Position numbers and translations under genes: made by a program. From Negaprion brevirostris (taxonomy: Eukaryota): a stretch of DNA of 64,000 nucleotides. The notes under the pieces were generated by a model. That model had not been told where the DNA came from. It did no database searches and saw nothing but the letters and a program-made list of their open reading frames with translations. Below, piece after piece: positions 1 to 64,000 of this stretch; within the stretch, counting starts at the first letter, position 1, and each line of letters starts with the position of its first letter. The stretch spans positions 22,080,116 through 22,144,115 of the forward strand of contig JARDVH010000149.1 in NCBI GenBank assembly GCA_030324005.1, given 5' to 3'.

Positions 1-78
1 ATAGATGAAAAATGTTGTTGATTTTGTCTTTCACCTAAAGATGTATAATGTATTAAAATGCTTCAGAATTTTTTGCAG

Positions 79-171
79 GACCACTCTCAGCACCTTTGAA
101 GAGACCGTATGAAGATGGTATAGGAGATGACAAAGATCCAAACAAAAAGATGAAGAGGAACCTGAGAAAAA
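79..171 (+). CDS. STRBP: STRBP internal coding exon with bipartite NLS region ([31 protein letters not shown])
   Basis: ttttgcag| acceptor, |gtaagc donor, 93 nt, phase 1-1. Peptide matches recalled vertebrate STRBP '[25 protein letters not shown]'. Confidence 0.93.
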
Positions 172-1474
172 GTAAGCTAATGTCCACGTTTCCCACAACA
201 ATTTACCATTGAACAGTTAAATACTAAGAAATACATAACAATATGCTCCAGTTATCTAAGACTGTCATGCATCCAATTTGCAACTACTACTTCCATTCCA
301 TGTGCTTTCCGCTTATCCAAAAAATTTTTGTGACAGTAAAAATAAATATCTTCAACTCTGTTTCATGACATTTTGTTCAAATACTTTTTGTAAACAAAAA
401 TTATTGACATTTATTGGTCCTTCCATTGAAGATGGACTAAAGTGCATAAGAACATAAGAATATAATGTCTTACAATTCAGTACCTCATAATGTGAACGAT
501 ATTATTATAAGATTTTGTTCTTAATTTTAATATTGGTTATTCTGCTTTGGCTAGTTATAGGACATAAATTTTTTGACCATACAAAAGCCATTAGGCCCAG
601 AAAAAACAATTTTTTGATCAATATCAAAATTTTGTTCAATATCAGAATTCTGTTTTCTCGACAAAGTACTCGATACCTTATTCTCAGAAATACGTCCAAA
701 TACTTTTTGACTTAATTTGTTATTGACCTCAGCAGCCATACATACTTAATACCTGAGTCTATTGTTAATTGTTTTTAAAAATGATGTTGCCTTACTTTTT
801 GAACTTTAGTAAGTATTACCAATTTATTTGAATCAGTTTTATCAATCAGCTAATGATTTTGAAAATTCCTGTTGCGTTACTTCTAAATTTATTCTTTGAG
901 TGAGATCGAGCCAAATTTTATTGATCCTTCCTCACCGCTTAACTTCCTAAGGTGTGGTATTATCTTTCTTGCCTTCCTTTGCACCCTCTCAAGATTCTTA
1001 ATATCATGTTATAGAACCCAATATGCGTTATTCTGAATAGGTCCAGTTATCTTACATTTAAAATGCACTATAATGTTGACAAGCTTGATGTTTTTTAGAT
1101 ATGGATACTTTTTGTATAACAACAGATTACAGTGAAGTGTCATGGCAGGTGCATAAAAATTTTCATACTGTGTTTTTTGATGAACTTCACTGGCAACACA
1201 TTAGATTCTGACCTTCCAAATAATAGGAGTAAAATTAGTGAATACTTGGAAATGTGCAGGCTGATGGGGGCCCCACAGTGTGCATTTATGAACAGCTTCA
1301 CTATTGGAATGGAGTAATTGAAGACATTGCTGAACTTAGATTACAGTGGATGCAGCATATTCGTTTAGAAAATATTTGATGAAGTGCCGATTCTAAATTC
1401 CTTGTGGCAATGTAGATAGGAGATAGAGAGCAAAACAAAAGAAGAAATTAATATTTTCTTTGGATTTTCAGGAT

Positions 1475-2880
1475 GTAGCTCATGATATGCCCTACTAATC
1501 TATGTTGTGGCTTTGCTTGATTTCCACAAATATAAACAAGCATGGTATTACTGATGTTATTGTGGGCTGTTCCTCAATTCAAGGAAAAAGTCTATTCCGG
1601 GCCATGAGATTTTACCATGGGCCTCCATGTAACTTCACAGGCACATTCCTGACCCACAGATCTTTGGGCATATGGGCAGGATACCCCATGAGGTAGTGAG
1701 ATCCAGAATGTCACCGTCCTGCCTCATTATTAAGGTGTTTGATGTTAAACTATAATGCAGCTCAATGAACAAGTGATTGTCATTCAAAACAAGTGGTAAC
1801 AAACTCCTTCCGGTCATTGATGTCAGTGTCACTATGTGTCACAGGGAGTTTGAGTGTCTTTGAAGCATTTTCCTTACCCTCCCCCTGAAATGCTGGCCAT
1901 TTCAAAGTTGAGGAAACAGGACTGGTTGGAAAAAACCATTTTCAGCTATCCGGACTCAAGTGTCAAGTCTGTTGAAACTGATTTTGCAAGAGTTTTGCCA
2001 AAATGTTTGTGAAGTCCTTCCATTGAATTGAAAGCACACGGCAGAGGCATGGCTGAATTTTTTTAGTGCTTTTGTGTCACTGCTACCTAGTCCTGTTCTC
2101 ACTGCTGTAGAGGGATGTGGTGATGACATCCGCTCTGTACACTGACTTTTGTTGACTTGCACAAAACTTTGTTGTCTAATACTTACTATTGTAGTTTGTA
2201 GAAGGCTGAGCTGTTATTGCTCGTCCAGTGTTGGGTCTCCTTGTCAATGGTGCCTTTTGAGAGAGGGTGGCTGTTGAGGGATGGGAGCTGTCCAACATTA
2301 TGGTAGAATCTCTCCTGCAACACATGGGAAGTGGACTCTTTGGCTGACCAGATATGGTTTGATAAATTAGTTTTGTTTTGGCAACATTCAAGGACCAGTC
2401 AAATCTTTTGTGTACACAATTGAAGGCATTGAGATTGGCTTGCAAACCTGATGAAGAATGGGCAATGATACTGTAGTTACTCACAAACCGTAGATCATGT
2501 ATTTCTTTGGTCAGTTTAGTTTGGGTATGGAGGCAACTGAGGTTAAGGAATCTTTTATCTATGCCATATTTAATACTTATTCCAGAGGGCAGTTGTTCTT
2601 TGAAGTGAATAGCCACTGTCAGGTAGTTCTTAGATGGAAGCGGTGCTATCATATAGCCTTGCTTGGTCACAGTTTGGATTTTTAAGGAATCTGTTTCAGA
2701 ACACCCACTCAAGACCGTTGTAATCATATCTTCAGTAAACAATTGCAGGATTATGATTAAGTTTTTTTGGACATTCAGATCTTTGGAGCTCAAGCCTTTC
2801 AATTTATTGAGTCAAATGCTTTGGCCAAGTCAATCAATGCAAGGTTGAGGAATTTGCAGTGGTCAAGAGGGAATGTGGTT
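1475..2880 (-). mobile_element. Decayed RTE-clade LINE, 3' part (RT and C-terminus)
   Basis: Minus ORF 2176-2802 'GISIKYGIDKRFLNLSCLHTQTKL...DLRF....IIAHSSSGLQANLNAF...SLNVAKTKLIYQ' resembles the RTE RT region. Boundaries approximate. Confidence 0.75.
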
Positions 2881-2889
2881 TTGTAGAAT

Positions 2890-3600
2890 TCAGTGAGTTG
2901 CAGTTAGATGGTGATGGTGTTGGAGTGGGAGTTAATAAATTTTGACAAAGAGAATTGTAACTGAAGAATGGTGAAGACATGAAAAGTGCTTGAGCCTGGA
3001 ATGTCAAAAGCATGGCGCTGTTTGTAAGGCACAGAAGGACACAGAAGAAGACTTGCTGATGTTTGGGTATATAATTTGAAGTTCAACCCTAGGTTAATCA
3101 AGATTCCCATGTAAAGTAGCTTCTTAATGAGTGACAGGGTGGTGGACAAAATCTGGGTCAAGTTGCAAAGTTTGAGATAAGAATTAGTTGTTAATGTTTT
3201 TCTGATAGTGAACTTGTCAGATAGCTAAGTAATGGTCAAGTACTCAGGGTGGTGGTTGGCAGAAAAGTAAAGACAAAGGAAAGATGATGGATACAAACCA
3301 AATCAGAAAGTAGAAAAATTTGAGGGTGGGAGTTTCAATGACATGATGAAAGAGAAGGATTTTGAAACATTGGATAGTAGATAATGTTAGAGGCATCTAA
3401 AGAAACATTTCTAGGGAAAAAACTATAAATGGTAGAACAGAGTGAGAAACAATGAGGAATGAAGAGCACACTAGATTGTGTATGGCTGGCGTGAGGTTAT
3501 GGACAAAGTCAATTTAGTGGTGCATAAATTAATTGGATATTAGAACGAACAGGGTGATAGAAGTAGGTTGCTAATAACAATGGTGAGAATTTCCCTGTAT
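2890..3600 (-). mobile_element. Very old LINE remnant (L2-like)
   Basis: Purine-rich + strand typical of antisense L2 RT/3' fragments. No intact ORF. Confidence 0.35.
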
Positions 3601-3898
3601 AGACAATTGTATTTATGTCTCTGCTGTGCACTGTGGACAGATAAGACTTTTTCAATTCCCAGTAGTTTGCCAGCTAAGTGCTTCATTGAAGAAAATCTGG
3701 TGGATACACAGCAAAGAACTGTCAGATTACTGAGGACACATTGTAAGTCCTGTAAAGAAAAATGTGATTAAATAAAAACTGTTTTATACATCTTAATTCT
3801 GCCTCGTTAAAATTTTAGGTGGAAAAATTCCAATTTTTTTAACAAAAACAAAGAACTTTTAGCAGTCATAAGATTTTCTTTTTGCATTTTTTTTCTAG

Positions 3899-4107
3899 TA
3901 ATGGAAAGCAAGGCTATAGATGTTAACCAACCTATGAATGCTCTGATGAGACTGAATCAGATTAAGCCTGGCCTGCAGTACAAGCTTCTTTCACAGTCTG
4001 GTCCTGTGCATGCACCTGTCTTCACAATGTCTGTGGATGTTGATGGGAAAACCTATGAAGCCTCAGGACCATCTAAAAAAACCGCCAAACTTAATGTAGC
4101 AGTTAAG
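3899..4107 (+). CDS. STRBP: STRBP exon encoding most of dsRBM1 ([70 protein letters not shown])
   Basis: Long pyrimidine tract + ctag| acceptor, AAG|gtaaga donor, 209 nt, phase 1-0. Classic STRBP/ILF3 dsRBM1 sequence with the KKxAK motif. Confidence 0.97.
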
Positions 4108-5414
4108 GTAAGATGTAGTAACTTACAGTAATGTGATATTTTTTGCTGGTTGGAGTAAATTTTGATAGGGTTAATTTGGGAAAAATACTCATGGAATACA
4201 CAACCACGCCATGGATAGGAAATATCCAGTGAAAGAACAATAACATTTACTTGGCATCATGCCCAGTACAGGCACGACAATGTTACACATTTTAAACCTA
4301 TATTTTAAAAAGTGAACACCAGTGGCTGCAACATATCATGAGTTTTGGCATTTGAACTGTAGACATTGGACTTTGTGACCAGTACCTAATTAAATATGTA
4401 CCTGAGTGAAGGGACTACACGGCCACTTGTGAAGTTCATAATCTAAGTTTAAGGATGGACCAAAACCTATAGGCAATGGGGTTTGCAGAAAATTCATCTC
4501 CATGTTTCACCAGGGACATTGCAACTCAATGAGTGTTAGACAAATGTGAAATAGATCCCATCGACCTTTCATTGTATTGTGATGGCCCTCATCCAAATAC
4601 AAAGACTGTGGCTGTAGCAGTCTATCATTGTATGAAAAGCCACAACACAGCCAGTGTAACACATCAAAAGTCACACTGGTCAGACAGCCATGTTTGTTAC
4701 CTGCTCTTAAAACAGCAGAAATCAATTCTGCAGAGTCAGAGGCCAGCAGAAAGTCATCAAACCAGCTGTAGTCAAGTAAGCATTCAAAGTAATTAATAGT
4801 CATACCTTAAAAGTGATAGAAGGACTCACTCTAATCTGTTTCAATTTCAAGTTCACTTAAGAGCCAACCTCCCTAAAATTCAATTACAAGAAGGCTCATA
4901 GCTTATTGAGAATCCTCTGCTTACACAACCTTTACTCAAAGCATCAATTCATCTAAGAACCAACACGTTTGCCACAAAAAAGAGAGACTGAAACAATTAT
5001 ACCTTTTAGTTTTTTTTCTCTCTGTGTCAGATCTTTGTGTGTGAGATGCATTGTGTTTTTGTACCTCCAGGGCAAATGTGGGATATTAAATAACCATCTT
5101 TATTTTAAAAAATCACAGAAAAGCCCAATAGTGGGATTATTTAAATTAGAACAACCACTCTGAGGGTAGAAACACACACACCTCAAATACAAAACACCTC
5201 AATCACAAACAGTAAGAAAGCATAATAGCTATCCATGACATCAGATTTATTTTTTGAGCAATCAATTATTAGTGAAGAAATATTATTTAGCATCTCTGCT
5301 TACAAACCTGCACCTAAAATGAAGGTTATTGTATACCCCCTAATTAGTTCATTTCAGTCCATCTTCTCTTGTAATCTATGTTTCTATTTATTGTATAACT
5401 ATCAAATGAGACAG

Positions 5415-5541
5415 TCCCTCCTTGAGAGGGAAACCGAGTTAATGTTTCAAGACCTTTCATCAAAAATGTTATCTCTGTTTCACTCTCCACAGATACTGCC
5501 TGACCTGCTGAGTTTCCAGCATCTATAGTATTCTGCTTTTC
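5415..5541 (+). mobile_element. Short Penelope pLTR-like shark repeat fragment
   Basis: 'ctctgtttcactctccacagatactgcctgacctgctgagtttccagca'. Related copies at ~15515-15612 (+) and ~52890-53010 (-). Confidence 0.55.
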
Positions 5542-6369
5542 AATTAATCTTGCTTCAACCATCTGAAATGCCAGTTTCTAGTTTTTCCAGCATACTTCAC
5601 TTGCTATAGACCTCTCACTTATTGGTTATGTTACTTTTGAGATATGATTCCTCTCCCAATCTAAGAGCAAGGATTTGACAACAAAATTAATTCACCGGAG
5701 AGGGATTCTGGATTACAATAATATCACAACTTGAACCTTTACACCAATATATCAAAACAGTTGACAAAAGAAGTTTGCTGTAAATCATAAGTCAGAGAAT
5801 TGAGCCTAAGGAAATATTCAAAAAAATAAATAGATGTAGGGAGATCATTCTGGACTCTCACCTGGCAATAAAAATGGTTTCACACAAGTAAGCTGGTTGA
5901 GATATGTTCCACGTTGTTTGGTGAATCGATGGGCTCCAGTAAGATTGGGTTACTTTCAACAAAACTGTGACACTACTACATTTATCAGCAACCTCACAGT
6001 TCCTCCATCAAGTAGATTTGTATGTCATCCTATATTTTAAACAGAATTAAATACCATTTTTTAATCAATTACATCAGCTTGCTTTCTTGTATAGTGAGCA
6101 GCTGTTACACCCAAATATTTAGGGGTTCACCCAAGATTGCATGTGAGGCAAGCAAGAGTTGTTATGCATGGTTTTACTGAACTTCAATATTTGACTTGAC
6201 AGCTTAGGAATTTTTTGCTGCAATTTGCTGTGGAAATGCAGTCACAGTTGAGATTTCCACAGTCAATTTCTGTTCTACTTTGGAATGTTCCTATTCCATA
6301 TGACAATTGTAAAGTGCCTCATTTTGTTTTAGTTAAAAACCTATCTACCTATTATCTTTCTCAAACTAT

Positions 6370-6950
6370 GGGCTGAATTTTCAATTATAGCATTTGGGAA
6401 ATGGGAGCCACAACTGCTTCCATCTCTGAAATTCACCCTCAGGACTAAACAGCCATGTTGGAGTTTTGGTTGGAGCTCTCCCTGAAATGGCATGGATACA
6501 GGTTTTCTGTCCTATCAACAGAGGCAGGCAGGCTTTCAGAGTCGGAATGTCAGTCAAAGGTCTTCTTGCTTCAGAGGAACAGATGGCTACAGTAAAGGAT
6601 AAGTAACTGAGAAAGCACTTCAACATAATGATGCCTTCTCACCAACATTAAAAAAAATTTAGAAAATAGAAAAAGCAAGTAGGCTACCACTGTGAGGTTG
6701 GAGGGGAGAATCCCACAAAGTCCGGCTTTTGGTTACATACATACCCAGTTAATGCAAAGGGGCTGTTGAGTCAGGGAAATTGAGAGCTGTCTGAAAAATC
6801 TTAATTGGCCTCCTTAACCCATGAGCCAATTGTCAGCCTCCCCCAAAATGGCCAGTATCAGGACCGAGGTTGCGAAATAAGCAGTCTAGTTGGCACTAGT
6901 AATTTTGAGTTCTGCCAACTTCCTGATCTTGGCAGGGCCTGAAAATTTTC
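6370..6950. mobile_element. Possible old non-autonomous DNA-transposon-like element
   Basis: Begins 'gggctgaattttc' and ends near 'gaaaattttc' (weak inverted termini); interior is locally GC-richer. Confidence 0.3.
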
Positions 6951-8907
6951 TTGTGCCAAGCTCCATCCTAGAATACCTGTTGTTTATGTTTCTACTTCTC
7001 GTGTCTTGGATTTATACTACTGTTTATTGTTTTATTTGAACAATTTGTGCTGTTCAGTGTGGCCACAATGCTGCCTTTTTTAGGCAATGAGCTGAGAACT
7101 CATTATATATTTATATTTGCAATTGGTCCAGTCTTCCTTTTGCTTGCAACCACTTGATATACTAATACTTGATATAAATGAGAAGTAGGGTGCAAATTCC
7201 TTAAAAGCTTAGTGTCTCCAGGTAGTTTGTAAAGAATGATGACATCTGTACATCAGATAATGTTGTAATATGGCAGAATAATTTATTGATAAATCTCACT
7301 CAGTTTCAGATTTGTAAGTCATGGGTTCCCACAGTTTCCCTACATTGGAAGCTCTCCTTTTGAATCTGAGGAATTTTCCCAGAGAGCACGGAAGTCTTAT
7401 TATGCCATCTCCTTTTGACCAGTTGGTGATATTAACAGAAGAACAAGTAGTTGGGAGCTTTCATCTTAATAATGGTCACGGACAAAGGAATGGAGGACTG
7501 GACAATTGTAAAACAGGAAATCTATCACAATAAACAACAGTAGATGGAATATTCGTGTGTGAAGGCTGAATGTTTATACATTATATTTTTGATTTGGATG
7601 ATTGAGAGCCAAAATCTTCAGTTCTCAGCGTTAGTTGTGAACCAGTTTTGTTCTAGATTAGGGCTATTTTTGCAATGGTTTGCATCTACTTAATATAGAA
7701 GTTTGCCTGCTGTTCCTGTTTGTTAGGATCTGGCACAATCCTTGGTTGAAATGACAGCTTCAATAATATTTGCATTTGAAAGGAAATAATGCGATAAAAT
7801 CTTGCTTGTAGAGTGCACTATGTTTGTTCTAACAGGATAAAAAGGATTTGTGGTACTGTCAAATCTTTTTCAGTTCAAAGCAACCAGTATGAGTGATATT
7901 ATTTCCAGCTGGTTAAAAATGCATTGAAATTGTTTTTTGAGCGCCTTGGTCTCGGAGCTTTATTTATAGTCAAGGAGCACCACATGACCGCTTGAAACCG
8001 GTGTAACTGGGCTACTGCATAACTTTTAATCTTTCCATTGTTTTTGGAACAGTGCTTGACTTCTGCTAAGGTCCCTATGGTGGCTTAGCTGATACCAAGA
8101 ACTTTATGCGGGGACTTTAAATTACAAATCCACATTCCACCATATTGATTTGGTATTCCAAATGCCTTTTTAAGACTAACAAATAGTTAAAACTAAATAC
8201 TAAATAGCTGTTAAGTTCCTGTGAGCAACTGCTGAAGAAATTTACAAAGGAACATTTATGATTTTGAATGCTAGCTTTTAACAATTTCAAGATTCCTCAG
8301 TTTTGAGATAAATGTAGGTTTCCGTCAAATACAAGCAGGCTATATATTTCCCTGAAATGCTGTCTCACATAAATTAAGAAGGCAAATATACAACCTGTTC
8401 CAAAGTCTTTAATATTTCACCAGTGAATCCATGAAGATGTGTGAACTATAAAGGCAGATAATCTGTGGCAATGTGTCAGCAGAAGAAATGAATTTCAGCC
8501 AGTAGTTTGGTTGAAAGACTTACTTGGTTAACCAGCTTAAAACATTCTAATATATGAAGCTGTTTTATGCTCATTCATACACAAATATTGCTCCAGTCAA
8601 AAGAATTACCCAATTATCAGTTTTATTAATTTTTATCACATTGCCCAATTGTAGCAGGAAGTGCAGATTTACAGTGGTGTAATTCTTTGGTACTGATTGA
8701 TGTAATGTTTTGAAAAATTAAATAAATTGAATTGCATTGCAGCATGTGTAATTATTATAAATATTCTTTAATTGGACACCCTATAGTGGATTGTGATAAT
8801 TCTGATTTCAAGTGCAATGTTTTATAATGAGTTACTTTGGGTCTATAGGTTCCTGTTGTGTTAATGTGGTCTACATTTCATCAGATTATCTCTATGAATA
8901 ATGTATT

Positions 8908-9300
8908 TTTAATTTATTCTTTCATGGGATGTAGGCATCATTTAGCAAGGCCAGCATTTGTTGCCCAGAAATTGCCCTTGAACTGAGTAGCTGATTGGGC
9001 CATTTCTGAGGGCGGTTAAAAGTCAGCCACATTGTATGGGATTGGAATCGCATGTAGGCCGACTGGGTAAGGATTTCAGATTTCTTTCCTAAAAGGACAT
9101 TATTCAATCAGATGGGTTTTTACAATAATCAACAATAGTTTCATGATCACTGTTACAGAAACAATTTTTCAATTTCAGATTTTTTTTTAGTCAAATTTAA
9201 ATTCCATCAGCTGTCCTGGTGGGATTTGAACCCATAATCATTTGCCCCGACCTCCAAGTTATGAACCAATGAAATTACTGTCTTGTCACTATTTCCCCCT
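8908..9300 (-). mobile_element. Shark tRNA-derived SINE (family B)
   Basis: Reverse complement of the ...aagggcaatt...aaatgctggcc...cccatgaaagaat tail and gggttcaaatcccacc head also seen at 34865, 48520, 53118 and 60537. Confidence 0.8.
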
Positions 9301-9743
9301 TTAACACTACTTTTACTGTACAATAGCCTAATTATTACAATACTAGTAATGGGCTAGTAATTGAGGAATCATGACAAATTGCAAAATTGAATGCAAAATA
9401 TCTTAATTTTCTTTGGTTAGCAACAGAAAAAACTGGCCAAGAAAACTGCTGAATTGTTGTAAAACCCAACACATTCACTTGTCTTTTTGAAGCATGGGGC
9501 CTTCAATACCCAGCTTAACTCACCAACATGTGATTCCAGTTCAAGTAAGTAGACAACTAGGAGTTATGTGTTTTGTCAGTTTCTGCCAAATCCATGAATA
9601 AACAAATAATAGTAATATTGAATTTAGACACAATGGATTGAGTGCCCTGATAACTTAATGGAATAACTTGTAGTTTTTGCAACAGCCTAAAGAAACACTT
9701 GAATATTCTAGAATGACTTTTTTTTTAATTGCTGTTATTCCAG

Positions 9744-9911
9744 GTACTTCAGGCAATGGGCTGCCCAACTGGTATGGATTTGAAGATGGGCTTTGAATCT
9801 CAGGAAATGGAAGAAAAGTCCTCAGGCGATGATAAAAATGAAACTGTCTCTACAAACTCTAGCAATGACACAGTTGGCTGTGCTACAACCGCAAGCACCA
9901 ATACTCTAGAG
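9744..9911 (+). CDS. STRBP: STRBP exon: end of dsRBM1 plus acidic/Ser-Thr linker (VLQAMGCPTG...KNETVSTNSSNDT...NTLE)
   Basis: ttattccag| acceptor, GAG|gtacta donor, 168 nt, phase 0-0. 'VLQAMG.PTG' and 'KNETVS.NSS' are STRBP-type rather than ILF3-type. Confidence 0.95.
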
Positions 9912-11779
9912 GTACTAGATTTTGAATACCTAATAATAAATAGGGTAGAAAGAATCAGTTAATTATTTCACTATTGTAATTCACAGCCTTTATAATTTTG
10001 ACTTCTTTAGTTTCAAAGTAAGTATTCACTATCTATATTATCAAATTTTAACTAAGTAGTTACTTTCCTTTTATTAACACTTGGAGTTCTTTTGAAAGTA
10101 ATCATATTGGGCATAGTGAGTTTCTTGCACTTGCAGGATTATGCAGTTAGATGATCAAGTGGAACGGAGGCACTTGAAGTGTATGTGCTTTAAAAGTGCA
10201 GTTATAACTATTTTTCTAAAACTTGTGCAGCAAGGCAAATTAATTACCTTTGGGATTGATGAACTTTCAGGTTCCATGAAATTGGAGTGTTGAGAGAGAA
10301 AAATATGGCTAAAATTAGTAGTTGTGTGCACCATTTAAAAATGCTTATTGACATAGTTTATTTCTCTTACAGTTGAGTGGTCAAGTTGCTGGAGTGTTTT
10401 CAATTGAGCTCCAAAAGTGGCAAAGTATGATTACTACTTGATGCATTAAATTCTGGCTCAGCAAAAACATTCAGGAGCAAATGGATCAATTTCTGTTTCA
10501 GTGGCTAGTGATAAATAGATTGTGAAATAGATTCAAAATTGTTTAATCAGATCATGAATAATGGAGCGAGCAAGTTGGGCAAAAATACCTTTCCTCCTTG
10601 TGTAACTATAAATTGGGGTTGTTTCTAGCGACTTTAGGATGAGAAAGAAAATGCCTGCGTATTGTGAATTTAGGTCTCAACACAAGTATCCTCCCTATCA
10701 TGCATGCAGATCTTTAATTTGATCAAATTAGCATGAATTTTCATGCTTCAGTTGATGAGCAAGTTAATGCTGCTTTTGCACAATCCCAGACATTTGCCTT
10801 CACCTGATTTGGGACACCATTAAACTGTGAAATTGCAACTCCGACCAACTTTATGACCAGTCGAGAAATTTTATTTGATGGACCACACCAATAGAATTAG
10901 ATTAGTTTTACCCAAATGTGTTCGGTATTGGGTTATTTTAGTTGGCAGCCACATGTGAATATGAATTACTAAACCTGGACTCGGTCCCAGATCTTTATGA
11001 CCATTTATCATTGTGCACTTAATACAAAACAAATTTGGATAAATCTAATCTAATTCTACTGGGTGTGATCCTGTTTAAAATGGATAATGATTGTGGGAAA
11101 TGAAAAACTAAAATGTCACAGTGGAGTGAAGTAGGAGTTGTTGCTCGTGACTCTGAAGTTTAGGCAGATTGTCAGTATAATGTGTGGGAAGGTCTGTATC
11201 TTATTGCATCTGGCCTGTGATGTGTCTTATCTTAGGAGTGCTTGATGTCGCTTTTGATGCAAAGTGAAAAATAATTCCTGCCAAATATCAGCTGGGGAGA
11301 ATAAATTCAGTTCATAAGAAAATACTGACCGTGGCTTATTTTAAAATGTTTAGATAATGTGCAGTGCTAGGTTTCAGACTTTATTCATGAATTGTTAATT
11401 TGCATAAATAGCAGCCTACTTGTCTCCTAGTCACTACTTGAATTAGCTGGCTACTCTAGTATCACCTGCCTACTTCAGTTTGAATATTGGAAGCATTATG
11501 CTTTTGAAATGTATGTTTGCAGTATTGCTCCAAATAAAATTCAACAATAGAATCACAGATAACAGCCATTCGGACCCCCTAAATTTAGACACATTGCATT
11601 GCGATATATCCCAAAGTAAGAAAATAAGTTTAAGGCTTTACTCCTGCAAGCCCCCAAGTGGTTGAGCAGATTTCTGCTGGTTCACAGCAAGTGTGGATGA
11701 GGGCCATCATTCATGGTAGCGTACTTGTCATTCTGCCCTGTTCAATATTCAGTTTCATTGAAGTCTGTAAAACGGAATA

Positions 11780-12154
11780 TTTGATTTGATTTATTATTGT
11801 CAAAAGTTATTTCTTGCGCGCTATACAAAGCATACCATTCATAGACAAGGAAACTAGCGCCTGCAGAATGTAGTGTTACAGTCACAGTTAGGGTGTAGAG
11901 AAAGATCAACTTAATGCGAGGTAAGTCCATTCAAAAGTCCAACAGCAGCAGGGAAAAAGTTGTTCTTGAGTCGCTTGGTACGTGATCTCAGACTTCTGTA
12001 TCTTTTTCCTGACGGAAGAACGTGGAACAGTGGGGTGCGTGGGATCCTTAATTATGCTGGCCGCTTTGCCAAGGCAAAGGGAAGTGTAGACAGAGTCAAT
12101 GGATGGGAGGCTGGTTTGCGTGATGGATTGGGCTACATTCACGACCTTTTGTAG
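11780..12154 (-). mobile_element. Rex1/Babar-like LINE 3' end, copy 1 (runs into N gap)
   Basis: Minus ORF 'QSITQTSLPSIDSVYTS..LGKAASIIKDPTHP' and (TCAAA)n tail. Near-identical to copy 2. Confidence 0.8.
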
Positions 12155-12784
12155 NNNNNNNNNNNNNNNNNNNNNNNNNNNNNNNNNNNNNNNNNNNNNN
12201 NNNNNNNNNNNNNNNNNNNNNNNNNNNNNNNNNNNNNNNNNNNNNNNNNNNNNNCCTAGTCCAACCTATGCTTCCCAATTCTCTCCTAATGGCCTCATAA
12301 TTACCCTTCCCCCAGCTGAAACTACTGACCCGAGGTTCATGCCTAATGATGACTTGTTTAACCTGGAGCTCTGTTCCCTACCACCCAGGCGTACAAATCG
12401 AGAGGACTGCGCCCCTACTCACCAGCTACCAGGACATCAGTGGCCGTCTCACTCCCACCTATGTCTATCACATGCTGCCCAGGAGATATTTTGTCAACCC
12501 CCCACAGCCCAGGGATTCCATGGTGAGTGTGGTCTTTCCTGGAAGTGGGGACGCTGGGATGTGGGCTGATGCGGACTGATCGACCCTCTCTCAGCTCAGA
12601 AGGGGCCGTGTCGGAGATTCCTCAGTGACATGAGATTCCGGTGCTCCAGTCAGCTTCCGATTGTTAGTTTGGAATTGTTCATGGTGACTATCTGCAGGCT
12701 TTGGACTTGGAGGGGAGGGTGGGTCGGGTGTAGTTGGCGGTTGGGGGGGTAATTGGCGGTTGGGTGGGGTGGGGGCGTGGAAAG

Positions 12785-12978
12785 TAGAATCATAGAAGAC
12801 AGGAGCAGGATGAGGCTATTCGGCCCTTCGAGCCTGTTCCGTCATTCATTACGATCATGGCTGATTGTCCAACTCAATAGCCTAATCCTGCTTTCTCCCC
12901 ATAACCTTGGATCCCATTCACCCCAAGTGCGATATCCAATCACCTCTTCAATACATCCAATGTTTTGGCATCAACTAC
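12785..12978 (-). mobile_element. CR1-type LINE 3' tail fragment
   Basis: 'catagaagacaggagcagga..ggctattcggcccttcgagcctgttcc..gatcatggctga' is the typical antisense CR1 3' UTR. Truncated where the Rex1 copy begins. Confidence 0.7.
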
Positions 12979-13520
12979 TTTGATTTGATTTATTATTGTC
13001 ACGTGTATTAACATACAGTGAAAAAATATTGATTCTTGAGCGCTGTGCAAAGCATACCGTTCATAGAGGAGGAAAGGAGAGGGTGCAGAATGTAGTGTTA
13101 CAGTCACAGCGAGGGTGTAGAGAAAGATCAGCTCAATGCGAGGTAGGTCCATTCAAAAGTCTGACAGCAGCAGGGAAGAAGCTGTTCTTGAGTCGGTCGG
13201 TACGGGACCTCAGACTTTTGTATCTTTTTCCCGATGGAAGAAGGTGGAAGAGAGAATGTCCGGGGTGTGTGGGGTCCTTAATTATGCTGGCTGCTTTGCC
13301 GAGGCAGCGGGAAGTGTAGACAGAGTCAATGGATGGGAGGCTGGTTTGCGTGATGGATTGGGCTACATTCACGACCTTTTGTAGTTCCTTGTGGTCCTGG
13401 ACAGAGAGGAGCCATACCAAACTGTGATAAAATGGTGTAGCTATAAAAATTGGTGGGAGTCATTGCTAACATGCCAAATTTCCTTAGTCTTCTGAGAAAG
13501 TAGAGGCGTTGGTTGGCTAT
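12979..13520 (-). mobile_element. Rex1/Babar-like LINE 3' end, copy 2
   Basis: 'QRLYFLRRLRKFGM' and 'IIKDPTHPGHSLFHLLPSGKRYKSLRSRTDRLKNSFFPAAVRLLN' are Rex1-type C-terminal motifs; (TCAAA)n tail. Confidence 0.85.
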
Positions 13521-13807
13521 AGAGTGGGGCCTATAACAGGTGGCCAACGTGACACCACCCACTTTCCATGACAAATGATTACACTTGCATGTCCAAATCC
13601 AGAGATTGCTGCAGTGAGGAAAGGCAGCCAGATAAGCAAACTATGCCAATGTGGAGAATTTTCTCTTGTTTTTAATCTTCCTTATTTGATCTATATTAAT
13701 TGCTCAAAAGATCTGGCAGTGCACACATTGATTAGTTCTATATCTTCAACTGTTGAAGCCTTCCAATGTTTTCAGTTGTTGAGGTGCTTCATAGGTCTGT
13801 GCTAACT

Positions 13808-14118
13808 TAGAATCCCCGCAGTGCTGAAGGAGGCCATTCAGCCCATTGAGTCTGCACAGACAACAATCCCACCCGTGCTCTATCCCCATAATACCACACA
13901 TTCATCCTGCGAATCTCCCTATCACAAAGGAGCAACTCAGCATGACCAATCCATCTAACCCGCACATCTTCGGACTGTGGGAGGAAACCGGAGCATCCAG
14001 AGAAAGCCCATGCAGATACGGGGTGAATGTGCAAACTCCACACAGACAGTGGCCTGAGGCTGGAATTGAACTCGGGTCTCTGGCGCTGAGAGGAGCAGTG
14101 CTAACCACTGTGCTGCCC
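13808..14118 (-). mobile_element. HE1-like V-SINE (tRNA head, V-domain, CR1-like tail)
   Basis: Reverse complement of 'gggcagcacagtggttagcactgct...gtgtggagtttgcac...tccggtttcctcccacagtcc'. Confidence 0.85.
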
Positions 14119-14699
14119 TTGCGTACAATGTTTGCTGAGCATTTCTTTAGTATGGCTTATAAATTCTTTCAATTTTGTTGTTTGCTCAGAATTCACAAAT
14201 ACTTGTCTGCCATTGGTCAATGCATTTAAAATTATGTTTACCCACCAGGGAAGAACAACATCTATATTCCAAATGATTAATTTAAAAGTTAACAACTTCT
14301 GTGACAGAATGTATATTGCTGCTTTTAAATGTACAAGTGTTTAATTGTTCAAGAGCCTTACATTATTCAATAGTAGGCTTAATCTTACATGTGTAGGTGC
14401 TTTCTTTAGGTTTGTATAAATCTGGGGTCAATGGGTTAAGAAGGACTTGGATGGTGAAGAGAGCACAAATCCCTCCCACTTAAAATACACTCAGTGTGCA
14501 GGTAATCAAAAAATCATCAACCAAAACATCAGGCATATCAAACTTTGTGGCAATGAAGAATTGGCAACAGGTAGGGGATACTACACATAGCTTTCAGCAA
14601 TAATCCTGCATACAAGCAACTTTGGAGTGACTGTCCTCTGTCAAAGATCTAGAGAGATGTGGAGTTTGTACCCTCCTGAGACAGTAAAGCAGATGCTTT

Positions 14700-17600
14700 C
14701 AGATGCGCTGCTCTCTCCACAATGCAGTGAAGAGGCAGATAAGAAACCCTAAACATAGCCTGCGCTCCCTGTTCCTGACAAGATCTGTTCACCAACATCA
14801 AAATGTAAAGAACAAGATTACTAGTCATCGTATGAAGCTCAGTTCATGGGATACCAGAGCACTTCAAGGCACCAATACAAGACAGATGACAGAACAACCC
14901 TTATAGTCGGAATACTGAGGAGGAACAATATTGACATGGCTGTCCCAAGAGAAACACGGTTCACTGAGGCGTCTCAATTTGAGGTGTTTGGTGAATTCTC
15001 TATATTTTACTGGATTGACAAGTTCAAGGACCAGTCTCGACAATCGGGCGTGCCACTTAATCTGAGGTGGCACACAGGTTTGACTCACTTTCTATGGTGA
15101 TTAATCATCAACCCATGGCCCTTCATTTAAGCCTTGTCAGAAATCAGCATGCAGCATACATGAGCGTCTATTTTCCAACAATGACATGAACAGGTGAGGT
15201 CAAAGAAACATTGTATAATGATCTCAGCAAGATAACTAGAGATATACCTCATGAGGACAAACCCCAGCGTGGTGATTTCAGTGCCCAATTAGGCATGGAC
15301 TGTAATATATGGGAAGGAGTACTAGAATACCACAGTATTGGCAAAGCAAACTCCAGAGGCCAGTTCTAAGTTTAGCAGGTTTGAACTAGCCATCACTAAC
15401 ACAATCTTCCAGCAAGCAGATAAACTGAAAACAACATGGACGCACCCCAGATCCAAACACTGGCACATGTTGGACTATGTTATTGTATAACAGAGATCTC
15501 TAGGAATTGCAGCAGTGCTTTGACAAAGAGTCATTTGGACTTGAAATGTCAGCTGTTTTCTCTCCTTATGGATACTGCCTGCTGAGATTTTCCAGCATGT
15601 TCTCTTTTGGTCCCTAGGAAATGTGCTCGACCTGCTCCATTGGAAGTGTGAAATGCTGGTCTGACCATTGGCTTGTCAGGAGTGTTGTATCATTTGATGA
15701 GTCAAAAGGGAAGCTTGAGGTAACTTTTGTCAAAGACATAGCCAAGAGACAAGAGTGTAACACTGATAAGCAGGAGGNNNNNNNNNNNNNNNNNNNNNNN
15801 NNNNNNNNNNNNNNNNNNNNNNNNNNNNNNNNNNNNNNNNNNNNNNNACAGCACAATATCAGAAGTTTTGGGATTTGTTAAATCAAAACACCAAGACTGC
15901 TTAAACAACAACAGCCAAGGCATACACAAGCTTCTAAACAAAGTGCACGACACTCTGAGATCTTACATATCCAGCAAGGAACAGCGGAATATAGAATAGC
16001 ACTTCTTTAAATGGCAGAGAAAAGCTTTATAAATGTTATTGAATTGCCACTATGCCAATTGTAATTAAATGTATTCCTGGAGTTTTAACATAGATTCTTG
16101 CCATTAGTTGACCGATGCATCCATGCTTTTGATACAGTGTCTCCCATGCCAGTTAGAAAGCAGGGCGGAAACAGTAGACATGGGAGAGGGGGGCTTTCAG
16201 GGCCCATTCTCCACAGGCATAAATTGAGTTAGGGCTGCCGACTCTCACAAAAGGGTCGTAATGGTATTTGCGTCAGGGAAAGCTCAGAATGAGATATTCC
16301 TGGCCCCTCACTGGTGATGTAATCAGATTCAACCCAACGAAGGCCTGAACCTGACTACGATCAATTTTAGTAGATTTAAATATTTCTAAAAAAGCTTAAT
16401 GCTTTTGATTCTGGGGGCAGTGATGTCTCCTCCATCCCCCGCAAGATCAAGCTGGTGGGAATCACTGCTGTTCTTCAGCTGGGAAGACCACATTAGGGCC
16501 ACTGTAGGCCTGGGGAGGTCAGGGATATGACACCCTGGTACTGCCAGGTTGGTATTGCCAAGGGGCAGGGACTCTAGGGAACTCCATTGGCAGATNNNNN
16601 NNNNNNNNNNNNNNNNNNNNNNNNNNNNNNNNNNNNNNNNNNNNNNNNNNNNNNNNNNNNNNNNNNNNNNNNNNNNNNNNNNNNNNNNNNNNNNNNNNNN
16701 NNNNNNNNNNNNNNNNNNNNNNNNNNNNNNNNNNNNNNNNNNNNNNNNNNNNATGATGCGGCTGTGTGCTATCCTGATATGCTGAAGTCTCAATGTCTGG
16801 TGGGGGGAGGGGGGTATTAAATTTGAAACTCTTCTCCAGAATGACACTACAAAAATGTCCAGCTGCTTTTTTTTTTACAGACAAGAGATCTGGAGAGAAC
16901 TTGGCTGTTTTTCTGGGATGAAACATGCCAGTTTTCAGTCAGAACCTGACACTTTGCTATTTTTTAGGAAAATTCCACCCACAATCTTTGTAGCATGTCA
17001 AATTCAAAAAAATCCCACAAATAAGGACCTGTATATGGTTTTTTTTTTGTTGATCTGAAGAAGGCTTTTAACATAAACAGGGAAGGCCTGTGAAAGATTC
17101 TGTAGAAATTTGCCTACCCTGAAAAATGTTCAGTGTCATTTGCACAATGGCATGATGGCCAGCGTGATGTAAAGTCGATACATCACTGGACACCTATCCT
17201 GTCGTCAGTGGCATCAAGCACCGCTTGTATTGACTCCAGCTCTTCGCCATACATTTCTTTGCTGTGCACCGATAGATGCTCAAAGATCTTGACACAGAAG
17301 TACACCATTCAATTCAGGATAGATTGCAACCTCTTTGATTTGCAAAGGTTCAAGGCTTGCATGAAGGTTATTGAATGGCTACTCAGCAAAATCTTTCTTG
17401 CAGATGGCTACACCCTCATAGCACATACTCCAGGGCTCATTCCATGCTGAGCACAGAAACCCTCCCCATTTAACACCCCAAGCTTAGATTTAAAAGACAA
17501 TCTGAAAGTGTTCAGAGCTTGCAAGCTGGATCCCTGTACATGGAAAGAAACCACCTTGGACAGACCCAAATGGACTATTCTCAGTCATCAAGCGAATTTG

Positions 17601-17800
17601 ACATTTGAGGAGAACAGTCAATTACTTTCAGGACAACCCAGTACAGCACAAAGCCAGAACCTCCATCCTTCCCTGCAGTACTGACTTCATATGCAGTACT
17701 TGCAATTGGTTTTGCAGTTTGAGTCTTAGCTTAGTAATACATGTGAGATAACATCAACCTAGACTGTGATTTTTTTTTTATCGAACACACATTTTCAAAG
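14700..17800 (+). mobile_element. Fragmented RTE-clade LINE (APE + RT), interrupted by gaps and other inserts
   Basis: APE motifs 'KLSSWDTRAL', 'NIDMAV.RETRF', 'TTWTHPRSKHWHMLDYVIV', 'CWSDHWLV'. RT motifs 'NKDLYMVFF', 'IQFRIDCNLFDLQRF...IFLADGYTLIAHT'. Confidence 0.8.
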
Positions 17801-18735
17801 CAACAGGAGAATCCATATATTTGTATGATTTTGTATTTCCCAAGAAAAAGATGCAAAATCTACATAGAAGTTTGTAGCAAATTAATTCATTTCTCTCGGT
17901 GGATTTTCTTTCAGAAGTAATATGAATGGAAGTTGGTTAGTTTAAAAATAAATATTTGAGTGGTATTTTGCCCCAGTTGAAACCATTTGTTGTACAATTT
18001 CATAGTGAATTGATGGATTAATTAAGGTTCATATTTTGAGTCTTCTGTGTGGTACTTTCTATCTTGAGACATTTTAAATTCTAGCTTTGAGGCTGTTTGA
18101 TAAAATTAGACATCTGACAAGTTTGTATTTTCATGATAGTCACATAGCAGCTATTTCAAAGTAACGTGTTGCATGTGAAATCCCTGGAGATGTTTCTGAG
18201 AGATATAATAAGATGCTGCATATGTACAAATTCTTTTATGTTATGGAGCTGTGCCAAACTTGGTATATTCTGAGAGACAATCTGTTGGAAAAGCAAATTG
18301 TGGTATACTGTGTGCAAAGTACTGCATAATTTTATTAATATGCTGTATTAAAAAGTTCCAAACAAATAAATATTTGATTGACAAGTAATCCTTCATTCTG
18401 TCCAATCCTGTTAATTTTCATAAACATTTGTAAGCGAGTGGAACATATTATTTTGAGAAGCCACTAAGCTTGACCAAATATGTGGATCAAATTAACGTAG
18501 CTTAAATAAAAATGATTGCTGATGCACACAATCAGTTTAGGTTAATTTACCTTGTATAGTTGATGTCAGTGATTCCTCACAGCTAGTTTTGCCAGCATTT
18601 GTTTGAACAGATGAATAGAAATAGACAAAAGTCCAATGTAAATCATAATGATTTATTTTAAGACATCCTGTTTTTAAATGAAACCATGTGGTGGTGCATA
18701 AAATATTTTGCGCATATATTTTGCTTTGTATTTAG

Positions 18736-18876
<141 letters not shown>

Positions 18877-19447
18877 TAAGATTTAGCATTGGAAATATTT
18901 TTATACTAATTTTTATTTCAAGTTTACAGTTTACTCAATATTTTGCTTCAGAAATTTTTATTACATTTAATTTAAAAGTCTAATTTCTGAGATCAGCAGT
19001 CAGACATTGCACACTTTCTTTCAGAAAAAGGGTTTACAATACTAAGTGTCACAACTTTACAGCAGCACGTGCTAGTAGACAACAAGAAGGAAAACAGCCT
19101 TGTGGCTCTTACTCTTTGGTGTACTCGGTGGAGAAAATTGAGCTACAAATGTGTTTCCTGTGTTTAAAAGATATGGTAGAAATACCATATCTTTAATTCA
19201 GGTTAGAGAAATTGAGAATGGCCTGGCTTTCACTTTCCTCAGTTTACAAGTCAATATAACTACAGCACTGATCATACTATATCAGCCAAATACAAATTAA
19301 ATATCTGTTTATCAATGGTACATCAGCATTGACAACAGACTGACTGGGGAACAATTGATTGTCCAAAGTCCTTGAATTACATTATGCTATAACCTTCATA
19401 GTATTTTTTTTTTTGTTACTGCATGAAAGCTGAGGAAATATTTCTTA

Positions 19448-19780
19448 ACACATGAAATAAAAGCAGTGAGTAGGCACCAGGCCCTTCAAGCCTGTCCCGC
19501 CATTCAGTGTGACCATGGCTGACCTATGCCAGCCTCGACTCCTTTTCTGTGCCATTTCCCCATAGTCTGCTGTTTCTTGATCTGTGAAATATTTATCCAC
19601 CTCCACTTTAAATACATCTAATGATCCAGTCTCCACTACCCCTTGCGGCAGAGATTCACGATCCCCTGCGAGAAGAAATTTCTGTGCACCTCAGTTTTAA
19701 ATGACCAACCCTTTATCTTGTCACTATGTCCCCGTATTCAAGACTGTCGCACTAGGGAAATCATCTCACCATTTATCCTG
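19448..19780 (-). mobile_element. CR1 LINE 3' fragment
   Basis: Minus-strand 'SLDVFKVEVDKYF' and CR1 3' UTR motif 'ggcccttcaagcctgtcccgccattc'. Confidence 0.75.
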
Positions 19781-20714
19781 ATGAAGATAATAAATCTGAG
19801 TTACCTTTGATCTCCAGAATGATTAGAGTAAGGTGTATTTTTGGCTGAGGAGAATGAGACTTGATAGTGCTAAATGTTATTTTGCTTGATTTTATAATTG
19901 GTTTCATTCTTTGCCATTCATTATGCCCAGATTTATCATTGTTTCTTGTGTGTCACACAACTCAGTGAGCAGAAGACCAGAGCTCTAGCCTTTGAATATT
20001 GAATTGACATCCAGCAAAGTACTCATATCTGATGAATGAAATGGTGTCTCCACTTCTCATCTAATCAGTGTCCTGGTCAGATTCAACACCTATCCAGATA
20101 AAAAGGACATGAGCTACTGAATGCAAAACACTGGAAGAAATTGCCTTACAGTGTAAAAGTTGCCTTTTACACTGTAAAACAGGAAAACATGTTTCAATAA
20201 TACTGAAATCATCTGTTTAGCTTCCTCTGCTACTTCTACCCTTTCACTTTATCCACCAAGCCAAATTTTTACCACCTGTCTCCAATCATGCCTTCTTCAA
20301 ATTCATCTTGTCTTTGAAAACCGCTCAAAGCAAAAATACTAAGAGTTTTTAACACCTATGGAAGAAAAAATCTCTACACACTACAAAGTTAATCATTTTG
20401 ATCTCTGCATGATTTAATAGAGAAATTATTATCGTTAAATTCCCTTTTATAGGCTACAATATGCAATAATTAGACTTGGCATATATTTATTATTTCACAC
20501 TCTGTCTTTGCATATAAACATGCATACTTACAATAATGTTTTAAGAAAATGAACAGATCATAATGTGGTTTAGATATTGACTAAAGTGGTTTTTAAATAC
20601 AATATTTCCTTTAGAGACAAGAATAAATATTGCTATTGATTTATTTGGTGGCTTAAGTATATTACAAATCCTTGGCAGCAATTACAGTTCAACCTACAGA
20701 CAATTTAATACAAT

Positions 20715-21400
20715 TACAGAATTGCTACAGTGCAGACAGGAGATGATTTGGCCCATCATATCTGCCCCAGCCCTCCGAATAAGCAGTTCACTTAGGGCTG
20801 TTCTCCCACCTTCTAATAACTCTGCATGTTCTTCCCTTTCATAAAACAGTCTAATTACTTTCTGAATGCTTTGATTGAACCTGCCTCCACCACACATTCT
20901 GCCATGCATTCTAGACCCTAACCACTTGCTGCATGGAAACATGTTTTCTCGTATAATTTTTGCTTCTTTTGCCAGCTATTTAAATTTACGCCCTGTCATT
21001 CTTGATCCTTTCACAAATGGAAATAGTTTCTTCCTATCTGTTATGTCCAGGCTTCTCACAATTTTTGAATACCCCTACCAAATCTCTCTTCTCCAAGGAA
21101 ACGGAAGTCCTCATTTCTTCAGTTTACCTTCATACTGAAGTTCTTTTTCCCTGAAACCATTCTCGTGAATCTTTTCTGCATTATTCCCAAAACCTTCACA
21201 TCTTTCCTAAAATACTCAATAGGCTTAACTAGCGTCTTATACAAGTCAGCGTAACCTCCTTGCTCTTGTACTCAGTGCCCCTATTAATAAAGCCTTGGAT
21301 ATTGTTTGCTTCATTAATCGCACACTCAGCCTTTCATGTCACCTTTGGTGACACACACATATATACAGAGGGGTCCCTCTGCTCCTGCACATCCTATAGA
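20715..21400 (-). mobile_element. CR1 LINE 3' fragment
   Basis: Antisense CR1 tail and ORF2 end ('ccattctcgtgaatcttttctgca'). Confidence 0.7.
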
Positions 21401-21503
21401 GTAATAAGGTAGAGGTATATCAGCCTGTTTAGTACCTCACGTTTTCTATGATTATTCAATAGCTTGTACAGGAACTGATTGAAAATTCTCATCTTCTTCT
21501 TAG

Positions 21504-21644
21504 GTTGAAGTAGATGGTCAGAAGTTCAAGGGAGCAGGTCCTAATAAGAAGGTAGCAAAGGCCAGTGCTGCTTTAGCTGCCCTTGAAAGATTGTTTTCTG
21601 GTCCCAGTGCTGCAAACAACAAGAAAAAGAGGACTGGTCCTCCG
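21504..21644 (+). CDS. STRBP: STRBP exon, second half of dsRBM2 ([47 protein letters not shown])
   Basis: ttcttcttag| acceptor, CCG|gtaggg donor, 141 nt, phase 0-0. KKVAK dsRBM motif. Confidence 0.97.
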
Positions 21645-22051
21645 GTAGGGTTTCTATGGTTTTCTTTCTGCTTCTTTTGCATTAAGCTGTGTGAATTAGG
21701 TAAGTGACTGATCACAAATAACACACAAACGGTTTTAATCAGAAAAAGGACCTTCTAACACCAATTAATTTATTTACACACCCAAATGTCGTGCTACTTC
21801 CACACATTGTAGCACTTATTTCTGGAATTAACAGTTTCTGTATGAGTCCCCTTGCCTTTTTTTTGTAAGTTTGGTAAATGCACTTTAAGCCTCACAAGTA
21901 GAATGTGTGTTATTTAATTACCTCATTACAGGGTCGACTTCCTTTAAACCTGAAATGATGATGCTTTGAATTGTTTTTAAAACCTGCATTTAATTGAAAT
22001 GAAATTATCATTTATTGGCTGATGCCTTTTCATGTCGTTCATTTTATAAAG

Positions 22052-22178
22052 GCTAAGGGTCCAATTACTGCTCCAGCAGCTGCAGTCCAGTCGCTCAGAG
22101 GCAGAGGCAGAGGAGCCTTGAGCAGAGGAGCATTTGCTGGTGCAGCAGTAACAGCTGCTCCAGGATATCTAACACCAG
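22052..22178 (+). CDS. STRBP: STRBP RG-rich exon ([42 protein letters not shown])
   Basis: tataaag| acceptor (AAG), CAG|gtatga donor, 127 nt, phase 0-1. Matches STRBP 'AVQAVRGRGRGTLTRGAF...AAPGY'. Confidence 0.93.
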
Positions 22179-22759
22179 GTATGACGCATTGCAAAACAGC
22201 AGTGGTCAGAGTTGAAAGTTATCAAGGAAAATGCTTTTTGCATTGTAAATATCTCGGATTTTATATTCTATTGTCTTATGGGTTTTGCTGAAGGCATATA
22301 GAATTAAGTCATCTCTGTTCAAATACTACACAGCCTTGCAAGCACACCTGCATATAATGAAGCTATCAATGATAGCTTTATATGATAGCTATGGTAACTA
22401 CGAAGCTCTCTATCAATGATAGCTTCACAGCTGATTTTGTTAATTTTGCTTACTTACAAGAAAATAACTGAATTAAACCATTTTTAAACCCACTTGGAAA
22501 AATATAATTTGAAGTATTAAAACAACATGATAAAATGTGGAAAGATAAGTATGTGAGGTATAATCATGGCAATGCATTAATAGCTTCATGACATCCACAT
22601 GCCAATATTGGTAATTGTACACAGTGAAAATTAATATTTTGGAAGTATTAAAAACACACAACCAACGCTCACATCAGTTTTAGTACCTACCTCTGCAAGA
22701 TATACTTACTGTCTAGTGATTTTTTTTATTTGGTAAATGGAATACCTCTTGTTTCTTTG

Positions 22760-23067
22760 AATCTTACAGTACAGAAGAAGGACACTCAGCCCATTGAGTC
22801 TGCACTTGACTCTGAAAGGGCATCTCAGGCCTCCCACCCTATCCCCTTAATCCCACACATTTAACATGTCTAATCCACCCAACTTGCACATCTTTGGACA
22901 CTAAGGGGCAATTTAGCATGTCTTTGGACGGTGGGAGGAAACCTGGGCACCCGGAGGAAACCCATGCAGACTTGGGGAGAACCTGCAAACTCCACGCAGT
23001 CACCCAAGGCCAGAATCAAACCCAGGTCCCTGCCTCTGTTTGGCAGCAGTGCTAACCACTGTGCCAC
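22760..23067 (-). mobile_element. HE1-like V-SINE
   Basis: Same head and V-domain as the 13808 and 57812 copies. Confidence 0.85.
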
Positions 23068-23904
23068 TATTTCATGTATTCATACTTTGAAGAATTATAA
23101 AAATAGATTTTTAAATCCCAGCAAAAGTATCAAATGCCAAACAGTTTTAATTCAAGTCTGTTGGTCTCTTAGCATAATATCAGAGTCATCAGATATGGAC
23201 AATCATGGCAGTTAACTAGTTGACCACATATTTGCAGACCTTCAACCCACATGCATTCACTATTGATTGCATGAACTTTCCACTCCTCAGTTGTCCTAGC
23301 TGGCAAAGATGCTTCCTTTTAACCAACACATTGTATTTAACCATTAACAAAGTAATGCATATTTGCCTGGTTCAAGGTGCCCAAGATAAACAAATAAAAA
23401 TCAATGACCCGTTACCCTCATTCTTGCCAGTAACAAGGGAGTATACCTTGATTCGTATTTAGGAAATATTATCCAATTTAGAATGTCATCAACTGCACAT
23501 TCCCTTTCTGATTGGCCATAATGTTTTAATTTTACATATTTATTTCCACATGTATCCTCAAGTTACGTTTTGTAACTAATGTATGGCAAATCAGTTAAAT
23601 GTCTTATTTTTCCAGAGATTATAGCTTCAAACTGTAGTGCCAGGATTTTATGTCATGAATCCTTGCGCAGAAATTAGTAACCTCAGTTGTGCAATCAAAG
23701 GATGTAGCTACAGGTCAAACATTACAGGAGGTAAAAAAGGGAAAATGAATGTGACTCAAATGTGTTACTTTCACATACTTTCTAGCAGCTGGATTGAGAT
23801 TTATTTTTGGACTCATGTTTGTTGCTAATTACTTTGTTCATGGAAATATTTGTTTTCAACTATTGCAAGTTGCACACGGCGTTTTGAGATGTTTTGCAAC
23901 TAAC

Positions 23905-23985
23905 TTAGAGAAACTGAATGCTAGAATGAGACTTGAAACCACCAATCTTCTGACTCAGAGGTGAGACTTCTACTGATTGAGCCAT
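23905..23985 (-). mobile_element. tRNA-like SINE head (Deu-SINE type)
   Basis: Minus strand reads 'tggctcaatcagtagaagtctcacctctgagtcagaagattggtggtttcaagtctc', with A/B-box-like motifs. Confidence 0.5.
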
Positions 23986-26271
23986 AGTTGACAGTATATA
24001 CATACAAGTCGTTGCTGCATGCTTTACAACTATGCAAGCAAAGCACAAAGCTGATTGTTGTTTAAAGCCAAGTTGGTGGATGTCAATCTGTGGAGCTTCT
24101 TTCACAGACTTGTACAAAATTATCCATTTGGTTATGTAGAAGTTCCTTATTATTTACAGAGAGTCAATTGTTGAAATTATGCATTGAGAACGCTTACTGT
24201 AGTAACAATGTTCTTTCAATTTTTCTACCCAACAGTTTTCTCCCCATAGTTACACTGATGGCCATACTTCTTGCAGGAGTGTAGTTCCATAAATACCCTA
24301 CTCAATTCCCTATNNNNNNNNNNNNNNNNNNNNNNNNNNNNNNNNNNNNNNNNNNNNNNNNNNNNNNNNNNNNNNNNNNNNNNNNNNNNNNNNNNNNNNN
24401 NNNNNNNNNNNNNNNNNNNNNNNNNNNNNNNNNNNNNNNNNNNNNNNNNNNNNNNNNNNNNNNNNNNNNNNNNNNNNNNNNNNNNNNNNNNNNNNNNNNN
24501 NNNNNNNNNNNNNNNNNNNNNNNNNNNNNNNNNNNNNNNNNNNNNNNNNNNNNNNNNNNNNNNNNNNNNNNNNNNNNNNNNNNNNNNNNNNNNNNNNNNN
24601 NNNNNNNNNNNNNNNNNNNNNNNNNNNNNNNNNNNNNNNNNNNNNNNNNNNNNNNNNNNNNNNNNNNNNNNNNNNNNNNNNNNNNNNNNNNNNNNNNNNN
24701 NNNNNNNNNNNNNNNNNNNNNNNNNNNNNNNNNNNNNNNNNNNNNNNNNNNNNNNNNNNNNNNNNNNNNNNNNNNNNNNNNNNNNNNNNNNNNNNNNNNN
24801 NNNNNNNNNNNNNNNNNNNNNNNNNNNNNNNNNNNNNNNNNNNNNNNNNNNNNNNNNNNNNNNNNNNNNNNNNNNNNNNNNNNNNNNNNNNNNNNNNNNN
24901 NNNNNNNNNNNNNNNNNNNNNNNNNNNNNNNNNNNNNNNNNNNNNNNNNNNNNNNNNNNNNNNNNNNNNNNNNNNNNNNNNNNNNNNNNNNNNNNNNNNN
25001 NNNNNNNNNNNNNNNNNNNNNNNNNNNNNNNNNNNNNNNNNNNNNNNNNNNNNNNNNNNNNNNNNNNNNNNNNNNNNNNNNNNNNNNNNNNNNNNNNNNN
25101 NNNNNNNNNNNNNNNNNNNNNNNNNNNNNNNNNNNNNNNNNNNNNNNNNNNNNNNNNNNNNNNNNNNNNNNNNNNNNNNNNNNNNNNNNNNNNNNNNNNN
25201 NNNNNNNNNNNNNNNNNNNNNNNNNNNNNNNNNNNNNNNNNNNNNNNNNNNNNNNNNNNNNNNNNNNNNNNNCATTAGATTGGTTCCACTGGTCGGCGCA
25301 ACACCGAGGGCCGAAGGGCCTGTACTGCGCTGTAATGTTCTATGTTCTACGACCCAGTGATAATAGTACGGAGTTCTTTGGCAGGGATGGAAGAAATTGA
25401 TGTTAGCCTTCACAGTGTTTAATTGGAAGAAATTATAGCTCATCCAGCACTGCATGTCAAATAAGTAGTGTAACAACCTCAGAGTGATTCACTTAAGAGA
25501 GGTACAGCTGGAGACCAATCACTGTACAAGTGGAAGCTGTCCCCTTGTCTGCAGGTGATGTAATCAGAAGACAGCATATGGATGAGAGGGATGCTCAGGG
25601 GCTTTCAGAGGTAATATTACAGGTTTGGTGAGAAAAGCCATTGCTAGAGATTGTCTGGTCAGAGTGAAGTCAAGCAAGGGTTAATACAGTGGTGAAGTGA
25701 TGTTGGGAGATGTGTAATGAGTAGGAAAGGAACAAGCAGGGAATAATTTAATTTTCTGGAAGTATTTATCTTTTCACTAGTTCCACTAAAAATTTCTGAT
25801 TCTGACATTTGAGCCACGATTTTATATTGCTCAGGTGGTCACGCACCCAGTCCAGAAATGCGGAAATCACGCACGAAGCTATTGGGAATGCATCCAAATG
25901 TTGTTGCACACTCGTGCAATGTTTTGGTTGGCATGTGCGAGTGTAAGTCAAAAGCACACCCGCTGACAATATAGCAGGCAATTTAACCCATTAAAGAGCC
26001 AGTTGAATGCAATTTTATATGGCCTTCTACTTTTACAGTTGGTAGGCAGGTTGGCCTTTCCTTTTTAGCTGTAACCACAATCCAGGATGAGATGGAACGT
26101 CAGGGCTGAAGTAAGACTAAAAAAAAGTGTCTGGTGACTGAGGTTTGCATTTGAATGTGCTGCCTAGACACTATTTGTAAAGTTCTGTATTTTTATAGGC
26201 CTGCAGCTCCTTGAGACAGCTCCGCACCAACCTGTATTCATTTTCCTCAGTGACTGACCTTTCCCCGCCTT

Positions 26272-27178
26272 GTAAGAAGACTCACAACACCAGGTTAAAG
26301 TGCAACAGGTTTATTTGGTAACACGAGCTTTTGGAGCACTGCCCTTCATCAGGTGAGTGCAGGATTTGGTTCACAAACAGGGCATATTTGGACACAAACT
26401 CAGTTACAAGATAATGGTTGGAATGCGAGTTTAACAGGTAATCAAAACTTTACAGGTGCAGAGAATGCAAGTGGAGAGAGGTTAAGCACAGGTTAAAAGG
26501 TGTGAATTATCTCAAGCTAGGACAATTAGTGAGATTTTGCAAGCCCAGGCAAGTCGTAGGGGTTAGGGATAGTGTGACATGAACCCAAGATCCTGGTTGA
26601 GGCCATCTTCATATGTGCAGAACTTGGCTATCAGTTTCTGCTCGGCAGTTCTGTATTGTGTGTCTTAAAGGCTGCCTTGGAGAACGCTTACTCGAAGATC
26701 AGAGGCTGAAGGTCCTTGACTGCTGAATTGTTCCTGTAAGCGTTCTCCAAGGCAGCCTTCAAAATACACAACAACGTAAAATCGCCGAGCAAAAACTAAT
26801 AGCCAAGTTCCGCATGCATGAGGACAGCCTCACCCGGGATCTTGGGTTCATGTCACACTATCCGTAACCCCCACCATTTGGCCTGGGCTTGCAAAATCTC
26901 ACTAACTGTCCTGGCTTGAGACAATTCACATCTCTTTAACCGGTGCTTTACCCTGTCTCCACATGCATTGTCTGCCCCTGTAAAGACTTGCATTCCACCA
27001 TTATCTTGTTGAGCTTGTGTCTATATATGCCCTATTTGTGAATCAAATCCTGCATTCACTTGATGAAGGGGCAGTGCTCTGAAAGCTTGTGCTAGCAAAT
27101 AAACCTGTTGGACTTTTAGCTGGTGTTGTGAGACTTCTTACTGTGCCTACCCCAGTCCAACACCGGCATCTCCACATC
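26272..27178. mobile_element. Penelope-like element 3' end in inverted (palindromic) configuration
   Basis: Arms 26272-26691 and 26736-27141 are reverse complements. The right arm encodes 'VSVLQGSLQNTQQRKIAEQKLIAKFRMHEDSLTRDLGFMSHY' (GIY-YIG C-terminus). Hammerhead-like cores; ~15-bp flanking direct repeat (26259-26273 / 27178-27192, 13/15 match). Confidence 0.85.
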
Positions 27179-27413
27179 TTTTCCTGCCTTGTCTGGCAGC
27201 TCTGAGCCTTTCCCAGCATGCATTACATGTTGGCTGCCCAAAATTGTGTTCTGGGGTTGATGGTGCAAGAAGCATGTTTCATATCTGCTTCCAGGCCCAC
27301 CTAGTGCACTTGCCTAAAAGGTGAAAAATTCAGGCTATGATTGTAGTACTGTATCACTCGCTCCCAGTGTTTGTAGATTGGTATTTTACTTCTGATTTTA
27401 TTGTAACGCTGGT

Positions 27414-27546
27414 TTTGATTTGATTTAATATTGTCATATGTATTGGTATACAATGAAAACTGTTATTTCTTGCGTGGTATCAGACAAAACATACTGTTCA
27501 TAAAATACATAGGGGAGAAGGAAAAGAGAGGGTACAGAATATAGTG
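27414..27546 (-). mobile_element. Rex1-like 3' UTR stub
   Basis: Same 'tttgatttgattta.tattgtca' tail and 3' UTR as the 11780 and 12979 copies. Confidence 0.7.
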
Positions 27547-27828
27547 GTTTGTAAATTTCTGACAAAATCCTCAGCAAACTAGTGTAATGTTTTTGAAGAA
27601 GCAGAAGTAATGTATTTGAGCTGGTCCAATAATTAAATAGTTGGTTGGTTTAATACAGTAAAATTGTTAATGCAGTTAACATCGAAGCCACGAGCATGTG
27701 TGCCTGCAGTAAACTTCAGTGCATCAACAAGAATTATGGAATAAAATTACTTTTGTTTAATTGCTGTTTTTTTTACTGACAATAATAAAATTTAGAAAAA
27801 TAATTCTGGTTTTCCTTTTTGGCTTTAG

Positions 27829-27873
27829 GTTATGGGGCACCATATGGTTACAGTGCTGCTGCCCCAGCTTACG
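27829..27873 (+). CDS. STRBP: STRBP penultimate 45-nt exon (GYGAPYGYSAAAPAY)
   Basis: ttccttttt..tttag| acceptor, ACG|gtatgt donor, phase 1-1. Matches STRBP 'GYGTPYGYSTAAPAY'. Confidence 0.94.
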
Positions 27874-29795
27874 GTATGTATGGCAACGCAATGGATTATG
27901 ACTCTAAGATGACTGTCATTTCCTTAGTGCCTTAATCTAGAACATGTATATCTCTGCATTGTGCAGAGATATATATATGTATGTGAACACTGACAACCCT
28001 TCAAGTACTCAAAGTCCCTTTCCTGGTTTTTGAATGTATATTCAACCATGGTGAAAATATTTCAAATTTCCACAGCTCACTTTTGATTTTCACTTGTTAT
28101 GTTTGTAAAGTAGGATTACAGGGAGTGTGGAATATATTATGAATTCATAAAATTATGGAGTATTTTCCCAAAAGCAGTATGAACTTTTATTATCTTACGT
28201 ACTTTGAAGGGTTCAATGTTACATTGAATTAAAACACAAGGTATTGTTTTTAAGTAGCAACTAGTTCATTCTGATTTACATACTTGTACAAAAACAGTCC
28301 AATTGTCGTTTTGACCCAATTTAAAACTCAGTAGAAGAAATCAGCATAACCTTGTGGTTCTTCTCATGGTTGGAGCTCCTCCTTGCAAAGATTTGTCCAG
28401 TTGTAAAGGGACTGCTTGTAAACTGCTTGTCCCCTTCCATGCCAGAGTGTACATTTTATTAAATGTAGTCCCAGTGCTTACAGCCATTAGATGCTCTATT
28501 CAAAGCAAACTGCACTGCCAGACAAATTAACAAGTTGACTGCATTAACATTTATTTAGTTCACTGCTGCAATTACTCTTCTTCCATAGCCTTAAGCAGGC
28601 ATAATTAATTTTAAAGTTGTAAATGTAAAATGAACCTTAATTACTTGAAATGTAACAGCATTTGTGTTTGTAAAATTTGAATTTTTAATTCTGATGTTAT
28701 TGAATAATATGCCATTTTCAAATTTGGCTAATTTTTTCAATCAGTTATTACAATTTCAAGGAACTGTGGAACATGGATATATTGTGGTTATTTAGCTTCA
28801 AAATTATAACCCAGTTGATTAGCAGCAAAACAGGTGGAACGTCAACACTTATGCCCATCTCACGGGTTGGCTTTTTACAGTGTGCTATCCTTGACAGCTG
28901 AAGGACTTAGTGAAATGGCTGCAATTTTAGGCACTAGTGTGACTTTGGAAAATATTTAATCTTGTTAACAAGTTTGTCTGTGGCCAAAATGAATCCCTCC
29001 CCAACTGATAAACTTGTTGCTTTGTTCCTAATTTTCCCAATTTTTCAAATTTTTACACTCAACTTAATCATTACCTTGTTTAACCCTGGTTGAGGCTATA
29101 ATGAGGAAAGGATTTAAACTTGATTTAAAATTGGCAGTTAAAGTATTCAAGATGAACAGCAGCATTATTAGTATTCTAATCTAGTAAGTTACCATTTTAA
29201 GGACTTAATTTTAAGTTTGTATTTTTCTAGTAAACAAAGCAAGCCCTTAAGCCCTTTTTCAGGGACATTTAAGCCTGTGACCCACTTTCAGTATAACAGG
29301 TAAATGTTTAACACTGGAAAGGTATATCAATTGGCTCAAGCTTTTACAACCTTTTGACTGTTCATACACCTTTGTTGTATTGTCAAATACATTTTCTAAT
29401 GTTAGAACAATACTGACAGATTTCCATAATTTACTAAAATAAGCTCGATTTAATCACAAAAACTGGCACCATGCTGTTGCTTTGAATGAGCCTTATGTGC
29501 AAATGATGACAAGCAAATGTAAGATTTATTTGGAGCCTGAGTTGGGCTGCACACGTGAGCGGTTTGAGTATCACATGAGTTCCAAATATAAATCTGCAAA
29601 GTTTGCTATTACAGTCACAGCTGGCATGTGTCTGAAATAACTTACCTGATGTATTTCTAAAATCAATCCTGAACACTACAGTTTGTATTTTGTCAGTTTG
29701 GTGTGCAGCAATGTTCAACGAGGTCCAAATTAATGTTATTTCCTAGAAATAATCATTGTCATCATTTCTCACATAAAGGCCCTGTGTTTTTCCAG

Positions 29796-29871
29796 TGTCT
29801 AGATGTGATGCAAAACAATATTTGACACGGCTGTTTTCTTGGCTGTAGGTTGAAAGTGTCTTAATGCCTTT
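29796..29871 (+). CDS. STRBP: Candidate hidden alternative exon of STRBP encoding VSRCDAKQYLTRLFSWL* (stop 29846-29848)
   Basis: tgtgtttttccag| acceptor with CTCAC branch-point motif at 29768-29772. Phase-1 compatible with the 27873 donor. Candidate donor TTT|gtaagc at 29872; TGCATG at 29881. Confidence 0.45.
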
Positions 29872-30548
29872 GTAAGCTGTTGCATGTTGGGAAATTTGCA
29901 CTTCAGTCATCTGGTGCTGTTAAAACACCTACTGTTGCTGCTTTGTGATTTCTAATGAAGATAAAAATTGAGAATAAGAAATCTGTCTAGATACTTAGAA
30001 TTCTGTGAGGCCACAAGAACTTAGTATTCAACCAAATAACATTAATTAACAACCCGTAGACCTTTCCAGATCTGCTGTTCAAATAACTTGTGGAATAACT
30101 TTTCTGTAGATGACATTCGATTTAGATACAATCTTGAGAAAAATAGATAGTGTGGTCTTTTGTGGAAGCATGATGTAAATTTATGGTAGCATCTGTAGTG
30201 AACATTTGCTGCCCAAATGTGCTAGGAACTACACTTTTAAATGATTTGGAATTCTAATTTCCTGCAGACACTGTTGTATCAAGATAAAGATTGGAGTGTA
30301 ACAATCAATGTCCAAGTCCACCTCCAATGCGAAAACAACTTATTTGTACGTTTAGTTGAAATAATTTTCATTTTTTCAAATTGTTCCAGTGTTAACCGTT
30401 GCTGATTATTAAATCTGGCAAAATATTCCATTAAAAGATAGAAAGGTTCTGCTTCACTGCAGGAACACTTATTAGAGGGAAAATGAAAGCTTTCTGAGTT
30501 AAGAAAGAGAGAATATTTTACTAACATAATGGAATTGTATAATGAAAA

Positions 30549-30833
30549 GGACAGCACAGTGGCGTAGCGGTTAGCACCGCTGCCTCACAGCGCCAGGGAC
30601 TTGGATTCGATTCCCAGCTTGAGTCATTGTGAGGGGTTTGCACGTTCTCTCTGTGTCTGCGTGGGTTTCCTCCCGGTACTCTGGTTTCCTCCCAGAGTCC
30701 GAAAGACATGCTGGTTAGGTGCGTTAGCTGTGCTAAATTCTCCCTCAGTATACCCGAGTGTCAAGGGGATTTTCAAAGTAACTTCATTGCAGTGTTAATG
30801 TAAGACTACTTGTGACACTAATAAATAAACTTT
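30549..30833 (+). mobile_element. V-SINE, variant with a different 3' tail
   Basis: Head 'ggacagcacagtggcgtagcggttagcaccgctgcctcacagcgccagggac', V-domain, tail ending 'ataaataaacttt'. Confidence 0.8.
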
Positions 30834-31403
30834 AAAAATCTTTTAAAAATGCTGCTCCAGTGGTTTATTTTGTATTCTGTTTTCTTTAAACTACATGAAT
30901 TAAATAGATACCTCAATTTGTTATATAGAATTAGCAGCATTGCAGCCATACTTAGTAGCCCATTTAATAATTGTGTGATACTATTTCTGCCCCGATATCC
31001 TTTTCCACAATGTCAGATTTTATCCCAAATGAATCTATTTTGCAAATAATAAATTTATGTTCAGCAAGATAAGTTTTATTTTTAAAAATAGCATGTAAAG
31101 AAATGTTCAAAGCTTCGTGGTTTCCAGTACTTACTTAAAAGTACAATATGGGGACGGATGTGGATAAAATGTGAAGTTTCCACACATTGTTGATTTACAG
31201 TTTCTGCTTGTTAGCATTAATTTTAATGCTGAGAATTTGTCAGCTTGCTCAATAAAATTAGATGGTATATATAAAGAAAAATAAATAAGTTGAAATTGAA
31301 TGGCTAATCTGGAAAGATCTATGGTAACAGAACCTTATATTCTTAAGTCAATTTAATGGACCATTAAACTTATTTGGGGTCCTTTCGTTTCTTCTCTCTA
31401 TAG

Positions 31404-31486
31404 GTTTGCCAGGCAAGAGAATGCTTCTGTTCCCTGTTATGAAAATTCCAACATCTCCTGTTCCCCTTTACTCCTTTTTCAGCTAA
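31404..31486 (+). CDS. STRBP: STRBP canonical terminal coding exon (GLPGKRMLLFPVMKIPTSPVPLYSFFS*)
   Basis: cttctctctatag| acceptor, phase 1, TAA at 31484-31486. Homologous to the mammalian end '[25 protein letters not shown]'. Confidence 0.93.
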
Positions 31487-32990
31487 TTACTGTATTAGAA
31501 GCCTAACAACTGATTCTGATCACAATAGCAAAAAAAGTGAGCATTAGGAGAAAAAAGTTGCTTTTTTAATTAAATTTCTTTTGAAAATGTTGTATGAAGC
31601 AAATTATTTGTAAAATAATTTTTCCTATCTTTTTGATTTTAACAAAAAGGCTTAGTTCATTAAAACTTGAAGATGTACTGTGAAATGTTACCTCATTCTC
31701 AATATAACTTATGCCAGCCTTCTGTGGTAGAAAGTAATAAACTTTAAAAAGAAAAACCTCACAAACATTTTAATTGATTTATAGCTTCTGAAGAATTTTA
31801 TGGAAGCTTATTTGTGAAGGATGTATAGATAATAGATCTCTGATCACAAATAAACACTTTCTGTTTCAGAACCAGCCAGCGTATTGCCTGTTTTATAAAT
31901 CTCTTTATGTAGCAAAGCCTTAACCCAGTATTGTGCATATGCTCTGTACTGGCCATCATTTGTGTAATGAAAATGGTGTTTTCCCTCCTGAAATTTTATA
32001 ATTAGTTTGTATTAATTTATTTCAAAATTTAGTTTGTGTTGTTCCAAAACACTCAAGTTAGGTCAAATTGGTGGTAAGTCTTATACAAATGATGGAAGCT
32101 GCAAATGAGCTAATATACCTATGTCCTTCCTAAGATCCTGGTATGAAGCATGTGTGTTAAAATTGGCTTAAGGCTATCTTGCCTCCATAATATTATATTT
32201 GGTTCTTGTGGCCTTTTTTATAGTTACTGAGATGCATCTTGACTTTGCATTAGTTGCTTCTAGGTAGATAGGTTTTTAATTGATGAGCTGTAGTACAAAA
32301 ACAAAAAAATCTCCTTTTCTAAGGATCTTTTTCCCACTGCACAAAATGAAGAATCTGAAGCAGCAACAAGGTCCCCATGGATATTCGCTACTTAATTGTC
32401 CCAATTCTTGTTGAGTGCTGCTGTTTTTTTTAAAAAGTGACACGTCTCACCCATGGGCCATCATTCTTGCATCATTGTCAAGCCTAACAGAACTTCAGAT
32501 GCTTGTGTTTATATAATTGTTAACCAACATTTTTTTATCCCGATGCCCTTTTTGTGTATATGCATGCCTTTTGTGAAAATGATATGCCACTTTTATAGGC
32601 TTTGAGAATTATTTTAAGATCATCCTTGATTACATCACTTTCTTCCTAAGATTAAGGTACCAATCAGTTTGTTTGCAGTTTATTCCTGAGAAGGACACCT
32701 TCCTCTTAAAATCTTTTGACTTTATTGGACTGTGGTAAGGATGGAAGTCAATGATAGCAGTTTATCAAGGTGTGTACGAAAAGTCAGACTTAATTCTAAA
32801 TTGACCAGTATGTTAAGAATTTCGTGCTAGGGATCTTGATACTCTGTTAGGAAAGTGCTTAAAGGGACATGAAGCATGAGATTTCTTACCAAAATTGCAA
32901 ATCCCTACTTAATAAAATCTGAAAGATTGTATATTTTCCACTGCAAAACCCCTTAACAAATATGTGCATATGCTGCACTTGTGAAACGCA
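31487..32990 (+). other. STRBP: Putative STRBP 3' UTR of the canonical last exon
   Basis: Repeat-free AU-rich stretch after the stop, with AATAAA at 31736, 31849 and 32911. The end is uncertain; a CR1 begins at ~33004. Confidence 0.55.
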
Positions 32991-33003
32991 AAATATGTAT
33001 ATT

Positions 33004-34480
33004 ATAGAATCATACAGCATAGAAATAGATTATTCAGCCCATTATATCTGTGTCAGTTCTTTGAAAAATCAATCCAGTTAGTCCAGTTCTCCTGCCCTTT
33101 CTCTAAGAACTGATTTTTTTTCCCCCAAGTATTTATCCAGTTACCCTCTGAGAGTTATTAAATCTAATTCTTCTACTATCAGGCAGTGCATTCTTTAATA
33201 AGTTGCCAAGTTCTTCACTTCTGCCATCCTTTGTGTGAGGAGGTTTCTCCTAATTTATCTCCTAATGGCCGCCTTATGATTTTAAAGCTATGTTTCTTGT
33301 TTTAAAATCCCCAACCAGTGGGAAATTTTTCTCTCCATCTAATCAATCATTTCAAAATCCTTTAAAAAAAACTTAATTGAATCACCCCTTAGCCTACTAT
33401 ATCCCAGGAGATACCAGAAAACCTAATTTATGTGATCTCTCAATGTCATCTAACTCTTGGAGCCATGGTGACATCCCCTTCCAAATGCAATGCCCAGAAT
33501 TGGACACACTTCACCAGCTGGGACCTAACCGGTGATTTACAATAGTTTAGCATAGTTTTCTTGCTTTTGTTCTCTATTATTCTATTTACAAAGCCACGCA
33601 CCCCATTTGCTTTAGTTTAAACAACTCTGCTCCATTTCCTGCCACCTGCCATCTTCTGTATAGGGCACTGGTGAGGCCGCAGCTGGAGTTCTGTGTGCAA
33701 TTTTGGTCGCCGCACTTACGCAAGGATATTTTGGTCTTGGAGGGAGTGCAGAGGAGGTTTACTAGGCTGATACCGGANNNNNNNNNNNNNNNNNNNNNNN
33801 NNNNNNNNNNNNNNNNNNNNNNNNNNNNNNNNNNNNNNNNNNNNNNNNNNNNNNNNNNNNNNNNNNNNNNNNNNNNNTGGCAGGGCAGGCTCGAGGGGCT
33901 AGATGGCCTACTCCTGCTCCTATTTCTTATGTTCTTATTACAAAGATTTGCATACAAACACCAATGTCTTATTATCCTTGCATCCCCTTAAAATTGTAAT
34001 TTAGTTTATATTACCCAGTAAATTATGTTTAAATTTATATATTATGTATCATAAATTCAAATATAGTTATATATAAATATATATTTCCGACTGAAATGCA
34101 TCACTTCACACTTCTGTTAAATTGCATCGACTGTCTGTCGGCCCGTTTTGCCAGCCTGTCTCTATCCTCCTGAATTCTGTTTCTGTCCGCCTGACTGATT
34201 ACTACATTTTTTGAGTTTCATTCAGACTTTGAAATCATGCCCTATATATTCAAGATCAGATCCTTAATATATTTCAAGGACAGCAAGACCAAATCATTAA
34301 TATAGCTATCAAGGATAGCCAATGATCCTAGTAGCTGAACCCTGGAGGTATGACTGTTTACTTCTCTCCAGCCTGTAAAACAGCTGTTCATCACTGCTTT
34401 CAACCTCTTTGCCAATTTCATATCTATATTATTGCCCTCTTAACCTGTGGGCCTCAATTTTGCTCACATGTCATTGCATT
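33004..34480 (-). mobile_element. Older CR1 LINE 3' part, interrupted by a younger + strand CR1
   Basis: Antisense CR1 tail 'atagaatcatacagcatagaa', 'cccagaattggacacact'. Continues after 33940. Confidence 0.65.
33654..33937 (+). mobile_element. Young CR1 3' fragment nested in the older CR1
   Basis: '[40 protein letters not shown]' and tail 'ggcctactcctgctcctatttcttatgttctt'. CpGs retained. Confidence 0.85.
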
Positions 34481-34864
34481 TGGAGTTTTAAATGGGATAA
34501 CTTATTTTCTTTATTTTAAACTCAGACTGTACGATATAACTTCAGTAAACTACTGAAAATTAAATATTCATTACATTGATGCTTGCTACAATATCTTCAT
34601 TAATTGATATATGTATATATAATTATTAATGCAGTAATGCTGGATAAAGTATGAGCTTCACTGCCCTGTTAGAGCACATTTACATTTGATGGCTGGTGAC
34701 ACTTGATTACTGCCATTTGCAGAACAATTGTCAGCCTATCAGTTATATAATCCTTTGGCTTCTTATATTCATCAAGACTGTTTCCTACAAACCCAGAACA
34801 AGTATATTTTGAATTAATTTAACATAAGCAAGAATTTTAAGGCACGAGTTAAATTGAGTTTGCG

Positions 34865-35250
34865 GGGAGATGGTGAGTTGAGTGGCATTGTCACTGGACT
34901 GGTAGCCTAGAGGCTCAGGCTAATGCTCTGAAGGCACATGTTAAAATCCTACCATGGTGGCTTGTAGAATTTGAATATATTTGATAAATCTGGAATGTAA
35001 AGGTGGTCTTAGGAATGGTGACCCTGCACCTACCATCAATTATTCTAAAAGCATATGTCCTCCCGTGAATGAAATCTATCATTTTTACCCAGGCTGGCCT
35101 ATATGTGACTCCAGACCCACAGCAATGTGGTTGACACTTAACTGCCTTCTGAAATGGCTTAACAAACCACTCATTTCAAGGGAATTAGGAATGATCAACA
35201 AATGTTGGCTTTGCCAGTGACATCCACATCCCGTAAAAGAATAAGAAAAA
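34865..35250 (+). mobile_element. Shark tRNA-derived SINE (family B)
   Basis: Matches the 48520, 53118 and 60537 copies. Confidence 0.8.
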
Positions 35251-35429
35251 GGCCTCTATTGATGACCTAAACTTCTAAATTGGTGCTTATGCACCAATGG
35301 GAATAATTGATTATAGGGAAATGTTTTATCATTTCTTTACAGTAGAAAAGATGTTGCGTTATTGAGTATTTGGTGGCTGAGTTATTTCCTTCATAATGCT
35401 GACTGAGATACTGGATTGCCTCTTTATTC

Positions 35430-35605
35430 AACTATTCAAGAGGCAGCTGGATATATCACTTTGGTCAAATGGAATCAAAGATTATGGGAAAAAAGAAAGA
35501 TTAGGCTATTGAGTTGGATGATCAGCATTGATTGTAATGAATGGCAGAGCAGGCTCAAAGGGTCAAATGGCCTCCTCCTGCTCCTATCTTCCATGTTTTT
35601 ATGTT
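35430..35605 (+). mobile_element. CR1 3' tail fragment
   Basis: 'gaatggcagagcaggctcaaagggtcaaatggcctcctcctgctcctat'. Other short CR1-type tails at ~25275-25350 and ~41060-41205. Confidence 0.7.
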
Positions 35606-37379
35606 TGTGTGCCACAACCTGTTTGGCTGGGATGCCACAAGGGATAACTATAACCCATTTTTACTGACTTGTACCAATAAATTCATGGCTTTTTCTGGTG
35701 AATTGCTTTTTGTAAAGCAATAATTCATCTCCAGTTTGAGGGGTACATCACTGAAAATTTCCCAACTTTTTTTCTGGTTGAATATCTGATCCAGCACTGT
35801 GTGCAGATTGTATTGGTGGCAATTGCACACATTGCATGCTAATTACCAGCAGTTTTTATTATTTCAACATCAGTGTGACTGGAACAACAACAATAAATCT
35901 GATTATCTAATCTTAATTTAAATAAAACCATCTAAATCTTATGTGAGAATCCCATATAAATAATGTCAATGACTGTAAACACTTGTGTTTTATTTAACTA
36001 GACTACTTTGTCATTCTCCTTTTGCATGTTGGTGATGTTTAAATTAAAAACTGCTTTTTATAATTTGCTGTGAAGTTTTGCAGGTTTTTTTCAAAGCTGA
36101 CTAAGCAATTTATTTTTTGGATGAGTGATGTGAACTTTTTCTCACCCTCTGTCAAGAGAGAAATGTTGACTTTGAAATGATAAGGAATACCACAGTCCAT
36201 TGACATTTACAAATCCTTTTAAAGGGTGGTGACTGGAGGATATTTCATCAACATTTAAGTATTATAGTTTTGATCTTCAGCTTTGTTTATTGCTCACTGC
36301 ATATGATTTATTATGCATCTAATCCTTGTGTATATAAAATGAATTAAGTAGGTACATTTTGATGACCAAGAATATATAGGAATGACCCAGGTACGTAACT
36401 CATCTAATTCTATATGTCTCCTAACACCTTTCAATTTATGAAATACCTAGTAATACTAATAGGCCCTGGGTACTTTGGCTGGAAAAATTCAGAAAGATAA
36501 TGTTACTGTTGCCTGGTGATTGTGGTGTTCATGTTTAATCATTATTACAAATGGGAATACTTTTTTCCTTTTGATTTGTTTTCACTATAATCACAGTTCT
36601 ATATGCAATATTGTATTAAAACTGAATTCTTACAATTTGCTGCCTGTGTGCAGTGCTGAACACTGTCAAACAGTCAAACACAATAATTGGATGATGGTTT
36701 GCAATCCCACCTAAGAAGAAACAGGACTAAGGCAGCGTCCTTATGCAATGCTCGTATATCAATTATAGGGCAATGGTTGCAGAATTATGGCTTTTATTCC
36801 CAATACAGTGATTAACCTTAGCCAGACACATGGGGAAGAGGTCCTAAGCTAAACCAAAAAACAGAAAGGAAAAAGCGGAGACCAATTCATGCTGGTCAGA
36901 ATCTCAGTACTAATGGAGTCAGCAGTATGAAACCAGCTTCAAATTTGCTCTTCTCGTTGCACCACAGAGATTTGGATGTTCTACACAACTCTAATGAAAG
37001 AGAAAGTGCAGATTTGGTTTGTTAAAATTTTTAAACTATTTTTGCTATCATTGGCTTCTTCCTTTTCATATGTAAAGTGGGGGGTGTTGGGGGGAGGTCT
37101 TGAACAGTGCCTGATGATAATGGATACTGTAAGCCTTGCCTCTGTCTACATCCAGCATGTTGAAACTATTCTGAATGGCTTCGTATTGGTANNNNNNNNN
37201 NATAAGCTAATTAGTAAAGATAGCTTTTTGTGCTTGGGTGTGACTCAAATGAACAGTAAGTGGAACGATTCCATGCGATTAAGGATTTGGAATTTATTTC
37301 GGACTGCCAAGGATAGGAGCTTTCCACCATACAGCAGAATTTCATCTTCTTTTGATCATGAAATTCCATCCTTTTAATT

Positions 37380-38340
37380 TTTTCCAACCTTTCTCAGCAT
37401 GGGAAGACATCACTCAGCCTTTAATCGATCACATGTCCAGTCTGGCTTTTACTTCCAGTTGATCTAATTACAGTCTCAATCGCTCAATTTCTGCGATTGG
37501 GAGATGCAGAGGCTTTGACCACTCACCCCTCCTCCTCCTCAGTCACTGCTGCTGCCCACGTGCATTGGATCCTCGTCTTCGTGCTGTCCGCTGCAAGGGT
37601 TGCTTCTGCTGGCAGAGGATGACTGGATCGTTTGGCCAATCTCAGGCTCTATTACTGATAGAGCAACTGGATCCCAGCTCAACCATAGTCTGTTTCTTGA
37701 CTTCAGGCTCTGGTTCCGGCACCAGCTGTGGGATAGAGGGATGGAGACAGTAGTCTCAGCCACATCCTGCTCTCAGCAGCAGTTGCCACTTTCAGCTGCC
37801 TCTAGCTTGGACAACCCAGAATCCTGGTGCTGTCCAAGTGCCCAGTGATTGAAGAGCCTGGTGTCTTGCACGGTTTGTGCACTCAGAGCCTGATCTGCTA
37901 ATCCTCAGGGAGTTAGATCCAAGTGTACCAGCTGAAGAGGATTCCTACTGGCAGCAAGGATAGCAACAGGGATGACGAGCCAAGTTTGGAGAAGGTGAAG
38001 AAATCCAGATAAGGTGGGAGGGTGTAGAAGGAAGGTGGGTGAGAGTGATTCTGGGTGGGGAGAGATGGAAGGGTTGAGTGAGTGGAGATGGGTGNNNNNN
38101 NNNNNNNNNNNNNNNNNNNNNNNNNNNNNNNNNNNNNNNNNNNNNNNNNNNNNNNNNNNNNNNNNNNNNNNNNNNNNNNNNNNNNNNNNNNNNNCGGAAG
38201 GGATGAGTGAGAAAGCGGGTTGGGAAGGGAGGGGTGAGTGAATGAGTGAGGGGGAGGTGGTTTGGGAAAAAGAGCTATGGGTGAGTGGGGGGCTGGTGGT
38301 TGGGCAAGGAATGTGTGATGGGGAGAGAATCTAATTACAG
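37380..38340. repeat. GC-richer repeat-derived block ending in a G/A-rich low-complexity tract with an N gap
   Basis: Composition shift and (GGGA/GAGT)-type purine tract at 38010-38330. Family not identified. Confidence 0.4.
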
Positions 38341-39816
38341 TGTGGGTGAAGAAAGGGTTTCCATGAATCTTCTGACACTATGGAACATAAAAGCTTGGCT
38401 GAAACCTACATGAATGTTATAAAATGGATTTTTCAAAAGTGCTTTACAAACACAGATTTTCATTTTTATATGATGAATTATGTTGATAAGCTGACTTTAA
38501 TACCTACGTGCAGAATGCTACTATTATTTTATTGCTGTTTTTGCTGGCGGAGGGCACATGAATTTTCAAGCTTTTTTATATATATTATATATATATATAA
38601 AACATACACATATATTTGTTCATGGAATGCAGGCATTGCTGGCAAGGCCAGGCTTTGTTACCATTTTTAATTGCCCTTGAGAAGTTGGTGGTGAGTATGG
38701 AGCCACATTGGAAAATAGTTTGCAAAAACTGTTATATTCCTTTGCTTCACTTCGCTTCGCATGCACCTCGTCCAGCAAGGTCATGTTCTGTTGTTCATGC
38801 ACTAACTGCTGAAATGCTGAGGTCACTATGGTGATTTGCTACAGACACATTGGAAGTAATTGAAGATAACAAAGGGAAAGCTAATGTTTTCACCCGCTCA
38901 AAGTCTAATAATTCCACCCATTTCAAGTGGCTTAGACATACATGCATTTTTGCTACAGATCATAAAAGATGCTCTGNNNNNNNNNNNNNNNNNNNNNNNN
39001 NNNNNNNNNNNNNNNNNNNNNNNNNNNNNNNNNNNNNNNNNNNNNNNNNNNNNNNNNNNNNNNNNNNNNNNNNNNNNNNNNNNNNNNNNNNNNNNNNNNN
39101 NNNNNNNNNNNNNNNNNNNNNNNNNNNNNNNNNNNNNNNNNNNNNNNNNNNNNNNNNNNNNNNNNNNNNNNNNNNNNNNNNNNNNNNNNNNNNNNNNNNN
39201 NNNNAATAAATTCAGAAATATTTGTCCAAATGCAATCCCTCAACTGTAATGTTGAAATTATCTTTGCAACAATTCTTGTTGCTTTGCAAGGCGGTCTTAA
39301 TTTCATGGACATTCATACTGTTGGCTTTTGTGATTTGCAAGGCCGAATTTTGAACACGTGCCATTTATTGTCCCAAGTTCTATTCAGTTTGTTTTGCTGA
39401 CCTTTAGATAAAACAATATTTGATGTTAGCATTACTGCTGCTTATAACTTTGTCAAATTCAAACATGTTAGTCATATCCCAGAACGTAGATCTATCAGCA
39501 AGCAGTTGTACACTTCCAAAATGATGCTTGAGATTGTTTCATAATGTATAAACTTTTTGTTTATTCCAAGTGACTAACCACAATGTCTGAAACTCCAGTT
39601 GCTGAAAATTTTACATTTCTCTGCTTTATTTAAAATGAGCTTTTTATCAAAGTAGGAAATGTGTGACTTGAATGCCTTTGACAAAGAATGTCCCGTTTGC
39701 AATGAAAATTCCACATACAGCTAAAGGAGCAGAGAAATATAAATGCTAATGGAACAGCTTCACTGCAGTGATAATTAATGTGCAGTTTTGCTTCTCTGCT
39801 TTTTTCCTTACTGTAG

Positions 39817-39911
39817 GTGGTTTTTTCATTGACAATCCATAGTACCAGCCTCGGGCCATCGCACCTTTTATTATTCACTTGGGTCCTCAGGATTTCGACT
39901 CTGACTTCTAG
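39817..39911 (+). CDS. STRBP: Candidate distal alternative last exon of STRBP: GGFFIDNP*YQPRAIAPFIIHLGPQDFDSDF*
   Basis: Strong acceptor (cttctctgcttttttccttactgtag|), phase-1 compatible. Internal TAG at 39840-39842, second TAG at 39909-39911. Resembles an alternative STRBP C-terminus as I recall it (unverified). Confidence 0.6.
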
Positions 39912-42900
39912 AACCATCAGATTGTGAGACTTGAAAACTTATTTTTGTTATGTCAGTTCGGCTGTGGGCTAGGGAAAAAATGGCAGACTGTTTCGAGGCC
40001 ATATATCTATCCATCCCTTGCACGAATAGCAATCTTTGGCAGTAGCTTACTTTAAATTTAGAATTTAAATGTTTAAGCCAAGATCATGAGGATTATTTAT
40101 CAGTGATTCCAATCATTAGAAATTTGAACTGTAAAATGAAGTTGATTCTCTTTCCTATTCTTCCATTTTAACATATACCAATCATATGCTGTTTCATTAG
40201 AGTTTGCATTTGAGTCCTGTATTTTGTTTTTGTACTCCAGTAAAAATTGTTGTGAATTTGACTTACTTTGTCAGCTCTACTGCTAGTCATTTACTTAATG
40301 GCTTCAACAATTAGATTTTAAAGTGAAATACCATTAATATGTTGCAAAACCATCAGATTATTAGTTATAAATATTGTGCACTACAAAAGTAACACTAAAT
40401 CAATCCTTTATTTAAAAAGTAATGAATATTCTCCGGTGTGGATATATTTGAATGCTAACGATTCAATGTTTTCTTTGAATTATTGATACAGGGTTTAAAA
40501 TACAATTGTAAAATAATTTTCTAAATTTATGGTGGCTGGGCACTGTTTAAGGTAATTGCTTAATACAAGCAAAATATGAAAGCTGAACAAAGCCACTGGC
40601 TTCATGTACAGTAAGATATTTAAAATTAGATCAAATGTATTTAAAGGAGATGATAAGCACAAATAGAGGAAAACAAATTTTCATTAATTACCAACATTTT
40701 CTATAGCATGGCTGATGAATTAATACTTATTCAAATATAAAATGTATGGGATTAATAATGAAAATATGGCCAATACTTGAAATGTGTGTTCATTAGCATT
40801 TTTGTTATTTATAGAATTGTAATTTTATACTATATTTCTTTAAACTGTTGGAACAATAAATGCCATTGGAGATTGGCATTTATCTTATTTATTATAAGGC
40901 ATCTGAAATCATATGCTATTTATCTAGATTAACATTAAAAACTACCCCAGATTACACTCCCATATCTGCAATTAGTTACTTATCCACTTCACTGCCATTT
41001 TCATTGTAGAAGTGAAATAACTTTTTGTTACTTTTATGTTCAGATTAATTTGATTAAAAAGTACCTGGATCTGTACCTGAAGTGCAGTATGTTATAGGAC
41101 TATGGGTGCAGGAAAGTGGGATCAGAAAGGGCATATAGGTGTCCTTGGGCTGGCATGGACAAGATGGGCCACATGGCCTCCTGTGCTGCAACTTTTCCAT
41201 GGTTCTAATAAATGTGGCAGTTGAGAAGTTATATTTTGGTTTAACTTCATCCATCTCAGTGGTTTATTAAACATTGCTTGTGTCTGCAATGTCTAAGTTA
41301 AATTACAGACTTTCTCTTTCTGCTGCCAATGAAATTGATGGCAAAACCATATCCAGGCAGGTAACATCAGCAATGACATCCCACAGGTGAGTGAAAAATT
41401 ATTACACAGTATTCTTGGGAAAACAGATGTTCTCAACAAGTATCATCACCTGAAAGTAAGACACAATTGTCTTTCTACACTGGAAAATTCATTTAGTGAC
41501 ACTGTTGACACTACTTTAAATATTTTTTAAAAACCTGTGCCATTGTGCTGCTATCATGTTATCCTCCCTCCAGCCCATTGCTTATAAAACTTTATTCTGA
41601 ATGATTGCCTTTGAGTGTTCTCCAGTTGTTTTCAGGTGCCCACTTTCTGAAAATATTTTTTGCCATTTATTGCTTTTTTTTTGTGGATTGATAATTCTTT
41701 TTAAAAATTAATTTTCAATTTGCAGGCTACTTCTCAAAAGTCTTTTTCTACTTGCACAGTGTCACTGTTACTTGTTGCATCTCAATATTTTCTCATAGGG
41801 GTTGCCTTAAGAAATTTCAGCTCAATTCTGCTCCTTTTCCCACCAACTGATGCAAGCTTCTGATTCAAAAAAAATTTATGGTCAGAATGACAACGATATT
41901 ATAATCTTGGAACATCTGATTTTTGTTCTTGATTAATGAAAACATTCTTGACAAATGATTTTGTTTTTGTTCAAAATGGTTCTAATTCTAAAACTTCCCA
42001 GGTATTCTGCTTTGTATTCCTTTGATAGCATTGACATTTGTTGCCCCCTGACAAACATTTCATGATATTCAGAAGTAGAGCCTTCACCAAAAGTTGCAAA
42101 TGCAACTTATTTATTGTAAGTAGATTCTGCAGATGAGCCACAGTTTTGTAGTTATACCAACAATTTCAGTAGAACCTGGGAACACTATACAGAGCAAGCA
42201 GCATTCTGCTCTTTTCACATCAAAACTCTCCTCTAGAAATAGTCAAAAGGTTACTGTATCCCTGAGTTCTGCGGTGGTGTTGACATGAATTGTAACTGCT
42301 AATATTATCAAACTTCACCTAATCTTTAGGTGATCTTTGGTGCAAATATCAGCACTCCAAATTAGACAGCCTGATCTTGGTGCCAGTTTAATTCCAAGTG
42401 ATGATCACAACACATGCAAGGCAGAAGGAGCCACTTAACCCAGTGGTATTCAAACTTTTTTGATTGAAGGACCCTTTTTCAAATGGATTTGTAACCACAA
42501 AGACTGCCATCCAAGTTATAATATCCATCCAATGAAAGTGCTGCATCGAAGGAGTGTTTCAATCGTGCTCTTAACAGATAATCGCTTTGCGTTGCAGTTT
42601 GAGGGTTAAAACCCATGATGAAATATACCAGATAAACCTTGAGATAAAGACAAAATGCAGGTCCACTAACATTCCAGGGTATGCCAACTGAAGAGCTTTT
42701 TATGTGCTGGAGGCTTATGCATGTAGTGTGTCATTAATAGGCAATCAGTTCACAGATCTCATTTTTACTTTATTTAGATATTTAAGAGGCTCAAGATAGA
42801 TTTATTTTTTAATTTGCAAAATACAGATTTCCCTCTCTCCTATGGAAGTAGTCACTTGAACATGTCATTTGCAAAAATACAGACTTACGCAAACCCAGTT

Positions 42901-45900
42901 CAGTTTCTCAGTGTTATTTAATCATTCAAGGGCTTATGTGGTGAAAGATTTAAGTAAGTCAGACTGACAGCTTGTCCACATTATCAATAATCAAGCCAAC
43001 AGGAGATTAACGTAAAAAGAAGATGCTGAAAGTATTTAGCAAGCCTGGCAACATTATAATTATACTTGCTCACAGCATGGGTCCAAATTGAATACACCCA
43101 AGTTTCAAACAGCAGCACTCCCTGCCCATCAACTTTAAATGCAAGACTCATTGCTGAAACCCTGATACCTTGAAGAAGGACAAGTATTCAAGAGTTTCGG
43201 GCTGCAGTGTACATTTGCAACACATGCATGGTTATATTTCTTGCTCTTCCCTTGTTGTCTTGAGAAGATGTAGTGAGCTCTCTTGAAACACTGCAGTCCT
43301 CTTGGCTATTGTGCTTCTGAGATGTTATTGTGTTGGGAAATTTTGAGGATTTTTATCCCGTAGCAGTGAAATGATGATACTGTTGTCCAAGCTAGAATAG
43401 TATACAACTTAAAGAAGAACTTGGAGGTGGCGATGTTCCTATTTTATTGATGAAAATGTTGGGTGCTTAGATTTTCCATTGGATCTGCAGAAATCTTGTT
43501 TCCAAGGGAGTAGATTTTGTGGTAAGCAATGTGAAGCTACATTGAAAGTTGACTGGGAATTAAACTGTCCAAACTTCATTTAGCTCATTGGACTTAATGC
43601 TATAACTGCAGGGTAAAAAGTTCCTTCTTAGTAGACGATCCCACTGACTGCAAAGCATCTAGTTCCTCTGCCCACACCCACAATAGGGGTTTTCAGATAT
43701 ATGGTCTTTTTTTTACTTCTCTCAAAGACCAAGGAAGACCCCCATATCTGGTAATATCTATTAGCCAATGATTGCATATTTTTGAAGGATGGTATAGTAT
43801 TTCCAATATATACTAACTGTTTTAAGAAACTATAAATAAACCTCCAAATTTCTGTGTTGTGGCAAGAGTACAAAATGTAATGGCTCCTATATAATTGATG
43901 GTACTTCCAAGGCTCTCTGTCATCATAAGGGATTTGTTCATTACAACTTGTGAAACACTATAGTTCAAGTATTTTAGCCCAAGGACATAGTGAGAATACT
44001 GGTAAGTTAATGCAGATCATTTTTGAGTTACTGTACTGCTGGATGGGTTTCTGCTCCTGTTCTGGGTGACTACTATGAATCTCTTGTTGCTTCAAGAGCA
44101 TTTATTTGCAGTGAGTCTCTTTCCTCACCAGTGTAGTTGAATAGACCTTTCAGCTCCGCTGACACCAAATAAAACATGAAATCAGCAATTGAAGTGGGGA
44201 GATTTCATCTATGGCAGTGGAGAGGAATACACCTGTACTTGTTGAGAACCATTTTTTCCAGGGTATAATTGTAATAATCTTTCATGGTTCTGAAGTTAAT
44301 ATTGGTGTTGTGTGTTTCATTTATCTCTTTATGTGAAATCAGTCATATACTACAAAGTTTATACTTTTATCAGTATTTTCTGGTCCAACAATAACTTACA
44401 TGTTAATCTTCACTCCAGTAAAGGTAGTTATCATACTTAAATTGCACCATTCTCTCATGTATTATGATGTAGTCTAACAGTTGTACTGCACATTTGAGGA
44501 CCAGAAATTGATTAGAATTGTGGCAATATTATTTTTTCCAGTATACAGGTTAGCATTTCCAAATTGCTCAAGGCAATGCCAGTGCATTGGTTGCACGAAG
44601 TTCCAAATTGTTTTGGATTTTAGATTGTGTGTCCAGAATCCATTGTGAGCTACTCCATGTTGCTTCAGGATGCATTCTGTGTATAAAACCTGTGAGTATA
44701 TAATGGAACCAATGCATAGGCCAGAACTATTCAATGGAATGAAGTGAACTGTCACAAAGTCAAAAATTGCTAAGCTGCTATTGCAGATGTTTTGTGTTTC
44801 AGACCTACTCTGGACTATCTTTCATATTGTATTTCTTTGTCATTCTTCCGCTTTAAAATAGTGGAACTCCTCTTTATCATCACTAGCAGAAGCAGGCTTA
44901 CCAAGTAAATCTTCTGCTGGAGAAAGCAATTTATGTAGCAGTGGAGGTTTCTTGTACGAGGCATTTTATCCTCTATGCCAAAGGAATTGGTTAGCCAATG
45001 TGTATATATTGTCTTTTATTTTTATTTTTGCTGTGGGAAGTTGGGGTGACACACATATGCAACAGGATGGGAATTATTTACAAGTTTCTTCATGAACACA
45101 TGCCCATATTTCCGTATTGGCTGCTTTTCCTTCCAAATTATGCCAGTCATGCAATTTGGAAACCTTTTATTTGCAATGTCCTGCTTATTGCAAAAGGCAA
45201 GCACTGAATAAATGTTTGATCTAGATTTCTTAATATGTTAGTCGTTGAATTGTTTTTCATTTTTCGTGGTTGATCCAACTTTGTATGTAGATGCATACAA
45301 GTTAATATTAAAAGAATTAACCTACACATTTCATGTTTGCAAATGGCTTATTACAATATTGTTTGAATACCATCAGCCATGTCTTGAATGTGCTTTGAAA
45401 CTATGCCCAGTCACCTTAAACTACAGTTTATGCAATAATTTGTTAGAATTGAATACTTCTCAGTTGTAAGCTAAAGCACAATTCTAATTCAGCAATACTT
45501 CTCTCAGGGTAATTAAGGGATTTGAAATGCTGGTATTGACTCTGGTCGTTTAAAATCCCTACCAAGATGTAAATTGAATTTTCAAATGCACACAATCAGG
45601 GCAGTATAATTACCAAACTCTTCCAAAATAATTACCTTGATGTAATCAATTATTTAGCTTTCCATTTGTTTCTGCGTATAATTTACAGAAAGTACTTTTG
45701 AAGCCTCAAGGCTCACCTTTTGAGGTTATAGGTAGGTGTACTCCATCAAATATATAAAAATATGTAAGTATTTTCAGATAGGTAAAAGCTACAGAGGAAA
45801 ATCAGTCTTCATTGACAATGTATATAATTACAAGTTACTAAGACTAGGAAACTACCTTGAAGTAGAAGCTTATTCGTGTGTTACTAAATGTTTAGAGAAG

Positions 45901-47185
45901 TGTGTGTGAAAAGAATAAAGGCAATAACTAGGTTAATCATTATGAGCATAAATGAAATGATATATAGTGTATATTTTTTTGTTGTATGCGATTTTTGTCA
46001 CAAATAACTGTGCAACATAGCCAGTACTTGCATTTTGTACAATAAAATATCACAATATAAATTTGTGTTGAGTATTTTTGGAAGAACTGATTCTACTTAT
46101 GGCCACTTCCCTTCTTGAATACTCTTCCAAATGAACTTTCATGGGTGTTGGAATGTTAGCTGTTACGTGAGTGAATGGATATTTCATCTAAAAGTTAATA
46201 CCATTGCATCATTCTATAAAATATTAACTTTGTTCAGTATTTCCGTAACTTTAGGTTGAGATCCACTAAAGATGCGACACTTTTTTTTTGTTGTCTTATC
46301 TCAGTAAGATTTAATTAAGCATTTCAGTGTTTTAAGTGAATTTCAATCAAAGTGGCTGATTTGAAACTACTATCTCTAACTTGTTGGAGCAATAGTGCAA
46401 GGCATTAAAGAGTCTTAAAACATTTATTTTTATCAACTTTCCATATTTTGGCTGTTCTGCATTGGAGAAGTGTCAAGTGGAGATGAGATGTCTCATTGGG
46501 TAGATGAAATATTAAAGAGGCCAATTTCAGGCTATTTTCCAAAACTCACAGCTAACGCTGAAACATTAAAGTGATGAACCTGGAGCCAGACATTCCAGTC
46601 CTTCAGCCCCAAAAAGCAATGACCAAATGGAGAGATTCTCCTGCCCTTAGAAGTATTGCGCTGTTAAACTCGTTTGTGCTGACCAACAGGAAATATGGGT
46701 GCCATAGCAAATTGTGCCACAGAGTTCTAGAGGTTGTGCATGTGGTTTTCCAACTGTGAGCTGAAACAGTGGGACAATGAAATGAGTGGTTCAATTCATT
46801 TACTCAGATACTTTACCAGTTGCTAGCTCCTTTACTAAAGTAAGAAATAGAATAGACCATTGCACTTCCCTTTTTCCCCTTCATCAGAAAGAGATGCATA
46901 AATAATACTTCAAAAAGCTTTAAAAAAGAACAGGTAAACCCACATGGGAAAAATACTTAGAGATGATGAGTGAAAGTGAACTGCATGCATGCAGCACAGA
47001 CTTCAGTACTAATCATGCTTTTGCACAGGTTTTGTTTGACCAGAACTGCATTTTAATGTTCAGAGAGACAAATATATGTCTCTGAATGTGAATTAAATAA
47101 AAGTTACATATCTACAAAATGTAACCCTTTCATAGGATTGTCATGGTTCTGGACATTTTTAGGGTACAAGAGCACTCAAAGCATA

Positions 47186-47864
47186 TGTTAAAGTTGGACT
47201 AGACCCCGAGACCTTTTTTTTGGCATTAGAATGAGGGTAAGATGTTTCACTCCGTGTGATTTTACTGACACATTAGGTACCTTTTATCAAAACAAACTTC
47301 ATTTAACAATACAGTTTAAATATAATGAATAAATTAGTATAATGTCTACCAAATTAAGTACTCAAACATGACAAGATACAATTTTAACAGTTAATCCTAT
47401 CTCCATTAGTACCAATTCAATCAATATTCTTGTTATAAACTTAAACTCCTCTCCAAAATCAGTTAGTAATTGTTAACAATCCTAGGGCCTTTGAACATCT
47501 CTAGAGAGAGAGATAGGCAGAAAGCTACCTCTTATTTTTTTCAGAACCATGCAAAAAACTGACGTTTTAAATCAAAGTGACTGTGTCTTCCCTGCAAGCT
47601 CAGGTCCACCCATTCACATGACTCTGCCTCATTCAATCAACCTAATCAAAATCCTCCTCTGAAACTAAGGGGGAAAAACAAAAATGCACGAACACAGATT
47701 AAAAACAAATACATCCGCAGCTAAAATCAATCGTTAGCCTGCATTCTCAGCATGTGAGCTGTCTGGCACAGACAAATTGACACCATGTTAACACAGCTGA
47801 ATTTTAAACACACCCCTTACAAGAAACATGATAAAAATATGTTTAAAGGTACAGTATCATCACA
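47186..47864 (-). mobile_element. Possible solo LTR
   Basis: TGT...ACA termini (tgttaaag ... catcaca), ~680 bp. TSD unconvincing. Confidence 0.35.
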
Positions 47865-47962
47865 ACATTGTACTGGATACTATAATTCCTTTAATGGACT
47901 GTTTGTAGAGAATTATCTTATTAGCAGTTGGTAATAAATAGAACTTGAATGTTGCTGAGAAA

Positions 47963-49240
47963 AGATATGTTGCTGAAACTTTTCATCCAGCACTTATCAG
48001 CACAAACTCAAGAATGCCAAATTTCAAAAGATCATAATTTATACCACAAGAGGAAAGGTTCTGGTAAGTTGGCTCTGGCAGAGATTTGCCATATAGAAAG
48101 CAAGAAGGAGCTATAGGCTCCCCATGCTTCTAGTTAATTCTTTAAAAAGCATGACATATTCCTTTTGTTTGCAGAGAATGTCACTCCGAGCGAGCATTAA
48201 GAAGCCATGTTATGAGCTTAAGAAGCCATGTTATGGGCCGAAGTCCACCACTTTTAGACCTGAACAATGCCTAGCCTATTTCAGATCACCTTAGCAAGGA
48301 CAAAGTATCTCAAATATTTGAACAGATTAAACACACTATTTCACATTGCTGCTACACAGTAGCAATGCAGTTGGTTTTTTCCATTAATTAGGATGCTTCT
48401 CAGTCAAAAAAGAGATTCTGCCTAAGCACATAATTGAGCAATGTGATGCCAGGTACATGGACTCTGTCTCAATGATTGGCTGGTGAATCAAATAACGTGT
48501 TCCTTTGGCTGTAGTAATAGGGGAGATGGTGGTGTAGTGGTAATGTTGCTGGATTAGTAATACTTTGGAACATTGGTTCAAGTCAATCTGGAATTGAAAG
48601 CAGGTCTAACCTTGAAGCTACCATGAACCATCTGGTTCACTAATATCATTTTAGGGATGGCAATCTGTGTCCTTTTCCCTGGTCTGGCATACATATGAGT
48701 CCAAAGCCAGAGCAATGTAGTTGACACTTGACTGTTCTCTGAAATAGCCTAGCAAGCTACTCAATTCAAGGGCAATTAGGAACAAATGCTGGCCTTACCA
48801 ATGACACCCCACATCTGATGAAAGAATTTTAAAAAACAGACAACCAGCCCAGGCTTGCAAAGCGTAAAACATCAACTGTTAGATGCGATTGGGCAGCACT
48901 TGCTGAAAATTCCTGAGTGTGATAATAGCTACACTAACAAACCTATTTTAAGATCATCAGTTGGACTTGTAGCTTGGCTTGCTTACATTACACATACATA
49001 CCCAGGGAGCCATCCTCTGCAAACAAAAGGAAAAGGTTCAGGCTTGTGTTCTTTTAAAATTACTTGGAAATATAGAGAGTCAGTAGTTGCCTGGAACTTC
49101 CTACATAGCAATGCCCCAGCCAATCAGATTTGATTTTTCAACCAATCAGCAGTCCTTTTCACCTGTGGTATAAATTGTGATCATTTGGCATTTTTGTGTT
49201 TGTTCTAATGAGTGCATGTCTCCTTTTTCAGCAATATCTT
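47963..49240 (+). mobile_element. Second, older Penelope-like element (GIY-YIG remnant) with an inverted pLTR upstream; SINE inserted inside
   Basis: Remnants 'QCDARY', 'DAIGQHLLKIPECDNSY' and 'LCKQK'. 47963-~48170 is the reverse complement of ~49030-49240. Degenerate CTGATGAG...GAAA core. Confidence 0.7.
48520..48835 (+). mobile_element. Shark tRNA-derived SINE (family B) nested in the Penelope element
   Basis: Head 'ggggagatggtggtgtagtggtaatgttgctggattagtaa', tail 'aagggcaattagg...aaatgctggcc...tgaaagaattttaaaaa'. Confidence 0.8.
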
Positions 49241-51229
49241 AGAACCTGATATTCCAAATGACATTTTAACTTACTGTATTAAATAGCTATGGAATGCATA
49301 GTCAATGTGAAGCCAATTTCTGAGTTTATTTTTAGCTTGAATTTTGAAATCATTTTCTGCAGGGAACTTAAAGTAGTAGTGAAAAATAAATACTTGTAAT
49401 CTGGGTGCACTTTTAATTATCATTCAAAATCTTTTTATAAAGTATGCGTATGGTATATTGTGCATGTGTGTATACACAGCTTGAATGGACATTTTAACTG
49501 ATTTAGACATTTATGTTGTCTAGGTTACTTAGCTTGGCTGTGCTGTTTGTTACTTAAATTTTAAAATTAGTGCAAAGTTTCTCCTAGTATCAATATGAAC
49601 TGCCATCTAATAACTTACTGTATAGTGATTTTGTCTTTGTTCATTGTTACTTTGCATACATACTGACAGGAATGTGTTGCAGCAGCAATCCCTGTCCCTT
49701 GGTTTGACCACATTTTCTTTGACTCTCTTGCATTTGGTTTTGTTGAGAAGTTTATATTCTTGATGCAGAATGCGCTTTAGGCTGGAGATGACCCAGCCTG
49801 CCCATTTAATAATCCCCAATCTTCCCTGTAAGATATTTCCTTGTCATTTATAACAACACTGAATATTTTAAAATGCCAAAAATGTTGTTTTTCAACTCTT
49901 GGGTCCATTCATTCATTTGAAGAGACGAGAGGACAGCACTGGTATGAGTTTTAAAATGATCTTCTTTTATTGAAAAAAAGTTTGTCAAGAATTGACATGA
50001 CAGAAGCAAAAAAGCAGACTCGCAGACTAGCTTCTCAACCAGGCCCTCTACAAAAAAAAAGTACTGAAATAAGCAGAATCTAAGAACTGAACACACCCTC
50101 TAAAATCAAAATATATTTCAAACCTTATCTTGTTATTGGAAGTGTTTTTAGCATATTGTCTCAATCTAGATAATCAATCTTCACTGCTGCTATGGGAAAC
50201 TTGTTTGCCTTCAGGAATGCAACAATTGTTTAGCTTAGCAGAGTTAGTTAACCACTACAGTCTAGCATTTAAATGTAGTTGTGCAAGGGCAGAAATACCT
50301 TAAAATGAAGTCTTTGCATGGACTGAAGAAAACAGGGCTATGCAAACACAGGATCCCTCAAAAGCAATTAAAATTCCTTCCAACCTGTTGTGTCAGTTTC
50401 TTTAATAAACTGATGAGCCTTTTGCTAAAGTACTGCAAGCTTTGATGGTCTTTTGAAGGTGTGGATGTTCCTGGGTATACAATTGCTTTCCATAGCTCAA
50501 TCCTGATTACTATTGTTAATCTTCTAGCCCTCTGAACTCTCCAATATTTTATCAGCTTTGAAATAAAGGACCACTATTAGATATGATATCGCAGGGTTTA
50601 GTGATCTTTGCACTAGTGTTCTAAGGTCTCTCCTCTTACACCACCACTATAACCCTACTGAATCCATAAAATCTCTAAGGAGTCCATTCAGCCCATTAAG
50701 TCTGCATCAACTCAACATTTAACCCAGGACCACCAATGAGTACAATATATACTCGTTGAACTTTTTATGAGTGCTTTCATAAAGCATTAAGTTGAATATG
50801 CTGTGTTTTTCTTCCAACAGACAAAATTCTTCTAATGTGTTCATATTTTTCTCCTGCTAGTTTTCCAGTTTTTGTATCTGCAAATCTTCCACAAGTATAA
50901 GCTGGCTGCGAGGTCTGAGTCACATATAATGTTAAACAGCAGTGAATACAATGTTGATCGCTTTAATACACCACCAATAAACAACTTCTTTTCACTTATT
51001 CGTATTTGTTTTCTTTTAGTTAATCAATTTAGTACATTCCCATTAATCGCGAAGTCCTGAAACTTGTGCAGTATTTCCTATATAACAGGATAGTTCCAAA
51101 AGTCACCTTACTAATAACAAACCAAATTTCACCTTTAGCCACAAGATTCCATGTCCTCCCATTCTGTAAACCAAATTGGCTGTCTCCAATTGATCTATGC
51201 TAAGATAATCCTACTGCAACTGCTGTATC

Positions 51230-51900
51230 CAAGCTGAATAAGATAGCAACCTGAAAACAACAGGCTGAGTTCACCAAGCCTGATTCCTCAGCATATTGCT
51301 CTACAGTGGTGAAATGTGGACAGTGTATACTAGGCAGAAGAAAAGGCTGAAAGTTTTTACCTTTTGTTGTCTCAGATGTATTGGCATTTCTTGACAAGAC
51401 ACGGTTGCTAACTTACAGGTCCTGAGGTGTGCTAATTCCATCAGTATATACTCATTGCTAAGCCAACAACATCTGTGCTGGCTCAGCCATGTTTATCAGA
51501 TGGATGATAGTTGTATATCCGGAGGCTTCTGTTCTTTGAATTGGTCACTGGATCACAACCTATATGTCCATACCTCCACCACAAGGACACCAGCAAACCA
51601 GATATGAAGGTGGCAGATATTGGCACTGATGGCCGTGAGCTCTGGAAGGACATTGGAAATGGCAACCAAAAATGAAAAGTTTAGCTAGCCAAGAAGAGGG
51701 TCTAGACAAAATGGAGGACAGTGAATTGTGCACCTTCTCAGCCTCTGCAGCAAGTGAAGTGGGGACTGCCATTCCACGGTGGAGTTCCTGAGCCACACCT
51801 GATAATGCTTAACACAACTGTTGACCATCGTGGTGCAAACAATTATGAGAGGGAAAGCTGCCATGTCCTGAATCAGCGAATCTTGGAAAACATCTTCAGT
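51230..51900 (+). mobile_element. RTE-clade LINE C-terminal fragment
   Basis: Hand translation gives 'ILLYSGEMWTVYTRQKKRLK...CLR...QDTVANLQVLR...LLSQQHLCWLSH...ELVTGSQP...KDTSKPDMK', typical of the RTE C-terminal region. Confidence 0.75.
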
Positions 51901-52049
51901 ATCCCTACAATTTCTTGAACAAAATCATTTTAAAAGAAACTTGGATAAATCTTGTCAGGTCCTAATGGTTTATTGTCATGCAACCTTCCTAATACTTGCT
52001 CTTTTGCAATTACAAAAATGCCAAGACTGTGATATTTCTGAACTCCCAA

Positions 52050-52740
52050 TCCTGCTTGCATTTATGTAGTGTTTTTATCATGGTAAAATCTCTCAAGGTG
52101 TTTCACAGGCATTTGTCAAACAAAATTTTTAACACCAAGCCACGTGAAATATTAGGGCAACTGACCAGAAGTTTAATTTAAAAGATTAGACTTTAAGGAA
52201 CATCTTAAAGGAAAAGGGAGATGAAGAGATTATAAGAGGGGATTCCATTGTTCAGTACTACAACTTTATATGGCACAAATAAAACCCTCAGAGTGCTTCA
52301 CAAACTCATTATAAAACAAAATGTGACTGAGCTGCATCAGGCGATATTAGGTCAAATTTTCAAAGGGGTAAATTTTAAGGGGTGTCTTGAAGGAGAAAGG
52401 CTAGGTAGAGAGGCTGAGAGATGTCAGGGGAGGGGAGAATGGTTGGTAATACAGAATTTGAGGCTTTATAGGCAACTGAAAGCACAGCACCCATACAGGT
52501 TGAACTTCAATTCTGAAATTATTATAATTTTTAGAGCAATAAAAATTGGGGGTACACAAGAATTCAGAACTAGAGGAGCTGATATCTCTGTGGCTCTGGT
52601 GCTGGAACAGATTGCAGAGATAGGGACAGGGTCATGGAAGGATTTGAAAACAAAAATGAGAATTTTAAAATCAAGTTGTTTCTTGACTAGGAGGCAATGT
52701 AGATCAGCAAGCACAACACTGATGGGGGAACAGAACTTAA
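52050..52740 (-). mobile_element. Two L2-like LINE 3' fragments
   Basis: 'ggcaactgaaagcacagc', 'ggaaggatttgaaaacaaaaatgagaattttaaaatcaag', 'aggcaatgtagatcagcaagcaca' are typical antisense L2 ends. Confidence 0.65.
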
Positions 52741-53117
52741 GAGTAGAATGTGGCAGTGCAATCCAGAACATGTTACTTAGTGAGACAAGGAAAGACTGTT
52801 TCTCTCGTTTGAAAATATATTAATTAAATTGAGGACTTAGTCTATAAATACTAATGGTTTAGCCAGGAACACATTTGTTAATGTAATAAAGGCAAAGTGC
52901 TGGAATCTGAAGCAAAAACAAAATGCTGGAAAATCTCAGTAGACCTGACAGCACCTATGGAGAGAGAATAGAGCCAACGTTTTGTGTCTGGATTCAAAAC
53001 ATTGGCTGTTTTGAATATTGTTAAATGTAATATATATTTTGTAGATTCAGTTTAATGTGTTGAATTAAAAGTGGTGTTTTCCATTTAATGGATATGCCAT
53101 TGTGTGCATGCTATTGG

Positions 53118-53480
53118 AGGGTAGGCGGTGTCCTGATAATGTCATTGTCCTCATAATCTAGAAGCCCAGGCAAATACACTGGGCCATGGGTTCAAATTCC
53201 ACCATAGCACCTGGTGGGATTCGAATTCAGTTAAACCTGGAATATAAAGCTTGTCTCAGTATTGGTAACCATGACAACTATCAAAAATCCATCTGAATCA
53301 TTAATGCCCTTTTACAGAAGGAAATCTGCCATCCTTACTATCTGGCCGAAGTGTGTTTCCAGACACTCAGGAGTCCCTCTGAAATGGCCTAACAAGTCAC
53401 TCAGTTCAAGGGCAATTAGAAATGGGCAATAAATGCTGGCCTAGTCAGCAACACCCACCTCCCATGAAAGAATTTTTAAA
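53118..53480 (+). mobile_element. Shark tRNA-derived SINE (family B)
   Basis: Full head-to-tail match with the other family B copies. Confidence 0.8.
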
Positions 53481-54734
53481 AAGCAACTGACTTGAGATGT
53501 AATTTGACATGCACTCGGATTGTTACTTTTAAACAAAATATAGATACTTAAAGCACTGTTTCGCTGATTATAACAAAAGTAATAATTGTTTTCAAGTTTG
53601 TTAAAGTTTTCTAGTTTTGCTTGGTAATTACTGATGATACTGTAAGGAATCCAATAGAAGCCCAACTTTTCTGATGGTGATTTGAATACTGAGTATTGTT
53701 TCATTCTGGTTTAATTTTCAGTGAGTGAAAAGCTGTCTTTCCTCTGCATTTCAGACCATACTGTATTTCTCATTGTATTGCTTTTTGATAATAAATGTTT
53801 TCTTGCAAAGTTTCTTCTTTTTCTTTATACTGTTGCATGCATTCAGGTATACTAACGAAGCAGTATAAATTGGCATTTGGCAGTTAGAGTCCTCCTGTGC
53901 CCCTACAACTACATTTTTACAAAGGAATCTTTCCCAAGTTTATTCTTTCTACTTACTGACGCTGCCAAGTGGACACTTTTTCACCTATTTATTTTATCAA
54001 AGATCCTAATAATTTTCAACACCTCGGTCAGATCTCCTCTTGGTACTCTCTACTGTAATGAACTGAACCCCAGCTTTGTCCCAAGCCAGATATTCAAAGG
54101 TATTAAATTATTGGTTCAACCCTTACAGGTTGAACATCAATTCTGAAATTATTATAATTTTTGTAGCCATTTGCAAAGCTCCTACTTCATGCTGATCAAG
54201 TGCTAATTATTTTTCCCTCAATTTGATCAAAAAGAATAATGTGAAGTAAGTACTTGTAATTGGTGTAAATTTGCAATATTTACAAATTAAAATGACAGCA
54301 AGAGCGTGGACAAGTATATGATATGTTCCACTCTATGATGTAAGTTGATTATTTTTACCTTGACTCTTGAAAAATTGTTTATTAAAGAAGTAACTAAAGG
54401 ACTAACAAATATCTTGCCACTTGTAACTAACAACCTGAGAATGATAGATATATCATCAACTAACAGTCAACTAATGATAGATATATCAAATAACAAATTG
54501 CTGTTTGTTAAATGTGTGACCAAACTAAACAATAATAATTGAGGAAAGGAAATGGACTGTGACATTGGAGCCCTCCAATTAACCTGTCTGAACTTTCAAT
54601 TGCAGGCAACACCACAAGTATTACAAAATTAAGTTAGATTCCATTATATTTAAATTGAGATTTAGTCCAAAGTTTCCTGCTATGAGCACATCAAAACTGC
54701 TTTTTTCAAAAGAATCATGTTGCTTATTTCATAA

Positions 54735-55310
54735 AGAACATGAAAACATGAACCAGGAGCAGACAGTTCAGCCCCTCGAGTCCACTCCGCCATTCAGTAT
54801 GATCATGGATGACCTTGTCTCAGCCTCAGCTCCACTTTCCTTTTTGTTCTCCATAAACCTTCAACCCATTACTAATTAAATATCTGTCTATCTCTTTAGA
54901 TTTATTCAATGTCCTGGCATCCACCCACTCTAGAGAAGNNNNNNNNNNNNNNNNNNNNNNNNNNNNNNNNNNNNNNNNNNNNNNNNNNNNNNNNNNNNNN
55001 NNNNNNNNNNNNNNNNNNNNNNNNNNNNNNNNNNNNNNNNNNNNNNNNNNNNNNNNNNNNNNNNNNNNNNNNNNNNNNNNNNNNNNNNNNNNNNTTAACA
55101 TCTTACCAATCTCAATTGTGCAACTATACCCCTCAAGTAAGGGGTCCAAAACTGTGCACAGCAATCCAGGTTTGGCCACACCAATGCTACTTTTACACTC
55201 TTTTCCTTAAGGAATAATGCTGAAATTCCATTTGCCTTCTTTATTACCTGCTGTACCTGAATACTAGTTTTCTGTAATTCATTTAGATCCCTCTACACTG
55301 AAGCACTCTG
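54735..55310 (-). mobile_element. CR1 LINE 3' fragment spanning an N gap
   Basis: Antisense CR1 tail and 'ccaaaactgtgcacagcaatccaggtttggcc'. Confidence 0.75.
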
Positions 55311-57259
55311 AATTATAAAAAAAGAAAATCAACATCATCAACAAGCAGGTTATTAAATGAAGTAACTATCCATGTTAAAAGATTAGTAGACCACAAGGTT
55401 TCTAAGTTTGCATTTTAGTCCACTGAATTTCCTGATCTAAGTTGGCCTTTTTGTCAGGCGAAAGAAAAGAATCAGCCAGGTCCCGTGCCTCCTGTTACTC
55501 TCACTACTGAGCCCTGCTGTCTGGATATTGGATGAGAATAATTGGCTAGGTCCTCATTCTACACTGTAATAGCCTGTCAATAGGAATGACCAAAAATTGT
55601 CTGCAAGTTACACAAGGTGAGCTAAACTCCCATGAGGGGTTAAATTATATATATAGTAAAAAAATTGAAAAGGTATGGCCATTAATTCTGTCCATTTTTG
55701 TCTGAACACTTGAGAATGATTTCTCTGCTTTCCACACCTCTGGGAAGCACTTCTCCAGTTTTAGATTTTTTTTTTTACGTGTCTCACTTCCCATATTTAT
55801 GGTCATACAAACATTAGTAGTTGCCAAATGAGGTCTGAATTGTCAGTAAAATCCTTTTAAGGTTGTCTTCAGAGTGAGCATAGTTTAGCTTTTGCCTTGT
55901 ACTTTGTTCTGATCGTTTACTGAAATTACTGGGCTGTGGTTGTGATTTTGTTTTCATCAATCATTAAAAAGAAGGATGTCTGCACTGTACCTGGAGAAAC
56001 TATTCTTTGGTCATGTAGTATTCCCAAAATAAGAGTAGAGCTCCTACTTTGTCTTCAGTCCCAAATACTGATGATAATTGGTGCTTTTTTTCAGCATTAT
56101 TTTGGCCAATGGCAGATGTTTTGTTGTATCAATAAGAATGGCTGATGTTGTAAATATAAAACTTAAGGCATCAGACAGGTGCCCAATTTGCTTCTTGTGC
56201 TATGAATTTTTGCCTCCTATGAACTGATTTCACCCTGTTCTGTCATTTTATATAGGGCCCCTATATCCAAGTGAAAAAGAAGACTCCCATCTCTAGTAGT
56301 TGCAAAGGTAGATGAAATGATAGTATGTGAACCCACTGTGTCATCCAGTTCCATTCCTCTTCTGAATAAAAGGGGAAAGCAAACTGAGGGTCTACAATTC
56401 GCAAGAGGAGATATGTAAAAGGTGTAATGCCAGATTTAAATACTCAAGAGTCATAACATTTGAGGATTGAGGCTGTCTTTTTCCACAAAAAGAACTCAGA
56501 GTAACCCTTGGTCCAGTACCACAACTTTTCAACAACTTCTTCCTGGCTGTTGGTTGCAACAATTACCTGCAATAATTTGCTTATCTTTCTGTAACCTTCT
56601 GACAATATTCACTAATTATGTCCTTCTTAATAAGTGCTCAGTTCATTACTTACAACTATCTTATGATCTTTATTTAAAAGGTTTTCAGATGCCCAGCATG
56701 AGCGATGTCAGTAATTAAGAAAACATTCCTTCCAATTACATTTATATGAATTGAATTGTTAGGAGTTTGATCGGGATAATGGGGAGAAAAATTTTGTTGA
56801 TCAGTTTAATGCTGTATGAGTGATTCATGTTGAATTTGAGTGTCATTGTGGAAGTCTTTCTGCAGCCTTAGATGTTTCTATTCAGCGGATGTCAAAATTT
56901 TCCTGTAAGAAGTTTAAAAAAGATAACAATCTGGCTAAACTGATTTAATACAACATTTTCCCCACCAGCCTAAATAGTTTGCACCTCTAAATCTCTCCAA
57001 ATGAAGCACCAAACAATTTTCTGTTCCTCATTATTCTAGGCGAAGTCTTGCTTAAAGCAAATTTGAAAATATGAGGCATATAGGTGCCTGAATTAAATTA
57101 ATGACAATCTCAATATTTCCTCTAATTCTATAAGTAAAATCTGTTGTAGTTTAGAATCTGGACTAAAAGATTTAGTTACTGTAAAATTTAGGATGACCAT
57201 TCTAAATTGAACTGTTGCACTGATCTATGAAACTGGCCCTCTGTGCTAAATAAGGAAGT

Positions 57260-57520
57260 AACATATTTGCATTTATAGAGTGCTGTACAGCTTCAGGACA
57301 GTCCAAATAGTTTCACAGCCAATTAATTCCTTTATGAAAGTGTTGTCATTTGCTGTCAATTTGACCAAAATAAGGATCAACAGACAGTATTGAGATAAAT
57401 GTGTTTTTGATGGTGTTAGTGGAGGCGTGAAGATTAACCAGAATGCTCAGAAGTTCCTGTGCCCTTCACATGATGCTATTTATGTCCACTTGAGGGGTCA
57501 GACATAACCTGTGACTAAAG
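57260..57520 (-). mobile_element. Deu-domain SINE (SacSINE1/AmnSINE-like) remnant
   Basis: 'ttgcatttata...ttcacagccaatt...gtccacttgagggg.cagac' pattern. Related fragment at ~63715-63860. Confidence 0.55.
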
Positions 57521-57811
57521 TCCTGTCGACTTGGTTGTTGAATTGTGCAAATAATTATCTTCTTACATTCTCCTGATCTGCTATTTTAAATGCCACCTTT
57601 GACAAAAGGTGATCTGTTGTTAAAATTCTGAAAAAACTGGATAGAAAAGCAGGCAAATGCCCGAATTCAGGATACTTTTCAATATTTTGTGTTTCAGACA
57701 ATGCAATATAATACATTTCTTGATTTAGTCTTTTTCTTTCTGATTTTTAATGTGCTTTCTTCTGAGTCACATTTCAGTGATGGCCATTTCATTAATTGAA
57801 CTGAACTGAAT

Positions 57812-58127
57812 GGGCGGCACAGTGGTTAGCACTGCTGCCTCACAGTGCCAGGAACCTGGGTTCAACACCGGCCTTGGGTCACTGTGTGGAGTTTGCACTT
57901 TCCCCCTGTGCCTGCGTGGGTTTCCTCCTGGTGCTCCAGTTTCCTCCAATACTCCAAAGACGTGCAGGTTAGTTGGATTGGCCTTGCTAAATTGCCCCTT
58001 AGTATCAGGGAGATTAGTAGGCTAAATATGTAGGGGTTTGGGGATAGGGTCTGCATGGGATTGTCGATGCAGGCTTGATTGGCCAAATGGCCTCCTCCTG
58101 TACTGTAGAGATTCTATGATTCTATGA
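57812..58127 (+). mobile_element. Full-length HE1-like V-SINE
   Basis: tRNA head 'gggcggcacagtggttagcactgctgcctcacagtgccagg', V-domain, CR1-like tail ending (attctatg)2. Confidence 0.9.
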
Positions 58128-58879
58128 ATTCTTAATTAATACACACTTAAATATAGTGTTTTGAAAGTTAGCAATAATGGACTTTGTGTTTTTCAAATAT
58201 TAAAAATAAATAATTTCATATTGTAGGTGGAAACTGAAGATATGTAAAAAAAGACATTTAACTCTTTAAAATGATGAAATTTCTCTGCTCTCTGCTCTGA
58301 TTCTCTTGCATGTAATCTTGTCCATTGGCCTTTCATTGTTGCTCCCTCAACGATTGGCAACAATCCTTTATTCTACTGTGTTCAAATCTTTCATATTTTT
58401 AAACACTCTTTCTACAATATAGCCTACAGTCCGTGAGGTTCTAATGAAAAAATGCAACATTTTTCATGTCTTTCTTCAACTTTGTATTTCCTCAGACCAA
58501 GTACCACCCCAGTAACTGTACACTGTACTTTCTCTAAACCTCTTTTTTTTGTGGTGTGGTACACAGTCTCATTAATGTTTTATATTGGTTCACCATTGCA
58601 CCTCTGCTTTTATATTTTATATCTTTTGAAATAAAGTCTATGTTCTATTTTTTCTACGGAATGTTATCTCCTGGGGCGTTGCCTCTCTACATGTAAACCA
58701 ATCCTCTCTCACAACACAGAACATCCTTTTTATAGTTAAATGACTGCTGTTATTTTTATATCTGCTCGCCCTGTGAACAATTAAAATCCTAGAATAATAA
58801 TTTTATACCAGCTACTCATTCCTACCCTTCTCTATAATCTGACTATAGATTCGTTTTTCTTTATCCTGTTCAGAATTTG

Positions 58880-61818
58880 AAGGTCTATTGGAATGTAATC
58901 CAGTTTGGGTGATGGCAAGAAATAGTAGCAAAGAAAATAAGTTACTGGCAGGAGTAGTTTATAGGCATCATAACAGTAGCTTCACTTTATGGGGGCTTAA
59001 AAGAAAAGTGCTGCAATAACCATGAATGATTTTCTTCATCATAATTATTGTAAAAGTCAATTTGACAACAGCAGCCTCAAGAAAGTTCATTGCATGTATT
59101 GAGAACAGTTTCTCAGAATACTTTGTGGAACCAACCAGAAAAAAGATTATTTTAGATGTTGTAATGAGACTGGATTAATTAATGGTCTCAAAGTAAAGGA
59201 TACCAGGGAATAATGATGTTGTTATGTATGTTAAAAACACGTGGTACAGAGTCATCTGTGGTTAAAAACAAACAACAGTTTCAGCACAGGTATGCACGAG
59301 GAGTGCCCTCAGAATGCTCGAAGAAGCAATTCACAGTTACACGGTTTGTATTCATTATATCTGCTATCTTTGGGATTCCTCATCATTAACTCAGTGTTCT
59401 TACCTCGTAAGTCTAGTTTGTTACATTCGTAATTACAAATGAGTTTGTAACACAAACACGGGATGACCTATCTGCAATTAGTAGAACTTAGAAGACAATT
59501 ATGGAATGACCTGACCCTTGGCACATAAGATGTTCACAGTTTATTCCAAACATGAATTTTGTTTATCTATCCTGATATTTCATTGCAGTGCCTAGTCATC
59601 TGCATATCTCGACCCTAAAGTCAGACAATTAGTCTATTACAGTATAACTCATAGATCATTCATCAACTTTATTTTATCCGGACTCAGAGCCATTCCTTAA
59701 CTTATCATGAACAGGAAGTCATCAAATTCCTGGCTTACATAGTTTTTTATTAATTGCAAACATTTCTAAAATTTATATCTGCAATTTAGTCAAGCCTGGA
59801 TGGTCCCATGGATATGCCACTTTAGTAAGAAACAATGTATTGATAGAAACTTTGAACAAGTGTTTTGTATCTGTCTTTATGGTAGAAGGCACTAAAAGCA
59901 TCCTAATAATGGTCAGAAATCAAGAAGAGGAAGGAAAGAACTTAAAACAATCACTAGAGAATAAGTACGTGGAAAATTAATGAGAATAAAGGCTGACAAG
60001 TCCCTTGGACCTGATGGCTTGCATCCCAGGATTCTAAAAGATGTGACTGCCGGTATAGTGTTTGTATTTGTTATAATCTTCCAAAATTCCGTAGATTCAG
60101 AAAAGTTCCCAATGGATTGGAAAACCACAAATGTAACACCCTTGTTCAGAAATGAGGGAAATAGAAAGAAGAAACTAAAGGCCAATTACCTAACATCTTC
60201 ATTGGGAAATACTAGAATCCATTATTAGGGAAATGTAATACAAGCAGTGTCAACATGGCTCTATAAAAGGGAAATCATGTTTAATAAGTTTATCATCGTT
60301 CTTTGAGAATTTAACAAACAGAGCCAATAAATGAGAAACTTTATCTGTAATGTATTTGGATGTCCAAAAGGCATTCAGTAAGGTACGATATAAAAGGTTA
60401 CTACAGGAGGTAAGAGTTCATGGTGTAGGGGAAATATATTTGCATGAATGGAGGATTTGCTAATGAACAGGATATGGAAGGTCAGAATAAATTTTCAGGT
60501 TGGCAAACTGACAAGTGGGCTGCTCCAGGAAGCAGTGGGGGAGGTAATGGGCTACTGGTTTAATCGCTAGACTATTAATCCAGAAACTCAGCTAAGCTAA
60601 TGTTCTGGGGACCCAGGTTCAAATCCTGTCATGGCAGGTGGAGGAATTTGAATTCAATTAAAAAATCTGAAATCAAGAATCTACCGATGACCATGAAACA
60701 ATTGTCGATTGTTGAAAAAGCCCATCTGGTTCACTAATGTCCTTAAGGGAAAGAAATCTGCCATGCTTTCCTGGTCTGGCCTACATGTGACTCCAAAGCC
60801 ACAGCAGAGTGATTTGCTCTCAGGCAACAAATGAAATCTTTAAAAAAGTTCTACGGTTGCAATAATTCAAATTAAAAATTTGATAAAGGCATAGTGTTTG
60901 TTGCCCCATATTTGCTGATGATACAGAGGTGGGAAAGCAAGTTGTTAGAAGAGTACAGAGACTGCAGAGGAATGTGGCTAGGCACATAAGGCAAGCATTT
61001 GGCAGGTGGAATATAACATGGGAAAATGTGTGGTTACTACAGAACATTGGTGGGAAGGATAGAAAAGCAGAATATCGTTTGAATGGAAGCAGATCATACA
61101 GAATGTTAAGCTATTGTGGATCTGGGTGTCTTTGTATATGAATCGTAAAATTAGGATGCAGGTACAGCAAGTAATTAGGAAGGCAAATGGAATGTTGGCC
61201 TTTACTGTGAGGGGATAGAATATAAAAATAGGGAAATCTTACTACAGCTGCACAGCACGTTGGTAAAACAACACCTAGAGGACTGCGCCAAGCTTTGGTT
61301 TCCTTATTTAAGAAAGATATACTTGCATTGGAAGCAGTTCAGAGGTTTCACTCTGTTGATTCCTGTGATGAAGAGGTTGTCTTAGAAGGAAAAGTTGAAT
61401 ATATTGGACCTAATTGCAGTGAAGTTTAGAAGAATGAGAGGTGATCTTATTGAAACCCGATATGATACTGAGGGGGCTTAACAGAGCAAATACTGAGAGG
61501 ATATTTCCCCTTGCGGGGGAATCTAGAATGAGGGGACATACTTTCAGAAGAAGGGATCTCTTATTAAAACAGATGAGAAATTTCTTCTCAGAGTTGTGAA
61601 TCTTTAGAATTCTCTACTGCAGAGAGCAGTGGAGGTGAGGTCGTGAATATATCCAAGGACTGAGACAGATTTCTGATCTACAATGGAATCAATCGATGGT
61701 TATGTGCAGCATGCAGGAAACTGGAAGTGAGGCCACAATCAGACCACCTATGATCTTATTAAATGTTGGTGCAACCTCAAGGCCAAATGGCCCATTCCTC
61801 CTGTTTCTTATGTTCTTA
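58880..61818 (+). mobile_element. Long decayed CR1 LINE ORF2 (APE remnant, RT, 3' tail) with internal inserts
   Basis: APE remnant ~58880-59215 ('VEPTR..ILD'), 'KADKSLGPDGLHPRILK', 'DWKTTNVTPLF', 'YLDVQKAFSKV', 'FADDT', CR1 tail. Unrelated insert ~59220-59830 and SINE ~60537-60845. Confidence 0.85.
60537..60845 (+). mobile_element. Shark tRNA-derived SINE (family B) nested in CR1
   Basis: Interrupts the CR1 RT region; shares the core with other copies. Confidence 0.8.
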
Positions 61819-62139
61819 TATAAAGGACCCATTTTAACCTATGAGCTCTAACCATATTAACTATGTGCTCTTTAAGTCAAACTTCATAAATCCCTTATTT
61901 TGCCAGTACTTTCATTGTGCCTCCTTTCTTATCTTTCCTCTCCCTCTTGGATATCTTCTACCCTGACCTATTTATTCTCCATTTCTTTATTGTTATTAAG
62001 TCCAGCTTTTCTAGTAAAATAATTGCTACATGTATTCCCAGTTTATTTCCCATGGTCCTCATTGCAGTATATACATTTAAGCTTATTTTGTTCTTTAAGG
62101 CTATTCCATTCCCCTGATCATTTTTGTCTAAGTTACATT

Positions 62140-62805
62140 CATATAGAAACAGAGCCATAGAACATTACAGCACAGAAACAGGCCTTTTGGCCCTTTTTGG
62201 CTGCGCTGAACCATTTTTCTGCTTGGTCCAGGTGCAGGTCAGTGGGACTATAGCCCTCCACACCCCCCTCATCCATGTATCTGTCCAAGTTTTTCTTAAA
62301 TGCTAAAAGTGAGCCTGCATTTACCACTTCATCTGGCAGCTCATTCCACACTCCCACCATACTCTGAGGAACACCTCCCAATATTCCCTTTAAACTTTTC
62401 CCCCTTCACCTTTAACCCTAGTTTTTTTCCCCTCCCGTGGCCTCAGTGGAAAAAGCGTGCTTGCGTTCACTATCTATACTGATCATAATTTTATACACCT
62501 CTATCAAATCTCCCCTCATTCTTCTACGCTTCAGGGAATAAAGTCCCAACCTATTCAACCTTTTTCTGTAACTCAGTTTCTCAAGTCCTGGCAACATCCT
62601 TGTAAACCTTCTCTGCACTCTTTCNNNNNNNNNNNNNNNNNNNNNNNNNNNNNNNNNNNNNNNNNNNNNNNNNNNNNNNNNNNNNNNNNNNNNNNNNNNN
62701 NNNNNNNNNNNNNNNNNNNNNNNNTTCAACCTTATTAATATCCTTCCTGTAATTAGGTGACCAAAACTGCGCACAATACTCTAAATTCAGCCTCACCAAT
62801 GTCTT
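62140..62805 (-). mobile_element. CR1 LINE 3' end
   Basis: Minus ORFs 'VRLNLEYCAQFWSPNYRKDI', 'VQRRFTRMLPGLEKLSY..RLNRLGLYSL.RRRMRGDLIEVYKIM', 'VGVWNELPDEVV.AGSL..FKKNLDRYM'. Confidence 0.9.
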
Positions 62806-63714
62806 CTAGTCTTTCCCCTGTTTATAGTTGATCCATTTAATTTCAATCATTTACCACATATCTCTGTTATGATATTTTATACATGTCTTTTCTCCCTTAG
62901 CAGCTGAACTTAGTTTTTTTTGTTTTCTCAACCATCTATTTTCCTATCCATCCTTAAATGTACATCTTGATGAAGTAAAAACTTAAATTTGAGGTAAAGC
63001 AAACTTCTGTTTTATAAATTAGAAAAATCTATTTTCAATAATATTTGTGGTAACTTTTTTCTTATAAATATCTTTATTGCCCTTTTATTTCACCACGTGT
63101 TGTAAAAAATATACACAAACCTAAACTCCTTTTTAGCTTCTGCAGTAAATTATTTGTATTTGACCTTGTGCACGTCGTATTACTTTCAGCTTAATTATTG
63201 CAAGATGTGCACATCGTTAATGTAGCAGTAGCTGATGTTAACATAACTGGCATCATCGCTTTTGTTGAAATTCTATAATGTCATGGCTCTGAGGATTGGG
63301 TTCCTGCCAAGACTTCAGACGTACATTTTCCAACACTCCTTCTCATGATCACTATTTACAAATTACTTCAACTATGAGATTTTCCAGTACAATTGTGAAG
63401 AGCTTATTTGATCAGACTAACATTGCCAAATCATTAGGGGAGAAAAAGAAATGAAGAAAGGAGTGTGGGCAGAATTGTAAAGTTTATGTGTACAGTAACT
63501 TCTTAATAGTGTGCTACACATATACAGAAGCTCTAACTATAGTGTAGGGATTATGTCAGTCTGCAATTGAGCTGTCTCTTGAGCTTCAAGTTTCCAGTTT
63601 CAATTTAACTTTAAATCTCCCCACAGGAAAAAATGGAGGGTTGGCAGATGAAACTCTCTCACAAGTGGGAAAAGAAATTAGCATTATTGTGTGCACCCAC
63701 CAACTAACTATGGA

Positions 63715-64000
63715 AGAAAGGACTTGAATTCATTCATATAGTGCTTCTCACATCAAGACATCCCAAAATGCTTTATGGGCAATGAATTGTATTTTTAACG
63801 AGTGCAGTCACTGCTATGTAAGCAGGTGTAGCGGCCAATTTGTAGATAAGAACAATAATGTGTATTTATTTAGCAATGTCAATATAAAGTGCCCTAAGGG
63901 ACCCTTCACAGGAGCATCAACAAATAAAATGACACAATCGGGATATTAAGGAAGACTTAGTCAAGGGGATAGATTTTAATAAGCATATTAAGAGAGGTAG
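63715..64000 (-). mobile_element. Deu-SINE tail fragment followed by an L2-like 3' end
   Basis: Motifs shared with the 57260 and 52050 fragments. Confidence 0.5.

Follow-up and report, generated by a model that had tools for sequence, protein, structure and literature searches.

Does a folded element in the intron that follows the penultimate coding exon of STRBP influence which 3' end the transcript of this double-stranded RNA (dsRNA)-binding protein acquires? The question was raised by a preliminary description of the window, i.e., the whole stretch of 64,000 nucleotides of Negaprion brevirostris DNA that was analysed (positions are counted from its first letter, and all features given below lie on the plus strand unless stated otherwise). 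It had claimed a non-repeat, multi-stem RNA fold that buries the 3' splice site of a hidden exon in the last intron of STRBP. The 14 strings and sites that it quoted all proved to be in place, and the joined exon translates as VSRCDAKQYLTRLFSWL*.

STRBP, its ordinary last exons and conservation along the intron

The window comprises the 3' half of STRBP, whose exons match shark STRBP proteins mostly at 85-99% identity. In tblastn searches with these proteins the penultimate coding exon (GYGAPYGYSAAAPAY) was placed at 27829-27873, and its donor (27873|27874) is common to all 3' variants of the gene. Two ordinary last exons were distinguished: (i) a proximal one, with its coding part (GLPGKR...FFS) at 31404-31486, located by contig junctions and tblastn, and (ii) a distal alternative one, with its coding part (GGFFID...DSDF) at 39817-39911, located by protein match. 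The junction 27873>31404 is present in contigs of runs X1, X2 and X4 (three of the four runs of the first comparison). GLPGKR... and GGFFID... are the dominant tails among 43 cartilaginous-fish STRBP proteins, a set of cluster representatives plus at most 15 listed members per cluster; the exact 31404 tail occurs in 23 of the 43, and GGFFID-type tails are found in records of sharks, rays, chimaera, coelacanth, caecilian and turtle. The assignment of the fold to the "last intron" of STRBP is therefore right as to the gene, but the intron is the last one for the GLPGKR isoform only, a second terminal exon being located at 39817-39911.

Several other features of the region were recorded. The distal exon of the window carries an in-frame TAG at 39840-42, at a position occupied by tyrosine in 13 other cartilaginous-fish proteins, which may reflect a truncation specific to this lineage or else a mistake in the assembly. 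A SINE-like, high-copy insertion is present at 30552-30838; the contig of run X4 spans 30112-30926 with about 280 fewer bases, and the insertion is likely absent from the X4 organism. The strongest hairpin of the window (26551-26850, -160.7 kcal/mol) is an inverted pair of repeat fragments, near which a frame (26727-26867) may correspond to the end of a Penelope-like endonuclease.

Conservation was assessed with assembled contigs from seven of 22 listed sequencing runs of related organisms (contigs that we guess to be of RNA origin). Run X4 provides one contig across the region, in which all 33 listed substitutions are visible, and is the only run with both arms of the stem and a complete change list; its background, determined for four other alignable intron pieces, is 154 changes in 1399 positions (11%). 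Against this background, the flank preceding the stem (29410-29489) is conserved (3/80 changes, p 0.02), and the arms of the stem are borderline (7/119, p 0.049, in a comparison limited to sharks and their relatives). The conservation peak is located at 29821-29937 (2/117 changes, p 0.0002), and its distal part (29872-29937), with a donor-like GTAAGC (29872), is the most conserved stretch (0/66), as judged from the changes in X4, X8 and X12. The splice signals and the nearby TGCATG pointed out in the preliminary description are confirmed, the TGCATG (29881-86) lying within this very stretch. In run X8, 21 of 173 positions are changed over 29504-29676, versus 2 of 131 over a wider stretch that includes the peak, where X12 has 1 change in 109. 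A 73-base contig of X12 at about 29789-29861 has a depth of 15.7, versus 5.3 and 6.1 alongside, and its ends fit no predicted splice site.

A more distant comparison came from the minus-strand reading of 29746-29919, which was searched against 1.84 billion proteins and gave two matches. We discarded one of them, the unrelated repeat protein P0224. The other (P0223; E 3.5e-4, 23 of 41 residues identical pairwise) comes from a more distant organism, where a spurious reading frame runs through the homologous intron, and is co-linear with the window from about 30036 to 29696; its base changes were inferred from amino acids and can be read only where a change in the codon also changes the residue. 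No orthologous intron DNA was matched among viral or metagenome contigs, and of 596 pattern hits none was confirmed.

Such a profile might be produced by an element that mainly steers the choice between the last exons at 31404 and 39817, with the acceptor 29848|29849, described below, being a decoy or by-product. Annotation of both tails extends over cartilaginous fishes, coelacanth, caecilians and a turtle, which makes the choice in this intron a conserved one, and among the pieces covered by X4 no other part of the intron is as conserved as the element. The peak, however, falls exactly on the acceptor, the donor-like site and the TGCATG, and the conserved segments have no standout partner near either last exon (the best duplexes, of -12 to -25 kcal/mol, are scattered). 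Docking-site/selector pairing to either last exon was dropped, as nothing outstanding appeared in the duplex search, and we consider steering of the last exons as the main role to be unlikely. An exact 14-base direct repeat (29812-29825, in the element, and 39410-39423, about 400 bases before the distal exon) is within chance (E 0.34).

The predicted stem

Two complementary intronic arms form a stable predicted duplex, the stem 29490-29780. It consists of (i) helix 1, in which 29490-29512 pairs with 29756-29780 (mean pair probability 0.92; about -27 kcal/mol for the duplex with flanks), and (ii) helix 2, in which 29521-29554 pairs with 29701-29737, as judged from ensemble pair probabilities and, for the 3' arm, also from changes in relatives. 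The GC core of helix 2 (GCTGCACAC/GTGTGCAGC) has a pair probability of 0.92 and its AT-rich part one of 0.70. The loop (29555-29700) contains predicted inner helices that are not conserved, and with 13 changes in 146 positions in X4 it is not below background. A perfect 9-pair helix predicted between 29452-29460, in the conserved flank, and 29942-29950 would close the whole 500-base element.

The folding of the entire region 29440-29900, proposed earlier as a check, is indistinguishable from that of shuffled sequence (z 0.12; 52 of 100 shuffles as good). The core 29490-29780, with ends chosen after the fact, gives z -3.09, with none of 150 shuffles as good, and an unbiased local-fold scan of 29100-30200 (1.1 kb) returned 29490-29781 as the best structure (-82.8 kcal/mol), equalled in 4 of 145 block-wise shuffles. 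Taken by itself, helix 1 is not unusual, since a helix as good occurs in 35 of 300 shuffled introns and in 11 of 22 other real blocks of the window, and the raw duplex energy ranks 126 of 1173 windows. The minus strand folds equally well (z -4.29), so folding energy does not pick the strand.

Not all parts of the fold as first drawn were retained. The outer helices, ATCACA/TGTGAT (29804) and ACTGG/CCAGT, have a pair probability of 0.0 in two contexts, and changes in relatives strike both. The side hairpin (29736-29752) reaches 0.62-0.71, but it overlaps helix 2 by two bases and bears substitutions or indels in all three covering runs (X4, X9 and X12) and in P0223. Both were rejected as conserved parts, as was a second predicted hairpin at 29784-29928, over both acceptors (z -2.58; 4 of 200 shuffles), in which two of four changed pairs break in X4 and further ones in P0223, where 29800-29808 is missing. 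The claim that the fold is not a repeat was borne out by a single match of the stretch in its own genome, in a search that skips very common words. Contig depth over the stem is at most 8, whereas the SINE at 30552-30838 has depths ranging from hundreds to more than 100,000, and these two observations speak against a transposon-derived inverted repeat. Rfam covariance models gave no match at E<=1 across 27500-33500.

In the model of the preliminary description, both the branch point and the AG of a 76-base exon (29796-29871) are concealed by the fold, which a dsRNA-binding protein would either open or lock. As to the burial of the 3' splice site, one half of the claim stands: A29771, the A of the CTCAC branch-point-like motif (29768-72), is paired in helix 1. 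The AG at 29794-95 is uncovered, since helix 1 stops at 29780, 14 bases short of it, and the helix meant to cover it is the one with zero probability. The pyrimidine tract and AG (29781-29795, motif only, outside helix 1) include 11 pyrimidines in the 17 bases before the AG, and the motif survives the known changes (CTTAC and T29790C in X4, a longer T run in X9). By splice-site consensus rules the site, with CTCAC, the nearest upstream AG 15 bases off and T at +1, is nevertheless a weaker match than 29848|29849, with TTGAC at -23, a 44-base AG-free zone and G at +1. Moreover, 29781-29820, which comprises the proposed tract, the AG and the first 25 exon bases, changes at the background rate in X4 (4/40). 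Among 222 STRBP proteins, taken from fishes through mammals, not one ends in the VSRC... tail or has VSRC, DAKQ or LTRLF within its final 80 residues, in a set that favours ordinary tails and comprises coding isoforms only. P0223 has a 9-base deletion (29800-29808) and, ahead of 29846, a tract longer by one base, and the proposed peptide and stop are consequently not kept. Among the rows listed, neither a joint nor an exon-like loose end occurs at 29796, 29849 or 29871, in assembled contigs that drop rare variants and so do not argue against use of these sites. The hiding of this exon by the fold is, in our opinion, quite improbable.

The substitutions in relatives are more informative about the stem itself. 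Among the changes listed for helices 1 and 2, 10 of 14 distinct substitutions keep the pair, while the expected fraction is 0.445 (binomial p 0.039). These are (i) C29491T, A29506G, C29770T, G29519A (a weak pair) and A29721G in X4, (ii) C29554T, found in X2, X3, X4 and X8, and (iii) A29733G, A29727G, C29725T and C29706T, inferred in P0223. Nine of the ten are A>G or C>T changes giving G-U, which pairs only on the transcribed strand, and in the 3' arm of helix 2 five of the six inferred P0223 changes at paired sites stay paired in this way. Four pair-breaking changes are listed: G29701C (X4, facing C29554T as U-C), two at 29702-03 (at a loose end in X12) and C29719A (P0223), the calls at 29702-03 and 29719 assuming an unchanged partner; three of them are thus at the inner end (29701-03) and one is at 29719. 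Further inside (29553-29701), 6 of 10 changed pairs are broken. A two-sided compensatory change is absent among the changes listed, with both arms visible in X4 only and the partner arm of P0223, X12, X2 and X8, outside coverage, taken as unchanged. The ten residues read on the minus strand across the 3' arm of helix 1 are identical in P0223. Taken with the fold predictions, this pattern argues that the stem is probably real.

The clustered A>G changes of P0223 (four inferred within 29710-29733, one common to X4) could also be the product of editing, and a duplex is required under either reading. The stem might accordingly be an ADAR editing substrate or a protein platform unrelated to the acceptor, the two being conserved for separate reasons. 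The stem and the 29848 site do not overlap, and STRBP appears among the ADAR1p110 partners in a recent report (10.1101/2025.03.12.642916). Against this, A>G and T>C changes are balanced in X4 (8 and 7, respectively), and species differences look the same as editing when matched DNA is lacking; we rate such a separate function as very unlikely. Least probable of all is conservation at the DNA level (enhancer-like) or of the splice site only, with a fold arisen by chance, for which the z of 0.12 for the whole region, the chance-level strength of helix 1 and the borderline conservation of the arms (p 0.049) may be cited, and against which stand the strand-specific retention of G-U pairs and the outcome of the local-fold scan.

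The acceptor 29848|29849 and stop-carrying tails

An alternative 3' splice site, recognized from ray isoform annotation, is located at 29821-29848 and consists of TTGAC (A at -23), a pyrimidine tract and the AG at 29847-48. In isoform X2 of the electric ray Narcine bancroftii (XP_069744898.1; P0030) the penultimate exon continues into 29849. The protein ends GSKCLNAFVSCCMLGNCTSVTWCC, a tail that aligns with 29849-29923 if one frameshift is allowed; over 29851-29923 its scores are 60 in one frame and 42 in another, as against 15 for the second-best location within 12 kb. The site is 53 bases past 29796, its AG is the stop codon of the 76-base exon proposed first, and it lies outside the stem.

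From this alternative exon start, 23 bases (29849-29871) lead to the donor-like GTAAGC. Translation of the window gives a stop (TGA, 29851-53) directly after 29849, and 14 residues beyond the stop position are identical to the P0030 tail. P0030 reads through the GTAAGC, and the exon starting at 29849 may be a 23-base cassette, a longer exon or a terminal one. Conservation extends to the acceptor, the GT and the TGCAT but not to the peptide encoded after 29849 (a stop in the window, an open frame in P0030 and P0223), a contrast that would be expected if the exon serves regulation and not coding. Usage of 29849 is represented by one predicted isoform among the 43 cartilaginous-fish proteins. Another Narcine isoform (X4; P0034) ends GRGLHT, and the best match of GLHT* in 12 kb is at 29544-29558 (score 24 of 32, the next 19); this short match, which does not place the exact acceptor, suggests one within or near the 5' arm of helix 2 in the ray. 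Both P0030 and P0034 are predicted isoforms of one species.

NMD usually follows when a stop lies about 50 bases or more upstream of the last junction. The distance from the stop to a junction using the donor-like GTAAGC would be 18 bases for the 23-base exon and 23 bases for the 76-base exon. By the 50-base rule a 23-base cassette would likely escape NMD, and a donor further downstream could change the outcome. With the visible GTAAGC donor this distance does not fit a poison exon, for which more than about 50 bases are needed.

Short tails after the same STRBP exon also occur in other vertebrates. The tail AICTCIK* is identical in three records, of ibis, tinamou and turtle (P0204, P0212 and P0215), and the coelacanth (P0182) has AAV*; these two and four other tails could not be placed on the window. 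Such records point to stop-carrying exons after this exon being widespread, and to a conserved one in this intron beyond sharks.

A candidate regulatory module and related systems

We propose that the stem 29490-29780 (about 290 bases) and the acceptor 29848|29849 constitute one conserved intronic module regulating 3'-end splicing of shark and ray STRBP, and give this proposal an even chance of being correct. What is observed is the sequence, its conservation, the ray isoform at 29849 and, further downstream, the pair of ordinary last exons; we connect the stem with the acceptor by inference from their nearness only.

In the proposed mechanism, the stem would form in the STRBP pre-mRNA and would mask acceptor signals of lesser strength that lie within its arms (the CTCAC at 29768-72 and a site near 29535-41), while the acceptor 29848, with its branch point 45 bases beyond the stem, would stay open. 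Splicing to 29849 would end STRBP just past its tyrosine-glycine-rich end, with the loss of both ordinary tails. TGCATG is the binding motif of RBFOX proteins, and its presence ten bases into the donor-like site may let these proteins tune splicing. A dsRNA-binding protein (STRBP, ILF3, ZFR or ADAR) acting on the predicted stem is plausible. One may go further and suppose that STRBP senses its own level, i.e., that STRBP (or ILF3/ZFR with ILF2) on the stem switches between the stop-carrying acceptors and the two last exons, in a feedback loop reaching from sharks to amniotes, with the AICTCIK* isoform as the amniote counterpart. We regard this extension as doubtful, though worth stating; if it is true, the DZF protein family would possess a dsRNA-based autoregulatory switch not described so far.

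Related arrangements are known from other genes. ILF3 has alternative 3' ends, giving NF90 and NF110. In shark ILF3 the matching glycine-tyrosine exon is followed by a short terminal exon that resembles the distal exon of STRBP (GDFFKD.. versus GGFFID..). The shark ILF3 terminal-type exon, GDFFKDSFQDFPSG*, was noted at about 7800-7900 of locus L004 (G000:C179). The 30 kb of shark ILF3 that were compared, 12,118 bases of them N, showed no nucleotide likeness to the STRBP element (best blastn E 0.16). ADAR2 edits its own transcript and thereby generates an additional acceptor within one of its introns. The likeness to STRBP consists in an intronic duplex near alternative acceptors in the pre-mRNA of a dsRNA-binding protein; unlike ADAR2, STRBP is without a deaminase.

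The STRBP element would work like the conserved complementary regions catalogued in human genes (PMC8052449), although that catalogue is human and the element belongs to sharks and rays; five supplementary files, among which the full human catalogue may not be present, contain no STRBP entry. The structure-controlled poison exons of BRD2 (3b) and BRD3 (5b) (PMC10789245) share with STRBP a conserved intronic element, a cryptic stop exon, a nearby duplex and a location in the regulator's own gene. The duplexes of BRD2 and BRD3 were tied to inclusion by minigenes, with NMD as the outcome (PMC10789245), whereas the STRBP stem is wholly upstream of the acceptor, its functional link to it is putative and a 23-base cassette would likely escape NMD. 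DZF proteins have a connection to such elements: in human cells ZFR is enriched on conserved complementary regions and ILF3 eCLIP peaks are not (10.1101/2022.06.15.495552), the ILF3 result counting against the proposed module. A single STRBP row in the supplement of PMC10123112, an 8-base acceptor shift, could not be mapped to the window and seems unlike this element.

No report of the STRBP element was found in open-licence PMC and bioRxiv texts, and one could be held in subscription journals, bioRxiv supplements or the full human catalogue. Within the literature searched, the kind of element is thus known and its STRBP instance is apparently undescribed. To our knowledge, STRBP is the least studied DZF protein. 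The stem, the stop-carrying acceptors and the two last exons together offer a small, precise target for learning how the C-terminus and the level of STRBP are set, and they invite one to ask if a dsRNA-binding protein that lacks catalytic activity controls the splicing of its own transcript by means of structure and not of a sequence motif.

Follow-up and report, generated by a model that had tools for sequence, protein, structure and literature searches.

We find that the stretch of DNA analysed here (64 kb, hereafter the window) carries two alternative last exons of STRBP, and that the distal one, to judge from comparison with other species, is a real exon, conserved across jawed vertebrates and already annotated in RefSeq, whose isoform models include it from chimaera to mammals. 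Its frame is interrupted in the assembly by one in-frame TAG that, on our own judgement of the odds, is probably a consensus or assembly error. There is no case of recoding to be made: the stop most probably reflects an error, or else a private allele at the most, and is not a property of the species. An earlier, sequence-only reading of this DNA had offered four explanations for the TAG, of which assembly error emerges as the most likely, with contigs from three sequencing runs (X1, X5 and X7) reading TAT. The features under discussion are these:

69-22180, + strand: six upstream STRBP coding exons with open frames, covering the end of the DZF-dsRBD linker, dsRBD1, a linker, dsRBD2 and the RGG region
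27829-27873, + strand: penultimate coding exon, with a phase-1 donor common to both last exons
31404-31486, + strand: coding part of the proximal (canonical) last exon, ending in TAA; its tail is found in 13 of the 24 chondrichthyan proteins examined
31454-31456, + strand: Ser codon TCT in the proximal last exon, where retrieved orthologues have Tyr (protein alignment)
39724-40112, + strand: invariant 389-nt block around the distal exon in X1, X5 and X7 (contig comparison)
39790-39816, + strand: acceptor of the distal last exon, made up of a polypyrimidine tract and the AG at 39815-39816
39817-39911, + strand: coding part (31 codons, the junction Gly counted in) of the STRBP distal alternative last exon, which closes with the true stop TAG at 39909-39911
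39839-39842, + strand: in-frame TAG site with two window-only letters, A at 39839 and G at 39842, where the runs have C and T (contig comparison)
40951, + strand: third window-only letter, A, where X1, X5 and X7 have T; a non-coding transversion (contig comparison)

In the arrangement that we propose, one phase-1 donor would feed two mutually exclusive STRBP last exons in jawed vertebrates, proximal at 31404 and distal at 39817, and use of the distal acceptor would exchange a basic/hydrophobic proximal tail for one of 31 residues that is aromatic-acidic, and would change the 3′ UTR as well. The two-tail layout comes from the sequence and from the RefSeq models of other species, and we infer its use in this species and a function of the tail. 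The distal exon would be intact in this species, with Tyr at 39840-39842, and the TAG and the change at 39839 would be a local error, of base calling or of the consensus, in a gappy draft, in which case there is nothing to read through or edit.

The gene context places the distal exon within STRBP. A tblastn search with three chondrichthyan STRBP proteins gives 80-99% identity over the six upstream exons, the penultimate exon and the distal exon, all on the + strand, and the upstream pieces matched by P0001-P0003 lie at approximately 69-170, 3898-4110, 9741-9914, 18736-18873, 21504-21644 and 22052-22180 (83-99% identity), so that this exon map puts the distal exon downstream of the dsRBD/RGG exons on the same strand. 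To judge by these identities, the organism would be a shark. The acceptor had been described as strong, and the AG at 39815-39816 indeed follows a long pyrimidine tract and ranks second of 3851 + strand AG sites in a crude ad hoc score, the top rank going to the proximal last exon at 31404. It had also been said to be in phase with the donor after 27873 and 8.3 kb beyond the canonical stop; the donor leaves a G and the exon opens with GT, which yields Gly in frame, and 39817 lies 8331 nt past the canonical TAA (31484-31486). The frame reads as reported, with GGFFIDNP, TAG at 39840-39842, 22 open codons and TAG at 39909-39911, and both junction products of the penultimate exon occur in shark RefSeq isoform models. 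An upstream acceptor in the shark models, which cover 98% of an extended query, was ruled out: their tails show the ordinary junction. No tandem repeat was found in 27000-47000, in keeping with the description of the surroundings as repeat-poor, and a Pfam scan of the exon peptide returned 0 families. Ten N gaps in the window (e.g., 24314-25272 and 38977-39204), four of them of exactly 100 N, indicate a fragmented, scaffolded draft assembly. As a separate observation, in the Callorhinchus milii STRBP models P0001, P0138 and P0140 the RGG exon and the penultimate exon are separated by about 36 residues that the shark models do without, and tblastn reported no match in the window for these residues.

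The exon is conserved well beyond sharks. A protein search with the exon translation, carrying X at the stop, returned 132 proteins among 134 candidates. Among the 120 of these 132 that were listed, nearly all are named spermatid perinuclear RNA-binding protein, and they come from chimaera, sharks, sturgeon, paddlefish, bowfin, gar, lizards, many birds and a cat; the tail is carried by 120/120, with Tyr (116) or Phe (4) at the position of the TAG. Of a further 47 cluster members, 29 end differently, mostly in the proximal tail, and the remaining 18 have the distal tail, with Tyr in 11 and Phe in 7. The 138 retrieved tails (120 listed plus 18) therefore hold Tyr in 127, Phe in 11 and Trp in none, which bears out the earlier statement that other vertebrates have a sense codon here, and none of the stored proteins terminates at this position; these tails are not 138 independent observations, because they are heavily related (102 of the 120 listed share one bird-type tail). 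In chondrichthyans the distal tail is found in 11 of 24 proteins, from 7 species, and 29 of its 30 residues are those of the window. The peptide had been called protein-like from its letters, and the identity of all 29 residues besides the stop to the STRBP tail in 11/11 chondrichthyan carriers is far beyond chance.

The same junction and tail are present in the RefSeq STRBP models of Callorhinchus milii (XP_007907237.1, P0001), Scyliorhinus torazame (XP_072344510.1, P0002), Stegostoma tigrinum (XP_048415129.1, P0003), Mustelus asterias (XP_078082661.1, P0121) and Macaca fascicularis (XP_045228526.1, P0149). These distal-tail models, all of them predicted, have Tyr where the window has TAG, and the species that have them also have proximal-tail models. 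Exon map, phase and homologous isoform tails thus agree with the proposal that this is an alternative STRBP last exon. The flanks of the distal exon (39750-39935) resemble the bird-type contig translations P0005, P0009 and P0011, including the codons just past the true stop, and this resemblance on the intron and 3′ UTR sides therefore suggests conserved non-coding splice or 3′-end signals. At the level of literature listings, we found no paper on the STRBP distal isoform, its function or STRBP readthrough, nor one linking STRBP to ultraconserved elements, an idea that was dropped; the available part of PMC10943486 deals with STRBP targets rather than with STRBP's own isoforms.

The status of the TAG was judged by comparison with other sequence data. 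Of 22 sequencing runs matched, the contigs of four were compared over 39210-41000: X1 and X13, which have the same organism label, and X5 and X7, from two relatives. In X1, which contains 0.97 of the sampled words, only 3 of 1791 positions depart from the window, and at 15/15 sites where X5 and X7 both differ it agrees with the window; we therefore regard it as apparently conspecific, either the species of the window or a sister to it, and it may even be the source sample. At 39839 and 39842 the contigs read C and T (Pro-Tyr) in X1 (2/2 covering contigs, at depths 6 and 7), X5 (1/1) and X7 (1/1); X13 has no cover at 39497-39884, so it is uninformative at the TAG site. The earlier account of a frame broken by one TAG is thus correct for the letters of the assembly and fails for three other data sets, all of which read TAT, and the proposition that the organism itself carries the TAG gains no confirmation from the contigs of X1, X5 and X7. 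That account also overlooked a second private change, at 39839, 3 bases upstream of the altered base of the TAG codon. Between X1, X5 and X7 we count 34 variable sites in 1791 nt with none in 39724-40112, a gap so long that it arises among 34 sites in 0.7% of 20000 random placements, and the changes at 39839 and 39842 fall inside this otherwise invariant 389-nt block. It counts against an error that the X1 contigs break near the site (overlap 39836-39860), though a similar break at 40005-40027 comes without a variant. Among the 22 listed runs none is given as RNA. X5, provisionally taken for RNA, crosses from the intron into the distal exon in a single contig, as DNA would, and shows neither a joint nor a loose end at 39817, which is uninformative on expression. 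Elsewhere in the compared region, at 40498-40535, there is an AT-rich segment of 30-35 nt at which the X1 and X7 contigs branch and contigs of other loci attach with loose ends, this segment being a short sequence common to other places in these genomes.

The character of the window-only letters points the same way. All three (39839, 39842 and 40951) are transversions, compared with 4 of the 34 differences between species (Fisher p = 0.0045, or 0.024 if the pair is taken as one event), an argument that is weaker for the 39839/39842 pair because real multinucleotide mutations are enriched for transversions. At 31454-31456 in the proximal last exon, the window has Ser (TCT) where 13/13 chondrichthyan proteins with that tail, and 29/29 stored proteins matching the motif, have Tyr; this is possibly another consensus error, or else a species-specific change. 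Across 364 codons compared with 24 chondrichthyan proteins, the only residues never seen elsewhere are the TAG, this proximal Tyr-to-Ser and one intronic codon that reflects the exon boundary chosen. Two damaging private changes in one conserved gene, the stop and the Tyr-to-Ser, would fit an error-prone consensus, and the ten N gaps of the fragmented draft speak for an error as well.

The most serious alternative is that the assembled animal carries a private or heterozygous multinucleotide allele, perhaps a 4-nt inversion by template switching, through which the distal isoform would lose 23 residues and the proximal isoform would be left untouched. The stop lies in the last exon, and junction-dependent nonsense-mediated decay would therefore not be expected of such an allele. 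The two changes are only 3 nt apart, which suggests a single mutational event; two of three random sites fall so close in 1% of trials, and human clustered or multinucleotide mutations show an excess of transversions according to PMC4158752. The window's four bases at 39839-39842 are moreover the exact reverse complement of those in the runs, which one in nine possible double changes would satisfy. X1 may come from another individual, and because Logan contigs drop minority alleles, its contigs leave room for heterozygosity. Against this, neither a flanking inverted repeat nor a template extending past the 4-nt core is present within 500 nt, whereas definite microinversions have flanking inverted repeats and segments under about 15 nt, such as this one of 4 nt, are indistinguishable from chance by the criteria given in PMC8755829. 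The TAG site also lies within a strongly constrained block, and the other window-only oddities (40951 and 31454-31456) point to a general error rate. On balance we hold a private allele of this kind to be unlikely, if a serious contender, and its narrower form, a natural 4-nt inversion in this animal that truncates only the distal-exon isoform, to be a little less likely again.

Readings in which the TAG belongs to the species fare far worse. A nonsense change fixed in the species or lineage, retiring or shortening the distal isoform, would explain the presence of the TAG in the assembly, and the conspecificity of X1 is not provable from coded labels; however, near-identical X1 reads TAT in 2/2 covering contigs, as do both relatives, and the 22 codons past the TAG are without decay, so that the proposed lineage-specific change is contradicted and strikes us as highly improbable. 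More improbable still is a genuine TAG that the cell decodes, whether through programmed amber readthrough or with A-to-I editing turning UAG into UIG (Trp). Near-cognate tRNAs can insert Tyr at UAG, and the frame past the TAG is open and conserved. According to PMC4615788, U at +4, the base found here, is the second most permissive and described as moderately so, but the context past the stop is UAC CAG, as against the leaky contexts CUAG, CAAUUA and C at +4. Nor is the stop shared by X1, X5, X7 or any of the 138 retrieved orthologous tails, and 39790-40030 folds no better than shuffles (z = 0.54); readthrough, as earlier suggested, thus finds neither a conserved stop nor a leaky context or stable fold. 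Editing meets with Trp in 0/138 tails and with no duplex beyond shuffles: the partner near 39960 pairs at about -22 kcal/mol, compared with -35 for the best of 607 windows, and that best duplex (33000-46000) is itself within the range of shuffled queries, -28 to -36.5 (20 shuffles, coarser step). The pairing with 39960-39999 is therefore as weak as had been stated. Given Pro-Tyr in X1 and the relatives, and Tyr or Phe without Trp in the tails, fixed nonsense, conserved readthrough and A-to-I recoding are all very unlikely on these comparisons.

A consensus error remains the preferred reading, and its consequences are practical. Base errors seem to be present in conserved coding sequence of this assembly, with three window-only letters in 1791 nt and an altered invariant Tyr, and for that reason other single in-frame stops from this assembly need read checks. 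The present stop resembles the false premature stops that consensus errors produce in draft assemblies, in being private to one assembly, in interrupting a conserved frame and in being contradicted by independent contigs; it differs from them in that two substitutions, spaced by 3 nt, take the place of an indel or a single altered base. Beyond the stop, STRBP has a second C-terminus that is conserved over jawed vertebrates and annotated in RefSeq, and it may be the counterpart of the NF90 tail.

The latter idea goes back to an echo, heard in the sequence-only reading, of the NF90-specific ILF3 tail DFFTD in FFID, which junction-anchored shuffles support weakly. We compared NF90-type ILF3 tails of echidna (P0320), platypus, axolotl (P0173), newt and frogs (P0343-P0345) with STRBP distal tails. 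The echidna and frog tails share 4 of their first 11 residues with the shark and paddlefish tails (p ≈ 0.006-0.007, for an 11-residue window picked after seeing the sequences) and 3 of 11 with bird and mammal tails (p ≈ 0.03), and the axolotl tail gives p of 0.03-0.12. Over all 16 pairs, ungapped p is 0.006-0.12 and gapped p 0.008-0.23, with 0.73-1.0 for the proximal STRBP tail as a control. The NF90 tail, used as a query, retrieved 5 proteins, all of them amphibian, and none from fish or sharks. Separately, the Protopterus annectens locus LOC122811791 (P0170 cluster) encodes a protein annotated as uncharacterized, about 2000 residues long, in which 8 stretches match STRBP/ILF3; the gene may be an expanded, multi-domain one of the DZF-dsRBD type.

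These comparisons make common ancestry of the STRBP distal exon and the ILF3 NF90 exon plausible. We entertain, tentatively and at rather less than even weight, the fuller proposal that both exons go back to a single terminal exon of the vertebrate gene before its duplication, an ancient alternative-last-exon switch having been kept in both paralogues, and that the STRBP tail, invariant from chimaera to sharks and set in conserved non-coding flanks, would be an unstudied functional module. The last exon of ILF3 NF90/NFAR1 is like the STRBP distal exon in belonging to a paralogous DZF-dsRBD gene and in being a short alternative terminal exon after a Gly/Tyr-rich exon, and its tail shares a junction-anchored FFxD and a Tyr at the same offset (P0320 and P0002 are identical at 4 of 11 positions). 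Protein isoforms suggest phase 1 for it. The two differ in length, with 16 residues in the NF90 tail and 31 in the STRBP distal tail and weak similarity between them, and in order: according to PMC9982275, NF110 arises by skipping of the NF90-specific exon, which in ILF3 is proximal, whereas the STRBP exon is distal.
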